From a virus (taxonomy: Duplodnaviria; Caudoviricetes): 64,000 nucleotides of DNA. A model generated the notes under the pieces. That model saw only the letters and a program-made list of their open reading frames with translations. It was not told the origin of the DNA and did not search any database. Shown here piece after piece: positions 1 to 64,000 of the stretch. How positions within the stretch are numbered: the stretch's first letter is position 1; every line of letters begins with the position of its first letter. The position numbers were made by a program, and so were the translations under genes. Location: positions 1 through 64,000 of the IMG/VR virus record IMGVR_UViG_3300005844_000001; one strand, written 5' to 3'.

Positions 1-181
1 CAATCTCCCATTGCATCGTCCCCGCTTGCAAGACGGGGCGATAGAAGCGCGGGTAACGGCTCAAGACTTCCATCCCAATCTTCGCCAGGTAAGCGCAAGC
101 GCGGTGCGGTTCGATATCCGCGTGGCGCTCTTTGAAGAGCCGCTGGACCGTCTCGAATACGTGTTGACGAGCAGAGTTCAT
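1..181 (-). CDS. Hypothetical protein, runs off the window edge
   Basis: Manual translation MNSARQHVFETVQRLF...LQAGTMQWEI; ATGA overlap with upstream ORF. Confidence 0.6.
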   Translation of the reverse strand, partial: MNSARQHVFETVQRLFKERHADIEPHRACAYLAKIGMEVLSRYPRFYRPVLQAGTMQWEI

Positions 182-553
182 TGGCACCTCCGGATTGCGT
201 GGTCGCGGCAATAAGAGTTCATCCGGATACGCTCAACCCAACGAGAATAACTTTCTTGCGATTGCGGTTCTCTAAGCGTCTCTTGAGTCCAGAGAATCTT
301 GTTGCGGAATTCGCCCCGGCAATCTTGACACTCGCATTCTTTGAGAATGTGCGCCGGCACTCTCTGGTAACCATACTCGCTTAGTAATCGTTGGCTTGAG
401 TTCATCGCCCGCCCTCTTTTGCTGCCCATAGAACCGCTTCTTTTTCTTTGCGTCGTCGCTCGTTGTATTGCTCGACCAACTTTGCGTTTACCAAAGCCCG
501 AGTCGACGAGCGCTTGACTCGATAAATAAAACTCCCCGCTTCCAGTTTCTTTT

Positions 554-1021
554 TCATATCCCTGCCTTTAGCTTGAGCTTTTCCAGCGCAGCTCTCGCTT
601 TAACTTTGATTTGCCCTTCCCATTCGGTATCCTGCCGCCCGAGCGTCAAGCCGTGGTAAGCGTCGAGCAAGTCTTTCAGCGCTTGCCAATCTTCGCTCGC
701 TCGCTCGTCTCTCTTGCTTCGTCGCTTGTCGCAATCGCAAGCAACTACGTGCCCGTGTTTGTCGCACCAGTGCGTCGGTCGTTTTGGATGGCAGTCCAGA
801 CTTCCGTTAATCCGATAGTCTTGCGGCAAGTAATCTTCGGTCTCAATCCACTGGCGAATCGCTTTCTGCTTTTCTTCGTCGAAGTAGACTAGCGCCGGCC
901 CTCGGCGGAATAGTAGAGCGTTCCTTCGCTCGTCCGTAATTAGATGCGCGTGGACTAGCAACCGACCGGCTTCATTTGCGGTAAGGTCTCGCACTAGCTT
1001 GTCTCTCGTATTGATACTCAT
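554..1021 (-). CDS. Hypothetical protein
   Basis: 155 aa ORF, ATGA-coupled to both neighbours. Confidence 0.7.
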   Translation of the reverse strand: MSINTRDKLVRDLTANEAGRLLVHAHLITDERRNALLFRRGPALVYFDEEKQKAIRQWIETEDYLPQDYRINGSLDCHPKRPTHWCDKHGHVVACDCDKRRSKRDERASEDWQALKDLLDAYHGLTLGRQDTEWEGQIKVKARAALEKLKLKAGI

Positions 1022-1731
1022 TGTCCAATCCTCCCATTCGCTTTGCCGCTGCCGACTTGATTGAGGCGAATCTGCTGTCCCTTAGCTCGTCCGAAAGCGT
1101 AAGCCGAGTTGCTGACTTGTTGCGCCCGAGCTTTGCGATAAATCAATACTGGAAATTCTTTCTCCACGCGCTTCTCTATCAGAGCATCTTTGTTGACGAC
1201 AATCAACGCCCAGCAACTGGCTTCCTTCGGAGTCAGCTTGGCTTCTTCGCGCTTGTTCACTTCGATGATTCCGTCGCAGAGCCCGCGAAAGACCCCATTC
1301 TTGTTTGCGGCGCAACTGACCATCCCGTTTTTCTCGGCGTGGTAGTAAGTCGAGGGAAAGACTTTCTCCAGATAGGGGAAGAGCTCCCGGCAGATGGCGA
1401 CGTCCGTCGCTTCTCCGATAAAGATAGCTTCCGTGCCGCTGATAATAACTTGAACGCCGAAGCACTGGCGCAGCACGCGATAAATCCACGTATGATAGGG
1501 CTTTTGAGCGCTCGTCTTTATCTGGACGTCGGCGCGGTCGATTTCAATCGACGAGCCAGCAGAGCGCCCGGCCGCCATATCAATCGACGCCAGTTCAATC
1601 CCGTGCTTCATGGCGAGCTCTTTCGCTTTGCCCATCGCCGCTTCCATCTCGCCTTGCGAAGCGTTGCTGTGAGACAGCGCGAGGCACTTGCGAATCTTTT
1701 CAACTACCGCCGAGTTCATTTGATTTGTCAT
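1018..1731 (-). CDS. DUF2786-domain protein
   Basis: N-terminal KIRKCLALS...EMEAAMGKAKELAMKHGI motif and C-terminal AYAFGRAKG typical of the family. Confidence 0.8.
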   Translation of the reverse strand: MTNQMNSAVVEKIRKCLALSHSNASQGEMEAAMGKAKELAMKHGIELASIDMAAGRSAGSSIEIDRADVQIKTSAQKPYHTWIYRVLRQCFGVQVIISGTEAIFIGEATDVAICRELFPYLEKVFPSTYYHAEKNGMVSCAANKNGVFRGLCDGIIEVNKREEAKLTPKEASCWALIVVNKDALIEKRVEKEFPVLIYRKARAQQVSNSAYAFGRAKGQQIRLNQVGSGKANGRIGQ

Positions 1732-1761
1732 AACTTGTTTTTTGTTCGCCCTGTTGAAAGT

Positions 1762-1793
1762 ATATCGTCAGCCCTTAGGGGATACTTTAGCTC
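1762..1793 (-). promoter_or_regulatory. sigma28-like promoter repeat, copy 1 (12-nt spacer)
   Basis: GAGC-TAAAGTAT-CCCCTAAGGGCT-GACGATAT on the minus strand; its TAA is the stop of ORF 1787..1966. Confidence 0.75.
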
Positions 1794-1966
1794 TGTTTCG
1801 ATAGTCGCTTTGCTGCTCGCTCTAGCTGCCGGATATCTGTTGAGAAAGCGACAAGAGATTCACACGGCTGTCCGAGTCTCGGTTCGCAGTTTTGAGTCAC
1901 TACTAGCTTGAACGCGCGGACGAGCGCTCTAGCTTCTTCTTCGCTCAGTTTGAATTTGTTTTTCAT
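1787..1966 (-). CDS. Hypothetical 59 aa cassette protein (not in the ORF track)
   Basis: MKNKFKLSEEEARAL...RLSKQS*; ends in the repeat's TAA. Confidence 0.65.
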   Translation of the reverse strand: MKNKFKLSEEEARALVRAFKLVVTQNCEPRLGQPCESLVAFSTDIRQLERAAKRLSKQS

Positions 1967-2232
1967 ATTTTTGTAATCGTTTGACCGCTGTGGACTCGCA
2001 TCGCGACGCTCGCCTCTTCGATACCCTTAAGCGTCGTCTTTTGGTCCCAACTGCAAATCGTCCGGAGCTTGCGCCCGCAGATTATAATACTTACCCAAGC
2101 ATTAGAACTGCTGAGCGGAGAGTTGTATTGACGAATTCCAGGCAGACTCTCGTCATAAGCCCAACCGAGAGCTTTTAGTCTATCTTCGAACCGGAGCAAG
2201 TCCCGCGAGTTTGTTTGACGTATTTTATTCAT
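1963..2232 (-). CDS. Hypothetical cassette protein (start revised to MNKIRQ)
   Basis: ATG is the last 3 nt of repeat copy 2. Confidence 0.7.
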   Translation of the reverse strand: MNKIRQTNSRDLLRFEDRLKALGWAYDESLPGIRQYNSPLSSSNAWVSIIICGRKLRTICSWDQKTTLKGIEEASVAMRVHSGQTITKI

Positions 2233-2266
2233 ACCAGTATTATCGTCAGCCCTTAGGAATACTTTA
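2230..2266 (-). promoter_or_regulatory. sigma28-like promoter repeat, copy 2
   Basis: TAAAGTAT-N11-GACGATAA-TACTGGT-ATG. Confidence 0.8.
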
Positions 2267-2533
2267 ATCGTTGAATACCACGAGCTCGATACAGCCGTTG
2301 CCTTGGCGGTAGATTGAACGAAACTCGCCCTTGTCAATCAACCGGAAGTCCATCTTGTTGCCGAGCGACGTTGCGATTGCTTCGGGCCATTGACCCGGCT
2401 TCAGACCGATATCGCTTGCGTCAGTCGAGAACTTTCCAGCTTCGTATTCTATCGTATTCGCTTCAGTAGCCCTGGGGCCCAAAGTCGCCATCATCTCTTC
2501 CGCTTGCTCTCTTATTGTCATATTGTTTTTCAT
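2264..2533 (-). CDS. Hypothetical protein downstream of sigma54 module 1
   Basis: 89 aa ORF ending ...LVVFND*; stop inside repeat copy 2. Confidence 0.75.
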   Translation of the reverse strand: MKNNMTIREQAEEMMATLGPRATEANTIEYEAGKFSTDASDIGLKPGQWPEAIATSLGNKMDFRLIDKGEFRSIYRQGNGCIELVVFND

Positions 2534-2544
2534 ACTCTCCTATA

Positions 2545-2660
2545 AGCAAGCTCAATGCCACTACTGTATTATCTATAACTCGTTGAGATTAAGCTAAACC
2601 CTAAATTGAAGATTCCCCTAGTGTCTCGCTACTGGATGGACAGTGTCTCATTTCGAGACG
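2545..2660 (-). promoter_or_regulatory. sigma54 promoter module 1: -24/-12 box (2545-2560), IHF-like site (2576-2588), upstream TGTCTC/GAGAC sites (2622-2660)
   Basis: TGGCATTGAGCTTGCT fits GG-N10-GC; TCTCAACGAGTTA resembles WATCAANNNNTTR; palindrome TGTCTCATTTCGAGACG lies ~90 bp upstream. Confidence 0.75.
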
Positions 2661-2663
2661 CTT

Positions 2664-2939
2664 TCAGAACCCGCGTATCTCTTGCGTCGCCCACTTGCTG
2701 ATGAATTCCAGGTCCAGGAGGACTTGCTTCGTTATCGGGCTCACCGCGGGTTCTGCAGGAACGCTAGCCAGGGCGCGTGAACGCACGCTCGCTTGACGTT
2801 GCTCGACGAGCGCCGGGATTGACGCTAGGTTGGTCGAGACGTAGAGCAGACAAGCGAGAGCCAGCCAGAACGTCTTGAGACTCGCTACCGCTGGCGTCGG
2901 TCCAACTAGCACGTCGAATTCGAAAGCGTCATTGTTCAT
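2664..2939 (-). CDS. Hypothetical membrane protein
   Basis: 91 aa ORF, hydrophobic stretch FWLALACLLYV. Confidence 0.6.
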   Translation of the reverse strand: MNNDAFEFDVLVGPTPAVASLKTFWLALACLLYVSTNLASIPALVEQRQASVRSRALASVPAEPAVSPITKQVLLDLEFISKWATQEIRGF

Positions 2940-3157
2940 AGCCGGTGCTTAGCGACTTTAGCGTAGACTTCGAGAACCCCGTCAAATTTACCGCCGATAG
3001 TTTCTTGCCGGTCGCCGTCTTTGAAGAAGACTCGACAGCCACGACTAGACATCCAAGACCAGACTGGAAAGTTGTAGCGAGCGTCTTCCACGCCGTTGAA
3101 AATCAAGTTCCGCGTAACCGGGTTGCATTCAATATCGACTATTATTATTTCATTCAT
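2936..3157 (-). CDS. Hypothetical cassette protein (start revised to MNEIII)
   Basis: ATG supplied by repeat copy 3. Confidence 0.65.
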   Translation of the reverse strand: MNEIIIVDIECNPVTRNLIFNGVEDARYNFPVWSWMSSRGCRVFFKDGDRQETIGGKFDGVLEVYAKVAKHRL

Positions 3158-3191
3158 ACTAGAGTTATCGTCAGCCCTTAGGGATACTTTA
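3155..3191 (-). promoter_or_regulatory. sigma28-like promoter repeat, copy 3
   Basis: TAAAGTAT-CCCTAAGGGCT-GACGATAA-CTCTAGT-ATG. Confidence 0.8.
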
Positions 3192-3197
3192 GGGGAA

Positions 3198-3557
3198 TTA
3201 TTTCGAAGTTGCAAAAGCCAGAGCTTCAGCCCTTAAGCGAGCTGCGCAAGGGGCGCAATAGCCATGAGAAACGAACGAGCCAAGCGCAATCGACTTGTCC
3301 TTAGTATCGCAAGCGCAACAGAGCCAGAGCATAATCTCTTTGCCCCGACAAGCGGCCTCGCGGACGAGCGCCAGCGCAACGAGCGAGCTAATCGGACCGT
3401 TGTGCTCTCCGGTAATATTGAACCGGCAAGAGTTAAACGACTGGGGACGAATCTCAGTCTTCGTCCCGTCGATATCCCAAATATTGTAGCCGACGCCAGG
3501 AGCGGTCGATTCCAGAGACTTTACCGCCGCCGCAAGTTTGATTGTCATATTCTTCAT
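3198..3557 (-). CDS. Hypothetical cassette protein with Cys/His cluster
   Basis: 119 aa; CCAC...SHGYCAPC; ATG supplied by repeat copy 4. Confidence 0.7.
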   Translation of the reverse strand: MKNMTIKLAAAVKSLESTAPGVGYNIWDIDGTKTEIRPQSFNSCRFNITGEHNGPISSLVALALVREAACRGKEIMLWLCCACDTKDKSIALGSFVSHGYCAPCAARLRAEALAFATSK

Positions 3558-3591
3558 ACCCGAGTTATCGACGCCCTTAGAGAATACTTTA
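3555..3591 (-). promoter_or_regulatory. sigma28-like promoter repeat, copy 4
   Basis: TAAAGTAT-TCTCTAAGGGC-GTCGATAA-CTCGGGT-ATG. Confidence 0.8.
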
Positions 3592-3747
3592 GGGGCGATT
3601 GATATATCCGCTGGGGTTGCGCTTAGCGTCTTCCAGCAAGAGAGCCAGGAGGAACAAAGTATCAGTCTCGCTTTGCGCCATACCGAGCGACTCCGCGCGC
3701 TTCCGGTCAGCGATTAGCGAGTCGATTATTTCATCAAAAGTTCTCAT
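3589..3747 (-). CDS. Hypothetical 52 aa protein (not in the ORF track)
   Basis: MRTFDEIIDSL...YINRP*; stop is the TAA of repeat copy 4. Confidence 0.6.
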   Translation of the reverse strand: MRTFDEIIDSLIADRKRAESLGMAQSETDTLFLLALLLEDAKRNPSGYINRP

Positions 3748-3944
3748 ATCATTCTAGTGTTTGTTCTCGTCGCCCGGAAACAAATCTTCATTGTTGTCGA
3801 TTGCTTCCTGCGCCGGCGTGGGTCGATACTCGTATTGCACTACTCCGCCAAATTGAGTTACTTTTTCGCTTGCCATAATATCGGCAATTTCTTTTACGAG
3901 CTTTTGTTTCTCTTGTCTGGTCATACTTTTTTGAGTTGATTTGT

Positions 3945-4241
3945 TTATAGCTTTGTTAGGTAAGCGTTGACTTTGTAGCAAGACTCGGGCTTGACGTTGA
4001 GCTTTTTGGGCATCATGGCGAGCGCTCGTTCCATCGGAGTTTGCTTTACGTCGAAGTGAATCAAGACCGGCTGGTAAACGAAGACTCCCCGACTACCGGC
4101 GTAGGCGCGCACGTCTTCGATACTTTCGAAGCGAGTTGCCTTCTCGTGGTTGCGCACAGACTTGAATCCAGTCGGCGGAACGTCCACTAAATACACGTTT
4201 TTCTTCTTAAACCAAATTACCCATTTGCTATCAATTTTCAT
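3945..4241 (-). CDS. Hypothetical cassette protein
   Basis: 98 aa; ATG supplied by repeat copy 5. Confidence 0.7.
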   Translation of the reverse strand: MKIDSKWVIWFKKKNVYLVDVPPTGFKSVRNHEKATRFESIEDVRAYAGSRGVFVYQPVLIHFDVKQTPMERALAMMPKKLNVKPESCYKVNAYLTKL

Positions 4242-4280
4242 ACTGGTATATCGACGCCCTGTGGAAATACTTTAGCTCAA
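4239..4280 (-). promoter_or_regulatory. sigma28-like promoter repeat, copy 5
   Basis: TTGAGC-TAAAGTAT-TTCCACAGGGC-GTCGATAT-ACCAGT-ATG. Confidence 0.75.
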
Positions 4281-4523
4281 AGTTTTAGTATCGTCTTTGC
4301 AATCGTTGAAGATTTGCTTTGCGAGCTCTCGACCGTTGAGAGTAAGGACGATTCCGCGGATTGCGTATACCGTTCCGGTGGCGATTGCCAGCTCCATCGC
4401 GACTAAGCTCCGCATCGTCCGAGCGAACCCTTGCCCGCAGGGAGCGTAACCGTAGTTCCCGCCGTCGTTATCCAGCGCCCGTATCAGCATTCTTTTTTGT
4501 TGAAAACTTAATTTGTTTTTCAT
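4272..4523 (-). CDS. Hypothetical cassette protein, winged-helix-like
   Basis: MKNKLSFQQ...TMRSLVAMELA...LTLNGRELA; start and stop both lie inside repeats. Confidence 0.7.
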   Translation of the reverse strand: MKNKLSFQQKRMLIRALDNDGGNYGYAPCGQGFARTMRSLVAMELAIATGTVYAIRGIVLTLNGRELAKQIFNDCKDDTKTLS

Positions 4524-4563
4524 ACCAGTATTATCGTCAGCCATTAGGGATACTTTAGCTCAA
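4521..4563 (-). promoter_or_regulatory. sigma28-like promoter repeat, copy 6
   Basis: TTGAGC-TAAAGTAT-CCCTAATGGCT-GACGATAA-TACTGGT-ATG. Confidence 0.8.
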
Positions 4564-4841
4564 GCTTTGAAATACTTTGCGATATCGGGAAAGTCTCGCT
4601 TGAGCGACGCTACAGCGAGCCGAGCAATCTCATTATCAACTTTGCGAATCTCCGCGCTCATCGTCTTGCAAGTTGCGTCAGCCATAAGCTTAATCGCTAT
4701 GGGCGTGCAACCGTCGTATTTCCCGAAAGACGCTTGCTTGCTCAAAGCGTCTCGAATCGCGCCCGTAGTCCAGCCGGCATTTAGAAGCTCGCCGATTGCT
4801 TTTTGCAGTCTCGCTACCACCGTTTCATTTATCTCGTTCAT
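4560..4841 (-). CDS. Hypothetical cassette protein
   Basis: 93 aa; start and stop (TGA of TTGAGC) both lie inside repeats. Confidence 0.7.
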   Translation of the reverse strand: MNEINETVVARLQKAIGELLNAGWTTGAIRDALSKQASFGKYDGCTPIAIKLMADATCKTMSAEIRKVDNEIARLAVASLKRDFPDIAKYFKA

Positions 4842-4881
4842 ACTAGAGTTATCGTCAGCCCTTAGGGATACTTTAGCTCAA
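4839..4881 (-). promoter_or_regulatory. sigma28-like promoter repeat, copy 7
   Basis: TTGAGC-TAAAGTAT-CCCTAAGGGCT-GACGATAA-CTCTAGT-ATG. Confidence 0.8.
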
Positions 4882-5028
4882 ATCGGGAGCTTCGTATTTC
4901 TCTGGCTCGATTCGCTTGCCGCACGTCTTGCAAACACAAGCTCCTTCGTCAGTTACGTCCATAAACTCGCCGCAACATTCCGGCGGCTCAGCGGGGTCTT
5001 CGGGTGGGTGATTCCAGTATTCGTTCAT
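4873..5028 (-). CDS. Small zinc-ribbon-like protein
   Basis: MNEYWNHPPEDP..ECC..CVCKTCG..APDLS*; stop inside repeat copy 7. Confidence 0.6.
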   Translation of the reverse strand: MNEYWNHPPEDPAEPPECCGEFMDVTDEGACVCKTCGKRIEPEKYEAPDLS

Positions 5029-5270
5029 ATTTTTGTTGTCTTGAGTTGATACGCATACAAGTCGCGCAACGTATAAAACCATTCATTCGGCGCTGCGACC
5101 CGAGCGTAATTGACCATCGGAGTGCATCCGACTTGCAACCGGCCGTTTTCGCCGATACAATCCCGGCTCTCGCGCTTAATCAACGTCCCGTCGCTATTCA
5201 CAAACTGGTCCCAGGGAGTGCCGTTCTCGTCAATCACTCGATTTTGTTTTGTCCACGTATTTCGTTTCAT
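5025..5270 (-). CDS. Hypothetical cassette protein
   Basis: 81 aa; ATG supplied by repeat copy 8. Confidence 0.7.
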   Translation of the reverse strand: MKRNTWTKQNRVIDENGTPWDQFVNSDGTLIKRESRDCIGENGRLQVGCTPMVNYARVAAPNEWFYTLRDLYAYQLKTTKI

Positions 5271-5310
5271 ACCAGTATTATCGTCAGCCCTTAGGGATAC
5301 TTTAGCTCAA
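5268..5310 (-). promoter_or_regulatory. sigma28-like promoter repeat, copy 8 (consensus copy)
   Basis: TTGAGC-TAAAGTAT-CCCTAAGGGCT-GACGATAA-TACTGGT-ATG. Confidence 0.8.
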
Positions 5311-5502
5311 GTTCAAAGGCACCGTATACCAACGCCTTCCGTGTTTGAATTGAGTCCGATATTCCCCGCCTTGCGTTGACGTAAAGTGAGCGACTAGCTC
5401 CCGCGCTTGATTGTCAGTTTGGATAAAGATATCTCGCAATTCTAACGTGAACCATTCGCCGTCTTCTTTGCGTTGCACTCTTCGATATTTGTTCTCGTTC
5501 AT
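5302..5502 (-). CDS. Hypothetical protein downstream of sigma54 module 2
   Basis: 66 aa; ends LS* inside repeat copy 8. Confidence 0.7.
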   Translation of the reverse strand: MNENKYRRVQRKEDGEWFTLELRDIFIQTDNQARELVAHFTSTQGGEYRTQFKHGRRWYTVPLNLS

Positions 5503-5513
5503 ACTCCCCTAAT

Positions 5514-5624
5514 AGCAAGCTCAATGCCACTACTGAATTATCTCTAACTCGTTGCTCTTAAACTAAACCCTAAATCGACTCTTTTCCACTACTGTCTCAA
5601 AAGAGAAAGACAGTGTCTCATTTC
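5514..5624 (-). promoter_or_regulatory. sigma54 promoter module 2: -24/-12 box (5514-5529), IHF-like site (5545-5555), upstream TGTCTC sites (5593-5624)
   Basis: Identical TGGCATTGAGCTTGCT box; CAACGAGTTA and GACAGTGTCTCATTTC are shared with module 1. Confidence 0.75.
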
Positions 5625-5625
5625 T

Positions 5626-6492
5626 TTACAGTCCAGCAACTTTCCGAATCAAGCGAAGCTCTTTCTTCGAAGACTCCGCCGGGTCTTTCGCGTCAATTAC
5701 GATATTCTCCGTTACTCCGGAGAAGCAAGCGAGCAAGTCCGCCAGCTCCCGCGCCCGCGCTTGAGCGTCGCTCGACGAGTCCAGGCAGATGTAGCGTCTC
5801 GGGAAGCTGGCGAGCGTCTTAACTTGCTCGCTCGTCCAGGCGAGCCCAAAGAGCGCTCCAGCGCCGGGACCGATAGCCCAAGCGTCTATCGGGCCCTCGA
5901 CGATTACGACGGCGTGGCGGCACCAATCCGCTCCATAAATGACGTGTTTGAGATTGATACTCGCTTCCGTCTGTGGCGCAGACAAGTATCGTCTCGTCGC
6001 TCGCTCCCCGATTGCGCGAGTTGTCCAGCTGACGCGGACTCGCTTGCTCAATATCGGAATATAGATTCGCCAAGCGAGTCGAGCGTCTATCCCGATTCCC
6101 TCGACTTGCCAGAGGCGCTGAATCTCTTCGGGGTCAAATCCACGACGCTTGAGATAGTCCCGGTGGCAGCGTTGCAACGGGCCGCGCCCTCCCGGTTCTT
6201 TCAATCGCCCAGACCACTCCGCTTTCTCCGGCTCTTTCCCTAGCTCGTAGTCGTGGAGAAACTCTCGGATAGTTGCTGACGAGACTCCGAGCTTGAGCAA
6301 CGTCTCCCAGACCGGGTGCCAGCGACATTTCCAGCAAGCAAAAAACTTGTCGGAGAGATTGAACCCGAGATGGTAATTTTGCGAACCGCAGAAGGGACAA
6401 ACTCTGACTTGCAGCCAGCCGGCCCGGCAATGGTTGTGTCCGGATTCTAAGTATTCAATCCCCGCGCCAGACAATAGCTCCTGGATGGTCAT
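5626..6492 (-). CDS. DnaG-type DNA primase
   Basis: Zn-binding CPFC...CWKC; TOPRIM motif IVEGPIDAW...ICLD. Confidence 0.9.
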   Translation of the reverse strand: MTIQELLSGAGIEYLESGHNHCRAGWLQVRVCPFCGSQNYHLGFNLSDKFFACWKCRWHPVWETLLKLGVSSATIREFLHDYELGKEPEKAEWSGRLKEPGGRGPLQRCHRDYLKRRGFDPEEIQRLWQVEGIGIDARLAWRIYIPILSKRVRVSWTTRAIGERATRRYLSAPQTEASINLKHVIYGADWCRHAVVIVEGPIDAWAIGPGAGALFGLAWTSEQVKTLASFPRRYICLDSSSDAQARARELADLLACFSGVTENIVIDAKDPAESSKKELRLIRKVAGL

Positions 6493-6644
6493 TTCCTAAG
6501 GACGTATTGCTTCATCAGCTTGACGATAGCCTCTTGCATCGTCTGCCCCTTGCGAGCGCAAGCCGCTTTGAATTGGTTCTTGGTATCTATCGGGATACCC
6601 TTGAAAAACAAAACACCTTTGTGGTGCTGCAGTTCAGATTTCAT
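6489..6644 (-). CDS. Small ribbon-helix-helix (Arc/ParG-like) DNA-binding protein
   Basis: MKSELQ...IPIDTKNQFKAACARKGQTMQEAIVKLMKQYV; ATGA-coupled at both ends. Confidence 0.7.
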   Translation of the reverse strand: MKSELQHHKGVLFFKGIPIDTKNQFKAACARKGQTMQEAIVKLMKQYVLRK

Positions 6645-7993
6645 AATTTCTCCGTTCGTATTATCTCCAGCAAGTCTTCGAAGATATTGAAGCTCTGAGC
6701 GTCTTCTTCTCCGTTCAATACTGCGTCCAAGATATCCGACTTCTTCCGCAGAATTCGCACCAGCTTCTCTTCGATAGTCCCTAACGCCGTCAAGTAATGA
6801 ATGACGACTTTCTTCTTTTGCCCAATCCGGTGGATGCGGTCTTCGCCCTGTAGCAAGTCGCCGGGACTCCAAGGGAAGTCCAGAGCTGCCGCGTTGCTGG
6901 CCGCATGCAAAGTAATTCCGACTCCAGCCGCTTTCCAATTTCCCAACAGCAGATTGACGCGACGATTGGATTGGAACTTCCGTACAGTCTCGTCCCGCTT
7001 GCGCCCGACTACGCGGCCATCGATAACGACGCTGGACGGGAATCTCTCTTTCAATTGGTCGATGACAAAAGTATGCATGGTCAACGCCACAAGTTTCTCC
7101 CCGGGGTGCGCGATAAAGAATTCCTCAATCCATTGCTTGGTCCATTCCATTTTCAACTTGGCTACGAGCCGCAACAGATATCCGACTTTGACGAGCGCCA
7201 GACTCTTCTTCGCCCGCATCGCTCGGGATGGGCTGGTCTCTTTGAGCCAGACCAGAAACTCGTTATCAGCCCTACGATATTCCTTGTAAGACGCCAGCCG
7301 GAACGGAACGATACGCCGAGTCTTGGCCGGCAGCTCCAGCAGCACGTCTTTCTTGAGCCGGCGAATCATGCACTCCGAGCGGAGAATCCGGTTCAGTTGT
7401 TTCAAGTTCGTTGCGCCATCGTATCTCCAGCCCCACGGAGTATATCGCGGCTTGCAATACGCCCAAGCATACTCTTCCCGGGATGGAAACAAATCGGGGC
7501 GGATGATTCGCAAGATGGACCAGAGCTCAATCGGCCGGTTCGTCAACGGAGTCCCGCTCAGCCCGATAACCGAAGAAGCTTTCTTGACCAGCCTCCGGCT
7601 GGCTCTGGTTCGTCTCGCTCTCGGCGTCTTCAGGTAATGCGCTTCGTCAAAGATTACCGTTTGCGGTTTAGCTTTCAATAGAACCGGCAACCACGATTCC
7701 AGGATATCGTAATTGATAATAACTACGGAGCCGGGAAGCGGCTGGCGTCGCTTCATCTGGCCTTCCAAGACTTCCGTCCGCATATTGAAGTGGATGGCCG
7801 CTTCCGACTGCCAAGTATATTTGACCGAAGCGGGGACTACGATAACGACTGGCCGTCGGCGTGGCGTCTTGAGAATCCAATAGAGCGATTGAATAGTCTT
7901 GCCCAATCCCATTTCATCAGCCAGCAAAGCTCGCCCTTTGAACGCTCGGATTTGACGAGCGCCAGCCAACTGAAATGGTTTAAGCTTGGTCAT
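6641..7993 (-). CDS. SNF2-family (SMARCAL1/HARP-like) helicase
   Basis: LLADEMGLGKT, DEAH, LSGTP, GVGITL, QGEDRIHRIGQ. Confidence 0.95.
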   Translation of the reverse strand: MTKLKPFQLAGARQIRAFKGRALLADEMGLGKTIQSLYWILKTPRRRPVVIVVPASVKYTWQSEAAIHFNMRTEVLEGQMKRRQPLPGSVVIINYDILESWLPVLLKAKPQTVIFDEAHYLKTPRARRTRASRRLVKKASSVIGLSGTPLTNRPIELWSILRIIRPDLFPSREEYAWAYCKPRYTPWGWRYDGATNLKQLNRILRSECMIRRLKKDVLLELPAKTRRIVPFRLASYKEYRRADNEFLVWLKETSPSRAMRAKKSLALVKVGYLLRLVAKLKMEWTKQWIEEFFIAHPGEKLVALTMHTFVIDQLKERFPSSVVIDGRVVGRKRDETVRKFQSNRRVNLLLGNWKAAGVGITLHAASNAAALDFPWSPGDLLQGEDRIHRIGQKKKVVIHYLTALGTIEEKLVRILRKKSDILDAVLNGEEDAQSFNIFEDLLEIIRTEKL

Positions 7994-8232
7994 TTCGCAT
8001 AATAAGCCGAGTCTAATTTTCCTTCGCGTTCTAATTCTTCAAGGTCTTTTTTGTCGTTGAAAAACTCGAAGCCCGTAATGTTTTGAGACATTGTATGCAT
8101 GTGACGAAACCGCTTATATTCGCCCGGCTTCCACGATTGATGCCGATACCACGATACGTCGGGGATGGTTTTCGTAAAAGGAACTTCGGTCAAGTTCTCT
8201 ACTTGCGGAGGAGTATCTTTGTTTGTTTTCAT
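7990..8232 (-). CDS. Hypothetical protein
   Basis: ORF coupled to the helicase start. Confidence 0.55.
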   Translation of the reverse strand: MKTNKDTPPQVENLTEVPFTKTIPDVSWYRHQSWKPGEYKRFRHMHTMSQNITGFEFFNDKKDLEELEREGKLDSAYYAK

Positions 8233-8236
8233 AAAT

Positions 8237-8809
8237 TTAATGAGCCCACACTTCCCAAAACCGCAATTCAATCTCTCGTTGCGCTCGCTCGATGCGTCGC
8301 TTGTCCAGGCCTTTGCTCTGGAGATATTCTTTGACTCTCGCCAGCAGTTGCTTCGGCGTCATCTTGCTCCCCAAGTCCAGACTTTCTCCGCGACGCGGGC
8401 CAGCAGCAATCCGCCCCACTTCCAGAATCTCCGCCGGGGTCTCCAGCAGGAGACTGATTATCTCTTGAGCGTCTTCCGACAAGCCACCAATCATATCCAT
8501 AATCTCGCTACGTTGCTCCGGCGCGAATCCAGTCAACTCGTCGTTCATCTCCGTGCAGATTAGCGGGTCTCTCGTCCGCTTCGTTATCCAGCTACGCAAG
8601 CTCGTCCAGACCTTAAAGTAGCACCAGGAAGAGAACTTAGAACCGCGGCGGCTATCGTAAGTTTGACAAGCGAGCATGAAGGCCAGATAAGCCTCGCTCC
8701 GCGACTCTTCGAAAGTTACTGGACAAGCTTGCGCGACTTTCCACGCCAGACTGCAGAGCATTTTTTCCACTTTGGGAAATTCAATTTGCGGGTCGATTTT
8801 ATTTGTCAT
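8237..8809 (-). CDS. Phage-encoded sigma70-family sigma factor (region 2 clear, region 4 divergent)
   Basis: EESRSEAYLAFMLACQTYDSRRGSKFSSWCYFKVWTSLRSWI matches the region 2.2-2.4 pattern (E.GL..A...FD..RG.KFSTYA...I); LSEDAQEIISL resembles region 4.1. Confidence 0.75.
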   Translation of the reverse strand: MTNKIDPQIEFPKVEKMLCSLAWKVAQACPVTFEESRSEAYLAFMLACQTYDSRRGSKFSSWCYFKVWTSLRSWITKRTRDPLICTEMNDELTGFAPEQRSEIMDMIGGLSEDAQEIISLLLETPAEILEVGRIAAGPRRGESLDLGSKMTPKQLLARVKEYLQSKGLDKRRIERAQREIELRFWEVWAH

Positions 8810-8860
8810 TTGTCGTTGGTTAGAAAGTATATCTTTCTTATATAGACGTCCAGTTTTATT

Positions 8861-8898
8861 TTGCCCAAGTTTTGAGACGTAGAGATAATACGCACGTG
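8861..8898 (+). promoter_or_regulatory. sigma70-like leaderless promoter of the SbcCD operon
   Basis: TTGCCC-N17-GATAAT-N6-GTG. Confidence 0.6.
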
Positions 8899-9954
8899 AA
8901 ACTAGAGTCGATTAAACTAAACAATTTCCAAGTGCACAAAGACTTGGAAGTAAAGTTTTCTCCGTCCATCACTACAATTAAGGGCAAGACTGACGCCGGC
9001 AAGAGTGCAGTCCTGCGGGCGTTGCGTTGGGTCTGCTTAAATGACACGGCAGGGGTGGACTTCATTAAGGAGGGGACCAAACGGGCTATCGTTACGCTGA
9101 CTGTCGTTCACGAGCCGGCTCCGTTAGTCCGGTTGGAAGAAGTGATAGTCCGCAGCAAGAACGTCGACGGAGCGACTAATACGTATGCACTAGACGGGAA
9201 GGAATTCAAAGCGTTCGGGCAAGGCGTCCCTCCGGACATCGCCAAAACCCTAGCTCTAAACGAAATCAATTTCCAGGGGCAGCACGACGCTCCGTTCTGG
9301 TTTGCTGAGACCGCTGGAGAAGTATCGCGCAAGCTGAACGCGGTAATTGACTTGTCGATTATCGATACGACGCTGGCTAATATCGGAGCTGAAGTCCGGC
9401 GGTCGCAAGAGCGGAAGTCTTTGTGCGAAGAGCGATTGAAAGAAGCGAAGACGCAACTGGAAGAGCTCGCCCCGCAGAGAGAACGGATTGAGGAATTTCG
9501 CAATGTTAAAGTCAAACAAACTACGCTTAAAGCCGTTGCTGAAGATTACGATAAACTGGCAGACGTCCTGGAGCGGGTCCGTGCCAATCCAGCGAGGGCC
9601 CTCGCTGCACAAGCAGCGGACGGCAGTACGCTATTGTCAGCGATGCTTTCCGCCCTTCGAGCGGAAAGCGCTGTTGAGGTGCTGGAGGAGATTGTAGAGG
9701 CGATAAGCAAGTGGCAAAGCAAAGCAAAGCCGCCGCCGGACTTCTTGCCCGTGCAGCGAGCGTGGAGTGAATGGCTCGGAGTAACAGACCACGCTGCGGA
9801 GCTTACCGAGCTAGTTGAGTCAGTAGAGAAAAAGCAGTCGGACTTTGCGCTCAGCGATATTGCTACTATACAAGCCGAAGCAAAGTTTCACGCTCAAGTG
9901 CGCGGCAAAGTTTGTCCGCTATGCAAGCAGATAATTGAACTTGATGAAAGATAA
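8896..9954 (+). CDS. sbcC: SbcC/Rad50-like ATPase, N-terminal half
   Basis: KLESIKLNNFQVH, Walker A GKTDAGKS, Q-loop QGQHD, coiled coil, terminal zinc hook CPLC; no Walker B. Confidence 0.9.
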   Translation: MKLESIKLNNFQVHKDLEVKFSPSITTIKGKTDAGKSAVLRALRWVCLNDTAGVDFIKEGTKRAIVTLTVVHEPAPLVRLEEVIVRSKNVDGATNTYALDGKEFKAFGQGVPPDIAKTLALNEINFQGQHDAPFWFAETAGEVSRKLNAVIDLSIIDTTLANIGAEVRRSQERKSLCEERLKEAKTQLEELAPQRERIEEFRNVKVKQTTLKAVAEDYDKLADVLERVRANPARALAAQAADGSTLLSAMLSALRAESAVEVLEEIVEAISKWQSKAKPPPDFLPVQRAWSEWLGVTDHAAELTELVESVEKKQSDFALSDIATIQAEAKFHAQVRGKVCPLCKQIIELDER

Positions 9955-10891
9955 GCTTTATCCAATAGCCGTTGCTGTTGCTGACTTGCATCTCTCTTTG
10001 CTCCAGCCGGCTTGCCGAGCCGATAAGAGCTGGACGGACGTGCAAGCGGGATACCTCGAGCAACTAAAAGAGATTGCTGAAATTCGAATGACAGACGGTT
10101 CGCTTAGAACTTTGCCTATCCTCTGCGCGGGAGATATTTTTGATAGATGGAACGCCAGCCCCGAGTTGATTAACTTTGCATTGCACTGGTTACCCGATGG
10201 TATGCTGTGCGTCCCTGGCCAGCACGACTTGCCGCTCCACCGGAGCGACTTGATGCACCGCTCCGGATACGGAGTATTGAAAAAAGTAGGGAAGATTAGA
10301 GACTTGTCCGAAGATGTGGTAACGATAGCAGCGGAGAGATTGATGGTGTATGGATACGGATGGGAGCAAGAAATTGAACCGCTGGAAAGTAAATCCCGAG
10401 ACCGCTTTCTCTACGTCGCCCTCATTCACCGCTACGTGTGGACGGTCGAAGCTGGCTATCCGGGAGCGCCACAGTCTTCGCACCTGAGCTCGCTAATGAA
10501 ACCATTGAAGGGCTACGACGTGGCAATTATCGGCGACAACCACAAGCCGTTTCTAAAAGAGCTCAAGAACGGCTGCACGGCCTACGGCTGCGGAACCTTT
10601 ATCCGCCGCAAGACCGACGAGATTGACTACGCTCCCAGCGTCGGGATAATTTACAGCGACGGCACGGTAAAGCGCAAGCGCCTCGATACGTCTGGCGACT
10701 TGTTTCACTTGAGCGCTATTGCCCGGCCGGAGACAGCTTTCAATATGAAAGAGTTTATCGAAGGGCTGGAAGAGCTCGGCGAGCACGGGCTGGACTTTAA
10801 GGCAGCCGTTGAGAATCACCTCAAGAATGAGGACGTTCATCCACAAGTAAAGGAAATTATCTTGGCTGCGTTAGATAATACGAGAGTATGA
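9935..10891 (+). CDS. sbcD: SbcD/Mre11-like metallophosphoesterase nuclease
   Basis: ADLH, AGDIFD, PGQHD, IH, GDNH motifs. Confidence 0.9.
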   Translation: MNLMKDKLYPIAVAVADLHLSLLQPACRADKSWTDVQAGYLEQLKEIAEIRMTDGSLRTLPILCAGDIFDRWNASPELINFALHWLPDGMLCVPGQHDLPLHRSDLMHRSGYGVLKKVGKIRDLSEDVVTIAAERLMVYGYGWEQEIEPLESKSRDRFLYVALIHRYVWTVEAGYPGAPQSSHLSSLMKPLKGYDVAIIGDNHKPFLKELKNGCTAYGCGTFIRRKTDEIDYAPSVGIIYSDGTVKRKRLDTSGDLFHLSAIARPETAFNMKEFIEGLEELGEHGLDFKAAVENHLKNEDVHPQVKEIILAALDNTRV

Positions 10892-11217
10892 AAGTAATGC
10901 CAGTTCAATGCAAGTCTTGTCCCTTCCGCAACGACGTGGACGAAGAGCACAAGTCGGTGATGGTGCCGACGATAGAAATGATAATAAGCCCGGGCGGAGC
11001 CTCCCGCATCTGCCACTCTACCGGCAAGAACAATATGTTTCATCGACGCACGGGCAAGCGGGAAATGATTTGCCGCGGAGCCCGAGACTTCCAGCTCAAG
11101 TTCCTTGCTGCAATTGGATTCTTAGACGCTCCAACAGACGCAGCGTGGCTAAAGAAGTGTCGGGAACTGAACATCGAACCAGACCAGGGAAAACTCGATG
11201 ACCGAAAAGCACGATAA
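10888..11217 (+). CDS. Cys-rich hypothetical protein
   Basis: CKSCPFR...ICH...ICRG; coupled to sbcD. Confidence 0.65.
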   Translation: MKVMPVQCKSCPFRNDVDEEHKSVMVPTIEMIISPGGASRICHSTGKNNMFHRRTGKREMICRGARDFQLKFLAAIGFLDAPTDAAWLKKCRELNIEPDQGKLDDRKAR

Positions 11218-11273
11218 AGATTGCGAGCTGGGAGATAACTACAAAGACTGTCCTGCTTGCCGAGAGAACAATT

Positions 11274-11519
11274 ATGAGCAACGAAATTACAGAAGAGAAA
11301 TACCGCAAGCTAAAACAAGAAGTAGAGAATACAAAAGCCGAAGCAGACCGGGCGCAAGGAGCCCTGGACCAGCTGCTCACCCGGCTGAAGGAGGAGTTTG
11401 ATTGCTCTAGCTTGAAGGAAGCAAAAGCCAAGCTGGCCGAGCTGGAAGCAAAGAAAAAGAAAGCGGAGTCCGTGTTTGAAAAAGTGCTGGCCGACTACGA
11501 GGAGAAATGGAAGCAATGA
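11274..11519 (+). CDS. Small coiled-coil protein (possible SbcC middle piece)
   Basis: 81 aa, K/E/A-rich heptads. Confidence 0.7.
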   Translation: MSNEITEEKYRKLKQEVENTKAEADRAQGALDQLLTRLKEEFDCSSLKEAKAKLAELEAKKKKAESVFEKVLADYEEKWKQ

Positions 11520-11575
11520 GACCCTGCCCGCCCGATAGAGACCCTATGTTTTGGAGGGAAGATGAGGAGAATAGA

Positions 11576-12145
11576 ATGACGGACCTTGCTGCCGAAGAAA
11601 AAGAAATAGTCGAGCTGGCGCTCCGTTTGTCTCATTTGAAAGGGGCGGTCGAGGACGAGACCGACGCGCTAAAGAAAGCGGAGCGCACCTTGCAGCGCAC
11701 GCAGGACGCCCAAGAGATACTTCAACTCATCGCCCAAGCCGTCCAGCAGCAAGCTCACGAAAAGATTTCTACTGTAGTTACCAAATGCCTCGAGTCCGTC
11801 TTTGAAGACCCTTACGCTTTCAAAATAGAATTTGAACGTAAGCGGGGACGGACCGAGGCAACCTTACGCTTTATCCGGCGAGAGCTCGACGCGGACCCGC
11901 TAAGCTCGACTGGCGGTGGCGTGGTCGATATCGCTGCTTTCGCGTTGCGCGTCGCTTGCTTGATGCTCCATCGCCCTCGCTTGAGCCGAGTCGTTATCCT
12001 AGACGAGCCGTTCAAGTTTGTCAGCGCTCAGTATCGGGAGAATGTGCGGACGATGCTGGAAGAGCTGGCTAAAGATTTGCAGATTCAAATTGTAATGGTT
12101 ACTCATTCCGAAGAGTATGAAACCGGAAAGATAATCGAGTTATGA
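11576..12145 (+). CDS. sbcC: SbcC/Rad50-like ATPase, C-terminal half
   Basis: Coiled coil, signature-like SSTGGG, Walker B ILDEPF, H-loop MVTH. Confidence 0.88.
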   Translation: MTDLAAEEKEIVELALRLSHLKGAVEDETDALKKAERTLQRTQDAQEILQLIAQAVQQQAHEKISTVVTKCLESVFEDPYAFKIEFERKRGRTEATLRFIRRELDADPLSSTGGGVVDIAAFALRVACLMLHRPRLSRVVILDEPFKFVSAQYRENVRTMLEELAKDLQIQIVMVTHSEEYETGKIIEL

Positions 12146-12339
12146 AGCCGCTAGAAGACTTATCCCCAATGCCCTTCGGCAAACATAAGGGCGCTCCTAT
12201 GCAAGACGTGCCAGCTTCTTACCTGCACTGGCTTTGGACCAACGGCCTGAGTAAAGATAAACAAAGCTCCGTCGCTGACTATATCCGGCGGAACTTGCAC
12301 GCTTTGAAACAAGACCATCCAGACGGAATTTGGGATTGA
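12142..12339 (+). CDS. DUF3820-like small protein
   Basis: MPFGKHKG...DVPASYLHWL motif. Confidence 0.8.
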   Translation: MKPLEDLSPMPFGKHKGAPMQDVPASYLHWLWTNGLSKDKQSSVADYIRRNLHALKQDHPDGIWD

Positions 12340-12469
12340 TTCGGTAGCCTCTCCCACTGCAAGCTTTGCAGTGGTGCCCGTTGACTAAACACGAAGCGTC
12401 AAAAGCTCTCCCCGTCCCGTAGCAGGCTGCACAAGGAGCCACCTTCTTGTTCTGAGACGTCCCTCTCAT
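12197..12469 (-). CDS. DnaJ-type zinc-finger small protein
   Basis: Two CxxCxGxG motifs; preceded by TTGCAG-N16-TAATTT-N6-ATG; overlaps the convergent gene. Confidence 0.5.
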   Translation of the reverse strand: MRGTSQNKKVAPCAACYGTGRAFDASCLVNGHHCKACSGRGYRINPKFRLDGLVSKRASSAGYSQRRSFVYLYSGRWSKASAGKKLARLA

Positions 12470-12514
12470 GCCCGCAAATTAGCAGACTGGGGACTATCTG
12501 CAAGAACTTTTTAG

Positions 12515-15500
12515 CTAGGCGGGGTAGGCGGGAATAGTTTGCTGAGCGGTAATATTGACGAAAGCTCCGTCTCCGTTCGCGTCGAATATGCTCACGCGCC
12601 AGTAGTATAGCGCGTGCGCTCCGGCCGAATCCAGCGGGAGGCAGACGATAGTAGACGTCGGAATCTCGCTGGATTCCTCGTCAATCAAAGGAGTAACCGT
12701 CTCCGGGTCGAAGCTCTCCGTCTCTGACAGCCACAAAATCCAGCCGACCAGATTGCTTACAGAGGGGACTGTCCAGCTTAGGGTATAGCAGACTTGGTCA
12801 CTCTCTTCGCTTTGGATAACAGCGCTGAGCGCAGTCGGCGGAGTCGGAACGATAGCGAGGCTGCTAATCTCCAGCGAGCTGTAAGCCCACTCTCCTTGCC
12901 CTTCGTTGACTCCGGCCACGCGCACGTAGAACGTCCCGAGCAGGACTTGCAGCTGAATAGACGTGCGCGTAAGGACTCCGCGCTCCTGCCAGTTCTCTCC
13001 GTCTTCGCTCGTCTGCACGATGTAATACTGAGCGCCATACGCTGGCGGCCAGAGCACTTGCACGAGCGACGCCACGCCGCCGATTTGAGTAACCGTTACC
13101 GAGTCGACTGTTGGCAACGCCGGAACTTCTGGAGCCGCTGGCGGCAAGTTGAGCACCGGCGCTTCCAGAGAGTCGAAGGAATAAATCAAGTCATTGCTAT
13201 TGGCGGCGGAGATTCTAATCCGCTCTCCACCGAGGGGTTCCACCCGAACCACGCGCCAGTAGCGAGTCACTTCGGCTACTGTGCCGAATACGAATAGCAT
13301 CGGCTCAGTTTGCCCTCCGAGCAAGAAGTCTATAGCTGTTTCGTCCGACTGGATTTTTACCTGCTTCGGGTCGCTCGTCTCCCGTGCGATAAAGGGCCCA
13401 ATTACCTCTCCGGCTCTCCCGCGCAACGCAATTTGATACTCGGCTGTCTCAGCGAAGTCCAGCGGCTCCGATACATACAAGTTATACCAGTTGTCGCCCA
13501 TGTGAACTGCGTTGACGATATATCCAGCCTGCGCCCAATTCGGCACGTCATGGGCGAAAGCAAACAAGTCTCCGTAAGAAAGAATATGGCCTTCCAATCC
13601 AGTCTCAAACGTGATATTGTCCCGAAGGTATTTGTCTACAGCCAGCAAGTAAAGCGCCTCACGGTAAGCACGAGTCCGGTCCTGGCACCCGATAAACCGG
13701 ATATTTTGCGGGCGGTCTGTAGAGCCTCCCGGCAACGTGGCGTGAACTTGTTCCTGCTTGTAGCCGGTATCGGGGTCCGTATATTCCATCAGGATGGAAT
13801 CAAACTCGCCCAAGTCCCAAAGCTTTATCGACCAATCAAAACTGTCCTTGATGATATTGTCGGGAGTAAATAACGTGACTGGAATCTCTGCTGCAGCGTC
13901 CCGCTTCATCGAGATAAGCGAGCCGACGAGCATCGGCACAGCTCGGCCAACTCTAGCTACCGCCCGAGCTGCTTCCCATACTGTAATAGCGTCTCGAAAA
14001 GTAAAGTCAAAGTAGTCTCCACGGTCGCTATAAATAGCGTCCAGCGCTTCCAGCGCATCCCAGTCAAAGAACACGTCGTCAGTAATCCGAGCGCCGTAAG
14101 TACTCCAGAAGATATCAACGAAAGCCCACACAATACTCCGCGTAGCTACCGGAAGGATAATCGTCATCCCGTCAGAATCCCTACTAATAAGGAGCTTGCG
14201 CGTGCAAAGGACGTTGAGTTGCTTTTGGCTTTGAGAATTAAGGTTGTTCGTTGCGCGAATGATTACTGCGAGCATCGTCACCGCTCCGAACACCGGGTCT
14301 TCGTTCAAGTAAGTCCGCATCCCCGCCCACTCGGCTTCGTGCCCCGAGCGGTAAGAGTCATCGAACGTATCCGTCCGCCGCATCCGCACTTCGTAGCGAG
14401 CTGCCGTAACGCTGGTCCGGTAAGTCTTGCGCTGTGGCGTCGTGGTTGTCCCGGTAATCGTCAGCGCCGTAGTGGAAGTGGAAATCGTAGTAACAGTCTT
14501 GGTTACTCCTTCCCGGTCGGTCGGGTCGTTATCTCCAGCGTCGCTATAGACGGTAGTCACTGTCCCTTCTGGCGGGTCGCCTCCAACCCACGGAACGTAA
14601 GTAGTGGAAGTATGAGCCCAAACCCAGGTAATCGACGGAGCCCCGCGCCAGATAAGCGAGCGAGAAGTAGCGGTATAAACTTCCACTTGCTTGCCGATAA
14701 AGATATCTGCCCAAGCTCCGACCGGGTCGCCAGCGTCGTCGATGGTCCGCGCTTGCACTTGAATAGTAATGGAACGCGGAGACAAGCTGCCGTCGTCGTT
14801 GGCGTGGTAGAGTCCTTTAGGGAATAGCAAGTCTACTTGCAGCTGCACAGCTTCTGTATTTGCGGGGTTAGCCACGAACGGACCAATCCAACCATCTGGC
14901 AGAGGGTAGTCCTCTTGAGTAGCCGCAAGAACTTTCTGGCCGCCGGCTTCTGCTGAAGTATAGACGTTGGTCGGGAAGATAGTCACCTGCCCCGCTGGAG
15001 GGATAACTTCATACTGCACTTCCTGAAAGTTAGAGAGTAGCGTATCTCCGATTTTTATTTCCTCTATTTCATACTCCCCTTGCCCCAGACAGAACAAGCT
15101 AAACTGGTATTGGTCATTGTCGCGGTATTCGTAGTAGGGCCGCGCCGCGTAGGAAGGGTAGACTCGATTTCTCCCATAGTTGCATTCAATCGGCTCGGCC
15201 AGCCGGATGGAATTCGCCTGCCCCTTGATGGTATAAACGGGGTCGCTGGCCGGAGCTTCTCCAGGAGTCGTCGGGGTCGGCGTCGACATCAGCAGCGTGA
15301 CTCCGAGCATTACGATGGTAATGACGATGGAGATAATGGCTATCCAGGTGGCGGGGCATCCAGGCAACGTAAGGAAGTTAACCACGTCGTCCGGCTTGAG
15401 CAGGTAATCCCAGCCGGCTCGCAGCAACGGGTCTCCGTTGACGACACAAATAGTCGGGTGGTCAAAGTCCGGAGCTCTCAAGAAAGACTTCACCCACTCG

Positions 15501-15583
15501 CGGACAGATATCCCCGCTTCCACTATATGCTTCTCGGACTTCGCTGGCTCAAAAGCGTTCGGCGTATAGATTACGTAGGCCAT
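12515..15583 (-). CDS. Tail tip / host-specificity protein (lambda gpI+gpJ-like)
   Basis: Ubiquitin-like N-terminus, YGRNRVYP, tip-attachment region, FN3 C-terminus; follows NlpC/P60. Confidence 0.9.
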   Translation of the reverse strand: MAYVIYTPNAFEPAKSEKHIVEAGISVREWVKSFLRAPDFDHPTICVVNGDPLLRAGWDYLLKPDDVVNFLTLPGCPATWIAIISIVITIVMLGVTLLMSTPTPTTPGEAPASDPVYTIKGQANSIRLAEPIECNYGRNRVYPSYAARPYYEYRDNDQYQFSLFCLGQGEYEIEEIKIGDTLLSNFQEVQYEVIPPAGQVTIFPTNVYTSAEAGGQKVLAATQEDYPLPDGWIGPFVANPANTEAVQLQVDLLFPKGLYHANDDGSLSPRSITIQVQARTIDDAGDPVGAWADIFIGKQVEVYTATSRSLIWRGAPSITWVWAHTSTTYVPWVGGDPPEGTVTTVYSDAGDNDPTDREGVTKTVTTISTSTTALTITGTTTTPQRKTYRTSVTAARYEVRMRRTDTFDDSYRSGHEAEWAGMRTYLNEDPVFGAVTMLAVIIRATNNLNSQSQKQLNVLCTRKLLISRDSDGMTIILPVATRSIVWAFVDIFWSTYGARITDDVFFDWDALEALDAIYSDRGDYFDFTFRDAITVWEAARAVARVGRAVPMLVGSLISMKRDAAAEIPVTLFTPDNIIKDSFDWSIKLWDLGEFDSILMEYTDPDTGYKQEQVHATLPGGSTDRPQNIRFIGCQDRTRAYREALYLLAVDKYLRDNITFETGLEGHILSYGDLFAFAHDVPNWAQAGYIVNAVHMGDNWYNLYVSEPLDFAETAEYQIALRGRAGEVIGPFIARETSDPKQVKIQSDETAIDFLLGGQTEPMLFVFGTVAEVTRYWRVVRVEPLGGERIRISAANSNDLIYSFDSLEAPVLNLPPAAPEVPALPTVDSVTVTQIGGVASLVQVLWPPAYGAQYYIVQTSEDGENWQERGVLTRTSIQLQVLLGTFYVRVAGVNEGQGEWAYSSLEISSLAIVPTPPTALSAVIQSEESDQVCYTLSWTVPSVSNLVGWILWLSETESFDPETVTPLIDEESSEIPTSTIVCLPLDSAGAHALYYWRVSIFDANGDGAFVNITAQQTIPAYPA

Positions 15584-16017
15584 AATTTGTGACGGTAGAA
15601 TTTGATAACAAAGAACCCCTTCGGCCAAAGCCAATTCAAGGAGACTGCCTCGACATTTTGCGGCTGCAAACAATGAACGATTTTGCCACCGTCAGCTACT
15701 GCCCAAATACCGACGTGGTGCAGGATGGTATTCTTGCTCATCGCTACTCCGCACCCGTCAATCGGCTTGGCAATCTCGGTCCACGAGGCGCTTTCCTGCT
15801 CAACGATTTCCCGGAGCATCTTAGCAGCCGGCTTCGTATTCCATGGAAGCCCCGGAACTTCCGGCAGCTCGATACCGAATTCCTCTTTGTAGACGAGTCG
15901 CAAGAGTCCCCAGCAATCCACGCCTTGCTTGTCTCGACCGCCCGCTACCCAAGGAATCGACAAATACTTGTAAATCCAATGTAACTTGTTCTTTATCAAT
16001 ATGTTGCTTTGACTCAT
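15571..16017 (-). CDS. NlpC/P60 tail assembly protein (gpK-like)
   Basis: GVDCWGL...HHVGI...VH catalytic pattern. Confidence 0.9.
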   Translation of the reverse strand: MSQSNILIKNKLHWIYKYLSIPWVAGGRDKQGVDCWGLLRLVYKEEFGIELPEVPGLPWNTKPAAKMLREIVEQESASWTEIAKPIDGCGVAMSKNTILHHVGIWAVADGGKIVHCLQPQNVEAVSLNWLWPKGFFVIKFYRHKLWPT

Positions 16018-16141
16018 ACGCTAAAACGCAAGGAATTGAGATTTGCGCTCGCCCGGGAGCTTCGCTAGAGATTCTTCAACCGAACGCTTGAAAATCGCTC
16101 CTAGCGCAAAATCCGTTCGAAATTCGCTTAGATTCATACGC

Positions 16142-16645
16142 TTATCCCAAGCTCGGAAAGCGGTCCCGCGTATAGAGCTCCGAGGGGAACTTCTTATTCA
16201 CTACGTCCATAAACGTCGCTTTCCCCGTTACTTGCAATGTGCTAATTCGGATATCTTTCAGGTAGAGAATCAGTGGCGGTATCATTTGCGGTCGTGACAA
16301 GTCGTCGCTCAAGAAAGGACGATAGACAACTTCCACCGGGACTTGCTCCGACTTGGCAGTCTCTACGAAGTCTTTCACGCGCCGGCCTACATTGTCGATG
16401 GAAATATTGAGGCTCTGGAATCCTTGGTCGTCGGTCGGCGGCAAAGTAAATTGGAATCCGACGGGCTCAAACTCGCGCACGTTTCCGTCTTCGTCCGTTG
16501 CCGTAATAGCTTGATGACTACGGACAATAAAAACAGAGTCCTGCACTCCAGGCTGGCGTATCTCCAACGTATCGTAAATCACTACGCTCGAAGGGCAGGA
16601 AGCGAAAGCTTCCTTGATGGCATCTTGTAGAGAAGTGTTAGGCAT
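16142..16645 (-). CDS. DUF1833 minor tail protein
   Basis: AIKEAFAS...TLEI...LNISIDNV...YRPFLSDDLSRPQ...RFPSL; position before NlpC/P60. Confidence 0.85.
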   Translation of the reverse strand: MPNTSLQDAIKEAFASCPSSVVIYDTLEIRQPGVQDSVFIVRSHQAITATDEDGNVREFEPVGFQFTLPPTDDQGFQSLNISIDNVGRRVKDFVETAKSEQVPVEVVYRPFLSDDLSRPQMIPPLILYLKDIRISTLQVTGKATFMDVVNKKFPSELYTRDRFPSLG

Positions 16646-16646
16646 G

Positions 16647-18353
16647 TTATGGAAGAGCTGAGAGGCGGAAGAAAGCATCCAAGTCCCCGTCAGCCGAAGT
16701 AGGGTCTACGGCTGCGTCCATCGCTTCGTCTACTGCCGCGTTGACAGCATCCGCTGTAGCGCCAGGTCCGCTGGTGTCGGGAGCTTCAATGATTATCGTC
16801 TCTCCGCCATACGTTATTTCCACCGTTCCGTTCATCGGTGGAATATCCCGCAAGACTAAAGCAGAACTGAAAATTGTATAACAGTATATCGTCGCCACTG
16901 ATTCATAAATCGTATAACCGCCTCCCCAGTCGTCGTAGGGCGTAGTGCCGTGGTCCGGCTCCGGAACGCCGGGAGTAGTCACCGAGCTGCCCCGTTTGTA
17001 GCTGCTAAGCGGCACGCAATTTCCAGCGTCTTTAGCCGCTTGCGCTATGGCGAGGAGCGGGGCGATAGAACCCGGATAGCCTAAAGTTTGGCACGAGTCT
17101 CCGGCGTAAGTTGTAGTTTCCACAACATGGTAGCCCAGCGGAGACCCATCAGCTACGGGGAAACGGTGGAAGTCCGGCCCGCGGCACCCGCCTACAGAAA
17201 CGGCGGCAGTCCCGAATATCATTCCGCTTTCTATCAAATCCCACGTCCGGTCCAGCGCGATAACGAGGGGCGGCGACATGCAACCGGTTCCGGTATCAAT
17301 CGCTGCCGCTCGGTAGACTCCAGAGAAGCTTTCTTCCGAAGGGTCTTGCGGCGTGGTCGGGCTGTCCGCGGTCGGAGTCGAGTTGTCGCTGGTGACTCTT
17401 AATTCCGTGCCGGGCGGCAAGTTAAAAGTCGGCGCTCCTACTCCCGACGCTTCGACGTTCATATCGTATCGCTCGCCAACCAACAAGTAACTCCCTTCGG
17501 GAACAAGCAACGGAGCGTCAGTATGAGTCAACAAGCCCGGCGTCCCGCGGGTAGATACTGAAGCCCCGCTAAAAGAAGCAACGGTCGGAGCAGCGATATC
17601 CGGAGTGGCTACGGCAACCGCATCGGAATCTAGGCTAGTGAAGTCCCCGACTACCCGGTGGGCCCTTATGTTCCGCCCGCCGTAATCGTTTTCCAAAGTA
17701 ACCGAATCGACCACCGCTAAATCTTCCGGCTCCAGCAGGAGGAGCGTTTCATAGATGCCCGAGCCGGGCGCCGTCTCCACTTCTATTTCCAAAGAATCCC
17801 CGGGACTCACGTCTCCCCACGCCAGCGTAAGCGTTCGGTTGCACTCGCCCATCGTTAAGTCCAGCACCGGAATAAAAGGAATGTGGCCCGTCCCCTCCCA
17901 AGGCAAGTCGGAGTCTGCTCCCACCCAAGGAGCAAAGCTGCCCGCCCAGAAACCGGGGTTGAGAATCAGCCTGGTGGATATATCGCTCGCCAGTACAGTC
18001 GCCGTTACTTCAAACTCGTTGTCCCGTCGGCTAAATAAATACTGGCTGTCGAGGAACGCATACTCGCGGATTACTTCTGTCAGCAAGCCGGGGTTGACGT
18101 TCGGTGTATACGTAGTGGCCTCAAAGGGTAGCGAGCCGTTTTCCAAATCCGTGTGGACATACTCTTCGAAGATTTCAAACTGGTCCAAGATAAACGTCCA
18201 AGTGACGTCAATCGTCTCTAGCGGGACCAGATATTTGCGACGGTTGCGGAGCCGGCCGGTCTCCATCTGCACGGCTTCAGAGCGCGGAGCAAACTTGGGC
18301 TGCCTGTTAATCCGGAAAACAGGCAGCGTCGAAGGCCAAACAGAAACGCTCAT
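16647..18353 (-). CDS. Distal-tail-like protein with long C-terminal extension
   Basis: N-terminal WPSTLP...METGRLRNRR...FEEY...LENG resembles ORF 26695..27183. Confidence 0.65.
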   Translation of the reverse strand: MSVSVWPSTLPVFRINRQPKFAPRSEAVQMETGRLRNRRKYLVPLETIDVTWTFILDQFEIFEEYVHTDLENGSLPFEATTYTPNVNPGLLTEVIREYAFLDSQYLFSRRDNEFEVTATVLASDISTRLILNPGFWAGSFAPWVGADSDLPWEGTGHIPFIPVLDLTMGECNRTLTLAWGDVSPGDSLEIEVETAPGSGIYETLLLLEPEDLAVVDSVTLENDYGGRNIRAHRVVGDFTSLDSDAVAVATPDIAAPTVASFSGASVSTRGTPGLLTHTDAPLLVPEGSYLLVGERYDMNVEASGVGAPTFNLPPGTELRVTSDNSTPTADSPTTPQDPSEESFSGVYRAAAIDTGTGCMSPPLVIALDRTWDLIESGMIFGTAAVSVGGCRGPDFHRFPVADGSPLGYHVVETTTYAGDSCQTLGYPGSIAPLLAIAQAAKDAGNCVPLSSYKRGSSVTTPGVPEPDHGTTPYDDWGGGYTIYESVATIYCYTIFSSALVLRDIPPMNGTVEITYGGETIIIEAPDTSGPGATADAVNAAVDEAMDAAVDPTSADGDLDAFFRLSALP

Positions 18354-18387
18354 TCCACGAATCTAAATCATCTGATTGACGATACAA
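18351..18387 (-). promoter_or_regulatory. sigma70-like leaderless promoter
   Basis: TTGTAT-N16-TAGATT-N6-ATG. Confidence 0.5.
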
Positions 18388-18395
18388 GCAAGAAA

Positions 18396-19019
18396 CTAGG
18401 CAGCCTTCTTTCTCTTGTCGGCCATCTGCGTGGCGTGCGCTGCCCACCATGCCGCCGCTACCAGCTTGCGAGCCGCGCGAGTGCGGATAAGGTAGTCAGT
18501 CCGATGCTGACGCTTTAGTTCGGGAGTAAGGCGATACCGGCCGACTCGTCGTTGAGCAAGACAAAGAGCGGAGCAAGTCGTTCGGCCTTTAGTGCACTGA
18601 TTGCCGCATACGACGCACAAGCGCAGCTTTACAATGCGCTTAGCTCGTGGAGTCTCTGTAATCCGTTCGGCCTTGAGCTTGGGCGCGACGGAAGGTAGCT
18701 TCGGCGCTGGCTCTTCGTATTTGCGTTCCGGACGGAGATAGGACTTGGGCGTAAGCAAATGAGCTACTCGGTCGAAAGCCGCGTTGAGATTCTGCGCTTG
18801 TTCTATATTGCCGCCCTTGTCGGGATGGTCAGTCTTTATCCGGCTCCACCAAACCGAACGGCAATCGCGCAGCACCCAACTTCTTTCTTCCGCGTCCAGG
18901 CGGGAAAGCTCCAAACGGTTTCGCTTTATACCGAATAGAGCGAGCAACGAAACCAACGTCATCCGGTCGATAGTAGACTTCGGCCGGATAGCTAAGCGCC
19001 GGGGAGCAGTAAGCGTCAC
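18396..19019 (-). CDS. J-domain-like protein with C-terminal zinc finger
   Basis: KTDHPDKGGNIEQAQNLNAAFD (HPD motif); CVVC...TCSALC. Confidence 0.7.
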   Translation of the reverse strand: MTLTAPRRLAIRPKSTIDRMTLVSLLALFGIKRNRLELSRLDAEERSWVLRDCRSVWWSRIKTDHPDKGGNIEQAQNLNAAFDRVAHLLTPKSYLRPERKYEEPAPKLPSVAPKLKAERITETPRAKRIVKLRLCVVCGNQCTKGRTTCSALCLAQRRVGRYRLTPELKRQHRTDYLIRTRAARKLVAAAWWAAHATQMADKRKKAA

Positions 19020-20695
19020 AGCTTTTGCGTCTCTACAATCAGAGACTTGATAAAGCCTAACGTCTGCTTGGTTTGCGGGTCCGTTGTTGCGTTCTGGGCT
19101 GCGGTAATTTGAGCGCTGAGCACTTCCAGCGGAGTCTGCGTATTCGGCACAGGCGGAGGCGGAGGAGGCGGAAGCGGAGCAGCGGCAGTTCGTATCAAAA
19201 CAAAAGCGCCAAAGTCGGGGAACGTGCTGGGCACAGGCGTAGCCGCGGCACCGTAAGGAATCGAAGTCGGATGCCCAAACATATTGAGAGCTATCGTTCC
19301 GTCAGCTTGCACCGTAGCCGAGCTCACGTCTGAGTAATAGTTCTGGGCGTTACGGATATTCACAACGGTTCCGGGGAGCCAGCCGAGCGAAGCTACGTTG
19401 ACAGCTAGCGCTGAAGCTTTGCTCCAGTTGTAAATACAAACATGGGCTCGATTAGCGTCATAAGCATTATTCTGCACGACGATTTTGGGGCTTGTTGGAG
19501 CAGCGCCCACCGTCGAATTCAAATCGTAGCCCGTCTTCGTGCGCCAGGCAGCTAGCGACACCGAACCAGAGCCCATATCGAACACGGGTGCAGTGGGCGA
19601 AGAGAAGACGTAATTATTCCGGTCAAAGCTCCAGGGGATTACTACGCCGTTATTGAGAACAAGCGATACGTTCCCGTAAGTAACGTCTGCTTCGTCAATC
19701 AGAGTGTTGCCGGTAAAAGTAAGAGTTTTCCAGCTACCCAACCCTACTTTGCATTTTACCAAGTAGTTGTTCGTCACCACCAGGTCTCGATAGGCGTTGG
19801 GGTCGGGCTGATAAACGGTATTAAGGTCTGCTCCGTAAAAGCAGTTGTTGGTAATTTGGTTATCGACGACACGGTCAGCCACCCCGCCAGTGCGAGTCCC
19901 AATAAGGACTTCTCCGCGCTGGCCTTGCAGTCCCACGGCAAAGTTTTCATCGAAGCGGAAGTGCGAGCATTCGGCGATAGAGCTTCCATACATTTGAGCG
20001 TTCCGGTCGAAAGGAGAAACGAGCAAGTTGCGCTTGATTATTTTATAGCCGGACCACGTAGCTCCGTGCTGGAGATACAAATTGTGCCCGTGCTGGTGCG
20101 TGCTTCCCTGCCAGCCGTTATTGTAAATCAAACACCCGTAAATTTCAGCTTGCTTGCTCTGCGTCCAGGCGGAGATTCCCGTGCTCAAGTCGTGCACGAC
20201 GCAGTTCAGGATTTTTACCCCGCTGCCGTAGATGTTAATTCCGTCGCTGCGGGTAAGGTCGAGTGGGAAACTCGTATCGTCGGTGGACTGCCGTTTCTCC
20301 AAAGAGCTGGAGAATACTTCCAAGTCTTGCAGCGTGACAAAGTTCCCCAGGCTGGCGTCGCTCGGGTCTCCGACCTTAATAGTCGGCCGCGCCATAGCGT
20401 GATAGCTAAGAGCTCCGCCGCTAAACGCTCCGCCGTCTATCCGAGCCTGTTCGCCCGGATAGCCGCGGAACGTGATGGGAGCGCCGGAAGAGCCGGACAC
20501 ACTGACGCGGAAAATATAACCCTCGTAATTCAAAGCGACGGCTTGCGGCGTATGAACGTAGACTCCGCCCCGCAACCAAACCAAATCCCCGGGCTGAACC
20601 AGCGGGCTATCGAAAGCCGTCTGCAAGTCCAGCGGGGAACTTATCAAGCCAGAGCCATTGGGAGAGCCATTCGGAGAAACGTAGAGGGTTTTCAT
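19016..20695 (-). CDS. Right-handed beta-helix (pectin-lyase-like) protein, putative depolymerase
   Basis: LYVSPNG...QPGDLVWLRGGVY start, Asn-rich beta-helix repeats, poly-Pro linker near the C-terminus. Confidence 0.8.
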   Translation of the reverse strand: MKTLYVSPNGSPNGSGLISSPLDLQTAFDSPLVQPGDLVWLRGGVYVHTPQAVALNYEGYIFRVSVSGSSGAPITFRGYPGEQARIDGGAFSGGALSYHAMARPTIKVGDPSDASLGNFVTLQDLEVFSSSLEKRQSTDDTSFPLDLTRSDGINIYGSGVKILNCVVHDLSTGISAWTQSKQAEIYGCLIYNNGWQGSTHQHGHNLYLQHGATWSGYKIIKRNLLVSPFDRNAQMYGSSIAECSHFRFDENFAVGLQGQRGEVLIGTRTGGVADRVVDNQITNNCFYGADLNTVYQPDPNAYRDLVVTNNYLVKCKVGLGSWKTLTFTGNTLIDEADVTYGNVSLVLNNGVVIPWSFDRNNYVFSSPTAPVFDMGSGSVSLAAWRTKTGYDLNSTVGAAPTSPKIVVQNNAYDANRAHVCIYNWSKASALAVNVASLGWLPGTVVNIRNAQNYYSDVSSATVQADGTIALNMFGHPTSIPYGAAATPVPSTFPDFGAFVLIRTAAAPLPPPPPPPVPNTQTPLEVLSAQITAAQNATTDPQTKQTLGFIKSLIVETQKL

Positions 20696-20703
20696 TTAGA
20701 GGA

Positions 20704-20734
20704 CTGGCCGGGAGTCTTTCAGTATCCCGGCCAG
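20704..20734. terminator. GC-rich hairpin in intergenic gap
   Basis: CTGGCCGGGA...TCCCGGCCAG inverted repeat; no clear U-tract. Confidence 0.4.
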
Positions 20735-20799
20735 CATAACCTGCGGCGGAATTAGCATTTAATCTTTTTCATTTTGGTGCGCCACAGGGTGGAGGAGGG

Positions 20800-20988
20800 T
20801 TATGAAATAATACCACGCTGAGCGTCAGTCTTCGCGTATTCCTGTTCCCAAATACCTTTGACGCGATTGCGCTCAGCTTGAGCTTCTTCAGCTGTCATCT
20901 CGCCCTTTGCTTCTGCACTCTTGGTAATCGATATCCACAACTGAACCAAGTGAGTAATGGCAGAGATTATCCATTCATAGTTTTTCAT
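20800..20988 (-). CDS. Small hypothetical protein
   Basis: 62 aa ORF coupled to the upstream lipoprotein. Confidence 0.6.
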   Translation of the reverse strand: MKNYEWIISAITHLVQLWISITKSAEAKGEMTAEEAQAERNRVKGIWEQEYAKTDAQRGIIS

Positions 20989-20989
20989 A

Positions 20990-21466
20990 TTATTTCTTTT
21001 CGTTGGTTTGATAACTCAGCGCAGACGCGATGGCGCTTTGCAGCACCGCGAGGATTTGCTGCAGGTTAGTTTTAGCTTCCGGAGCGCCCCGATTGCTTTG
21101 GTAAGCGACTTTCGCCTTGTCGAGGTCGTTAATCCAAGTCTCGCCGTGAGCGCGGACTTCTTCAGCGAGCTTGTGGATAGCTGGCGACTTAGCGGCGAGC
21201 GTGGCTTCATTGTTACGTTCAAACTCCATAAACGATTTGAACGTATCGGCGGCCACTTTCCCCGTTTTCTCGGCGGCCACGACAAGCTTGTCAGCTTGAG
21301 CTTGAGTATCGTAGACGCCAGTACTCGGGTTGTAAGTCCCCGTCTGCGTGCCAGCGCAGCCCGAGCAACCGACAAGGACCGCCGCCAAAGGCGGCATAAG
21401 AAGGAGAGAAGGAGTTGCGAGTGCGAGGGTCCCGGCCAGCATTAGTGAACTTAGAAGTTTCTTCAT
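20990..21466 (-). CDS. Putative lipoprotein
   Basis: MKK plus hydrophobic stretch and LVGC lipobox; helical body. Confidence 0.7.
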   Translation of the reverse strand: MKKLLSSLMLAGTLALATPSLLLMPPLAAVLVGCSGCAGTQTGTYNPSTGVYDTQAQADKLVVAAEKTGKVAADTFKSFMEFERNNEATLAAKSPAIHKLAEEVRAHGETWINDLDKAKVAYQSNRGAPEAKTNLQQILAVLQSAIASALSYQTNEKK

Positions 21467-21501
21467 ATTGACATAGTAAGTTCCTTATCGACTAGAGACA
21501 A
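21464..21501 (-). promoter_or_regulatory. sigma70-like leaderless promoter
   Basis: TTGTCT-N17-TACTAT-N6-ATG. Confidence 0.6.
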
Positions 21502-21504
21502 GCT

Positions 21505-21545
21505 AATAAAAAACCCGCCCAGAAGGGCCACTTCCAGACGGGTTT
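21505..21545 (-). terminator. Intrinsic terminator
   Basis: AAACCCGTCTGGAAG/CTTCTGGGCGGGTTT stem followed by T-run. Confidence 0.75.
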
Positions 21546-21726
21546 GAACACCCAGACTTTCAGAGCTGTTTTTTTCTAGTGGCTGGCAGCTCTGTTTGAC
21601 CAGTCACTAATTTTGAAGCTCTATCGATACGCGGCGGCAGAAGGCGGTCGAGTTTATCCAAAATCTTCCTTACGTCCCTAGCTAGCTGGTCGATTGCGTC
21701 CAGCATCCGTTGTTCTTCGTTAGCGG

Positions 21727-22233
21727 TCACGGTTCGAGGAGCCGGAGGAACAGCTGGTTGGAGTTTGTGGGGAAGCACTCGGCCCACTGATAATAAGTAG
21801 AGTTGTTAAGCACTTGCCCATCTACCCACGCCACTAAGTCGGTACTCCGTTGCACTCGCCACACGGCCAGCGGGTCGGCGTTAGTTACCATAACTGAAAT
21901 GCAGCCGTTGGTCATCGGCTCCAGCACAAGCGCCGTCGGGTCGAAGCGGTGGGCAGTAACCGTAATCACCCCGCTCCCTCCGGTGTAGGGGACGCTGATA
22001 GACGTAGGGGTGATAGTGAATACGCAGTTAGTCGGTAGAGCAGCTGAGCGGAAAGTACGCGTCGGAATCGCTGGAGCTTGAGCTACCTGAATTGGAATAG
22101 CATAAAGCGGAGTATGCGTAGCCGCCAGCATCTCCCGCACCGGCCGAGCCGGAATCCGTAGCTGCGCGACGGCTTCAAGTATAAACGCAAAGCAGATTAT
22201 TATTCCGGCCAGTCGAAGTAGGTTATTTTTCAT
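21727..22233 (-). CDS. Secreted protein with BACON-like fragment and Verrucomicrobia-type C-terminal domain
   Basis: Signal peptide; CVFTITPTSISVPYTGGSGVITVTA; WRVQRSTDLVAW...LFLRL. Confidence 0.65.
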   Translation of the reverse strand: MKNNLLRLAGIIICFAFILEAVAQLRIPARPVREMLAATHTPLYAIPIQVAQAPAIPTRTFRSAALPTNCVFTITPTSISVPYTGGSGVITVTAHRFDPTALVLEPMTNGCISVMVTNADPLAVWRVQRSTDLVAWVDGQVLNNSTYYQWAECFPTNSNQLFLRLLEP

Positions 22234-22622
22234 TTTGTATTTGTATGCACCCAAAAATCCACGATGTGTTTGACGGACTTGCTGAACTGAGTAAAGTCAA
22301 TGGACTTGATTACATAGGCATTAGTTCCGGCCCGATAGCAGTTTTCAATATCCAAGGGACTACTGGACGAAGAAAATACCACTATCGGCAAGCTGTAATA
22401 ATCCGAGTTAGCGCGAAGAGCCTTGACCAGCTCCAGCCCGCTTAATTGCGGGAGGTGCAAATCGATAATCACAACCGAAGGCAAATTAGAGCACTCGCGC
22501 AAGTAACTCACTGCTTGGGGACCGTCGATAACAAATGTAATTCGCTCTTTGTGCTCCCACTGGGACAAGATAGATTGGATTAAAAGCCGGTCTCTCGTAT
22601 TGTCTTCTACGAATAAAATCAT
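22230..22622 (-). CDS. Stand-alone response-regulator receiver (Rcp1-like CheY family)
   Basis: ILFVEDN, IIDLHLPQLSGLEL, PIVVFSSS, GTNAYVIK. Confidence 0.92.
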   Translation of the reverse strand: MILFVEDNTRDRLLIQSILSQWEHKERITFVIDGPQAVSYLRECSNLPSVVIIDLHLPQLSGLELVKALRANSDYYSLPIVVFSSSSSPLDIENCYRAGTNAYVIKSIDFTQFSKSVKHIVDFWVHTNTK

Positions 22623-23200
22623 GAAACAATACCTTGTTTTAATGCTCTCTCCCTAACTATTCTGACCCGCTCATCCGCCCGAGCTTGAGCTTCCATGTGG
22701 TCCAAGTAGTCTTTCTCCGCTGCCCGTGCGTTAGCTGCGTCTTCCGGAGTAGCCCCAGGACGTTGAAGAATAGCTAAAGCAAATTCCCAAGTCTTCTTCT
22801 TCTGAGCGCCCATCTTCGAATTCACATCTACGTGAATCTCTTCCATTTTGATTTGCTGGGCTACTGTTGCCTTAGTGAGCGAGTCTTTTACTTCTTTTGC
22901 AGCCCGAGCTGTCTCCAAGTTTTGTGCTTCCAGCTTGTCGCTCAATTCGCGGGACCGCTTTTCCAATTGCTGCTCGACCTGCTTCGCCACTTCTACTTGA
23001 GCGAGCCTCTGCTTCTCTAATTTCTCCGCCGTCTGCAAGCGAGCGAGCTCGGCAGCTTCAGCCACTCGTTTGGCTTTGTCCGCTTCCACCTTTTGTATTA
23101 CAATGGAAATGATAATAGCTATCGGCGTGGCTATAGCTCCCCACTCTTTTATCTGTTCCACGAACGTGCCGCCGGCAGCAAATAAAATTAACTCGTTCAT
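22619..23200 (-). CDS. Membrane-anchored coiled-coil protein (holin/i-spanin-like)
   Basis: Single N-terminal TM (IATPIAIIISIVI) followed by coiled coil. Confidence 0.55.
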   Translation of the reverse strand: MNELILFAAGGTFVEQIKEWGAIATPIAIIISIVIQKVEADKAKRVAEAAELARLQTAEKLEKQRLAQVEVAKQVEQQLEKRSRELSDKLEAQNLETARAAKEVKDSLTKATVAQQIKMEEIHVDVNSKMGAQKKKTWEFALAILQRPGATPEDAANARAAEKDYLDHMEAQARADERVRIVRERALKQGIVS

Positions 23201-23203
23201 TTT

Positions 23204-23398
23204 TCAAAACGGTGGCGAAGAATTCCGGCCGAGTTCCAACAGGAGCTCATGTTCAATCCGGAGCCGCGCCAGCTCGTATCTTAGCTGGGCTACTTCGTTT
23301 GGGCAAGACATAGGCCAGCGTTCCTTCGGCAAGTCCAGCTTGTCGGTGGGCGCTGTCGTGCAGGCCGTGAGCAGCAAAAGGAAAAGGAAAAGTTTCAT
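23204..23398 (-). CDS. Small lipoprotein (o-spanin-like)
   Basis: MKLFLFLLLLTAC lipobox; Pro-containing body. Confidence 0.55.
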   Translation of the reverse strand: MKLFLFLLLLTACTTAPTDKLDLPKERWPMSCPNEVAQLRYELARLRIEHELLLELGRNSSPPF

Positions 23399-24123
23399 TA
23401 AGGCAGTCCCCACTTGGCTTTCAAATAATTGGTATAGAGGTTGTCTACTTCAGCGTCTGTGCGGTAAGCAGTATAAATAATCGCTTCGGCAATATCGCCG
23501 GCAAGCATAGAGAACACTGGGTTAGTGATACCCATACGGTCCAAGGTGAACGTCAGCGAAGTAGCAGTCGGCGTCCCAGTTCGATTAGTTATATTCTCCC
23601 GAAACTTTAGAGCAGTTCCGGTCCGACGCCATCCCATCGCGTGAACCGAACCGTGTGCTGTACTGAACGTCTGGCTTTGCTGGTCACTAGAACCATCGTA
23701 AATACTAATGTTCTCCACGCCGGAACGCCACCGTCGGAATTGCTGGTTAGCCGCGCTATTGCCGAAGAGAATAGAATCATTGGTTACCAACCCGACTACG
23801 ATAATAGTAAAGTCGCCTGTTAGTGAAATCGTTGAGGTAAAACTTAGCTTGTCATTGTTCGGGCTCGATGCTCCATCAAAGCGCACAATTTTTCTACCAT
23901 TGATGATGTTAGTTTTAACTTGAGGCTGATTCCCGGCAGTCGCCTGGACTAAATGATTGTTATTCCCACTGCGGTCCGTCCACTTAGCGCTGGCGTTATC
24001 GATTGGAGTTGCGTCGGCGTAAGTAAGATAGTCCGCGTCCCACCAGCCAGCAAGATTGCCGTAATCTGTCGGGGCAACTACCGTCACACTCGGCGCCAAA
24101 AAAGGTAAAGTAGAAAAGTTCAA
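23398..24123 (-). CDS. LamG/ConA-like tail-associated protein
   Basis: LAGWWDA...WTDRSGNNNHLVQ...VRFDG...GDIAEAIIY...YLKAKW. Confidence 0.8.
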   Translation of the reverse strand: MNFSTLPFLAPSVTVVAPTDYGNLAGWWDADYLTYADATPIDNASAKWTDRSGNNNHLVQATAGNQPQVKTNIINGRKIVRFDGASSPNNDKLSFTSTISLTGDFTIIVVGLVTNDSILFGNSAANQQFRRWRSGVENISIYDGSSDQQSQTFSTAHGSVHAMGWRRTGTALKFRENITNRTGTPTATSLTFTLDRMGITNPVFSMLAGDIAEAIIYTAYRTDAEVDNLYTNYLKAKWGLP

Positions 24124-26690
24124 GGTTGTGCTTTGTAAGAGTAATAGACTAAAGCTTCAGTGGTCCCTTTGCAGTGCAGTGCCAGCACGCCTACTTTGTT
24201 AGCCGCAAGGCTCGCGTCGATAGCCGAGCCGATAGGAATCCAGCTGGAGTTGACTGCCAAGTTTCGCAGCGTGCCATCGCTCACAATCCAGATGGTTTTC
24301 TTCTTCCCGTCGCCCCGGTTGCTCGTCGTCATGCTAGTAACAGCGGCAGTGAGGGACATCGTCTCCTCCTCCGCTTCGTCAAAGTCCCAGACCGGCGTTG
24401 CGCTCGGTGTCTTGGTCGCGACCGCGGCCACAATGTTCAGCTTGCTTACTAAGTTCTTGCTTCCGTCAGTGGAGACATGCTGGGATGCGGTAAGGCCCGC
24501 AATGTTCACCGTGCCGGTAAAGCTCGGGCTGGCCAGCGGTGCTTTGAGCGCCAAGTCCGTATCTAAGTCGTAGCTGACTAGGTTCTTGCTACCGTCAGTT
24601 TTCACCCAGCGCGACGCAGTTAAGTTAGGAATGTTAGCTACTCCCGCCGTCAAGCTCAGCGCCGTTGACCCGCTATTCTGCAACAGGATTGTAGAGCCGC
24701 GAATCGTTATTGGAACCCACGCTGCCCCGCCCCGGTTGTAGCTGGTGATGTAAGAAATTCCGCCATTGTATTCCAGTTCAAAGCCGCCCGTGCCGCCGGG
24801 AGAAACCATGCTGCCGAGCACCTGGAGCCCGCCGGCCATTGAGTTGTCAATCCCCGTGACGCCAATCTGCAAGCGGTCGCTGGCGTCCAAGCCGAGAATT
24901 GTTTTGACTACTCCAGCAAAAGTCAGCGCGTTCAAGCTCTGCGCGTTAGCCAGCAGCGCGTAGCTAGGGAGCCAGCGGTATCCGGCAGTGAAGTTATTTA
25001 TCGCGCTGGAAACAATTCCAGCCACTAGCGCGTAGCCGGTCGCGTTCAAGTGGATGGCGTCGACGTTGTAGTAGGTCGTGTTCGAGTAGGAGCCATCCGT
25101 TCCCAAGTGGGTATTGCTAGCTAAGTCCGCTAGCCCATCGGCGAAGGTCGGCCAGTGCAACCGAATCAAAGCGTTGAAGGTATTTTTCAGCGAGTCCAGC
25201 GTCGCGGCCCCAATACCCGTGCCTGTCCGGGAAATCATCGTGCAGACAATGACGCTCCAGCCCGCTTTGCGACGGTAGTTGCAATAAGCAAGCAGCCGGT
25301 TGAATACAGTTTCGACGCTCGCTAAGTCTACCGCGAAGTCATTTGTCCCGCCCCAAATCACCACGACGTTCCGCCGCCCGCAGCGCGTAAATAACGTATC
25401 GACTGTATGGAAGGACGCATCCTGCATCATCAACAAAGTGCGGCCGCTCACTGCGGCTTGGGTTGCGGTGAACGTCTCCGTAGTAGAGAGCCCCGCTTGA
25501 TACGTGGCGACGGATAGCGAGTCTCCGTCGGTAACCAACGTGCTCGTTACTACCGCTGTGCCGTTCTTAGCATCTTCCAAGCAGCGCCACTTCGTTGATG
25601 TATTGTCGTAGACTAAGAGCACTATTTGAGTAGGGATAACAATCAAGTCCTGCGTTAGGGAAAACTGGTTGCCGGCCGAGCTGGAACTGGAAAGCTTTTT
25701 TAGTACCAGGTTGAAGCTGCCCACGTTAGCCAGCGCGATTACCCGGCCCGAAGCTCCACCAGTCAACCCCGTCAAGTTGCGAGAAGCGTCAGTGCTCACC
25801 CGAATAATACTGGCGGCCGACAATCCAGTAGGCGCCCAGTCGTCAGTATCAGCGCTGAGTTGAGTGGGAGTAATCACACCCGGTAGCGCGAAGCTTGTGC
25901 TCGCTTGCGTAACGACTGGCAAAGCAGCAGTGCCAGCCAAGTCTCCAGCCAGCTTGACCCGGCCCTTGAGTGCGGTCGTGGCGTCTTCTTCCGTATTGTC
26001 GATTTTATCCCATATCGTGCCGTTGAAAACAATCAAGTCCCCTACGTTCCATTCAGCAATACCATCAATCGACGTAGTGCCAGCGACGCTTACCTTGTAG
26101 TAGAAGCCTTTAGTCCCGACTCCATCGGCCAGAGCCGGGGAATTCGTGCTGGAATTCCAAGTCCCCTGGTAATTCAGTCCGCCGACAACTGCCGCCGGAA
26201 GGTCAGCTAGAACCAGAGAGCGGTAAGTCGGCGCGGCGTCAGCTCCAGTAGTCGGTCCGGCTTTGATTTTGTTGGCAGCTTGAGCATTTTCCGTTACCGC
26301 AAAACCACCTGCTCCGGTCACTGGCGAGCCGGCAACGCCGAAGTCTGACGGCATAGATAGAGCTACGCTGGTGACTGTCCCCGCTCCCGGCGTCGGAATA
26401 ATTACCCAGCCACGCTGCGTGCTTTCCGGGTCGCTATCTGGAATAATCAAGTCGGGAGAAGATTCCTGGTCGGTAGTCTCCTGGAGCTGATAGTGGGACA
26501 AGACGCCGGCGATGACTACTTTTACCGTAGTCCCCGTAACGATGCCAGTCACGTCGACGCCATCCAGGTTCCCCGCGCCGCCGCCAGTCAGTCCGGTAAT
26601 ACTCCACAACGGGAACGCCCACCGCGCTTTGTTCACCGCGTCGTCTACGTTGACGCCGGGATGTTCCGAAAGATAAGGAGTTAGTGCCAT
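24120..26690 (-). CDS. Tail fibre/spike with SGNH (GDSL) hydrolase domain
   Basis: GDSLS, WGGTND, DAIH blocks within a G/T/S-rich fibre. Confidence 0.85.
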   Translation of the reverse strand: MALTPYLSEHPGVNVDDAVNKARWAFPLWSITGLTGGGAGNLDGVDVTGIVTGTTVKVVIAGVLSHYQLQETTDQESSPDLIIPDSDPESTQRGWVIIPTPGAGTVTSVALSMPSDFGVAGSPVTGAGGFAVTENAQAANKIKAGPTTGADAAPTYRSLVLADLPAAVVGGLNYQGTWNSSTNSPALADGVGTKGFYYKVSVAGTTSIDGIAEWNVGDLIVFNGTIWDKIDNTEEDATTALKGRVKLAGDLAGTAALPVVTQASTSFALPGVITPTQLSADTDDWAPTGLSAASIIRVSTDASRNLTGLTGGASGRVIALANVGSFNLVLKKLSSSSSAGNQFSLTQDLIVIPTQIVLLVYDNTSTKWRCLEDAKNGTAVVTSTLVTDGDSLSVATYQAGLSTTETFTATQAAVSGRTLLMMQDASFHTVDTLFTRCGRRNVVVIWGGTNDFAVDLASVETVFNRLLAYCNYRRKAGWSVIVCTMISRTGTGIGAATLDSLKNTFNALIRLHWPTFADGLADLASNTHLGTDGSYSNTTYYNVDAIHLNATGYALVAGIVSSAINNFTAGYRWLPSYALLANAQSLNALTFAGVVKTILGLDASDRLQIGVTGIDNSMAGGLQVLGSMVSPGGTGGFELEYNGGISYITSYNRGGAAWVPITIRGSTILLQNSGSTALSLTAGVANIPNLTASRWVKTDGSKNLVSYDLDTDLALKAPLASPSFTGTVNIAGLTASQHVSTDGSKNLVSKLNIVAAVATKTPSATPVWDFDEAEEETMSLTAAVTSMTTSNRGDGKKKTIWIVSDGTLRNLAVNSSWIPIGSAIDASLAANKVGVLALHCKGTTEALVYYSYKAQP

Positions 26691-26694
26691 AAGC

Positions 26695-27183
26695 TTATTC
26701 TATAACCCAAAATTCAAAGCCGTCCGAAGTAATAAAGAGCACGTGGTCTGGACCGCTCTCTACTTCAAATGGACCGTAGCCAACCAGCTCAGCTTCCGCG
26801 TCTATTTCCGACTTGTCAATCAAATCAATGCGAGCGGTTACCGACCATATTCCCTCCAGATACTCGCAAGCATAGCCGCCGATAAATCTTACCATCCAAA
26901 CAGTCAGCTCTGTATTCTTCGGATAGCGAAGCTCAAGCGAGAAAGCAGCGGCTCCATTGCCGAGAGTATCAGCAAAGAAAGTTTGGAAAGCAGCATACTG
27001 GGTTTCGTTCAAGCGCCAGCTGACCGAAGCGGGGACATAGAACTTGTCGAACCGAGAGCGGCGCACAATCGGCCCGTCGTCAAACGAGCTGGAGATGGTA
27101 GCGTTGCGGTTCGCGCCCGCGTAGTCGATAAAGGGCAACGGGAGCTCAGTGGGCCAAACAATATCGATGGTAAGGACGCTCAT
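26695..27183 (-). CDS. Distal tail protein (gpM-like)
   Basis: Directly after the tape measure; WPTELP...GPIVRRSRF...F..F...LGNG. Confidence 0.75.
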   Translation of the reverse strand: MSVLTIDIVWPTELPLPFIDYAGANRNATISSSFDDGPIVRRSRFDKFYVPASVSWRLNETQYAAFQTFFADTLGNGAAAFSLELRYPKNTELTVWMVRFIGGYACEYLEGIWSVTARIDLIDKSEIDAEAELVGYGPFEVESGPDHVLFITSDGFEFWVIE

Positions 27184-29729
27184 TTGCCCCTCCGGCGCAA
27201 GTCGAAGGACTTCTCCATCGCAGTCGGCACCACGCCAGAACCGTTCCGGATATCTCCACTGATTTCATTCTTTACCCGGCGAATCATTACCTCGATGACC
27301 CGCTCTGAGTCGTCGTTCTTTTCAGTTACTCGCGGCTGGACGTCCGTATAGTTGTTCACAACGACGCGCACCGGCTGGCTTCCGCCGAGCTTGTGGTTTG
27401 GAATAATCGTCCCCGACTGCGAAGGGGCGAAGAGCTCCGGCCCTCTTTCTCCGACGAGGAACGTGGAGCCAGGCGATACAGAACCGCCCATAGCTTTGCC
27501 ACCAGCGAAAGTAAGCTTGACCGCCATCATACTGGAAAGAATCCCAGCCGTCTGCGAAGCAATAATAGCGACGGCGGCCAGCTTCTCCCAAATCGTTGTC
27601 CCCTGGGCAAACCCATCAGAGATAGCTTTCTGGATATTGAGCATGGCCGAAGCAATCGAGAAAGCTTTCTGCATCGCGAACATGGCTTGATAGGCAACAG
27701 ATTGCTTCCCTGCAGACTGCTCGACTATGGAAGCCAGCGTGCCAAACGTCGACTCGCCAGAAGCCAGAGCTATCTGCTGCTGAGCTTGCGTCAGCTCTCT
27801 TACCTTGTTGTAATAATCAGTCAAGAGAGCCTTGCGCTTATCGTTGTGCTCTTTGTCGAGGCTCAACTCCAAATCGTGGAATGACTTCAGCTTTTCTATT
27901 TCTCCTTTGTAAAAAGCAATCTCAGAACCCGGTCTTCTCCCCGATAGGCCCATCTTATCGATAGCCGCTGAAGCTTCTTCTACGCGCTTCTGGTGCGCCA
28001 GCGAGGCCGCGTTAGAAACCGCTACCGTCTTCTTGACACTCTTTTCTATCTCTTCGTTGTAGCCCTTAACGTGCGCGGTCGCTCCAGTAACTATCTTGCT
28101 GTATTCAGCGAGCAGTTTGTCGGAGAACTTGCCCTCTGTGACAATCTTCCCCAAGTATACAGAAGCCGCTGCAGCGTCTTTAACGAGCTTGTCTGCCAGC
28201 TTGTCTGCGTCGGAAGCGTCGATATTCAGTTTGAACTTGAGCTCATCGATATGCTTGCCACTCTTAGAGCCCATCCAGTCCGGCAGCTTGTCCGTAATGG
28301 CGTTGATGGTCCGGATGGCCAAATTCGCTCCAGCGACAATTCCATTAATCGCGCCTTCTATTCCCCAAGTTATTCCCTTGACTACTGCTCCAACAACTTT
28401 TAGCAGCCCCGCCAGCGCCAGCTCAATAGCAATCTCCACGCCGAGAAACCCGACTTTGAAATACATCCAAGCGTCGCCGACTGCCCCGATAGCCGTAATA
28501 AACGTATCGCGGAAAAGCTCAGCAGCATGCTCCGCCGTCTCGGCAAAGTGAGTCGTGTCGTCCGTCGCTTTCAGCATCCACTTGGCGCCCATTTGCAAGA
28601 TGGGCATAATCGCCAGCCCAATGCCGAGCAGGAAGTCTTTTACCCGATTCCAAATCGTCGTCATCTGCTTGCCGAAAGTCTCGTAGGAAAGCTCCGCCGA
28701 CTTAGCCAGAGCTTCGTGATGCTCCCATTCATGAGCTGACATGCCCATCGCTTTGGCAAAGAGCGCGGTATTGCCGGCGGCTTTGAGCAGGACTACATCA
28801 ATCTGCGCGCCGCTTAACCCCAAATTTTCCAAGATACCAAGAACGTCCCCGCCACGCTTCTGCACTTGGTTCAGCCCATCCATAAAAGAAAGGATGGCTC
28901 CGGCCGCGTCTTCTTTGAAAGCTTTGGTAAAAGCGTCGCCAGTCATTCCAGCCGTCGCGGCAAACCGCTGGAGATTCGCGTCCTGAGCCGCGACGGACTT
29001 CGTCATATCTCCGAGCATCTTGTTGAAAGCCATCCCTCCACGTCCGGCGTCGACTCCAGCCGAAGTCAGACCAGCCGACAAGCCCATAATCTGAGGCGCA
29101 GTCAGCCCGGCAGCTTTGCCCATAGCTCCGATTTTAGCGGTCATGTCCAGCACTTCTCCAGCCGAAGTAGAGAGACGAGCGCCAAGCTTGACTGCGCTGG
29201 AAGCAACTCGTTCCAGTTCATTCTGCGGAATTTCCAGTAGCTGCCCAAACCGGATAATCTGCTTGGAAGATTCCTCTACCGATTCGTGAGTTACCGTTCC
29301 GAAGTCTACCATCGTCTTGGTAAACTCGACTATGTTCTCTTTAGAGACTCCAAGCCTCAGCGCTGCGCTGGCTACCTTGTTGATTTCATTTACGTTGACC
29401 GGAATCGCCCGGGAAAGTTCCCGAAATGCTTCCTCCAGCCGATGAGTATCGTAGTAGTTTCCTTGCATCCGTTTGGAGATAGCGAGGAAAGACTCTTCAA
29501 ACTCGTCGGCCAGGTGGACTGCCGCCAGACCTACGGCAGTAAAAGCCGCTGCGGTAGTCGCCGCCAAGCCAGCAACTGCTTTAACCATCTTGTCAGAGCC
29601 CTTGCTGACCGCGACTACCGCGTGCTCCATCCCTTTGACGAGCTCGGTAGAGTCAGCAGTAAGTTTGAGAAGCAGAGTCCCCAAACTCCCCGCGCCGAGA
29701 GCTTCTAAGATATGGGCGGCTTCAGACAT
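27180..29729 (-). CDS. Tape measure protein
   Basis: 849 aa, Ala-rich helical, TP901-type core, C-terminal GGSV...VGERGPELF. Confidence 0.95.
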   Translation of the reverse strand: MSEAAHILEALGAGSLGTLLLKLTADSTELVKGMEHAVVAVSKGSDKMVKAVAGLAATTAAAFTAVGLAAVHLADEFEESFLAISKRMQGNYYDTHRLEEAFRELSRAIPVNVNEINKVASAALRLGVSKENIVEFTKTMVDFGTVTHESVEESSKQIIRFGQLLEIPQNELERVASSAVKLGARLSTSAGEVLDMTAKIGAMGKAAGLTAPQIMGLSAGLTSAGVDAGRGGMAFNKMLGDMTKSVAAQDANLQRFAATAGMTGDAFTKAFKEDAAGAILSFMDGLNQVQKRGGDVLGILENLGLSGAQIDVVLLKAAGNTALFAKAMGMSAHEWEHHEALAKSAELSYETFGKQMTTIWNRVKDFLLGIGLAIMPILQMGAKWMLKATDDTTHFAETAEHAAELFRDTFITAIGAVGDAWMYFKVGFLGVEIAIELALAGLLKVVGAVVKGITWGIEGAINGIVAGANLAIRTINAITDKLPDWMGSKSGKHIDELKFKLNIDASDADKLADKLVKDAAAASVYLGKIVTEGKFSDKLLAEYSKIVTGATAHVKGYNEEIEKSVKKTVAVSNAASLAHQKRVEEASAAIDKMGLSGRRPGSEIAFYKGEIEKLKSFHDLELSLDKEHNDKRKALLTDYYNKVRELTQAQQQIALASGESTFGTLASIVEQSAGKQSVAYQAMFAMQKAFSIASAMLNIQKAISDGFAQGTTIWEKLAAVAIIASQTAGILSSMMAVKLTFAGGKAMGGSVSPGSTFLVGERGPELFAPSQSGTIIPNHKLGGSQPVRVVVNNYTDVQPRVTEKNDDSERVIEVMIRRVKNEISGDIRNGSGVVPTAMEKSFDLRRRGK

Positions 29730-29738
29730 AATTTAGTT

Positions 29739-30427
29739 TCAGTTTTTCTTGCTAACGTCCAGCTGGAGGAACGCGGCCCAAGCCGCTTTAGATTTCTGCA
29801 TCTTTTCTTTAGCTTCTTCGACTACTTCCGTTGTGCCAAGCAAGAAGTCCATCAGCTTGACTTTGTTCGGGTCAGCGACGAAAGAGCGCCGGACTTCGGA
29901 AGCGATTTGCGCCAGATACCAATCCTGCTTAGTCGTAACCCGCTGCTCCTGCTTCAAGTATTCCAGCCACTCGAGGAATTCGCTGAACGGCATTCGCTCG
30001 CGGAGCTCGTTGACTGGAATTCTTAAGTGAGAAGCAACGTCGAACCAGCCATACCGCTCGCTTAATCTTTTTTTGTGCCGTCGGCCGCTTCCTCTTTAGT
30101 CCCAGTGAGCAGGTTGATACGCTGCGCTTCGTCGAACAAGCTCGATACAGTTCCCGAAGGCCAGCTTTGAATCTCTTCCTTCTTTACGAGTATGCCCTCA
30201 ACAGTATAAAGGCAGGAAGCGAGTAGCGCTGTTTGGAGCCCGTCGAACTTCTTTACCCCGGCCACCTTCCCCTTCTCGTCGAGCTTCATTCGCTCCCCCA
30301 GCTGGTCCAGATACTTGTCGCGCTGGCTGGCCGACATCTCCCGCAGCTCGTAGTGGACTTCTTTGCCGTCTAGCCCGGTGAGTATTACCGGCTCGGTCCG
30401 GGCCAGCAGAGTAAAGTTCAAACTCAT
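29739..30427 (-). CDS. Tail assembly chaperone G (30062..30427) and -1 frameshift product GT
   Basis: ACA AAA AAA GAT TAA; the -1 frame reads RLSERYGWFDV...ELRERMPFSEFLEW into ORF 29739..29993. Confidence 0.9.
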
Positions 30428-30434
30428 AAGACTC

Positions 30435-30881
30435 TTAAGATTCGCCTTCGGCCGCGTAAGCCGGAGCCACTTCCGCTCCAGACTCGTTAGTCAGGCTGGG
30501 ATGGAATACCAACGAAGCTGTAGGCTGGTCTCCTTCCTTGTGCTGGCTCGGAGTAAACGAATCAATCCAGCCCCAAAACTCGATGGTCGAATCGTCGGGG
30601 AAAGTAACAGTGATTGGTTGGTTGACTTGAACCTGAGCCACGATTTGTTCGAACGCTTCCGTGGCGTAAGCGCACGTGGCCGAGACTTGCCCGAACGTCT
30701 TCAGCTGCTTCGGAGCGGCTGTGCGCCAGCCTAAGCTCCGCATGTTGGTAATATCAATCGGCCCGCCCCCAGAGACCGGAGGCGGAGTAACTTCCTTCTC
30801 GTAAAGCTTAACGGTCGGAATATTAGCGAGCGTGATGATGGTCCGGAAACCATCTTTGAGCATGATTGCATTGGATGACAT
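30435..30881 (-). CDS. Tail tube (major tail) protein
   Basis: VTPPPVSGG..IDIT...ITVTFPD..F.G; position before the chaperone. Confidence 0.85.
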   Translation of the reverse strand: MSSNAIMLKDGFRTIITLANIPTVKLYEKEVTPPPVSGGGPIDITNMRSLGWRTAAPKQLKTFGQVSATCAYATEAFEQIVAQVQVNQPITVTFPDDSTIEFWGWIDSFTPSQHKEGDQPTASLVFHPSLTNESGAEVAPAYAAEGES

Positions 30882-30886
30882 AAGTT

Positions 30887-31306
30887 TTATTCTAAGGTAA
30901 CTACTGCGTTGATTGTGAAGTGCTGGCGGCGACGTCCGCCCTCTTCCTCAATCCCTACCGGAATAATATCACCGGTCCGAGACACGTTGAGGAGAGAATA
31001 TACTTCCGTACTTGAAATAGCAACGATAACTCTGCCTAGGGAATCCAGTTCGGTAGCGATAGCATTAGCCTTCTCCCAGACGTCTGGATACGAGAGGCCA
31101 CGCACTCTGATTTGAATCCCCGGATGCGTTACTTGCAAGCCGGTCGCCATTACTCGTCCGTCTATCTTTCCTGCGGTATCATAGACGCAAATGGCATTGT
31201 CTGGCGACTCTGGAAGGAAAGAAACAAAAGCCGTCCAGCTCCCACTGGTTGCTGCCAGCCCCAGGTCGAGCAGGAGCTGGCGGATAATATCAGCAGGAGA
31301 GCTCAT
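30887..31306 (-). CDS. Tail terminator / minor capsid-like protein
   Basis: PESPDNAICVYDTAG...PGIQIRVRG; synteny. Confidence 0.8.
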   Translation of the reverse strand: MSSPADIIRQLLLDLGLAATSGSWTAFVSFLPESPDNAICVYDTAGKIDGRVMATGLQVTHPGIQIRVRGLSYPDVWEKANAIATELDSLGRVIVAISSTEVYSLLNVSRTGDIIPVGIEEEGGRRRQHFTINAVVTLE

Positions 31307-31309
31307 AGT

Positions 31310-31753
31310 TTAATGGGCAGAATGGCCGCCAGAGTGGGAACCAGCCATTTCGTCGGCGACAATCTTCCTTATCTCTGGCTGAAGCCGGCGTGCTGGCTCT
31401 TCGAGGAACTTGGCTTGACCCTGGCCTTGTGGGTCCCAATAGCTCCCGTGCGCGCCCTTACCAGTGCGCGGGAGTCCTTTTAGTTTCATCCCTACAGCTT
31501 CGTGCACATAAAGAGCATACCCGGCGGTATAGCCGACTTCCACTACCGTCTTCATACCTTCTCCGCGATGCCTGGTAAAAGCCGAAGCTTTCAAGTTCCC
31601 CAAGTCGACCGGCACAAGCTTCTGAGACTCGCGCTGGAGCATGAGCCCCGCTTTCTTCAGCCCTCGCTCACAGCCCTTGCCAAGATTCTCCTGCTTCTCT
31701 TTGAATTTTTTCAGAACTTCGGCCAGACCCGATAGTTCGTTCATGTTTGCCAT
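31310..31753 (-). CDS. HK97 gp10-like tail completion protein
   Basis: VPVDLGNLKAS...VGYTAGYALYVHE...AKFLE. Confidence 0.85.
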   Translation of the reverse strand: MANMNELSGLAEVLKKFKEKQENLGKGCERGLKKAGLMLQRESQKLVPVDLGNLKASAFTRHRGEGMKTVVEVGYTAGYALYVHEAVGMKLKGLPRTGKGAHGSYWDPQGQGQAKFLEEPARRLQPEIRKIVADEMAGSHSGGHSAH

Positions 31754-31761
31754 AATTAAAA

Positions 31762-31793
31762 GTCCACGCACTCTGTGGAGGGAGTGCGTGGAC
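31762..31793 (-). terminator. Terminator-like hairpin inside the late operon
   Basis: Perfect 12-bp stem GTCCACGCACTC/GAGTGCGTGGAC followed by TTTTAATT. Confidence 0.6.
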
Positions 31794-31811
31794 GCACAGA
31801 GCCCTGTATAA

Positions 31812-32237
31812 TTACCTTCGTCGAGCGCCTTCTGCGGGCGGGTCTTCAGTTACGTCCGGAATCGTATCATCGAACGCCTGGAGCTCGGCTTTGAAGTCGG
31901 TGATGCTCGTCTCCACTGCTGCCGGGAGCTCGACATTTTCCAAACTGGCTTTGAGCTTGTCAAACTCGATGACCAAGTTGTCATACTTCTTTTGTTGCTC
32001 GCCCCAAATCTTTTTGACTTCGGCGCGGATGCCCGACACTTCGTTGCCTAGTTCGCTTAGTTTTATTGCCATACGTTCTATCCATTCATGTAGGTCTTGT
32101 TTCGTTGCGAGTGCGGAGTGCGACCTGTTACGCTCCCACTCTTGCTTGCTTGCTTCCGTGAAGTCCCTCACCGCGTCGGTGAGACACGAAATTGAATGAG
32201 CGATGCCGGAATGTTGTTCTCCCATACCTTGTTTCAT
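31812..32237 (-). CDS. Hypothetical coiled-coil protein inserted in the neck module
   Basis: ORF between the head-closure and gp10-like genes; ATKQDL motif. Confidence 0.6.
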   Translation of the reverse strand: MKQGMGEQHSGIAHSISCLTDAVRDFTEASKQEWERNRSHSALATKQDLHEWIERMAIKLSELGNEVSGIRAEVKKIWGEQQKKYDNLVIEFDKLKASLENVELPAAVETSITDFKAELQAFDDTIPDVTEDPPAEGARRR

Positions 32238-32238
32238 T

Positions 32239-32580
32239 TTAGAGGTAAGCCGTATATAAATTCTCCGTATTCCGGAGATTAGGAAGGACGTCAAATCTTT
32301 CCACCAAGTAAGAGCCTGCATGGTTAATAGGGTCGTCCGGCGTATCGCTATCCATCGGGCCCTGGGCCAGCCGGTCTCCCATAGCCATCTTGCGGTCCAC
32401 GTAGACGATGGCGCGGGAGAGCTGCTTCTCCCCTTGAGCGCTGAGATACTCCTGGCCGACTTCTTCCCAGCGGCAAGCCACTTCCACCGGAGCGTCGAAA
32501 GAGTCCGTTCCGTATTGGTCGGTCGCTCCTTTCTTCCACCAGATAGCCGTCTGCCGGCGCATGCTTTTAATCAAGCTCAT
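32239..32580 (-). CDS. Head closure / head-tail adaptor
   Basis: QTAIWW...DQYG...PVEVACRWE; synteny. Confidence 0.8.
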   Translation of the reverse strand: MSLIKSMRRQTAIWWKKGATDQYGTDSFDAPVEVACRWEEVGQEYLSAQGEKQLSRAIVYVDRKMAMGDRLAQGPMDSDTPDDPINHAGSYLVERFDVLPNLRNTENLYTAYL

Positions 32581-33224
32581 GCAGCCACCTCCGCCGGAGC
32601 TAAAATCACATCCAGTTGCTCGAACGTCATCGCCGGAAATACCATCAGCTTGGAACCGCCGTCGGTCACGTTGAGCACTTGCACGTCCGGGCGGAGCGAA
32701 GCGAGGCTGGCCGCCAGGCACTTGAACCCTTTTTGGAACCGGACGAAAGACACGTTATCCGTAGGCTTGCTCCGGTGCTTGTGCCAGTGACTCTTGCCGC
32801 CCGTGCAAGCCATATCAAACCCCAGCAGGAAGATGCGGGCAGCGCCGAGCCGGACAGCCAGATTAATCGCCGCCGCTCCAGTGGAATAGTTCCAAGCCAA
32901 AGACGTCCCCGATTCCTGGAGACCATCTCTGACTCGATTCATCCGGTAAAGCCACGGAGAACCTAAATTGATAAGCGAAGGAGCGCACGAGAGCACTCGC
33001 CCGCGAAACTTCTCCAGCTCCCACTTGGTCCGGTGGAACCAGCTGGCGTCCCCGAACAAGCAGACGCGGACTACTTCCGCGCCGAGCCGAAAAGCATCAT
33101 TGCAGCCGATGGTATTTCTTCCCTTGAGCTTGTTCCAGGCAAAGTTCTCCAACGAAGAGCCGCCGCCGATAATAAAAGCGTCCGACTCTTTCCATTCTTC
33201 AATTGGAGACCATAGTGGCATCAT
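32577..33224 (-). CDS. MAF/DUF115-like (sialyltransferase-fold) glycosyltransferase
   Basis: FIIGGGSSL, TIGCNDA, STGAAAINLA..LGA..IFLLGFD. Confidence 0.75.
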   Translation of the reverse strand: MMPLWSPIEEWKESDAFIIGGGSSLENFAWNKLKGRNTIGCNDAFRLGAEVVRVCLFGDASWFHRTKWELEKFRGRVLSCAPSLINLGSPWLYRMNRVRDGLQESGTSLAWNYSTGAAAINLAVRLGAARIFLLGFDMACTGGKSHWHKHRSKPTDNVSFVRFQKGFKCLAASLASLRPDVQVLNVTDGGSKLMVFPAMTFEQLDVILAPAEVAA

Positions 33225-33610
33225 TCGTCAACCGTGCCGACCCAAGTAACCGACGCAACCCGGCTTCCGCCGCCAGCCAGTGACCGGTTGAGCGCCGTCA
33301 GCCCGCCTTGTGTATCGAGCACCATCGCCTGCTGGCCGTAGCGGGTAAGAGCAAGGTTTAAGTCCACCTTCGACTCGAAAGAAGCGCCGACGCTGCCGGC
33401 TTTCTCGTTCGTTGTGCGCGGGTCCCGTATCGCGTAGAAGTGAGCAGCCAGCCAGCGCTCGATTAGCTCCAGCCGCTCGATAGAATATCCGGCAATCGCG
33501 CAGACTTCAGTAACGAGCTCCGACGCGGTAAAAATAAAAGGGTCGAGGTCGATTGTAACATCAACCTCGATGATTCCAGCGACAAGCGCCGGAGTAGTGC
33601 GAATAGCCAT
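33221..33610 (-). CDS. Head-tail connector (DUF4054-like)
   Basis: IERWLAAHF...LALTRYGQQ; synteny. Confidence 0.8.
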   Translation of the reverse strand: MAIRTTPALVAGIIEVDVTIDLDPFIFTASELVTEVCAIAGYSIERLELIERWLAAHFYAIRDPRTTNEKAGSVGASFESKVDLNLALTRYGQQAMVLDTQGGLTALNRSLAGGGSRVASVTWVGTVDE

Positions 33611-33640
33611 AAGACTTTCTCTTTGCTAACACGTCCTAAC

Positions 33641-33704
33641 CGTCAGGATTTGACTTATAGGACGTGTTTATTGCTTTTGAGTGTCTACGTAGCGGTAGCT
33701 AATG
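33641..33704 (+). repeat. ~65 bp intergenic element, inverted copy of 55277-55341
   Basis: Shared blocks CGTCAGGA, TAGGAC, TGTTT, ATTGC, GAGTGTC, TAGCGG, AGCTAATG. Confidence 0.8.
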
Positions 33705-33706
33705 GC

Positions 33707-34015
33707 TTACTTGTCTCGCATCGTTTGACGCGCAGCTGTGTGCTTGTGCGCTACGGCGGGCTTCTCTTCGTCTTCTTCCAGAAGCTGCGACCGGCGAGAG
33801 CCACCGACGCGAAGCTCTTCAGCCTTCTCTCCTTCGTCCCAATCGCCCGCGGTCGAAGCGCCGCTGACTCGCTCAAACTTTTGCGGGAAGAGCTTTATCA
33901 AATCGTGCGGAGAGTCGACGATTTGGCCCTTGGTATACCGCTTGTTTCCCTCTATGTGAATCCCGGTTACCACGCGGAACTTGTTTCCCTCGGTTTTCGT
34001 TTCTTCTTTAGCCAT
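33707..34015 (-). CDS. Hypothetical capsid-adjacent protein
   Basis: 102 aa ORF after the major capsid gene. Confidence 0.7.
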   Translation of the reverse strand: MAKEETKTEGNKFRVVTGIHIEGNKRYTKGQIVDSPHDLIKLFPQKFERVSGASTAGDWDEGEKAEELRVGGSRRSQLLEEDEEKPAVAHKHTAARQTMRDK

Positions 34016-34049
34016 AATTTTTATTGGTGAACTTTTGTTGTTTTCGAGT

Positions 34050-35105
34050 TTACGGAGCCACGCTGTGGATGATACCCGAGTTGCCGTTGTAGTCAGAGCG
34101 CAGTTGCGGAACCATGATGCACATGACTTTGAAGTTGAGCCTCATCCCGCCGAGAGTCTCCCACTGCACCGTTGTGATATCCATGCCGATAACCAAACGG
34201 ATAACGTCGCTGGTCATTTGCACGAGCACCGCCTGCGTTCCGGTAAGGTAATCCGCCGTCCGGATATCCGTGATACCGTTAATCTGCATGAGGCGTTGCC
34301 GCACGCTATTGTCTCCCTTGAGCGGGCTGTAATCGTTGTCGAGGAACAAGTCCCACGCGGGCGATACGTAGAGCACCCACGGACCGTGATGGAAGTTGTC
34401 CACCGAGTCCTGCCGGAGCGCCAGGATTTCTCCGAGCAATACTGCTGGAGTCCAGCCGCTTGCAGTCGGAGCTGTCAGTACTCGCGTCACCCGTCCGGGA
34501 AAGTTAGTCATCCCGTAAACTGTCCCGCCGCCGTAAGTAAACGTCGGCGCGATTCCGAGCACCAGCTTCTCGGCTTCCTCTGCCACCCGACGGGCAGCAA
34601 GCTGCGCCGTTGCAGTATCAATCGAAGAGCCAAGGTTGCGCGATACAGCGATTTGACGAGCCGAGAAAAAGAAGTCCTTGTGAATCACCGGCAAGGGCAA
34701 GTTCACGAGGTCGAATTCCGGCCGGTCCGACTCGCTCTGGCGAATCGGGTCCATGCTGATGGTTGCCGGCGTGATATCACCCATCGTCTCGCTTTCCAGC
34801 ACCGTTCGGCTCATGCCGTTCGGGATATTGAGGACAAGTCCCGCAGAGCGCAAGTCAGCGACTACCCGGAGGCGCTCTTTCGCTGCTACAGAAATCGAGT
34901 CGTCAATCAACTTCCACTCTTCCCGGCGGAGCGAAGCCGTATTGTTAGTCGGAACCGCCACCATCTTGCCGTCGCCTTGGTTGCGAGCAATGTAGCTCCG
35001 CCCGTCCTTGCCCTGCCACGGGCGCAGTGCAGCAATGTCGAACCCACTGTGAAGTAATTGGGTGGCGACGTTACCGTTCGCCTGCCCGTTTAGAATAAAG
35101 TCCAT
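34050..35105 (-). CDS. Major capsid protein (HK97 fold, Linocin/encapsulin-like)
   Basis: 351 aa; PLPVIHKDF, YGMTNFP; follows protease and decoration genes. Confidence 0.9.
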   Translation of the reverse strand: MDFILNGQANGNVATQLLHSGFDIAALRPWQGKDGRSYIARNQGDGKMVAVPTNNTASLRREEWKLIDDSISVAAKERLRVVADLRSAGLVLNIPNGMSRTVLESETMGDITPATISMDPIRQSESDRPEFDLVNLPLPVIHKDFFFSARQIAVSRNLGSSIDTATAQLAARRVAEEAEKLVLGIAPTFTYGGGTVYGMTNFPGRVTRVLTAPTASGWTPAVLLGEILALRQDSVDNFHHGPWVLYVSPAWDLFLDNDYSPLKGDNSVRQRLMQINGITDIRTADYLTGTQAVLVQMTSDVIRLVIGMDITTVQWETLGGMRLNFKVMCIMVPQLRSDYNGNSGIIHSVAP

Positions 35106-35137
35106 ATTGATTTTTTCTGTCTTTTGTTTTTGGTTGT

Positions 35138-35620
35138 TTAGAGAATACGGACTTTGATACGTGAATCAGTGTCGTCCGAATTGCTTTGGTCCACTGCTTC
35201 TACCGCTACAGCGATACGAGATTGTCCCGCTTCGCTGCCCGCTTCCACTTGGAGCGTTCCGTCCCCGTTGGAGATTAGATAATCTCCCACGTTGGTAGCT
35301 TCGCCGCCAGACAACCACGCTTGCACTACGTCGCCCTTGTTGGCGATAACGTAGAATACCCGCTCGCCGACTGCATAAGCGTCGTCAATCGTCCGGCCCT
35401 GAAGGGCGTCTTCGGTAGCGAAAGCGGCTTCACACGGACCACCGACTTCGTTGTGCTTGATAGCCCGGCGGTCGTAACCACTATCCGTCGGAGGGATGAT
35501 AATCCCCGCCGAAGTGATTTTGATTAAGTGTCCCGGCTTGATAATCCCCGCGGCGGTCGCTTCCTCATAACGACCATCGCCGATGAGGTGAATCTTTGAA
35601 GGTCTGCCAGCTGCATTCAT
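35138..35620 (-). CDS. Head decoration/cement protein
   Basis: AAGIIKPG...VGDYLISNGDGTL...AVAVEA; position. Confidence 0.75.
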   Translation of the reverse strand: MNAAGRPSKIHLIGDGRYEEATAAGIIKPGHLIKITSAGIIIPPTDSGYDRRAIKHNEVGGPCEAAFATEDALQGRTIDDAYAVGERVFYVIANKGDVVQAWLSGGEATNVGDYLISNGDGTLQVEAGSEAGQSRIAVAVEAVDQSNSDDTDSRIKVRIL

Positions 35621-35647
35621 ATTGTATTTTTCTTTGAGTTGACCGAA

Positions 35648-37183
35648 TTACGCCGCTTTCTCCGTTTTGGAAAAGTTCATCGTCGGGAGCGCCAGCACTT
35701 CTTCTGCCTCTGTGTTTGTCGAGGGCACGGGAGCTTGTCCGCTATAGTTCGCCGGACGTTGCGCCACTTCTGCACCACCAGCCAGCCGCGCCAGACTCTT
35801 CAGTTCGCCGAGCGGACGGTTGTTCAAGTCTTCCTTCGAAAAGGAATTGTTCTTGTTGGCAGTAATGATATCCACGAGCCGTTGCTTCTCCTCGTTGTGG
35901 AGCGCCATGCTGTTGGTCAGCACGTCGCGCAATGCTTTGGGAGCATTCTGAATATACTCTTCAGCCGTTACCGGAACGGGCGGCTCCTTTGTGGGGGCCG
36001 TTGTGGGCTGAGATGTGTTACCCGTAGGAGCCGCCGCTGGAATCGTTGCCGCGCCCGTTGTAGTTGCCGCAGGCATCGGGACAATGGTCTCTTTTGCCGG
36101 AAGCTTGATTTTCTCCAAAGACTTTAGGGGAAGCGCCTGGAGCGTGGCGCGGTCCTCTTCTACCCAACCCGCGTTGCCGATTAGGGCGTCGACGAGTGCT
36201 TTCTTTTGTTCTGCTTCAGTCATAACTGTTTTCGTTTCTTGTTTGTTTTGGTTCCCGACAAAGGCCCCTGCTACGCTGCGGTATTCAGTGACCCTTTTTA
36301 CTTCTGTCGGCTCTCCTTTATCCAACGACACACCTCCATCGTCGTCGGTAGTATAGCCGAGTCTCCAAAGTTTCCCGTCTTTGGAGAAGATAAAAAAATT
36401 CGAATAGACGTCCTGCACCCAAGGCCCCGAGATTTCGCCGGACTTGGAAGCAGTAGAGAATCTGGCGCGCAGCAACTCGCCAAGCGTGGAAGAGATATTG
36501 CCGAACGAAGACTCGTTGAGCGAGACGTCCTTGTGAACTTCGTTGCGAAGGAAGCCGGCGCCATCAGCAATACTGCACGCGCCGACTTTGTCTGGCAGCA
36601 AAGCAAGGTGGTCCGGACGATAGTTGCGAGCAATCGCCACGTAGTCTTCTTTTTGCCACTTGCCGGGAGTCTTGTCTTCGTCGACAAAGACGCCGGTAGA
36701 CAGCTCCATCATCTCGTTGGCTTTGACCGCCGCCATTATCCGCTCGTCGATTATATCGGCTCGGGACTTTTCAATCCACGCTTCCGACTTCAGCCGCCCC
36801 TTTTCATACTTGGTATTGAGCATAACGCCCACTTTGCGATTGTTGATAATCGTGGGGTCGCATGCAGAGATACCTTGCCCGTTGAGCTCGGGATGATAGA
36901 CGACTACTGGCTTGTGATTCCAAGCTGCCGGCGTCTTGCTAAGCTCTTCCTTCGGATATAAAAGTGGCCCGTCGCTTCCGGCGTGCACTCCCTCGGTAAG
37001 TATCACCATGGGGACAACCAAGTGCTCCCGTCCTTCCAGCGTCTCGTAGCGGCACTGATTCGGCAGCAGGTTGCAAGTGAAACTTTGAAGGTGCCCCGGA
37101 CTGTTCTCGTTTCGGACTAACTTTGACTTTCTGGTTTTATTCAGCACATTGCGGAGACTATCTTCTCCCAATGCATAAGTCAA
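35648..37183 (-). CDS. Prohead protease/scaffold (DUF2213-like)
   Basis: PVVVYHP, ELSTG, DHLALLP..GACS; low-complexity scaffold C-terminus. Confidence 0.85.
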   Translation of the reverse strand: MTYALGEDSLRNVLNKTRKSKLVRNENSPGHLQSFTCNLLPNQCRYETLEGREHLVVPMVILTEGVHAGSDGPLLYPKEELSKTPAAWNHKPVVVYHPELNGQGISACDPTIINNRKVGVMLNTKYEKGRLKSEAWIEKSRADIIDERIMAAVKANEMMELSTGVFVDEDKTPGKWQKEDYVAIARNYRPDHLALLPDKVGACSIADGAGFLRNEVHKDVSLNESSFGNISSTLGELLRARFSTASKSGEISGPWVQDVYSNFFIFSKDGKLWRLGYTTDDDGGVSLDKGEPTEVKRVTEYRSVAGAFVGNQNKQETKTVMTEAEQKKALVDALIGNAGWVEEDRATLQALPLKSLEKIKLPAKETIVPMPAATTTGAATIPAAAPTGNTSQPTTAPTKEPPVPVTAEEYIQNAPKALRDVLTNSMALHNEEKQRLVDIITANKNNSFSKEDLNNRPLGELKSLARLAGGAEVAQRPANYSGQAPVPSTNTEAEEVLALPTMNFSKTEKAA

Positions 37184-37411
37184 CTATTCCATTTTCCGCA
37201 TCTTTTTGATGGCACTACGCGGAATGGTGAGCTGGTCCATATAGCGATGCCGCTGGCTTACGCTAGTGGAAATAGTTACCGAATGTTTGCCTTCGTGAAC
37301 GAGCAATCCCACAGAGAGGATATAGTGGCGGCCGTCTCGTTGCGGGTTGTCCCAGCCGGGGCTGGTAAACGAGTCCTCCCACTTAATCTGAACTGCTTTA
37401 AGCTTTTTCAC
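37184..37411 (-). CDS. Conserved phage hypothetical protein
   Basis: V.IKWEDS...SVG.L...IP..AI pattern. Confidence 0.65.
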   Translation of the reverse strand: MKKLKAVQIKWEDSFTSPGWDNPQRDGRHYILSVGLLVHEGKHSVTISTSVSQRHRYMDQLTIPRSAIKKMRKME

Positions 37412-38213
37412 GCTTCTGTATGTGGTCGAGCAATACTCGACGGTTCGCGTCCATGTGCGTGCGGTAAGCGTTAGCGACGGAACGAGCGTGCCAACGGTGC
37501 ATCAAGCAGAGCCACTTGTTGCGCTGAAATAATTCCCAAGCTTTGACTCGGCTAATCTCGTCCCGGCAGCGCCACGTCACGTTCGTAATATCCAACCGGC
37601 CAGATAGCGGACAAGCTCCACGCTGGTGGCGCTCCAGCATATAGATTTGCTGGTAGTCTTCCCAGCCGTAGCCGGCAAAGCGTTCATCACACCCGCCTAA
37701 GTCCAAGTATTCCTGGCGCCGGCAAATGAAGTTAGTCCCGGCCGGGCGCAAGTAGGAATTGGCCGAGTAAAAGCCGGGGTTCTCCATAATCTCCGTATAG
37801 TTGCGCTCAGTAAGGTCTTTTGTATCCAGCAGAGTAGAAGCTTTGCGGTTCAAGTAAAGCATTCCGCCATTGAACCACTCCCGCGGAGTTGCCCAAACTA
37901 GAATTGGCAGAAGCTCTTTGAAATAGCGGGGATTGGGAAGCGTGTCTATGTCGAGCTTCATTATCCACTCCGACGTGGACATCTTCGCTCCTTCGTTGTG
38001 GTAATAGCCGATGGAACGTCCCTCTTTGAAATGGATTCCGATAACGTCAACGGCCCACAAGTCCGTAAAGTCTAGCTCTTTGCGCGGAGCTACTTCTCCA
38101 ATAAAAAACAGGAGGTGATTTACTTCGGGGTGAGCAGCGGCCCGAATTGCTTTCAGCCATACCTTCAGCGCGTCCGGCCGGTTCCAAACCGGGGTGATAG
38201 TTGTGAGAGTCAC
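37398..38213 (-). CDS. Glycosyltransferase (GT2 with GT7-like C-terminus)
   Basis: ITPVWNR, DID, GGCDERFAGYGWED. Confidence 0.88.
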   Translation of the reverse strand: MTLTTITPVWNRPDALKVWLKAIRAAAHPEVNHLLFFIGEVAPRKELDFTDLWAVDVIGIHFKEGRSIGYYHNEGAKMSTSEWIMKLDIDTLPNPRYFKELLPILVWATPREWFNGGMLYLNRKASTLLDTKDLTERNYTEIMENPGFYSANSYLRPAGTNFICRRQEYLDLGGCDERFAGYGWEDYQQIYMLERHQRGACPLSGRLDITNVTWRCRDEISRVKAWELFQRNKWLCLMHRWHARSVANAYRTHMDANRRVLLDHIQKREKA

Positions 38214-38905
38214 CGGGAACCGTCGGTTGGGTGTCTTTGTTCCCTATCTCCTAAATCTCGGCGGCTCGGAGACTTGTCGACTTTTTGAATCTCTAACTTG
38301 TGCTTAAGGCAATCGGGGCAGTCTACTTCGTCCCAATACGCTGACCACAAGTGGCCAGACGGCCAGACTTTCGGGACGCCTTGGATTCCACAAGGAGCTT
38401 GTCCGGCATGAAGGTGATGGACGACAGCTACTTTTCGAATCTGCGTCACTGTCTTGTCCGTTCCCGGCTTTGCTTTGTCCCAGCCGGCGGGCGTCATTGC
38501 GTCTACCCTTGCCGCCTCCTGCTCCACTTCCCGCGCTGAAGCGCCCACGCCAGCCAGTGCTTTGTCAGCCCGCTCCGCTGCTTTCTTGTCGGAGTATTTC
38601 AGTTCGTTGTAGCGTTTGGTCAGCTTGAGAATGTTAGCATCCAGCGTCTCTTGCCGCGAGATATCCATCGCTTGCCGGAGCCCTTCCATATAGAATTCCA
38701 AATCGCCGAGCTCTTCGATAACGTTGGCGCGGTCGAGCGGCTTGCGGTAGATAACCGGGCGCTTAATCGCGTCGAATAGCTCTCCGGCTTCGCTACAAAT
38801 ACAAGACGACATGTGCCAAATACTGCAGTCCCAAGGAGTCAGCTCGTTCAAGATATCTTCTCCAGGCTTGGTCAGCTTCGCTACTAATTCAGGGTGAGTA
38901 ATCAT
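38210..38905 (-). CDS. MazG-like NTP pyrophosphohydrolase
   Basis: EAGELFDAIK...EELGDLEFY...NILKLTKRY. Confidence 0.88.
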   Translation of the reverse strand: MITHPELVAKLTKPGEDILNELTPWDCSIWHMSSCICSEAGELFDAIKRPVIYRKPLDRANVIEELGDLEFYMEGLRQAMDISRQETLDANILKLTKRYNELKYSDKKAAERADKALAGVGASAREVEQEAARVDAMTPAGWDKAKPGTDKTVTQIRKVAVVHHLHAGQAPCGIQGVPKVWPSGHLWSAYWDEVDCPDCLKHKLEIQKVDKSPSRRDLGDREQRHPTDGSR

Positions 38906-39147
38906 TGTGAGTTGTGGTTTTTAGTTATCCGTTTAATTTCTCGGTCAATATAGTATCTGGCCTTCTGCAAGTCCTGTAGCGCGTCCCCTTTCTCTCCAGC
39001 CCTCCAAATATATTTCATCGCATTGCCTAAACAAAAGTTCATATGCTCGACCACTTCAATACATTCAATCCCCGAAGGAGAGACGTTATAGTGCTTGGCG
39101 CGATTTACCGGATGGAAAGGCTCGATAGCTGGAGCTTTAGTTTTCAT
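38902..39147 (-). CDS. DUF3310 protein
   Basis: VN..KHY...IECIE...GNAMKYIWRAGEK...DLQKA.YY. Confidence 0.9.
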   Translation of the reverse strand: MKTKAPAIEPFHPVNRAKHYNVSPSGIECIEVVEHMNFCLGNAMKYIWRAGEKGDALQDLQKARYYIDREIKRITKNHNSQ

Positions 39148-39346
39148 AGTTCAGCTTCGCGCAGCGCTGCGAGCAGCGCGTTTGATTTTGCCGCTCCTTC
39201 TCCCTGCGGAAGAGACTTGACATAATCGAACCACCGGACGGACATCAGCCGCGGCCGGAACTGCAAAATAAATTCGTTCAACACAAAGCCATCCTTCTCC
39301 GGGTCTATCCGGTGAGCCACTGGAATCTTAATCATCTGCCCCTCGG

Positions 39347-39976
39347 TCATACCCGCAAGTAAAAAGCATCGCCCCACCCACTGCCGGTCATCTTAATTTC
39401 TTTCCGCTCAAAGCCACGATTGCCTAACCAGCTATCAATTTGAGCTGCTGATGGGCATCCTATGTAAAGCTCTTTTTCGTTCACTTCAATGTAGACCGAA
39501 TCGAACTGCTTCAGCAAGTCGCCCATCCCGCGCAGCGCCAGCAGCTCGGCTCCTTGCAAGTCGACGTTGAGCAACCATCCGGGGCCGACTTCCAGATTGT
39601 TTTGCCGGAGCAAAGTATCCACTCGGATAGTTGCCATCCGAATCGTCTTGACGTAGCGGACTGTAGGGTGCGCTTGCGCGTGCGTCCCGAGCTCAAGAAA
39701 CGAAGAGCTCTGGCCATCATTAGACGCTACGTGGAAGTCCACTTGTTGATTGTCAACGTCGCTTAAGCACGCTAATAACGCGACGGAACCGCGTATAGGA
39801 GCGATTTTCTGCTTCAGGACGTCAAATACTTGCGGAAGAGCTTCCACCCAGACAACCCGCTCGATTCCTGCAGCCGCGTAGGCTGGAGCTTCCTGTCCCT
39901 CATTTGCTCCTAAGTGGAGAACACCGGGCGGGCGGAGCGAATACTTTTTGCACAAATAGTCAAACGGTATCAGCAT
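39347..39976 (-). CDS. FkbM-family methyltransferase
   Basis: LHLGANEGQE, VDLQGAEL, YIEVN, WGDAFY. Confidence 0.9.
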   Translation of the reverse strand: MLIPFDYLCKKYSLRPPGVLHLGANEGQEAPAYAAAGIERVVWVEALPQVFDVLKQKIAPIRGSVALLACLSDVDNQQVDFHVASNDGQSSSFLELGTHAQAHPTVRYVKTIRMATIRVDTLLRQNNLEVGPGWLLNVDLQGAELLALRGMGDLLKQFDSVYIEVNEKELYIGCPSAAQIDSWLGNRGFERKEIKMTGSGWGDAFYLRV

Positions 39977-40520
39977 AAGAATGAGCGTAGAACCACGCGC
40001 CGGCGTCCTCCGGCTTGTCTTCCGGCAAAGTATTTACCTCGAGAAATCTTTCCTTAGCAAAGTCCAGTACCGCTTGATGGACTCCGTAGCTCGGGTTCAA
40101 GTAATCGTGGAAAGCCATTACTCCTTTCTCAACCAGCTTCGGATACCACGCTCGAATATCGTTCATCACGCCTTCGTAAGAATGGTCCGCGTCGATGTAA
40201 ACGAGCCGCAAGCAGCGAGCTGGAATCCGCATCGCCACTTGCACTGAATCTCCTTTAAGAAAAGTGACCGCTGTCCGTACCGATTTCATTTTCTGCTTGG
40301 CTTGAGCGAAGTTGCTATCGTGCCAGGATTGCGGACAAGACGCATCTCCTTTCTGCGTCGGCACGCAAGCCCAACGGTCGACGCAGTAAAGCGTGGAGAA
40401 GACAATCGGCCAGTCGAGCATCTCCCGGCTAAAGTTTCCCTCTGCTACTCCAATCTCGGCGATACCGCCGGGGACGTTCTTGACCAGCTGCCACAAGTCA
40501 CGTCGATATTGAATACTCAT
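39960..40520 (-). CDS. Class I SAM methyltransferase (Methyltransf_24-like)
   Basis: AEIGVAEG, VYIDADHSYE, AFHDY. Confidence 0.88.
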   Translation of the reverse strand: MSIQYRRDLWQLVKNVPGGIAEIGVAEGNFSREMLDWPIVFSTLYCVDRWACVPTQKGDASCPQSWHDSNFAQAKQKMKSVRTAVTFLKGDSVQVAMRIPARCLRLVYIDADHSYEGVMNDIRAWYPKLVEKGVMAFHDYLNPSYGVHQAVLDFAKERFLEVNTLPEDKPEDAGAWFYAHSYADTV

Positions 40521-41461
40521 AAACCAGTCCGGTTGCCAAAAAGGTAATTCAAATAATCATAGCCATCGCCGCCCGGAGTATATTGGCCCTCGCGGATAAT
40601 CTTCAACCCCTTTACCGGAAGCTCCAACTCGTAGAGGAGCAAAGAAAATTGAGTCTCCGGAGCGAAAACATAGTCATTCTTTTGAGCGGTATTGTAAGTA
40701 TTGTGCTTCCGGTTCGTAATCAAGCCCATCCGATTAAGATTAGGGAACAAGCGCTCAGCTACTTCCCGCCCAGAGAACCAACAAAAGTCATCAGCCCATT
40801 CCATCTCGTCAAATGAGATATTGCCGCGCACGCTCCCGCAAACAAATAGGGCGTTCAAGTCGTCTATGTAGCGCCGGATATCCCAAGACCAATCTACCAC
40901 GAAGTCTGGCCGCGCTCGCATAACGTAAGCATAGCGAGCGCCCCGCTGGACTTCGTACCGCTCCATAGCTTCGTAGCACGTCCGCACACGGTGATACTGG
41001 TCAACTACGTAGCCAATCCCGGCGTCTTCCGGCAGCACGTCGTTCCCACTACACGGCGGCGGCAGTCTTCGTAATCTATTCTCCGCTTGATAGAGCTTGA
41101 TTGCTTCAGCCATCTTCCGCCGGTTAAGCGCTACAGTCAGTTGGTCAGATAAGCTCTGGTCCTCAACGAACAATATCTGCTTGAGCACTTCCGGCCCGAG
41201 CAACTCGGCAATCTCCATTACTTCCGAACTGGTAACCAGACGCTCCTCTCGCACGATAGTCTTGCCTTTCTCGTGCCAGGTTAAGCGGTTAGCTGAAGAG
41301 ACAACCAGCGGAGTAGACGGAGCCTTGCGAAGCATATTTTTCCACGACGTCACAATAAAGACGTCCGCTTCACTCGGCCGAGCTAAGTTGTCGCGCAAAG
41401 AGGGGAGCGAATTACGCCAACTCCCTAGCCGGCCGGATAATAAGATAGCTGTCTGGTTCAC
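40517..41461 (-). CDS. Putative glycosyltransferase-like protein
   Basis: AILLSGRL, Y.YVMRARPD, PE motifs; cluster context. Confidence 0.55.
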   Translation of the reverse strand: MNQTAILLSGRLGSWRNSLPSLRDNLARPSEADVFIVTSWKNMLRKAPSTPLVVSSANRLTWHEKGKTIVREERLVTSSEVMEIAELLGPEVLKQILFVEDQSLSDQLTVALNRRKMAEAIKLYQAENRLRRLPPPCSGNDVLPEDAGIGYVVDQYHRVRTCYEAMERYEVQRGARYAYVMRARPDFVVDWSWDIRRYIDDLNALFVCGSVRGNISFDEMEWADDFCWFSGREVAERLFPNLNRMGLITNRKHNTYNTAQKNDYVFAPETQFSLLLYELELPVKGLKIIREGQYTPGGDGYDYLNYLFGNRTGL

Positions 41462-41699
41462 GCTCCCCGCTCGGCCATCGCTTTGTCCAGCTGCGCCACT
41501 TTTTCTGGAGTCAGCATGGCAATTACTTTTCGCGCATGCTCCGGCAGTTCCCGAAGGTGTTTGTCGCCGGGCAGTTTTAATACCCGCGATACGTCGAGCG
41601 TCAGCATCGTCATCTCGTTGATTTGGTTTTGCAGCTCGGCTAACTGCCGGCCGGCGTCCGGTTTGAGACTAGGACTAGGGTTTGGACTAGGACTTGGAT

Positions 41700-42467
41700 T
41701 CATAATTTTCCTTTGTTTTGGTTTGCTTCGTGCCATTCAAATTTCGTCGGGTCAAAGTCTTCCATACGTTGCGCGAACCAATATGGGCCGAGCTTGCTAA
41801 AGCCAGAGAAGATAGTCATCCCCTTGCCGATATCCGACTTGTTGTCTCGTTGAATAACGCTACCGGGGACGAAAGCGAAAGTTTGCAGCTGCGGTTGGAT
41901 TTGAATCATTGCCCAGTCTATTCCCATACTCAAGTCCAGCCACTCGTCCAGCAAGTGCAATACTCGCTCAATACTCCGGTCGCGCACGACGTAAGCGTAG
42001 GTGCAGAAAGCGCCGTAAGTCCGCATCATCCGCGGGTCGTCCGTAGTCTCTGCGTCCCGACCCAAATCTTTCTTGTGCCAGTATGGAGGATTGACGTGGA
42101 AAGTGGCACCCAGCCACAAGATGTCCCACCAATTGCACTTCGCTAAGAACTGCTCCATATAATGCAACCGCAAGTGGAAGTCTTTGCAGAATATCAAATC
42201 GTCTTCCATTACCCAAGCGTGCTTCTTTTGCTTGAGCGCTTCTTGCATGATTTTGACTTGAGAAAACCAGCACCCTATCGCTCCAGGAGTCCGGTTCTGC
42301 ATAACTTCTACTCGCTTAGAGTTGCCTTTGTATTCGCTAGGGAGCATCCCGCGCACGCGAGTAGCGGGGATATGAGCTTCGTCGCAAGCTTTAGTCATCA
42401 AGTCCAAGCGGTCCCAACGGCTATCGAGGTTGACGAACCGAATACAGCTTTCTTCGATTAAGTTCAT
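41700..42467 (-). CDS. GT25-family glycosyltransferase
   Basis: VNLDSR.DR, GAIGC..S, VMEDD. Confidence 0.88.
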   Translation of the reverse strand: MNLIEESCIRFVNLDSRWDRLDLMTKACDEAHIPATRVRGMLPSEYKGNSKRVEVMQNRTPGAIGCWFSQVKIMQEALKQKKHAWVMEDDLIFCKDFHLRLHYMEQFLAKCNWWDILWLGATFHVNPPYWHKKDLGRDAETTDDPRMMRTYGAFCTYAYVVRDRSIERVLHLLDEWLDLSMGIDWAMIQIQPQLQTFAFVPGSVIQRDNKSDIGKGMTIFSGFSKLGPYWFAQRMEDFDPTKFEWHEANQNKGKL

Positions 42468-42994
42468 AAAGCAGGCAAGCGAGCGACGAGAATATCACCA
42501 ATATATTCAGAAGAGTTGACGAAAGAGATTTCAAAGTCTGGATTGATTCTAGCCAGAGCCATCTTTACTTCGTCCAGCGCGGGGAGCTCTCCACCGAACA
42601 AGCGCACGTCATCAATCAGTATCGTATGGTCTTTGATTTCGTGCATACTGATAAGCAGCAGCTCTTCTATCAAGGGACAATCTTCCATATCTCCGCTACC
42701 AGAGCCGCAAGCGTGAGCGTCGAGCCAGAACGTGCAGCGGGTCGTTACTTGTGGAAGCAATTCGCGCAAGAACTGGCGAGAATCTGTATTGTAAATATGG
42801 ACCTTAGTCCCAAATTTCTCAAACCGACAACAGCACCAACCATAGTCAAAGGGGTTGAGCTCTACCGAGTAGATGCACTTAAACCCGGCGTCTAGCGCTG
42901 CTTGAATTCCATTGCCGCGATGGCTCCCCGTCTCGATAAAGACCTGGTTGCGGTATTCGCTCAAGAAGTGTTTGGGACGAGGGATTGGCATCAA
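42464..42994 (-). CDS. Putative SAM methyltransferase
   Basis: FIETGS.RG.G, SVEL, FWLDAH, ILIDD. Confidence 0.75.
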   Translation of the reverse strand: MMPIPRPKHFLSEYRNQVFIETGSHRGNGIQAALDAGFKCIYSVELNPFDYGWCCCRFEKFGTKVHIYNTDSRQFLRELLPQVTTRCTFWLDAHACGSGSGDMEDCPLIEELLLISMHEIKDHTILIDDVRLFGGELPALDEVKMALARINPDFEISFVNSSEYIGDILVARLPAL

Positions 42995-43743
42995 TCAAGT
43001 CTTTCCCACTCGGGCGGCACGATGTCGCTCGTATCTAAATTCGCCCAGCCGGGAGTTATCCAGTGAGCTGGCATAATGATTCTCTTCTCCACGTTCTGGT
43101 TCAGCCACGCTCCCCACCAACTGAACGTGCTGGCAGAGCAAATATGGTGCTCGCAACCAGACATCTTTTCCAAGTCGCTTTCTTCGTCCAATCCCTCCGA
43201 GAACCGGCAATCTGAACGAGCGCCAAACGTAGTCTTGCACCACTCGATATCGTCAGAGAAGAAAAGAAACTCAGCGCCAGGAAACTGTTCCATTGCCCGC
43301 TCATACCACTCCTTCGTTACCGGAGGGTGCTTGAACATGGCTCCACGCTTGACGGTCAAGTAGTCTCCACGCCGCACGTGCACTGATACCGTTCCGAGCA
43401 ACGGAATCCAGCTGAAACTAAAAGCGTTCAGAATCTGGCGCCGGTAGTCCTTGAAATACTTTTCGCTCTGCCAGTAGCCGTCGAGGATAATATTCTTGCT
43501 GCGCCAATACTCGTCGAAAGCAATTAGCGAGTAGTTGTGCCCCTTTTCTTTCAGCTTCACCCAAGTATTCTTCGGGTCCCACTTGGGGTTGACCAAGTGC
43601 TGGAGATAAATCGGATGGTCAGTAGCGTCCCGAGTCGTGCTCGGTACAGTAAAGTCCAGCGCGTGCTTCCAAGCGTAAGCCATCGCAGTGGCAGCTTGAA
43701 AAAGAAAGTTGCCCATGCGCCCGACGTTGTGGAACGTAACCAT
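42991..43743 (-). CDS. GT11 alpha-1,2-fucosyltransferase-like
   Basis: GRMGN..FQ, GYWQSEKYF, HVRRGDY, FSDDI.W, STFSWWGAWL. Confidence 0.92.
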   Translation of the reverse strand: MVTFHNVGRMGNFLFQAATAMAYAWKHALDFTVPSTTRDATDHPIYLQHLVNPKWDPKNTWVKLKEKGHNYSLIAFDEYWRSKNIILDGYWQSEKYFKDYRRQILNAFSFSWIPLLGTVSVHVRRGDYLTVKRGAMFKHPPVTKEWYERAMEQFPGAEFLFFSDDIEWCKTTFGARSDCRFSEGLDEESDLEKMSGCEHHICSASTFSWWGAWLNQNVEKRIIMPAHWITPGWANLDTSDIVPPEWERLD

Positions 43744-43816
43744 TATCGATTCTCCGTCCAGATTAAGAAGCCGACAGTAGCTAAGAACACGACTGCAACT
43801 ATTGCATCCGCCCAGT

Positions 43817-44515
43817 TCATCTCATTTCCCTTAGTTTCCGTTCGATTTGTTTTGCCAGATTGCCGGTCTTATGGCACTCCGTCTTGTAGTGGCTGCCAGC
43901 GTGAACCCGATGTTTGTAACATAAACGTGGAACAAAGTAAAGCCGGTTTCCGTCCTTAAGCCAGTTGTAATTTTGGAACAAGCTATCCGCTGTATGCGGG
44001 TCGACTCGCCCATCCCAAACTCTGGAATACTCGTCCCGGCGGAAGAAATAATTAGCCGTATTGAGCGCGGTAAGGAAGTGCGGACGGTCGAGGCAGCGAG
44101 CCACGTTGTGGCGGTCAATCGTCATGCCGGCCAAGTGCCGGTAGTCGAAGCACGGCGCGGCATGAGTCGGCAAGTAAGCAGTCTGCGGGTCCCACGGCAT
44201 GATATGAAAGAGCGCATCCAGATAGTCGGGGCCCATCACGTTGTCAGAGTCAAATAGTATTACCCACTCGCCCGGCGCCCGCTCGACCGCTTCCTTCTTG
44301 TTCCGGTAGCAGTCGAGGTTCTGCGCGTTGCGCGACAAGAGCACATTCGGATTGCCAGCGAAGTGAGCGAGCAGCTTTTCCCAGCTGCCATCAGTACTGG
44401 CGTCGTCGGAGATAACAATCTCCCGAATACGCGGGTCGTCTTTGACTTGAGCGATAGCTTCGAGGAGAAAGTCGAAGCGATTGAAAGTGGTTAAAGCTAA
44501 AGTAACCTGCCTCAT
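43817..44515 (-). CDS. GT2-family glycosyltransferase
   Basis: TTFNR, ISDDASTD, FDSD. Confidence 0.9.
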   Translation of the reverse strand: MRQVTLALTTFNRFDFLLEAIAQVKDDPRIREIVISDDASTDGSWEKLLAHFAGNPNVLLSRNAQNLDCYRNKKEAVERAPGEWVILFDSDNVMGPDYLDALFHIMPWDPQTAYLPTHAAPCFDYRHLAGMTIDRHNVARCLDRPHFLTALNTANYFFRRDEYSRVWDGRVDPHTADSLFQNYNWLKDGNRLYFVPRLCYKHRVHAGSHYKTECHKTGNLAKQIERKLREMR

Positions 44516-44685
44516 TTGCCCATATAAAGTCTTTCAGCTTCTTCTCTCGATACGCCCCGCGCTATCGCTTGCTTTACCGCCAGCTCGTCTGCAGCCCGCT
44601 CGGCGCGAGGATTGTCCAGGATTTCCTCATGGATTTCTTTGTCTTGCTTGACTCCGCCTTCTATATAAAACATTTCATCGCCCAT
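44512..44685 (-). CDS. Small acidic protein after MuF (candidate immunity protein)
   Basis: 57 aa, starts 8 nt after the MuF stop. Confidence 0.5.
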   Translation of the reverse strand: MGDEMFYIEGGVKQDKEIHEEILDNPRAERAADELAVKQAIARGVSREEAERLYMGK

Positions 44686-44692
44686 AGTCTTA

Positions 44693-47203
44693 TTATCTCT
44701 TCTGCGCGATATACTCCCTAAAAACTTTGTAGTCATCGGCATTAGTTAAGTTCAAAGCGCCATTCCAATTACTATTCAACAAAGCGGCTTTACCAACAGG
44801 TATCGGCTCTCCCTTTACAAATACTTTCCCGAATCCGAATCCCTTAATCGGGATAACTTCTTCCTTCAACGCGGCCAGCTCACGAATTGATTTGGGGTCT
44901 TTTGACGCGAAGATTCTTTCCAAAGCTGCCGCTGTCTCATCTGATACTGACATCTTGTTCGGTAAATAATTTGCGTCTCTTCTAATGCTCCTTTCCGCCG
45001 CTAACTCACTTTGTGAAATAAACCGAGCTCCAGTATATTTTTTCAATTCCTTCCACTCGAAAGCATCCGGAGTAAACCCGTATCGCGCCCACGCGTAGCC
45101 GCCCACGTCAATATTTGCATTAAGCTCAATTCTTTCCACACCGAGATGGTCCCATATTTTGATTTGATTGCTGGCAAGAGTTTTAGAGATAGACCCTCCC
45201 TGAAGCCCGTCTCCTAGCTTTAGATAAGAATTTTCAACCGTCTTTGTGACGGGGTGGTAATACCGATTGAAGCTTATGCTTATCTTGCCGATTTCTTCCT
45301 CTGTAGCACTTGCCGGAAACATACTTAGCGGCTGGTATCCAGCAAATGACCAACGTTCCCCAGACCGACTTATTTGCAATTCAATCCCGTGCTTCTCTAC
45401 TCCAGCCAGCATAACTTTTTTGAACTTCTCCGGACTCATACTAAAGTCTTTTTGAAACTTCGCTATGTCCTCCGGCGTGCCGAACTGTATTCCTTTAGCT
45501 CCCAAATCCCTTCGTATTATTCCCAACTGGTAATCTGTCTTCCCCTCCGTCACAATCAACTTGTCGGCAGCTTCCGTGAGGTGCCCTACTCCGTAGCGTT
45601 CGAAAGTAGCCGGCGCGGCTTCTTTGACTACTTCTTTCGCTGCGGCAGCTTTAAGCTCGTCCAACGTCTTCAACGCTTCTTTAGTAAACTGCGAACCGTC
45701 CGCCACCAGCTCTACTTTCACTACCCGAGTAGAAATACCATTAATTACTTGCTGAGACTCGCTGACAATCCGCATCCGAGAACCCGGCATCAATACAGCT
45801 TCCGGCAAATCGAATACTTTAGCATGAGTCACTACAGAACCCTTAGGGACGATTACTTCAAACACCACGCCGCGTTCCTCTCCAGACATCGCGTAGATTG
45901 ACGCTCGCTCGGCGGTCAAACCCATGTGACGCACTCCGCTGAAAACTATCTCTTTTTCCTTTTGTTTGAGCACTGCATCCACTCCAGCTTTATCTATCCC
46001 AAAGAAATACTTCACGTCTTCTTCGCTTATAAAACGAGGGTCCGAAATAATCTTCGCCATCTCTTCTATCCCGCGAATTTCAGGAGCTACTCCCCATTCT
46101 TTCATCTTAGCTACGCGAACCGGGTCAGCTAAGTCTCCAAAAGGATTTGTCAAACTACCAGGAAGCCCTCCCCTACTGACTAACTCTAATCCAGCTTCTC
46201 CCTCTTTAATAAAATTAGCCGACGCAAGAAAATCTTCCAAGCTAATCGGACTGGCTTCCAGTTGCGCTGGCTCTTCGGTAACTTTGCTCGCTTCGGCCGG
46301 TATCCACGCGCAGCGGCAATTCGGGTGGAGCGGAATTAGCCCGTGAGCGTCTTCCGCATCGAATACTTTTCCTTCCATACCGGCGCACTCTTCGCATACG
46401 CGGTCGTCTCCGGCAGTCGACCATTCCGCTTTGACTCCGAGCTCAGTTACTCCCAGACGCTCGAAAGCATCGAGCTGCCCCTCGGCGTGGGCGAAGATAG
46501 TCTCGGTGCGAGCAATCAATAGCGCCCGGGTATTCGTCAAGTTGTCGATATTGTCCGCCATCTCTTTGGCAATCTCTGTAGGACCGCTCCCGTCAATCAT
46601 CCCTTGCGACAGGATGCGGTTCATATTGCTCCCCATCTGCGCCGTCACGCCTTTCAAGTCTTCGAAAGAGCGAGTCGCTAGCAGTTCAATCTTCGACCGC
46701 GTTTCGGGCTGGTTGAAAGACTGGCGGAGAAACTCAGCTTGGCTTTGGTCGATATGCTTGGGGTCGGTCGAGTCGAGCGCACTACGGCTGGCGAGATAAG
46801 CGTTGAGCTGCCCTTGCTTGTAAGCGCTCGTAACGTAGGGAGTCATCCACGGCTTGTCGGCCGGCGTGCCTGGAGTCGCAGAAAAGATATCCGCTTTGAC
46901 TTGTTGCGCGAACCATTCCTGGAATGCGCTTATCTTGCCGGCGTCAGTGCGGAATTGAAACTCCCTAGGGCTGGCGTGAGTGACAAAGGGGTTTGTCTTT
47001 TCTCCGAGCCCTAGCGCGTCCTGCTCCGCGATAAACTCCTTGACGTGCGCTTTGAGCTTGCGAAAGCGCCGAGCCATCTCAGCTACGAAGCGCTTCCGGA
47101 CCATCGTAGTCCGCGTAGGGTCTTTCTTGAGCGGATTGGCTCGATTACGGACTAAGCGAGTCCGCAAGTCCAGTTTCGGCGGCTTAGCAAGAGTTAAAAG
47201 CAC
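44693..47203 (-). CDS. MuF (SPP1 gp7-like) minor head protein with ART-like and GNAT-like C-terminal domains
   Basis: RALLIARTE, WSTAGDDRVC, PLHPNCRC at ~aa 300, then ~530 aa extension. Confidence 0.88.
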   Translation of the reverse strand: MLLTLAKPPKLDLRTRLVRNRANPLKKDPTRTTMVRKRFVAEMARRFRKLKAHVKEFIAEQDALGLGEKTNPFVTHASPREFQFRTDAGKISAFQEWFAQQVKADIFSATPGTPADKPWMTPYVTSAYKQGQLNAYLASRSALDSTDPKHIDQSQAEFLRQSFNQPETRSKIELLATRSFEDLKGVTAQMGSNMNRILSQGMIDGSGPTEIAKEMADNIDNLTNTRALLIARTETIFAHAEGQLDAFERLGVTELGVKAEWSTAGDDRVCEECAGMEGKVFDAEDAHGLIPLHPNCRCAWIPAEASKVTEEPAQLEASPISLEDFLASANFIKEGEAGLELVSRGGLPGSLTNPFGDLADPVRVAKMKEWGVAPEIRGIEEMAKIISDPRFISEEDVKYFFGIDKAGVDAVLKQKEKEIVFSGVRHMGLTAERASIYAMSGEERGVVFEVIVPKGSVVTHAKVFDLPEAVLMPGSRMRIVSESQQVINGISTRVVKVELVADGSQFTKEALKTLDELKAAAAKEVVKEAAPATFERYGVGHLTEAADKLIVTEGKTDYQLGIIRRDLGAKGIQFGTPEDIAKFQKDFSMSPEKFKKVMLAGVEKHGIELQISRSGERWSFAGYQPLSMFPASATEEEIGKISISFNRYYHPVTKTVENSYLKLGDGLQGGSISKTLASNQIKIWDHLGVERIELNANIDVGGYAWARYGFTPDAFEWKELKKYTGARFISQSELAAERSIRRDANYLPNKMSVSDETAAALERIFASKDPKSIRELAALKEEVIPIKGFGFGKVFVKGEPIPVGKAALLNSNWNGALNLTNADDYKVFREYIAQKR

Positions 47204-47238
47204 GTAATTTAGCGCAAGGACACGCTTAGGAGCGATGT

Positions 47239-48732
47239 TTAAGCGTCGTTACGAGTAAACGGGGCCGGCTTTGCTGGCGCTCCGTTAGGCCGGCTTCCTG
47301 GCGGCTTCGCTCCAGGCGCCACGATAATCGGAACGGGGTCCGGCTTGCCAGCTTGCTTGAGCGTTCCATCTTCTTCCAGCGTCTGCTCTTCCGACGCGTC
47401 GACCACAGCTTGGGCTTCTTCGTCGCTCATGCCCAGTATCAACGTAAGGTAAAGGAACGGCGGCATCAAAGCGTCGACTCCGCCCTGCACGTATTTCGCC
47501 AGCGCGTTGGTTTGCTTCTCGGTCACATCGGCTTTCTCGGTATCGCTCGGGCTGTTCAAGTCTTTCCAGTCGACGCACAGCGTATTTTCTTCCTTGAGCT
47601 CCGGCAGGATTCCGACGTTGACCAGCCGCTGGATAAACGGGCGCACGATAAACGGGTTCACGTAGTCTTGCCGCCGGCGGTTCAAGCGTCGATTCCAAGT
47701 CCGCGTATCCTGCCCGCTGGCCAACTGAGCTTGCTCGCTCCCAATCAGCACGCGCCACGGGACTCCGAGCGTAGCCGAGATAAGCTTGAGATGGACTTCC
47801 ACGTGCGGACTGGGGTCAGCGATATTGACCGCGAGCGACTTTACTTGCAGCCCCACGGTAGCGATGTAGCGCTGGAGCCCGTTCATATAGTCTTCCATCT
47901 GCTTCTTCGTCGCGGGAATATCGAGCTCAATCTCTTCTCCGTCCTTGCCGGCGTTAGTTTCCAGGCTATAGCCAGGGAAGCCACCTTTCCAAAACATCTC
48001 GCCAGAACCGCCAGCTACTTTCCGCAAGTCGAGCAGGCGATTGAAGACTTTCTCCATGCGAGGCGTTCCATAAATCTCCGAGTTGGTCCGGTTGTCTGCG
48101 ATATGGATAATCCGGCTCCAGTGAACGTCCACCAGCTGCGTCGAAGAAGTCTCGTTAGTAGCCGCTGTATCAGCAAACTGAATTTGATAAGACGTCGGCA
48201 AGCCGTAGCGCGGGTTCGTCGCATCTCCTTGCAACGCTCCGATAGTCACCAGAGACTCGTCGAGCGGGCGCACGTAAAGCAACTCCCGCTCCTGATTGCT
48301 GACTTTGTCTCCAGCTTCGTCTATTCCATCGACTGGTTGACTTAGCGGAAGCCCATCATCTATCCCTAGCAAAATCACTCCGAACCGGCCGATGCCACTT
48401 AAGACGTCGGCCCGTTGGAGATAAGACAGGAGTGACATTCGGCCATTCAACTCTTTCCAAGCTGTCTCAAATTCCGTTTCTTCGGGGTCTTCAGTCTCGT
48501 AAATCTCGGGGTCGTCGCTCCACGTCTCTTCCGGAATTACGCTGACGACTCGCGCTGCCAGGTCGCCGCGCTTCCAGAATTGCACATAGTCAGAAGTAGT
48601 CAGAGAAGCGGGGTAGCCACATTCCTTGTCAAGGTCTTTGCGCGGGTCGAGTAGCTTGGCAAGCCACGCTTGGCGGGAAGTAAAAGTATTGCGAAGTAGT
48701 TGGGCGATATTGAACGTCGGTTTCTTAGCCAT
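47239..48732 (-). CDS. Portal protein (DUF1073-like)
   Basis: 497 aa between terminase and MuF; NPRYGLP, VHWSRIIH, YGTP, GVPWRVLIG. Confidence 0.88.
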   Translation of the reverse strand: MAKKPTFNIAQLLRNTFTSRQAWLAKLLDPRKDLDKECGYPASLTTSDYVQFWKRGDLAARVVSVIPEETWSDDPEIYETEDPEETEFETAWKELNGRMSLLSYLQRADVLSGIGRFGVILLGIDDGLPLSQPVDGIDEAGDKVSNQERELLYVRPLDESLVTIGALQGDATNPRYGLPTSYQIQFADTAATNETSSTQLVDVHWSRIIHIADNRTNSEIYGTPRMEKVFNRLLDLRKVAGGSGEMFWKGGFPGYSLETNAGKDGEEIELDIPATKKQMEDYMNGLQRYIATVGLQVKSLAVNIADPSPHVEVHLKLISATLGVPWRVLIGSEQAQLASGQDTRTWNRRLNRRRQDYVNPFIVRPFIQRLVNVGILPELKEENTLCVDWKDLNSPSDTEKADVTEKQTNALAKYVQGGVDALMPPFLYLTLILGMSDEEAQAVVDASEEQTLEEDGTLKQAGKPDPVPIIVAPGAKPPGSRPNGAPAKPAPFTRNDA

Positions 48733-48751
48733 GGCTGAGAACCCTACTACG

Positions 48752-49114
48752 TCAATTTGAAGTTACAAGCTTTTTAAGAGCTGCCACTTCTTCGGGGTGC
48801 TCGTCCCGCCACTGCTGCCAGCTCTCGTCCGTCAGCTTGAACTTTATCCAGGTAGGGTGGTCCGGTTTGGGAACGAAGAGACAGACTCCTTCTTCGCAAC
48901 ATTCGCAGATAGACTTCCCCGATTCAGTTACGTAAAGATGCCCCGAGCAAAAGTAAAGGCCGCACCCAAACTCCCCGCCGTAGGGCTCGCTCCCGCAGAC
49001 GTGTGATAGCCCGCGGTCTATCTCGACGTTGCAACCGGGGTAGTCGCAGTAGGCCGGAACGCCGTAGCCGATATCCCGCTTCCACTTGCTATCGTATCCG
49101 ATTGACCAGCCCAT
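48752..49114 (-). CDS. Conserved Cys-rich phage hypothetical protein
   Basis: RDIGYGVPAYCD.PGC...IDRGL..VCG...GCGLYFC. Confidence 0.7.
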   Translation of the reverse strand: MGWSIGYDSKWKRDIGYGVPAYCDYPGCNVEIDRGLSHVCGSEPYGGEFGCGLYFCSGHLYVTESGKSICECCEEGVCLFVPKPDHPTWIKFKLTDESWQQWRDEHPEEVAALKKLVTSN

Positions 49115-49642
49115 TTCGTATTCTCTTTTTATACGCCGCCTGCTTGCGCAGATGGTCGAGACACATATCGCTTATCGCAAAGCTTTTATTGTTGCAGAAG
49201 ATACACAGCCCCTTCTCCCGTTGCTTCGCTTGCCAGCGCAGCGTATTAGCGAGCCCTTGTCTCACGGCCGCCAGATTTCAGAGTCGTGGTCTCTATACTC
49301 TCCATCTGGTGGCTGGTCTCCTTCTTCCTGAGCCAGCCATCGCCCAAGCATCCATCCAGCAATACAAGTTACGAGCGCTCCAAGAATTGCTCCGACAATA
49401 AAGCCGGTCATAAAGTTCATTGCTTTACTTTCTCCTCGATGCGTTGGACGCAACGCTCCAGCGACATTTGAATCTCTTCCAGCTCGGCTCGGTTCGGCGT
49501 CGTTCCGTTAGCTAAGAGCCGCATTATATACCTCCGAGCTGGACCTAAATCACCGACTAAGAACGCGGCCAGTCGCGGCGAGCCAAGCTCATCCAGACAC
49601 TTGAGACAACAGTCGCTCAACGCAGTCCCGCAACGCACGCAC

Positions 49643-49906
49643 TTACGTTTCATTATTCCCTTCTATATTTCTAGGGTCGTGCTTCATCCAGTTGCTCTTC
49701 GTCTTCTCTTGATACGTTATCCACTCTTTGAGCGCGGCAATAGCGCTTTCTCGCGTAGAGTTTGAAGCATAATACATCCGGTCGCTTTCTCCAGTAGGGA
49801 ACGCGAACACGACAAAAGTATAGTTCTCCGGCAGCTTGTTTTGCACCAGCTCGCACATCTCCTGAATCCATTGCTGGTCTTTCGGACGAAACTTGTCTTT
49901 GCTCAT
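49643..49906 (-). CDS. Hypothetical protein
   Basis: F..FAF...YYASN..RE motif; one of several small coupled ORFs at 49111-50112. Confidence 0.6.
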   Translation of the reverse strand: MSKDKFRPKDQQWIQEMCELVQNKLPENYTFVVFAFPTGESDRMYYASNSTRESAIAALKEWITYQEKTKSNWMKHDPRNIEGNNET

Positions 49907-50095
49907 TCTGGTCTTACCAAGTGCCAAGCTTCCATCAGCGCGTTAGACAAGTCCGTCGCTCCTAACGTGGTGGAGCTCTTTGTTTTTATCCGGACGACAG
50001 AAAACGAACTTCCGTGGTCCACCAGCTCATAGCCCCACTTCTTCAAGTGGACTTCGTAGCCTTCGTCAGTGGAAGGCTCTACCAGCTTCCGCACC

Positions 50096-50746
50096 TTAGT
50101 TTTCTTTTTCATTTTTCCACCCTTCTATTATCTTCGGGTCCGGCTTAAGAAACAAAGACTGGAACGCTCGGCCGCTCAGCTTCCACCCCTCGGCAATCGG
50201 CTCGTAGACTTCTACAGTCTCTGGAGGAGGGTGCAAATCAGCCCTAACGAAAATCAAATTGCACGGCGTGCGGTAAAGTAGCCCGTATCCCTTGTGCGTT
50301 CCCAAGCCGACCAGAGCGCCGAACGAAGCGCCGAAGTAGTCGTCTCCAGCCCAGCGGTGATAAGGGTCATAGAAAATCGTCTTGTTCCCGGAAAGCGTAG
50401 GGTTGAATTCAATTACTACGATACACGGAGCCCAAAGCAACGCTCGCCAGAGCCAGTAATCATTCCCATCCACATCGATGGACAATACTCCACACGCCAT
50501 CGGCACAACTTGATTGACATTGTCTACAGTAATATTCCGAAGCACTACTGCTAATCCTTTAGGCTCCCAGTCATACTGGAAGCCGGTCCAGCCGGCTTCC
50601 ATAAGTCCCCGAATATTGGACAAGTGGTAGCCGTCGCCAGCGCCGAACTCGACCGCTACGCGCGGAACCACAAAGCCGCTTCGCTCGAGGAGTTTAACAA
50701 TTTCGGCAATCAGCTTCGTCTCTCCGTATTGCGAATAGTCTTTCAT
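50096..50746 (-). CDS. FkbM-related methyltransferase
   Basis: YSQYGE, EFGAGDG..SN, LSIDVDGNDYW, IEFN, GAS, NLIFV. Confidence 0.8.
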   Translation of the reverse strand: MKDYSQYGETKLIAEIVKLLERSGFVVPRVAVEFGAGDGYHLSNIRGLMEAGWTGFQYDWEPKGLAVVLRNITVDNVNQVVPMACGVLSIDVDGNDYWLWRALLWAPCIVVIEFNPTLSGNKTIFYDPYHRWAGDDYFGASFGALVGLGTHKGYGLLYRTPCNLIFVRADLHPPPETVEVYEPIAEGWKLSGRAFQSLFLKPDPKIIEGWKNEKEN

Positions 50747-50861
50747 TGTTTTGGGCGAGTTTACCCGAAAGGGGTAGGCTTTCTTCCATTTGTCGATACT
50801 CGCTGAGATTTACTCGCTACCTCTCAGTTCATCCGGGAGCTACCCGGCACGCTCTTATTAT

Positions 50862-52286
50862 CTACACTCCACCTACTCTAACTTTCTTGCGAGCGAGGCG
50901 ATTGAACGCCCCGCCGCTAGCGTCGACCTGGTCAGTATAGCGAGAGTGCGGAAAGAAACGCAACTCATCCAAATACTCTTTCGTCCACTCCCTATTCAAG
51001 CACTTTACGTTGCCGCCGCCGACTTGCGAAGCGAAGGGATACGCGCGGCTGATTTTGTCTCCAGTAGGATGGTAGGCAAATACGATAAAGCCAGCGAGCA
51101 TCCGGACGGTATTCTCCCCGGACTCTTTGCCGCCAGAGCCGCCCTCTACTTCCAGCGCGATACGCACGTCCTTCCCATCCGTCTGCGCGGTTTGTAGTAT
51201 CATCGCTTCCCGTTGCGTAGCTCCCCACTGCCCGCGCACTACGTCGAGCACCCAATAAACGCTGTGCAGTTCGTCCACCATCATCTTGACTCCGACGCTC
51301 CAGTTGCCACCCTCCTGCGTCCCCGCTTTGTCCCAGCTTCTAATTATCCGCCCGCGCTTGTTCGGCAGCGCGTCCACCAGTTCAATCTTCGATACTTGAA
51401 ACATACCGCCGCCCAATGGCACGGGGTCCTGGAGGATTTGAGCTGCGTAGCCATAAGCGCCCAACTCTTGCTTGAGCTTGTCCAGCACGCCTTGCGGAAG
51501 GCGCACCGGGTCCAGCATCCCATCGATATACCTCTCCCCAAGCTCTAACGGCGATACGTTATCAGTCAACTCTCCCGGCAGGCAGATATGTTTTACCTTG
51601 CCGAGCTTTTGCGAAAGCATTTCCCCGCTGGGGTCTGCTTGATGGAGACGTTGCTGGATGAGGATAGTCGGAGTCACGCGCTTGTCGACTTTGCGCGAGG
51701 GGAGCGTATTGGTCATCCAGCGGTTGACGGACTTCAATTCCGCTTCGCTGAAAGACTCTTCGGGGTTGATAGGGTCGTCGACAATCAGAAAGTGGCCATG
51801 GTATCCAGTTACCAGCCCGCCGACGCCAACAGACAAGCGAAACCCCATCTGCGTATTGGTAAACAGCCCCTTGGTATTCTCGTCCTCGCGCAGCTGGATA
51901 TTGGGGAAGCAACGCTGGTATCGCTCCGACTGGACGATATCCCGAGTCTTGAGCGAGTCTTTCAGCGCGACTTGATGCGCGTAGGAGCCACAAATAAACT
52001 TGGTGCTCGGCATACGCGCCCAGCACCACGCGGGGAACGCTTGCGAGCAGATGGTTGACTTGGACGAGCCGGGAGGGACGTTGATTACTACGTCATATTC
52101 TTTCGGCCATCCAGCGAATACCAGCTCGGCTACCTCCTGCAACTCGTCGCAGAGATACTTGATGTGCCAGTTAGCGACGAGCGGCTCGGCTACGATTAAG
52201 TCCCAAAACTCTAAGAGGAAACGGTAGAAGCTGCGCTTGCAAAGAGCCGCCAGAACCTTCTCTTCACTTACCTGAGTGAGCACCAT
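50862..52286 (-). CDS. terL: Terminase large subunit
   Basis: NVPPGSSKS Walker A, IVDDP Walker B, QQRLH, SWDKA, DQVDA nuclease motifs. Confidence 0.95.
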   Translation of the reverse strand: MVLTQVSEEKVLAALCKRSFYRFLLEFWDLIVAEPLVANWHIKYLCDELQEVAELVFAGWPKEYDVVINVPPGSSKSTICSQAFPAWCWARMPSTKFICGSYAHQVALKDSLKTRDIVQSERYQRCFPNIQLREDENTKGLFTNTQMGFRLSVGVGGLVTGYHGHFLIVDDPINPEESFSEAELKSVNRWMTNTLPSRKVDKRVTPTILIQQRLHQADPSGEMLSQKLGKVKHICLPGELTDNVSPLELGERYIDGMLDPVRLPQGVLDKLKQELGAYGYAAQILQDPVPLGGGMFQVSKIELVDALPNKRGRIIRSWDKAGTQEGGNWSVGVKMMVDELHSVYWVLDVVRGQWGATQREAMILQTAQTDGKDVRIALEVEGGSGGKESGENTVRMLAGFIVFAYHPTGDKISRAYPFASQVGGGNVKCLNREWTKEYLDELRFFPHSRYTDQVDASGGAFNRLARKKVRVGGV

Positions 52287-52743
52287 TCTTTTTTCTTATC
52301 GCTTCCAAGAGCTTTTCGAGAGTCGGGGTATCCAAGTCCAGCGTCTCGATATCAACCCCAGTAGTTGTTATCTTCCCCGAGTGCTCCAGCTGAAGTATTT
52401 CCAAGCCGAGGATACGGTCCATTTGACGTCTGGCGTTCTGCTTGATTATGTATGGAGCTTTCTTGTCGAGGATATTGCCTTCCCACCAGGCGACAGAGTC
52501 TGCACGAAGCTCTTCCTTTGCTCTTTGGATATGGATAAGGAGCCTCTCTCGCGCGCGACTAAGGTAGGTTTCCGCAGTTGCGTGATTGACGTTGAACTTT
52601 TTCTTGACTAATGCCATTATGGTATGCTTCAAGACATGTCCCTGGCGCAAGAGCAGTTCGGTATATTGGATACGCTCCTCCATTTGCGCTTCCGTTGGCT
52701 TCTGGGGTTTGGGATAATATTTCCCTTTGGGTCCGACTGGCAT
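52264..52743 (-). CDS. Terminase small subunit (probable)
   Basis: Overlaps the terL start; HTH-like N-terminus, C-terminal LEHSG. Confidence 0.65.
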   Translation of the reverse strand: MPVGPKGKYYPKPQKPTEAQMEERIQYTELLLRQGHVLKHTIMALVKKKFNVNHATAETYLSRARERLLIHIQRAKEELRADSVAWWEGNILDKKAPYIIKQNARRQMDRILGLEILQLEHSGKITTTGVDIETLDLDTPTLEKLLEAIRKKNGAHSGK

Positions 52744-52747
52744 AAAT

Positions 52748-53152
52748 TTATTTTCGCAAGTTAGTCGTATCCACAAGACTAAGCAAGCTCTTTACAGACT
52801 TACAGTTGAAGTCTTCTCCCATCAAGTCTACATATCCCCGCGCATTCAAACTAAAAGCTATTTCTCGAATCGAACAAAAACCAACTTTGCGTATCGTTGC
52901 TACTACTGGTCGTAATTCGTTTACGTAATCTTCAGTAGCTTTAGCGATTTCTTCCGGAGAAACAATCGGCTCCCATTCTTTCCAGTCTCCAAAAGTTTTA
53001 ATATCTATCAGTATCTTTAGAATACTAACGCACGAGCTGCAAAAGTATTGCGGACGATTCCCGTGCTTGATTGCTACAAATTGAGTCCAGTCATCACTAC
53101 ACATCGTACAGACCCAAGGAGTCTTATTAGTTCTCCCGTATATACTTATCAT
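52748..53152 (-). CDS. Zinc finger plus recombinase-type HTH protein
   Basis: CTMC...CSSC; SIREIAFSLNARG...G..F....V..LL. Confidence 0.55.
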   Translation of the reverse strand: MISIYGRTNKTPWVCTMCSDDWTQFVAIKHGNRPQYFCSSCVSILKILIDIKTFGDWKEWEPIVSPEEIAKATEDYVNELRPVVATIRKVGFCSIREIAFSLNARGYVDLMGEDFNCKSVKSLLSLVDTTNLRK

Positions 53153-54204
53153 ACTTTCTTCACCAGGCGGATAGCAAAGTCGAGCTGCTTGGTAGCATCT
53201 GGTTTCAGTATCAATTTGTTTTTGAATACGTGGTAGTTGACGCAATGCTGCCAGCGGCCGAAGCGCTGGATAATTCTAACATACCGGGGGTGGCGCTTCT
53301 GGAGCGCTTGCGCCATCTTGAGCCGGCCATCGCCTTGATACAGCTCGTCCGTATTGCCTCCTTTCATCGTCATCGTCTGTTGCTTGCCGGCGAGGAAAGC
53401 ATTGAACTGGACCGTGCAAAGTCCGTCGCGAAGGACCCTTAGGGAGAGGTCCGTATCTTCGTTGTATCTACCGCGCCACCGATAGGGCAAATCGTTCTTG
53501 ATAAGGATACAGGAGTAGATACGGGTATTCAAGACATAGGGCGGAATAACTTGCTTGTTCTTGGCAAAGAAGTGGTAGTTCATCCCCGCTAAGCCAACGT
53601 TCTGGTAGCGGTCGGCAAAGTCTTCGACCGCGCGGAAGATAGCGCCGTCAGATACCTTTACTTTGGCATTCTTGTTCCGGCGGAAAAAGTGGCGGATATT
53701 GTCGTCGAGAATCCAGTGGCGCTCCGCCCCGGACTTGATGGCGTGCTCCCATATCCAGTTTCTTGCGGGGATTGACCCCTTGCCGAGATTGGAGAACGGG
53801 AGAACCAGTATCTTGTCGCGGTCGATAACCTTCGCGTATTCCTTGCGTTCCTGCGGCTCCACCACGATATAGTAAGGGACGTGGATTGCTTCCAGGGTCC
53901 GGCTGGTTAGACGAGACTTCCAGCGCCCCTTCGATACGATGTAGACGGGGTATCGGGGGACGACTTGAGACTGGGCTGCGTAGCGCACGCCTTCCACCAC
54001 GTTCCGTTCCCGCTTCGGGTGCCAAACGTATTGCGTCTTCGGAGTCAATCGTTGCCCGATTAGCTTGGCAAACTTCTCCCGGTCCTGCTGGCAGGTAAAG
54101 TGGACTTTGAGCGTCTGCCAAGGCATGAGGTTCTCTTGAGCGTATTTGGGCATCCCTTCCCATTCCCGCTCCCAGTCCAGGGGCATATCGAGCAGCTTAG
54201 GCAT
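53149..54204 (-). CDS. TAGT/GREB1-like DNA glycosyltransferase, paralog 2
   Basis: YIVSKGR, HWILDDNI, RIYSCILI, WRGRYNEDTDL, GGNTDELY. Confidence 0.82.
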   Translation of the reverse strand: MPKLLDMPLDWEREWEGMPKYAQENLMPWQTLKVHFTCQQDREKFAKLIGQRLTPKTQYVWHPKRERNVVEGVRYAAQSQVVPRYPVYIVSKGRWKSRLTSRTLEAIHVPYYIVVEPQERKEYAKVIDRDKILVLPFSNLGKGSIPARNWIWEHAIKSGAERHWILDDNIRHFFRRNKNAKVKVSDGAIFRAVEDFADRYQNVGLAGMNYHFFAKNKQVIPPYVLNTRIYSCILIKNDLPYRWRGRYNEDTDLSLRVLRDGLCTVQFNAFLAGKQQTMTMKGGNTDELYQGDGRLKMAQALQKRHPRYVRIIQRFGRWQHCVNYHVFKNKLILKPDATKQLDFAIRLVKKV

Positions 54205-55279
54205 GGCGATTGTTTACGTAGTCAAGTTCCATCCCATAATTATCTCTCTCGCTCGAAATGGAAAGCCCCGATTTCAGCTTGAGCCGGTTCTTGGCAAAGG
54301 GGCGATAGTTGATGGAGTGTTGCCAGCGTCCCCATTTCTTTTTAATCTCCACCAGATTGCCGTGCTGCTTCTGGAGCGACTTGGCCATCCGCAATCTTCC
54401 ATCGCCCTGGTAAAGCTCGTCCGTATTGCCGCCGGCCATGGTCATCGTCTGCACTTTGTCTATCAGGAACGTATTGAACAAGACCGTGCACAACCCGCCT
54501 TTCAATACCCGTAGAGAGAGGTCTGTGTCTTCGTTATACCTTCCCCTCCACCGATAGGGCAAATCGTTGCGGATAAGGATACAGGAGTAGATGCGCGTGT
54601 TCAAAGTAAACGGATTGATAGACGGGCTCTTTCTTGGGGCAAACATAAAATAATTCATCCCCGCCAGCCCGACGTTAGAGTATCTATCGGCGAAGTCTTC
54701 AGCGGCTCTGAACGTGCTGCCCGAATTTACTTCCACTTTCAAGTTGTCGTTCAGCCGGTAGAACCCTCGGATATTGTCATCGAGAATCCAATGGCGCTCG
54801 TCTCCAGATGCTAGCGAATGTTCCCAAATCCAATTGCGAGCGGGGATAGAGCCTTTCCCCAAATTGGAGAACGGCAGGACCAGAATCTTTTTCCGGTCGA
54901 TTACCTTTGCATACGCTTTGAGCTCCTGTGGCTCGACCACGATATGATAAGGGACTTTGATTCGCTCCAGAGCTCTGGCAGTCAAGCGGGATTCCCAACG
55001 GCCTTTCGAGACGATGTAAATCGGATATCTCGGGTTGATTTGCAACTGGCTGAAATATCGCTTGTCGACATATCGGGTAATCTTCGCTTTGGGGAACCAG
55101 ATGGACCGCGTGCGGTGCGTTACCGTTTGCCCGACCAGCTGGGCAAATCGCTCTTGGTCTTGAGCGCTAGAGAAATGGACGATGACTGACTTGAACGGCA
55201 TCAAGTTGCGTTGCTTGAAATCGGGCATTCCGACCCATTCCCGCTCGCGGTCTTTGGGGATATCCAAGAGAGTTTTCAT
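54197..55279 (-). CDS. TAGT/GREB1-like DNA glycosyltransferase, paralog 1
   Basis: Same motifs; long stretches identical to paralog 2. Confidence 0.82.
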   Translation of the reverse strand: MKTLLDIPKDREREWVGMPDFKQRNLMPFKSVIVHFSSAQDQERFAQLVGQTVTHRTRSIWFPKAKITRYVDKRYFSQLQINPRYPIYIVSKGRWESRLTARALERIKVPYHIVVEPQELKAYAKVIDRKKILVLPFSNLGKGSIPARNWIWEHSLASGDERHWILDDNIRGFYRLNDNLKVEVNSGSTFRAAEDFADRYSNVGLAGMNYFMFAPRKSPSINPFTLNTRIYSCILIRNDLPYRWRGRYNEDTDLSLRVLKGGLCTVLFNTFLIDKVQTMTMAGGNTDELYQGDGRLRMAKSLQKQHGNLVEIKKKWGRWQHSINYRPFAKNRLKLKSGLSISSERDNYGMELDYVNNRHA

Positions 55280-55341
55280 TAGCTGCCGCTATGTTGACAC
55301 TCTTTTGCAATAAAAACAGGTCCTAGCGTGCATTCCTGACG
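55277..55341 (-). repeat. ~65 bp intergenic element, inverted copy of 33641-33704; ends in the TAGT1 start codon
   Basis: Manual alignment, about 47 identical positions in conserved blocks. Confidence 0.8.
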
Positions 55342-55643
55342 ATTCCTGCGTGCTCTAGTTCGGGACAAGATGGTTGTTTTTCTTCCTTCCGCTCAAAATT
55401 TGAATAGTGGCGATTACTGCGCGCGGACGTTGCTTGCGAGCTTTGACGATAGCCACTTTGCGCCGATACCCCTTGACCAGGAAGAGGTCTTCAACCAGAG
55501 TCAAGTAAAGCCGGCCGCGAGAACCGCAAGACCGCGTCGGCTCTGGAATCTTCCGATACCCTAAATACTGTCCGGTCTTCGCGTCAACAAAGTCCTCGAC
55601 GTAGCCCAAGACTTCTTCGGGGTGGGTTTCGGGGTCCAAGAAT

Positions 55644-56024
55644 TTATTCATACTCGTTCCAAACTTTTTTAATTTCCCACAAATCTCTTTGCATAAGCGG
55701 CCCGAGCTTCTTGATTGGCAGACCGTTCTTTTTCCATTCCCGAAGAAACCTTAGCTCGAACGCATTCCAGCGCTCGCCCCTTCGGCTTTCCCGATAGACC
55801 GTCGGCACATAGTCAATCGGTTTATCGTCTCGACGGTCCGTCTGGAATTCCCAAATCCGTCGATGGACTGAAGCAAAGCCGCGCTTCGACTTAAACCCTA
55901 ATTGCCGTTCCGAAGAACTTCCAGCAAAGAGTGGATTCAGTAGCACCTTGTCGGTCTCTTCGTCCGTCCAGTCTTCTTCGGCTTTTTTATTCTTAATAAT
56001 ACTATCAGGCAACAAACCTTTCAT
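55644..56024 (-). CDS. Myb/HTH-repeat-like protein (paralog of 56831..57442)
   Basis: WTDEE...WNAFE; shared Y.P..R.SR.G.R.NA.E...QR...EI. Confidence 0.6.
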   Translation of the reverse strand: MKGLLPDSIIKNKKAEEDWTDEETDKVLLNPLFAGSSSERQLGFKSKRGFASVHRRIWEFQTDRRDDKPIDYVPTVYRESRRGERWNAFELRFLREWKKNGLPIKKLGPLMQRDLWEIKKVWNEYE

Positions 56025-56032
56025 AACTCCTT

Positions 56033-56584
56033 TTAGCCCTGTGCGTCTATTATCTTTCGGGGCTCGACTTCGGCTAAGAAAGTCTCTAGTGGAATCCCGA
56101 CGATAGCTGCCAGCTTCCCTCCGATAATCAAACAGAACAAACCCGAAGGCGGAGGAAATACTGGCATAATCTGGTTCGCATATTTCCAACTCAAGTAAAC
56201 TATAGATACGCGCCGGTCCCGGCGGCAAATAAGCATCCACGTCCGGCTCTTCGCTTGCCGGGCGCTCCGTCGAGCTTGACGCAGCGCCGCCACGAAAGGG
56301 TGAGTTTTATTATCCCCTTTAACGTCGAGCAAATCTCCCAAGCAACCGTGCGAGCGCCCGCGCTTGAGCTCGATAGTAAAGTAGCGGAGCAGTGGCTCGC
56401 CGATAGGGTCCACGGCCGCGATATCTCCGTAGCTGCCATACGTGCGCTGGCCCTTCTTCGCTCGCTGCGTCGCTCGTCCGCCAGATTGACTGGAGCGCCA
56501 GAATACATCGTCACGCTCGTCGCTTGTCCACCACTTGGAAAGCAGCTTGCAAATTTCTCTTTCAAATGCAGAACCTTTAGCCAT
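56033..56584 (-). CDS. Hjc-type Holliday junction resolvase (PD-(D/E)xK)
   Basis: KGSAFERE, GDI, IELKR. Confidence 0.85.
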   Translation of the reverse strand: MAKGSAFEREICKLLSKWWTSDERDDVFWRSSQSGGRATQRAKKGQRTYGSYGDIAAVDPIGEPLLRYFTIELKRGRSHGCLGDLLDVKGDNKTHPFVAALRQARRSARQAKSRTWMLICRRDRRVSIVYLSWKYANQIMPVFPPPSGLFCLIIGGKLAAIVGIPLETFLAEVEPRKIIDAQG

Positions 56585-56834
56585 TAGACTTCGGCAGTTC
56601 GACAAAGCACTTGTCAAATTCCTCGTTCGTTAGAACGATACACGTCCCCTCGCTGACGCATACTATCCAATCCGTCAGCTTGACTTTCGCCCCACTCCGG
56701 TGAGTAAGGTGCTGCCCGCCGCCTAAATCATGGAACGCTCGAAATACCCAAACCGGACGCGGCGAGTCTTTCAGAAACTGCCAGGCAGTTACGTCTTCGT
56801 GCGTCCCGTTGCGCAGCTGGTGAGTGGGTTTCAT
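56577..56834 (-). CDS. Hypothetical protein
   Basis: V.AWQF...DWIV...EEF..CF pattern; coupled ORF. Confidence 0.65.
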   Translation of the reverse strand: MKPTHQLRNGTHEDVTAWQFLKDSPRPVWVFRAFHDLGGGQHLTHRSGAKVKLTDWIVCVSEGTCIVLTNEEFDKCFVELPKSNG

Positions 56835-57442
56835 TTCCGGTAAGGAACTTTTACTTTCTCTGGCGGCTTCCCGTACTCGTCTTCGTATCGCTCGACCAAG
56901 TAAAGCGCCAACGTCTTGATTCGCTTGGGTCCCCAGAAGCCGTCCTTAGTTAACCCGAGCGCCCGGCCACCGCCGCCATACTCAACTTCCTCTTTGAACA
57001 AATCGTCATAAGCTTTGTTGGAAATAATCGGAGTCTTGTAGACGTGGTAAATATAACGGTGCGCCATTACCACGTCGAGCGTCGGAGCGAAGACGGCGAG
57101 CGACTTTGCTTCCGGAATTTGCTTCCAGTCCTCGTTGATTTCCGAGACCGGCCGCTGCAAGAGATTAGCCGTCGCTTCCAGCGGCACTTTGCGCTGCTTG
57201 TGCTCCGCGAGAATCGCGCCTTCTCTGGCGTTGAGCCGCTTCCCCTTCCGACTGGTCCGATGGAACGGCTCGTAGCGGATAGCTAAGTCGCGTTCGTTGC
57301 GCGTCAGCTGCTGGACGCGCAGCTTGATTTCCGCGACGCTCCGCCGCGGCAGAGCGTCAGCGATACTCTTTAGCTCCGCTCCAGACAAGTAGAGATTCCA
57401 GAGCTTGCCAGACTCGCTCTTCTTCCACGGTCCGCCGCTCAT
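56831..57442 (-). CDS. Myb/HTH-repeat protein fused to an NAD-ligase Ia-like motif
   Basis: PWKKSE...PRRS; HRYIYHVYKTPIISNKAYDDL. Confidence 0.6.
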   Translation of the reverse strand: MSGGPWKKSESGKLWNLYLSGAELKSIADALPRRSVAEIKLRVQQLTRNERDLAIRYEPFHRTSRKGKRLNAREGAILAEHKQRKVPLEATANLLQRPVSEINEDWKQIPEAKSLAVFAPTLDVVMAHRYIYHVYKTPIISNKAYDDLFKEEVEYGGGGRALGLTKDGFWGPKRIKTLALYLVERYEDEYGKPPEKVKVPYRK

Positions 57443-57455
57443 AAGCGGCTCCCGG

Positions 57456-57623
57456 TTACTTGATAGCTGGTCCGAACGACTGCCAGCCCAACAAGCCGAG
57501 CAAGATAAAAAGCATGGCGTTGAAGCCGAGCGGCCGATACGTGCCTCCGCCCGAAGGCCAAAAGGCCCACAAGCCGAAGAGCAACCATACTATCATAATC
57601 ACCCAGAACAAAGTTCCCTTTGA
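57456..57623 (-). CDS. Small two-TM membrane protein
   Basis: LFWVIMIVWLLFGLW...LFILLGLLGWQSFG. Confidence 0.7.
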   Translation of the reverse strand, partial: SKGTLFWVIMIVWLLFGLWAFWPSGGGTYRPLGFNAMLFILLGLLGWQSFGPAIK

Positions 57624-58182
57624 CATAGGGGCGGAGAGTAACAAGACGGACTGGAGATAGCAAGTTCATTGTTCGGTCTTCCGCCAGCCTGGCGGAACCG
57701 GGAAAGGGTGCCATTCGGGTTTGCCTTCATACGACTCTTCTAGCTGCCATATCGTCCCGTCGTCGCAGAGCGCCAAGACAAAGTATTTACCGACGGGGTC
57801 AATCGTCATAGAGATTTGAATTACTTTTCTTATAGTAACCCCTTGCCAGTAAAAGATTCATAAGTCTTCACTTTGCGCTCGAGGTCTGCTACTTCAGCTT
57901 TGAGCTGCGTATTTTCTTCCTGCAATGTTATCACGTCCACTACCGTGCCATCGACTAGCGGACGGAAGGAAGCGACGAGCAAGCCGGGTCGTAGCACGTT
58001 GCTAGCCGCGCCGGCGCAGAAGTTGACGCAGCGGACTACCCGCTCCGTATTAGCGCGGGCTTCAATCAAGTTGCGCCCGCGCCCGCCGGCCGTCGAGACG
58101 TAAGCCAGCATCCCTTCTGGCCCGCTGGCGATTTCAGTTCCGGACCCTTCGGGCATTACAAACCATGGCTCTTTCGTATGCG

Positions 58183-59247
58183 TCATATGTATCTCCGCTT
58201 TCTTTCTGGCAGGCATTCATTTTCAATTTGTTTCCAAACCATCTCCGTCAGCTCCACTACTTTTTGCTCCAGCCCCTCTTCCTCGATATGAGCGATAACT
58301 GCACCACGCGAACCGGTAAACAGAATATCCTTTGCGTCAATCTCCTTGTTTTCGTTCTTTTTCCAGTGCTTCTCAGCCACCAGAAAATCGACGCACGAAC
58401 CCACATCGTCAATCCCTAGACCGTAGTAAATCGGTATCTGCACCGCACGGTCTTTGCCCACTTTACCCGTCACCCTATTCTTCTTTACCTCGGCCAGGCA
58501 ACGAGCCCCCACCGTGCGCGGCTTTCCTCTCACCGTTCGCAAAATCTTCCCGACTACGCTCGTCCATATTTCCAAGTTAGCGTAGAAGCGCAACGCCCGG
58601 CCGCCGGCTCTGGTTCGCGTCTCGAACCCGAACTTGAGATTGTCGCGGGTCTGCCCGATAACCAGGAGGATGGATTTGGTCCGCCGCAGCCCCGCGAGGA
58701 CGTGGCGCAAGTTCTCGCTATGGTATTTGGCTTTGCTGTCTCCATACGAACCCTTGGAATCCTCTCCCTCTTCAGCGGCTTTCTTCTGGATGGCAAACTT
58801 CTTAGCCGCCGCCTTAGACGTCAGCGCATCTTGAGAATCGAGGACGTAGATAAACGGCCGGCGAGCTTTAATCAAGTCAGCCATGCGGTAGTAGAAAGAT
58901 TCAATCGTGCTGGACTGGACCCACTTCATCCGCTTGGCCATATCCTTCCCAAAGTAGTGCGCGACATCCATCAAAGCTCCGCCCTCCACGTCGTCGTAAA
59001 TCAGCTCGTAATTCTTGAAAGCTGGCGAGCGACACGCTTCCGCGAAGCAGGACAAGCTTAGCCACGTCTTGCCGGAGACGCTATCCCCGACCAGATAGTA
59101 GTAGGCTCCTTTGAGATACCCGCAATCCGCACGGTCCGTACAAGCTAAATTGAGGAGGGTGCTCCCCGTCGAGAGAGCACCCTCCTTGGACAATACCGAC
59201 TTCTCACGCGGCGCCAGCAATGCTTTCTTGTCCGCCGCAGTATTCAT
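58183..59247 (-). CDS. recA: RecA/UvsX-like recombinase
   Basis: STGS..LN, GDSVSGKT, DVEG, VLDS, GGRALRFYA, VKKNR. Confidence 0.92.
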   Translation of the reverse strand: MNTAADKKALLAPREKSVLSKEGALSTGSTLLNLACTDRADCGYLKGAYYYLVGDSVSGKTWLSLSCFAEACRSPAFKNYELIYDDVEGGALMDVAHYFGKDMAKRMKWVQSSTIESFYYRMADLIKARRPFIYVLDSQDALTSKAAAKKFAIQKKAAEEGEDSKGSYGDSKAKYHSENLRHVLAGLRRTKSILLVIGQTRDNLKFGFETRTRAGGRALRFYANLEIWTSVVGKILRTVRGKPRTVGARCLAEVKKNRVTGKVGKDRAVQIPIYYGLGIDDVGSCVDFLVAEKHWKKNENKEIDAKDILFTGSRGAVIAHIEEEGLEQKVVELTEMVWKQIENECLPERKRRYI

Positions 59248-60494
59248 TACTTCTTCTTTTTCTTCGGCGCGGGCTCTTCGTCCCAATCGTCTTCGTCGTC
59301 TTCTTCTTCCTCATCTTCGTCTTTAGCCGGCTTCTTTTTCTTGGGCGTAAGCTCTTCGTCTTCTTCGTCGTCTACTGCTGCCGGTTTCTTTTTCTTAGGA
59401 GCCGCTTCTTCTTCTTCATCTTCCTCGTCATCCTCGTTAGCGTCCCAGCCCTTGTCATCTTTTTGGGAAGCAAAGCGATTTTTCTTTTTAGGTCTGGATT
59501 CATCTTCGTCTTCGTCGTCGGTATCTTCTTCCTCTTCGTCCTCGTCCTCGTCGTCCTCTATCGGCTTCTTCTTTTTCTTGGGAGCTTCGTCTTCTTCGTC
59601 GTCGTCTACCGGTTTCTTTTTCTTAGGCGTAGGCTCTTCGTCTTCTTCCCAATCGTCCTCGTCCTCTTCCTCTTCCTCGTCTTCCGGCTCAGCAGCCTTG
59701 CGCTTTTTCTTAGGCAGAGTTTCCGTAGTATCTTCTTCCTCGTCTTCTTCTTCGTCCTCTTCATCTTCAGCCGTCTGGAGAAGGACTTTCTTCAAGTCGT
59801 CGTAGGGTTCTTGAACCAGCAACTTGTCCAGGCAGTGAGTCTCTTCCAGAATCTCGTCATCGTATTGCTCCTTGCGCGGCTTGAAATCGATGGTCTCTGC
59901 TTCGACAAACGAATTGCCGGCAAAAGACTTCTCAGTAAAACCGACCTTCAACGTGAACCCATCCTCCAGGAAAAAGAACTTCTCCCAGCCATCGTCTTCG
60001 TCTGAGTCGCGTATCCGCAAGTCCAGCAACCTTCCGAACAAGTGGTAAGAGATATCCCACAACTGAACTCCCTTGTCCGGCTCTTTGAGATTGATGACGT
60101 TGAAGAGCTGGCGCTGCTTCGGAGACAGGTCCTTCGCTGCCGCTTCTTTGTCTTCGTCGCCGTCGGCCGACTTGAGCAAGCTCAGCCGGTGCTCACAGAC
60201 GGGGCAGCGCCCCTTGCTGGACATCCGCGCGCACAAGTAGGAATCTTCATTCGCTCCGATGCCGCGATGGGAGTAATACGTCCGCTCATAATGGAGGTTG
60301 CCGGGTTCCGCCCACGGGTTGCCTTTGCCGACGATATACGGGATAATATCCAGCAACATCACTCCAGCTTTCGCTTTGAATAGCGTGACCTTATCTGGCA
60401 ACTTCAGGTAAGGAGCGGAGTAACCCGTCGACTGCTTGTCAGCTCGCTCTCGGGCCGACGTGTATCTGCGTTCTGATTTATTTGACCTACTCAT
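59247..60494 (-). CDS. gp32-like single-strand DNA-binding protein with long acidic/basic tail
   Basis: H...YLC...CPVCE Zn site; ~175 aa D/E tail with PKKKK repeats. Confidence 0.82.
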   Translation of the reverse strand: MSRSNKSERRYTSARERADKQSTGYSAPYLKLPDKVTLFKAKAGVMLLDIIPYIVGKGNPWAEPGNLHYERTYYSHRGIGANEDSYLCARMSSKGRCPVCEHRLSLLKSADGDEDKEAAAKDLSPKQRQLFNVINLKEPDKGVQLWDISYHLFGRLLDLRIRDSDEDDGWEKFFFLEDGFTLKVGFTEKSFAGNSFVEAETIDFKPRKEQYDDEILEETHCLDKLLVQEPYDDLKKVLLQTAEDEEDEEEDEEEDTTETLPKKKRKAAEPEDEEEEEDEDDWEEDEEPTPKKKKPVDDDEEDEAPKKKKKPIEDDEDEDEEEEDTDDEDEDESRPKKKNRFASQKDDKGWDANEDDEEDEEEEAAPKKKKPAAVDDEEDEELTPKKKKPAKDEDEEEEDDEDDWDEEPAPKKKKK

Positions 60495-60642
60495 TGTTTC
60501 TCTCTTTCATTTTTTTGGTTTTGCTCATCGCGCCTCTTGGCCCGAAAATATCCAGATGCTCCGAACTTGACTACCATATAAGCTAGAACCGGCAACACGA
60601 TGCAAGCCAGACCGCCGTAGAGCAGGATGGTAAGCAAGCTCA

Positions 60643-61113
60643 TCAGTCAGTATGGCGGCGCACTTTGCGTTGCGTCATCTGCTCGACTGCTTCCCGGCCG
60701 CGCTCGGAAACTTTGGGGCTGGAGAAGTAGCCCATTCCGTGCAGCTCGACCAGCAGAGTCAAAGTCCGCTTCTTCGTCTCCAGCGCCCAGACCACTGCCT
60801 GACTCAAGTCAGATTGATAGCGAGCTTCGCGGACCTTCTTAGAAGCAGCCTTGAAAGTTTCCCGAGTCTCGATGGCCGCCTTGACTGCCGCTTCGGTAAT
60901 CTTTTCGATACCGTAGACTTCCGGGTTGACCCGAATCTTCTTAGCCAGCTCGGCTTCGACTACATCCAGCTCTGCTTCCGCTTCCGCCACGTCCCGCTTA
61001 GCGTCGGCTGCCTGGTGGGCATACTTGAGATACTGAGACGGCAGCCGAATACATTCCCGGTCCAGATTATGCTCGTCAATCTGGACCACTGACTCCGTAT
61101 TGTTTTCGCTCAT
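60643..61113 (-). CDS. UvsY-like recombination mediator
   Basis: IDEHNLD.E, KITEAAV, ALE.KK..L; adjacent to SSB and RecA. Confidence 0.7.
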   Translation of the reverse strand: MSENNTESVVQIDEHNLDRECIRLPSQYLKYAHQAADAKRDVAEAEAELDVVEAELAKKIRVNPEVYGIEKITEAAVKAAIETRETFKAASKKVREARYQSDLSQAVVWALETKKRTLTLLVELHGMGYFSSPKVSERGREAVEQMTQRKVRRHTD

Positions 61114-61124
61114 AGTTGTATTAT

Positions 61125-62051
61125 CTACTTCATACAGACTACTTCGTAACAAGCCGCCGCCAGTCCAGCCTGTTTCGAGTCGTAAAAGTTCTTGGAAAAG
61201 ATATCAATAATCTTGAAAGCTCGCGGAGCCAGTTGCTGGTTCGCCAGCAACACTGAGCGAGCGTAGCCCAATACAAGGTAGCGAAGTCCTTCGGGGTCTT
61301 CGTCCTTCAAGTCTTTGAGCAGCGTTGCCACCGGAGCCCATTGCGCCCGGGGGTTGATTAGTCCACGAGCCAAGTCTATCGCCGCCGACTTGTTGACAGA
61401 GCTCGCTTGCACTCCGCGCATCTGCTCAGCGTCTCCTTCCAGACCAGCTACCTGCCCCAATACCACCAGCGCTTTGCGAGCGGAGCCCTCCGCGCACTCG
61501 ACAATCCCCTGAATTACGTCTTCCGATACCGCAAGCTTCTCCGCGGCTACCACGTCTTCCAGAAGCCCTTTCAGTAATTTGTCCGCTAGAGCAACCAGGC
61601 GGACTTCCGTGCAGCGCGTATGGATAGCTTTGATAAGCTTGGACGAGTCCGTCGTCAGCAGCATGAAGTAGACGTGGCTCGGAGTATCTTCCAGCATCTT
61701 GAGCACCGCGTTCTGCGCGTCGTTCGTCAGCTTGTGCGCTTCGTCGAGCACCCAAATCCGGCAAGCGCCTTCCAGTGGGCAGAGATTCATTCGCTGGCGG
61801 ATAAGGCGGATTGAATCTACTCCGCGGTCATCGCTAGAATTCACTTCGGTAAAGTCAGTTCCGCTGCAGTCCAGAGCTCGCCGCAAGATTCGAGCGATGG
61901 TTGTCTTGCCGCAGCCAGAAGGTCCAGACAGCAAGAGAGCATGCGGAAGTCCCTTGTCCAGTTGCTTCTGGAGCGAAGCGATAGCTACTTCCTGCCCGAT
62001 TACTTTGTCCAGCGTACGCGGACGATAGCGTTTATACAACTCGACGGCCAT
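61125..62051 (-). CDS. dnaX: Clamp-loader AAA+ subunit (DnaX gamma/tau-like)
   Basis: YRP...VIGQ, GPSGCGKTT, LDEAH, AQNAVLKMLE, TRC. Confidence 0.92.
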   Translation of the reverse strand: MAVELYKRYRPRTLDKVIGQEVAIASLQKQLDKGLPHALLLSGPSGCGKTTIARILRRALDCSGTDFTEVNSSDDRGVDSIRLIRQRMNLCPLEGACRIWVLDEAHKLTNDAQNAVLKMLEDTPSHVYFMLLTTDSSKLIKAIHTRCTEVRLVALADKLLKGLLEDVVAAEKLAVSEDVIQGIVECAEGSARKALVVLGQVAGLEGDAEQMRGVQASSVNKSAAIDLARGLINPRAQWAPVATLLKDLKDEDPEGLRYLVLGYARSVLLANQQLAPRAFKIIDIFSKNFYDSKQAGLAAACYEVVCMK

Positions 62052-62064
62052 AATTTCCTTTCTA

Positions 62065-63528
62065 TTATCTAAGTCTTTTTCCTGGCTTAGTATATCCTCT
62101 TGCAATTCCTTTTTCAGCAGCCCCATCGTTATCTTTGGGACCAATACCCTCTTCTTTTTGATACCAGTTGCCGCCCGGCGGAGCTACTGCATATTCGATT
62201 TGCGGCGGCACAACGAGGAACGGGTAGTGCTTTGGCAGTCCGACTGATACTACGTGGTCGACAATCTTCATATACTTTTTCAACTCGGTTGTCTTTACGT
62301 CGCCGACCAAGCTATCGTGGATTTGCCCTACAATCATACTTTCCATCCCGCGCTTCCGCAAGATTCGATTTACTTTAATCAACGTCCACAATAGACAGTG
62401 GAACGCCGAGCCCTGAATCGGGTAGTTGCAGACCTGCTTCCGGTTGAATACTCCCGGCACACGGAAGCCAGTTAGCAAGTCGAAGTAGCCGTTTTCCAAA
62501 TACTTTTTATACCAGACCCGGCGCCACTCTCCATACTTTTGAAAGCGTCGATTCCAAAAGTCATTCTCCACGTCCCGGACGTGCTTCTCAAACGTACCTT
62601 CTATCGGGTCAATTTCGGGGTCGCACTCGCCGAGCGTTACAATCCCCTTGCGCTTGAGATGCGCGTAAAGCGACTCCCCTTCGGGCGTCGTCAACTTCCC
62701 GCGCCCAATCCACTCCCAAAGCGAGCGAGCGCAGCTTACGTAGAAGTCTCCGTAGAACTGCGGGAACACAAACATATTCTTGGCTCCGTAGCGAGCTTCT
62801 TTACTAACTTCCGCCGGCTTGAGCTTGTAGAGTTGAGCTGCCATATCCCGATGCATATCTTTTCCCGGCGTGGAAATATACTCGATGAACACGGGGTCTT
62901 TGTGGTAAGCAGCAGACAGCGCTACTTCAATCCCTTTGAAGTCATTCTCAACTATCTGATGGCCCTCCGACGCAATAAACAGCGAGCGGATGATTTTGCT
63001 AATCTCTTCATCGCGGACGGGGAAGTTCTGGAAGTTGGGAGAGTCGGAGCTGGAGCGGAACGAGCGAGCGAGATGGAGATTGTAGCTCGGGTGGATACGG
63101 TCTCCGACAATCTCCCGCTCGATGCCTTTGATAAACGTGCCGAGCGCCTTCTCATACTTGAGGAACTTCGCCATCTTTTTCACAAAGGGGTGGTCGACTT
63201 TCTGAAGAGCTTCCGCGTCGGTCGACGGCGCTCCGCTCTCCGTCTCCGTGTGGACTTTGAAGCCCATAATTTCAAAGAGCACGGTCCCCAACTGGCTATG
63301 CGAAGTAAAGTTTGCCTTAGCGCCGAATCGCTTGCGCCACATCGCCCACACTTTGTCTTGCTCCATCTCCGTTTTAAGCGTGCGGATTCTTTCGGCCAGC
63401 TTCGCTTTCGTGCGCTCCAGCCGAGCCAAGTCAATCCGAATTCCATTCGCTTCGACGCGAGCGAGCTCAATCAGCCCGTCGTGGAACAGCTGGTAGCCTT
63501 GCTGGCGGATAGCGTGAATCTTTTTCAT
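62065..63528 (-). CDS. polA: Family A DNA polymerase, polymerase domain only
   Basis: PNFQNFP, motif A DFKGIE, motif B RYGAK..F...YG, NYPIQG, motif C IHDS. Confidence 0.93.
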   Translation of the reverse strand: MKKIHAIRQQGYQLFHDGLIELARVEANGIRIDLARLERTKAKLAERIRTLKTEMEQDKVWAMWRKRFGAKANFTSHSQLGTVLFEIMGFKVHTETESGAPSTDAEALQKVDHPFVKKMAKFLKYEKALGTFIKGIEREIVGDRIHPSYNLHLARSFRSSSDSPNFQNFPVRDEEISKIIRSLFIASEGHQIVENDFKGIEVALSAAYHKDPVFIEYISTPGKDMHRDMAAQLYKLKPAEVSKEARYGAKNMFVFPQFYGDFYVSCARSLWEWIGRGKLTTPEGESLYAHLKRKGIVTLGECDPEIDPIEGTFEKHVRDVENDFWNRRFQKYGEWRRVWYKKYLENGYFDLLTGFRVPGVFNRKQVCNYPIQGSAFHCLLWTLIKVNRILRKRGMESMIVGQIHDSLVGDVKTTELKKYMKIVDHVVSVGLPKHYPFLVVPPQIEYAVAPPGGNWYQKEEGIGPKDNDGAAEKGIARGYTKPGKRLR

Positions 63529-63530
63529 TT

Positions 63531-63743
63531 TTACTTCTGTTGATAGAGCGCAATACCTGCATCCTTCCTGCGCTGGTCGTATTCTTTGCCGATTCCAGCT
63601 ATCAGCGCATCGTAGCACTCCGACGAACAAACACATGGTTCAGTTGGTTGCCCTTGGCAGCCGCAATCAAATCCGCTACAACAGTATTTTGGGTCATAAT
63701 CTACAACAGGTTTTCCGCAGATAAGGCAAGGTTCGTCTTTCAT
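63531..63743 (-). CDS. Small Cys-rich protein between the polymerase halves
   Basis: CLIC...CCSGFDCGCQG.P.EPCVCS.EC. Confidence 0.65.
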   Translation of the reverse strand: MKDEPCLICGKPVVDYDPKYCCSGFDCGCQGQPTEPCVCSSECYDALIAGIGKEYDQRRKDAGIALYQQK

Positions 63744-64000
63744 AATCCCATATCTTTCATTTGCACCATCGCCAGCTCGTATTCCAGCCGCGCGTCCATG
63801 CCGTTGTAGAGCAGCAACGCCGGCGGATATATTTCGTCAATCCGATTGTAAGGACTACCCTTATTAGCGCTCGCTAAGTAGGGCTCCGTTGTCTCGTTGA
63901 AAGACGAGACGCCGAGCCGGACTAGCGCCTGGAACTTGAGCGAGCAGATACCCGGGCGGTTATCCAAGCAATGCGCAGCCAGCATCGTATCCCAGCCCCA
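63740..64000 (-). CDS. 3'-5' exonuclease domain of family A polymerase (partial, separate gene)
   Basis: WDTMLAAH.LD, SLK, exo III YNGMD; stop at 63740. Confidence 0.85.
   Translation of the reverse strand, partial: WGWDTMLAAHCLDNRPGICSLKFQALVRLGVSSFNETTEPYLASANKGSPYNRIDEIYPPALLLYNGMDARLEYELAMVQMKDMGL

Follow-up and report, generated by a model that had tools for sequence, protein, structure and literature searches.

What is the role of a short repeat that appears to combine the stop codon of one gene, a promoter and the start codon of the next gene, and are whole genes exchanged at its copies? The question is raised by the genome of a soil phage, a 75-kb siphovirus record whose first 64,000 nucleotides, taken as one stretch, are the window analyzed here, and in which small early genes lie between 15 copies of one unit of ~40 bases. 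Eight copies are found in the window, all on the minus strand and at the positions given in the initial annotation, with TAAAG boxes starting at 5304, 4875, 4557, 4274, 3591, 3191, 2266 and 1789 and start-to-start distances of 283-925 bp. Another seven copies (74221, 73987, 73168, 72745, 72484, 72270 and 67171), also on the minus strand, are located past the window end in the same record, which makes the array about twice as large as originally described (15 vs. 8 copies). Because the ends of the record overlap by 90 bp, the array is a single unbroken stretch of ~13.5 kb that spans both record ends and belongs to the pre-replicative region. All 15 repeats are arranged head to tail in the direction of the genes, and no copies were detected outside the array in the rest of the 75 kb. 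The 27-nt core yields five matches with up to three mismatches, against 0.00 expected from 100 shuffles.

The repeats of the window separate fourteen small cassette ORFs (1787..5502), all on the minus strand, as are the repeats themselves. In repeat 8 (5268..5310), TTGAGC is followed by the -35 box TAAAGTAT, an 11-nt spacer, the -10 box GACGATAA and, after 7 nt, the ATG of g2 (5025-5270), with the TAA of the repeat being the stop codon of g1 (5302-5502). Repeat 7 (4839..4881) ends g2b (4873-5028) with its TAA and has the ATG of g3 (4560-4841) 7 nt past the -10 box; in repeat 6 (4521..4563), which carries the spacer variant CCCTAATGG, g3 is terminated by the TGA of TTGAGC and g4 (4272-4523) starts at 4523. 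Repeat 5 (4239..4280) represents the second spacer class, TTCCACAGGGC, with the -10 box GTCGATAT; its TAA ends g4, and the ATG of g5 (3945-4241) is located 6 nt past the -10 box. Downstream of g5 lie g6 (3754-3924) and g7 (3589-3747), the latter ending at the TAA of repeat 4 (3555..3593; spacer TCTCTAAGGGC), which abuts the ATG of g8 (3198-3557). The stop of g8 is a separate TAA 9 nt upstream of repeat 3 (3155..3193), behind which come g9 (2936-3157), starting at the ATG of the repeat, g10 (2664-2939) and g11 (2264-2533). The TAA of repeat 2 (2230..2268) ends g11, and its ATG opens g12 (1963-2232). Finally, repeat 1 (1762..1795), with a 12-nt spacer, supplies the TAA of g13 (1787-1966) and is followed by an A-rich leader of ~30 nt and the ATG, at 1731, of g14 (1018..1731, minus strand), which encodes a DUF2786/DUF7168 protein and opens the long unit behind this repeat.

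In the window, the TAA of TAAAG is the stop codon of the upstream ORF in six of the eight copies, the remaining two being those that use the TGA (copy 4557) and the separate TAA (copy 3191), and three of the upstream ORFs have the ending LS* (TTG AGC TAA). The ATG lies 6-7 nt past the -10 box in every window copy except the leadered one at 1789 (7/8), opening ORFs of 73-119 codons. Over the complete array, the upstream stop falls inside the -35 box or 5 nt before it in 13 of 15 copies, and the ATG keeps the 6-7 nt distance in 12 of 15, with ORFs of 60-195 codons. The initial annotation, which had read these stops and starts and the LS* endings in the same way, is accurate on each of these points, and its description of stop, promoter and start as one ~40-bp unit is borne out by this geometry and, for the promoter, by sequence.

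The ORFs are under purifying selection: dN/dS is 0.15-0.33 for the five cassette ORFs common to both haplotypes (g3, g5, g7, g8 and g10) and 0.00-0.34 across the 18 ORFs common to the window's phage and its relative R. None of the 10 cassette ORFs scanned has a Pfam match over the cut-off or a PHROG match, and the host-takeover or anti-defence roles put forward in the initial annotation are speculative. The array also contains a second promoter class, of the sigma54 type. One such module, TGGCAT-N5-TTGCT (5500..5620, minus strand), has the palindrome AGACACTGTCT ~65 nt upstream of its TGG and the ATG of g1 ~12 nt past its GC; a second (2531..2655, minus strand) would drive g11 and is where one replacement event relative to R has its left boundary.

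Judging by its two boxes, the repeat is a near-consensus promoter of the sigma28/FliA type, TAAAGTAT-n11-G[A/T]CGATAA, with predicted promoter activity. The consensus as published is TAAAGTTT-n11-GCCGATAA, and the aer transcript described in the same source starts 6 bp past the -10 octamer (PMC2859248); the E. coli FliA sites presented in another study include GACGATAAC and GTCGATAA variants (PMC4183435). Each box of the repeat matches the published consensus at seven of eight positions, with a spacer of 11 nt in 14 of 15 copies. A search of the window with the E. coli consensus gives eight matches with up to three mismatches, compared to a mean of 0.61 by chance (largest 4), and seven of the eight are repeats; the repeat at 1789 is missed due to its 12-nt spacer. 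The eighth match lies on the plus strand (1419) and has no relation to the repeats. Replication genes too are located behind repeat promoters, so that the repeats would represent the main pre-replicative promoter class of the phage, beyond a device for accessory genes.

The single orientation of the copies, their position at gene ends and over stop codons, and the conservation of the spacer could also be expected of binding sites for a phage regulator that are not promoters. The stoperators of cluster A mycobacteriophages are likewise one-way and stop-codon-associated. This reading is nevertheless very improbable: the conserved blocks correspond to the -35 and -10 boxes of a known promoter class, spaced exactly as in that class, the spacers belong to two or more unrelated classes whereas the boxes are constant, and the fixed distance between the -10 box and the ATG would not be needed by a repressor site.

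Because of this same distance, the mRNAs initiated at the sigma28-type promoters are probably leaderless, with the transcript predicted to start at, or adjoining, the A of the ATG. The promoter-abutted ATGs are preceded by neither an A-rich nor a Shine-Dalgarno (SD)-like leader, whereas internal and leadered genes have A-rich leaders. In one unit, the -35 box (C)TAAAGTAT, the 11-nt spacer, the -10 box G(A/T)CGATAA, a discriminator of 6-7 nt and the ATG of the next gene follow one another, and the ~40-nt unit makes up the entire intergenic space. The upstream gene is ended by the TAA of the -35 box or the TGA of the preceding TTGAGC. Translation of the first gene in a unit would proceed on a leaderless mRNA, and the genes deeper in the unit rely on A-rich leaders or ATGA overlaps.

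Given that both boxes and the spacer length fit the widely conserved sigma28 consensus, sigma28 itself would be the simplest reader of the repeats, and the host sigma28 is the reader that we favor, with confidence that is about evenly poised. Several observations speak against it: of the 33 genomic relatives of the large terminase, 19 are labelled Bacteroidota, FliA was found over the family cut-off in none of four Bacteroidota-labelled genomes, and the leaders of the phage, SD-poor and A-rich, resemble the style of Bacteroidota. The competing candidate is a divergent sigma70-family protein of the phage itself (8237..8809, minus strand), encoded upstream of the array, in the sense of transcription, at a distance of ~2.6 kb. 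On this account, which is possible although we hold it to be the less probable one, promoters and cassettes are the same, but the phage sigma would be made first, from a sigma70-like promoter (TTGGGC-18-TATATA precedes the gene in our reading), and would then direct the core polymerase of the host to the 15 repeats in the way that SPO1 gp28 and phiEco32 gp36 redirect it to their middle promoters. The match of the protein to Pfam Sigma70_r2 has an E-value of 4e-5 and falls just short of the cut-off; its other matches are to an ECF superfamily model (0.003), to viral Sigma70_r2 clusters and, via a 19-sequence profile, to sigma region 2. The protein is 97-99% identical in the close relative. A phage-encoded reader would also suit a Bacteroidota host, which would have no FliA, and the dependence of replication genes on the repeat promoters would be risky if their sole reader were sigma28, which in hosts is scarce and anti-sigma-controlled.

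However, the phage protein is not FliA-like (9.2-12.9 bits with FliA_WhiG vs. a cut-off of 189.6), and profile and fold searches with it retrieved SigA, RpoS and RpoD, with no FliA among the matches listed. Furthermore, among 10 loci that encode distant homologues of the phage sigma (29-64% identity), none has the motif within up to 10 kb on either side, compared to 10 copies in the close relative, and none of five other phage records with several consensus sigma28-type sites, only one of which is at least 90% complete, encodes a Sigma70_r2 protein over the cut-off.

Comparison of three haplotypes, together with one contig of a further sample, reveals four clean cassette gains or losses with junctions inside the repeats: g4 (within 14 shared nt), g23 (17 nt), g34 (9-10 nt) and g2 together with g2b, which are absent on a 719-nt contig of run X5 with a 4848/5278 junction at which 33 nt agree with either side. 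The latter junction has sides of 226 and 493 nt, and depth in run X5 is zero at 5001-5200; the read evidence for junctions consists of this one contig from k=31 assemblies. Three further replacements have a sigma28 or sigma54 promoter at both ends. Altogether, the array accounts for ~11 events, compared to 3 small breaks in ~19 kb outside. As the initial annotation anticipated, the content between the repeats differs among relatives and a junction variant exists.

The haplotypes are all metagenome assemblies, the repeats are longer than common k-mer sizes, and short-sided joints in read contigs mostly reflect repeat multi-mapping, all of which would be expected if the cassette differences were artefacts of short-read assembly through 40-nt repeats. 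Such an origin is hardly credible, given that the two main haplotypes recur in independent assemblies and different records (that of the window in L024 and L026, that of R in L011, L012, L025, L027 and L028), that each contains unique DNA missing from the other (g4, g23 and g12-13 vs. g34, g35-37 and g46), and that depth is lacking over the skipped cassette in run X5.

The exchange could proceed through recombination, homologous or microhomology-based, among the copies or between the phage and a co-infecting relative, whereby whole expression units would be removed, added or replaced with both ends intact; many copies have 9-33 identical bases in common. The phage encodes a UvsX-like recombinase (58183..59286, minus strand), the candidate driver of repeat-to-repeat exchange, along with an SbcC-like protein and, as a weaker match, a UvsY-like one, and no tyrosine or serine recombinase, integrase or resolvase was found in its genome. 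As originally suggested, the system would be integrase-free, with recombination genes of the phage itself at hand, and the UvsX-type machinery probably drives the exchange.

Alternatively, the repeats might be ordinary fixed promoters with no special role in recombination: phage early regions are hyperplastic anyway, and illegitimate or short-homology exchange combined with selection for intact genes would place breakpoints at gene junctions, which here are mostly promoters. Indeed, 4 of the 11 events that distinguish the two main haplotypes are free of repeats at both ends (g6 vs. g39/g40, the insertion of g46, the g16-g17 indel and the swap of the replication initiator), and a further one is repeat-bounded on one side only. 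Promoters occupy ~18 of ~32 gene junctions in the array, and both ends lie at promoters in 6 of 11 events vs. ~3.5 expected from junctions alone, an estimated enrichment that, with 11 events, is not significant. A repeat-free indel (window 180-552) is seen in relatives and read contigs in the same way as the repeat-bounded ones, and no duplicated cassette, cassette in a new slot or circle was seen among the haplotypes compared. The proposal that crossovers excise, duplicate or swap units is accordingly matched by gains, losses and replacements but by no duplication. We nonetheless consider the fixed-promoter explanation the less probable one. The four exact repeat-to-repeat joins each leave one hybrid repeat, with 9-33 nt common at the junction, which is the signature of exchange between copies. 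Moreover, an identical 11-nt spacer is found in 7 of 15 copies although promoter function does not require it, and the spacers of the E. coli FliA sites presented in PMC4183435 are unrelated to one another. The conserved block also extends into the upstream coding sequence (TTGAGC, 7/15 copies), which suggests that the copies have been homogenized or have spread together with gene ends. Taken as a whole, the data are probably best explained by a pre-replicative promoter of the sigma28 (FliA) class at the copies of which entire cassettes are exchanged.

Parts of this design are familiar from other systems. Integron cassettes also form one-orientation arrays of small genes with a repeated site where cassettes come and go, but they are promoterless and need an integrase and attC sites, whereas here tyrosine and serine recombinases were not found and every unit has its own promoter. 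Leaderless mRNAs, such as lambda cI transcribed from PRM and those of many genes of Actinobacteria and Deinococcus, have the start codon at the 5' end, as predicted here, and no Shine-Dalgarno sequence; what sets the array apart is the repeated modular design in the sigma28-type and sigma54-type classes, with a sigma70-like promoter at one site. The SPO1 host-takeover module and similar early clusters of lytic phages comprise many small genes without assigned function, (nearly) each with its own strong promoter, upstream of replication genes; these modules employ the host primary sigma and leaders with ribosome-binding sites, and, to our knowledge, no recombination role has been claimed for the promoters of such clusters.

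The flagellar and chemotaxis promoters of sigma28/FliA (sigmaD, WhiG), as described, share with the repeats the TAAAG-type -35 box, the 11-nt spacer, the (G)CCGATAA-type -10 octamer and a start few nt past the octamer (PMC2859248, PMC4183435). Unlike these bacterial promoters of motility genes, the repeats are phage-borne, number 15, have near-identical spacers, would drive ORFans as well as replication genes, and are placed, as predicted from sequence, for the transcript to begin at the start codon.

The closest counterparts are the promoter-early stem-loops (PeSLs) of T4-like myoviruses, short conserved regulatory repeats on either side of small ORFan genes of a hyperplastic region, for which mini-circles have been demonstrated (PMC2839356, PMC4122927). 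In these accounts, as here, close relatives are distinguished by insertions, deletions and replacements with repeats at their ends, and the proposed mechanism is homologous recombination without an integrase (PMC2839356, PMC4122927); a T4-type, UvsX-like recombinase is encoded by the present phage as well. In contrast, PeSLs are described as sigma70-like promoters with stem-loop terminators, whereas the present repeats are of the sigma28 type and a scan of the coding strand inside the array detected no terminator-like site; in addition, the stop codon of the preceding gene is part of the unit, the next ATG adjoins it without a leader, and the phage has a 75-kb siphovirus-type genome rather than that of a T4-like myovirus. 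The precedent named in the initial annotation is apt as a way of working, and the array is, by analogy, a variant of T4 PeSL-type shuffling.

All eight of the ~40-nt direct repeats that the initial annotation had placed on the minus strand at 1762-5310 were located at its positions. The 27-nt core, with up to three mismatches allowed, gives 5 matches in the window against 0.00 expected, and a looser scan of the whole 75,073-bp record (from IMG/VR) yields 22 matches. Fifteen of these carry the full motif, all on the minus strand: the eight in the window and seven at 74221, 73987, 73168, 72745, 72484, 72270 and 67171; the remaining seven matches (three on the plus and four on the minus strand) lack it. 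Because the two ends of the record overlap, by 90 bp, all 15 belong to a single array some 13.5 kb long, which runs along transcription from 5600 down to 1 and then from 74983 to 67171 and ends directly past the DnaB-like gene. A scan of the coding (minus) strand found no terminator-like site inside the array, including 1762-5600. Nearly all genes of the record lie on the minus strand. The tape-measure protein, J-like tail protein, portal and large terminase indicate a siphovirus-type phage, which encodes a replication set (family A DNA polymerase, DnaB-like helicase and replication initiator) together with a UvsX-like recombinase, an SbcC-like protein and an SNF2 helicase. No tRNA genes were detected in the window, no phage RNA polymerase was identified among the proteins scanned (part of the ORFs), and no GenBank phage matched positions 1000-8900 at blastn sensitivity. 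The runs that contain the phage are 23 DNA runs from rhizosphere or soil, with no RNA run among them, and their read-level data consist of k=31 contigs.

In its sequence, the repeat fits the definition of a promoter of the sigma28/FliA class. The published sigma28 consensus is TAAAGTTT-n11-GCCGATAA (PMC2859248, Table 1), and the repeat reads TAAAGTAT-n11-G(A/T)CGATAA, with 7 of 8 positions matched in each box. The -35 box TAAAGTAT (7 of 8 positions of TAAAGTTT) is present in 15 of 15 copies, the -10 octamer is GACGATAA or GTCGATAA (7 of 8 positions of GCCGATAA) in most of them, with variants at the 3' end such as GTCGATAT, and the spacer is 11 nt long in 14 copies and 12 nt in one. The mapped FliA sites of E. 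coli include GACGATAAC and GTCGATAA (PMC4183435, Table 2). When the published consensus is searched for with at most three mismatches, the window contains 8 matches against 0.61 expected, and seven of the 8 are repeats. The spacers fall into a few unrelated classes (CCCTAAGGGCT, which 7 of the 15 copies have, TTCCACAGGGC and further ones), and their variation around fixed boxes is the behaviour of a promoter, unlike that of a single protein-binding site. Two other readings of the repeat were rejected. Under a sigma70 reading, TTGAGC lies 22 nt from a GATAAT-like hexamer, too far to serve as a sigma70 -35 box, and occurs in only 7 of 15 copies; under a hairpin or N4-type reading, CCCTAAGGG forms a stem of 3 bp at most and the second spacer class forms none.

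The geometry of the unit is as regular as its boxes. An ATG that begins an ORF of 60-195 codons lies 6-7 nt past the -10 octamer in 12 of the 15 copies; in the remaining three, an A-rich leader of roughly 30-130 nt precedes the ATG. For comparison, the aer transcript starts 6 bp past the octamer (PMC2859248, section 6). Ten of the 15 copies supply the stop codon of the upstream gene as the TAA of TAAAG and three as the TGA of the preceding TTGAGC, and at the other two that gene stops separately, 9-11 nt upstream; the eight window copies divide into 6, 1 and 1 among these kinds, in line with the initial annotation, and the three proteins that it described as ending in LS* do so. The commonest form, TTGAGC-TAAAGTAT-CCCTAAGGG, read directly, has all three frames closed by a stop, to which we attach little weight given that the use of the third-frame stop is not clear. 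No Shine-Dalgarno-like sequence occurs in the 6-7 nt (TACTGGT, CTCTAGT, ACCAGT etc.) that separate the ATG from the -10 box. Promoter-linked ATGs have neither an A-rich nor a Shine-Dalgarno-like leader, whereas genes away from promoters have A-rich leaders or ATGA overlaps, a contrast that fits two modes of initiation, with the first gene of each unit predicted to be leaderless and the rest leader-dependent. The stop-promoter-start unit is probably a leaderless one. The 18 ORFs common to the window type and its relative show dN/dS values of 0.00-0.34, which marks the ORFs as real genes; none of the 10 cassette ORFs scanned has a Pfam match over the cut-off, and none has a PHROG match. Elsewhere on the minus strand, ahead of an ORF (20990-21466), a terminator-like hairpin at 21467-21530 is followed by TTGTCT-17-TACTAT with an ATG 6 nt on; the mRNA from this sigma70-like promoter would also be leaderless.

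A second promoter class is represented in the array by an 81-nt repeat that is part of a ~130-nt module, with three copies in the record (2531-2655, 5500-5620 and a third near 74400-74540, which corresponds to about 10400-10540 of locus L009) and two in the relative. The module contains the sigma54-type sequence TGG(C/T)AT-N5-TTGCT and a conserved palindrome, AGACACTGTCT, about 65 nt upstream of its TGG. The ATG lies ~12 nt past the GC, again close to the expected start, so that these transcripts, too, would be near-leaderless. The phage encodes no sigma54 activator: the sole AAA+ match is weak and falls in an uncharacterised 352-aa open frame, at 61833-61988. L071, a distant relative with a 42% identical DUF2786 protein, has three sigma54-like copies of TGGG..-N-..TGCT, at 3178-3214, 9644-9680 and 9999-10035, with CATATG about 12 nt downstream of these motifs, and the design in which a promoter abuts the ATG recurs there without the sigma28 motif. 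Among the loci retrieved for the more distant relatives found through the DUF2786 protein (L071 and L072), there are no sigma28-type sites. Another conserved element, of ~65-75 nt, occurs in three copies, one of them inverted, at 33611-33706 (-), 55280-55354 (+ sense) and record positions 64925-65044 (-); it reads …CCGCTATGTTGACACTC…AATAAA…GGTCCTA…ATCCTGACGG… and may represent one more class of promoter or regulatory site, possibly one that the phage's own sigma factor targets.

The sigma28-type repeat motif is confined to a small clade: the exact 26-nt pattern was found in five stretches in IMG/VR (four contigs) and in five in JGI metagenomes. One metagenome locus, L028, spans the entire array of a 74-kb relative, denoted R, and the blocks common to the window type and R are 82-97% identical. 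Gene-family maps distinguish three haplotypes, namely the window type (also L024 and L026), R (also L011, L012, L025 and L027) and that of L014, which is R-like without the ORF g34. Identical gene order in relatives, which would have contradicted the initial annotation, is not what is seen: cassette content is not constant, with about 11 differences between the window type and R. The flanking genome outside the array has three small breaks in 19 kb, compared with these ~11 events within it. Three of the events, affecting g4, g23 and g34, are clean indels from one sigma28 repeat to another, after which a single hybrid repeat remains; their junctions lie within 14 shared nt, 17 nt and 9-10 nt, respectively. 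Three others are replacements with a promoter at both ends: sigma54-g1/sigma28-g2 versus sigma28-g35/sigma28-g36-g37; g11-sigma28-g12-g13 versus g43; and an insertion, g19 with a sigma28 copy, that separates a sigma54 module from the ATG with which g20 starts. A single event, g9 versus g42, has a repeat at one end, and four have none (g6 versus g39/g40, an insertion of g46, an indel of g16-g17 and an initiator swap). The repeat-free indel of g16-g17 (148-554; about 372-404 bp) separates the window haplotype from all relatives and is also bridged by contigs of the sequencing runs X4, X5 and X8. A separate small change concerns repeat 7, ahead of g3 (~4850), which in R (L028) and in one X4 contig is missing CGATA, five bases of the -10 box. 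The promoter copy so altered is probably dead, and its occurrence in both suggests that dead copies circulate as well.

A junction variant between repeats, of the kind for which the initial annotation proposed a search, was also found. A 719-nt contig of run X5 joins 4848 to 5278, so that precisely the unit bounded by repeats 7 and 8 (g2 and g2b) is missing; 33 nt at the join fit both sides, the sides measure 226 and 493 nt, and depth in X5 is zero over 5001-5200. Of the 11 read joints listed, this one and two others at the repeat-free indel of g16-g17, 148 to 553 and 395 to 554, were kept. The remaining eight (2940-3153, 3377-3454, 4277-5267, 4284-3553, 4285-5487, 4353-4525, 4881-3553 and 5307-1758) were dropped because they have sides of 23-51 nt and the sequence between is not known, as expected from multi-mapping of repeats. 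Loose ends traced to repeat copies beyond the analysed stretch were not counted; for example, those at 1758 and 1792 in X5 match the copy at 73168.

Three features argue for exchange among the copies: four joins run exactly from repeat to repeat, spacers are identical, and the conserved block extends into the upstream coding sequence, with TTGAGC in 7 of 15 copies. Promoters occupy about 18 of the roughly 32 gene junctions in the array, so the 6 of 11 events with promoters at both ends are not clearly above the ~3.5 expected for breakpoints at junctions. Gain, loss and replacement of expression units were seen, as the proposed crossovers would give, but no duplicated or relocated cassette was seen among the haplotypes compared. 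The exchange was proposed to be integrase-free, in agreement with the 75-kb record, which has no match to Phage_integrase or Resolvase; beside its UvsX-like recombinase, the phage has a UvsY-like match of lesser strength. Taken as a whole, the cassette interpretation is supported in part, by the junctions within repeats, whereas 4 of the 11 events are repeat-free.

Which sigma factor would read the repeats is a separate matter. The phage encodes one small and very divergent protein of the sigma70 family at 8237-8809 (-), ~2.6 kb upstream of the array, which is a candidate reader. It matches Pfam Sigma70_r2 with an E-value of 4e-5, just under the cut-off, and NCBIfam models far below theirs (ECF superfamily, E 0.003; FliA_WhiG, 9-13 bits). 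Its 19 homologues in a large protein collection are 38-99% identical, and it has viral clusters in the atlas. The profile built from 19 sequences matches region 2 alone of SigA, RpoS and RpoD, and the matches listed by a fold search are weak ones to sigma factors and include no FliA. That this protein itself reads the repeats is possible, if somewhat doubtful: the close relative has 10 copies of the motif, and none was found near the more distant homologues (0 of 10 loci). The latter result carries little weight, since specificity may have diverged and the loci cover up to 10 kb on each side. The lack of FliA-like features in the protein and the absence of the motif from those 10 loci favour host sigma28, and we consider the chances of its being the reader to be about even. 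No FliA is encoded by the phage (9.2 bits).

Reading by host sigma28 presupposes a host that has this factor. For the large terminase (50862-52286, -), 19 of the 33 relatives in genomes (L073-L105) are labelled Bacteroidota, at identities of 25-53% that are too distant for naming a host. FliA was over the cut-off in none of the four Bacteroidota-labelled genomes tested and was found twice in a Planctomycetaceae MAG; the two Planctomycetaceae loci have 37-38% G+C, compared with 53% in the phage. Terminase relatives that are mostly Bacteroidota, with no FliA in those tested, are an uneasy fit with a phage full of sigma28-type promoters. Unrelated AT-rich viral contigs (L037, L039, L042, L044, L047, L054, L057, L059, L063 and L064) carry 3-4 near-perfect CTAAAGTTT-n11-GCCGATAAG sites each, some adjoining an ATG and some preceding a Shine-Dalgarno sequence. 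A sigma gene over the Pfam cut-off was present in none of the five such records tested, one record alone being complete. The occurrence of multiple sigma28-type sites in several other uncultivated phages suggests that phage use of this sigma class may exceed what is documented.

The most far-reaching scenario, which we advance tentatively and consider rather unlikely in its entirety, is that of a lytic siphovirus in which the whole pre-replicative programme, including the replication genes, is wired to host alternative sigmas through ~15 sigma28 and three enhancer-dependent sigma54 units, all mRNAs are leaderless, and the ~40-nt unit is a self-contained connector of stop, promoter and start for integrase-free exchange of accessory genes. 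If so, a gene recombined between two copies would at once be terminated, transcribed and translated, and the phage genes would be expressed solely in cells that are in a certain state, such as motile cells in which sigma28 is free. Apart from this scenario, the phage offers a testable case in which early expression may rely on leaderless translation and either on the flagellar sigma or on a phage-encoded mimic. The unit could also act as a minimal expression connector, and the roughly 25 ORFan cassettes found over the haplotypes make up a defined set for screening for host-takeover or anti-defence functions.

In the literature collection that we searched, no paper dealt with phage arrays of sigma28-type promoters, with leaderless promoter repeats of phages, or with phages whose early expression relies on the flagellar sigma or on leaderless translation. 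An integron-like array would involve a site-specific recombinase, in contrast to the present one, with no such match in the record. The closest known system in working is that of the promoter-early stem-loop (PeSL) cassettes of T4-like phages, for which the sources cited here describe mini-circles arising from exchange between adjacent repeats (PMC2839356; PMC4122927). There, as here, repeats delimit the indels and replacements by which close relatives differ within a hyperplastic region, the present array contributing four clean and three promoter-bounded cases. As described in these sources, PeSLs combine a sigma70-like early promoter with a terminating stem-loop; in the array, the boxes are of the sigma28 type, the minus strand at 1762-5600 has no terminator-like site and CCCTAAGGG offers a 3-bp stem only, so that the repeat is not a PeSL. 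We regard the array as a partly supported case of promoter-repeat modular shuffling built on a stop-promoter-start unit with a predicted sigma28-type promoter. It would extend repeat-mediated shuffling, represented by the sigma70 promoter-terminator PeSLs, to an unrelated type of phage and a different promoter class, with a connector more compact than a PeSL that places stop, promoter and start within about 40 nt.
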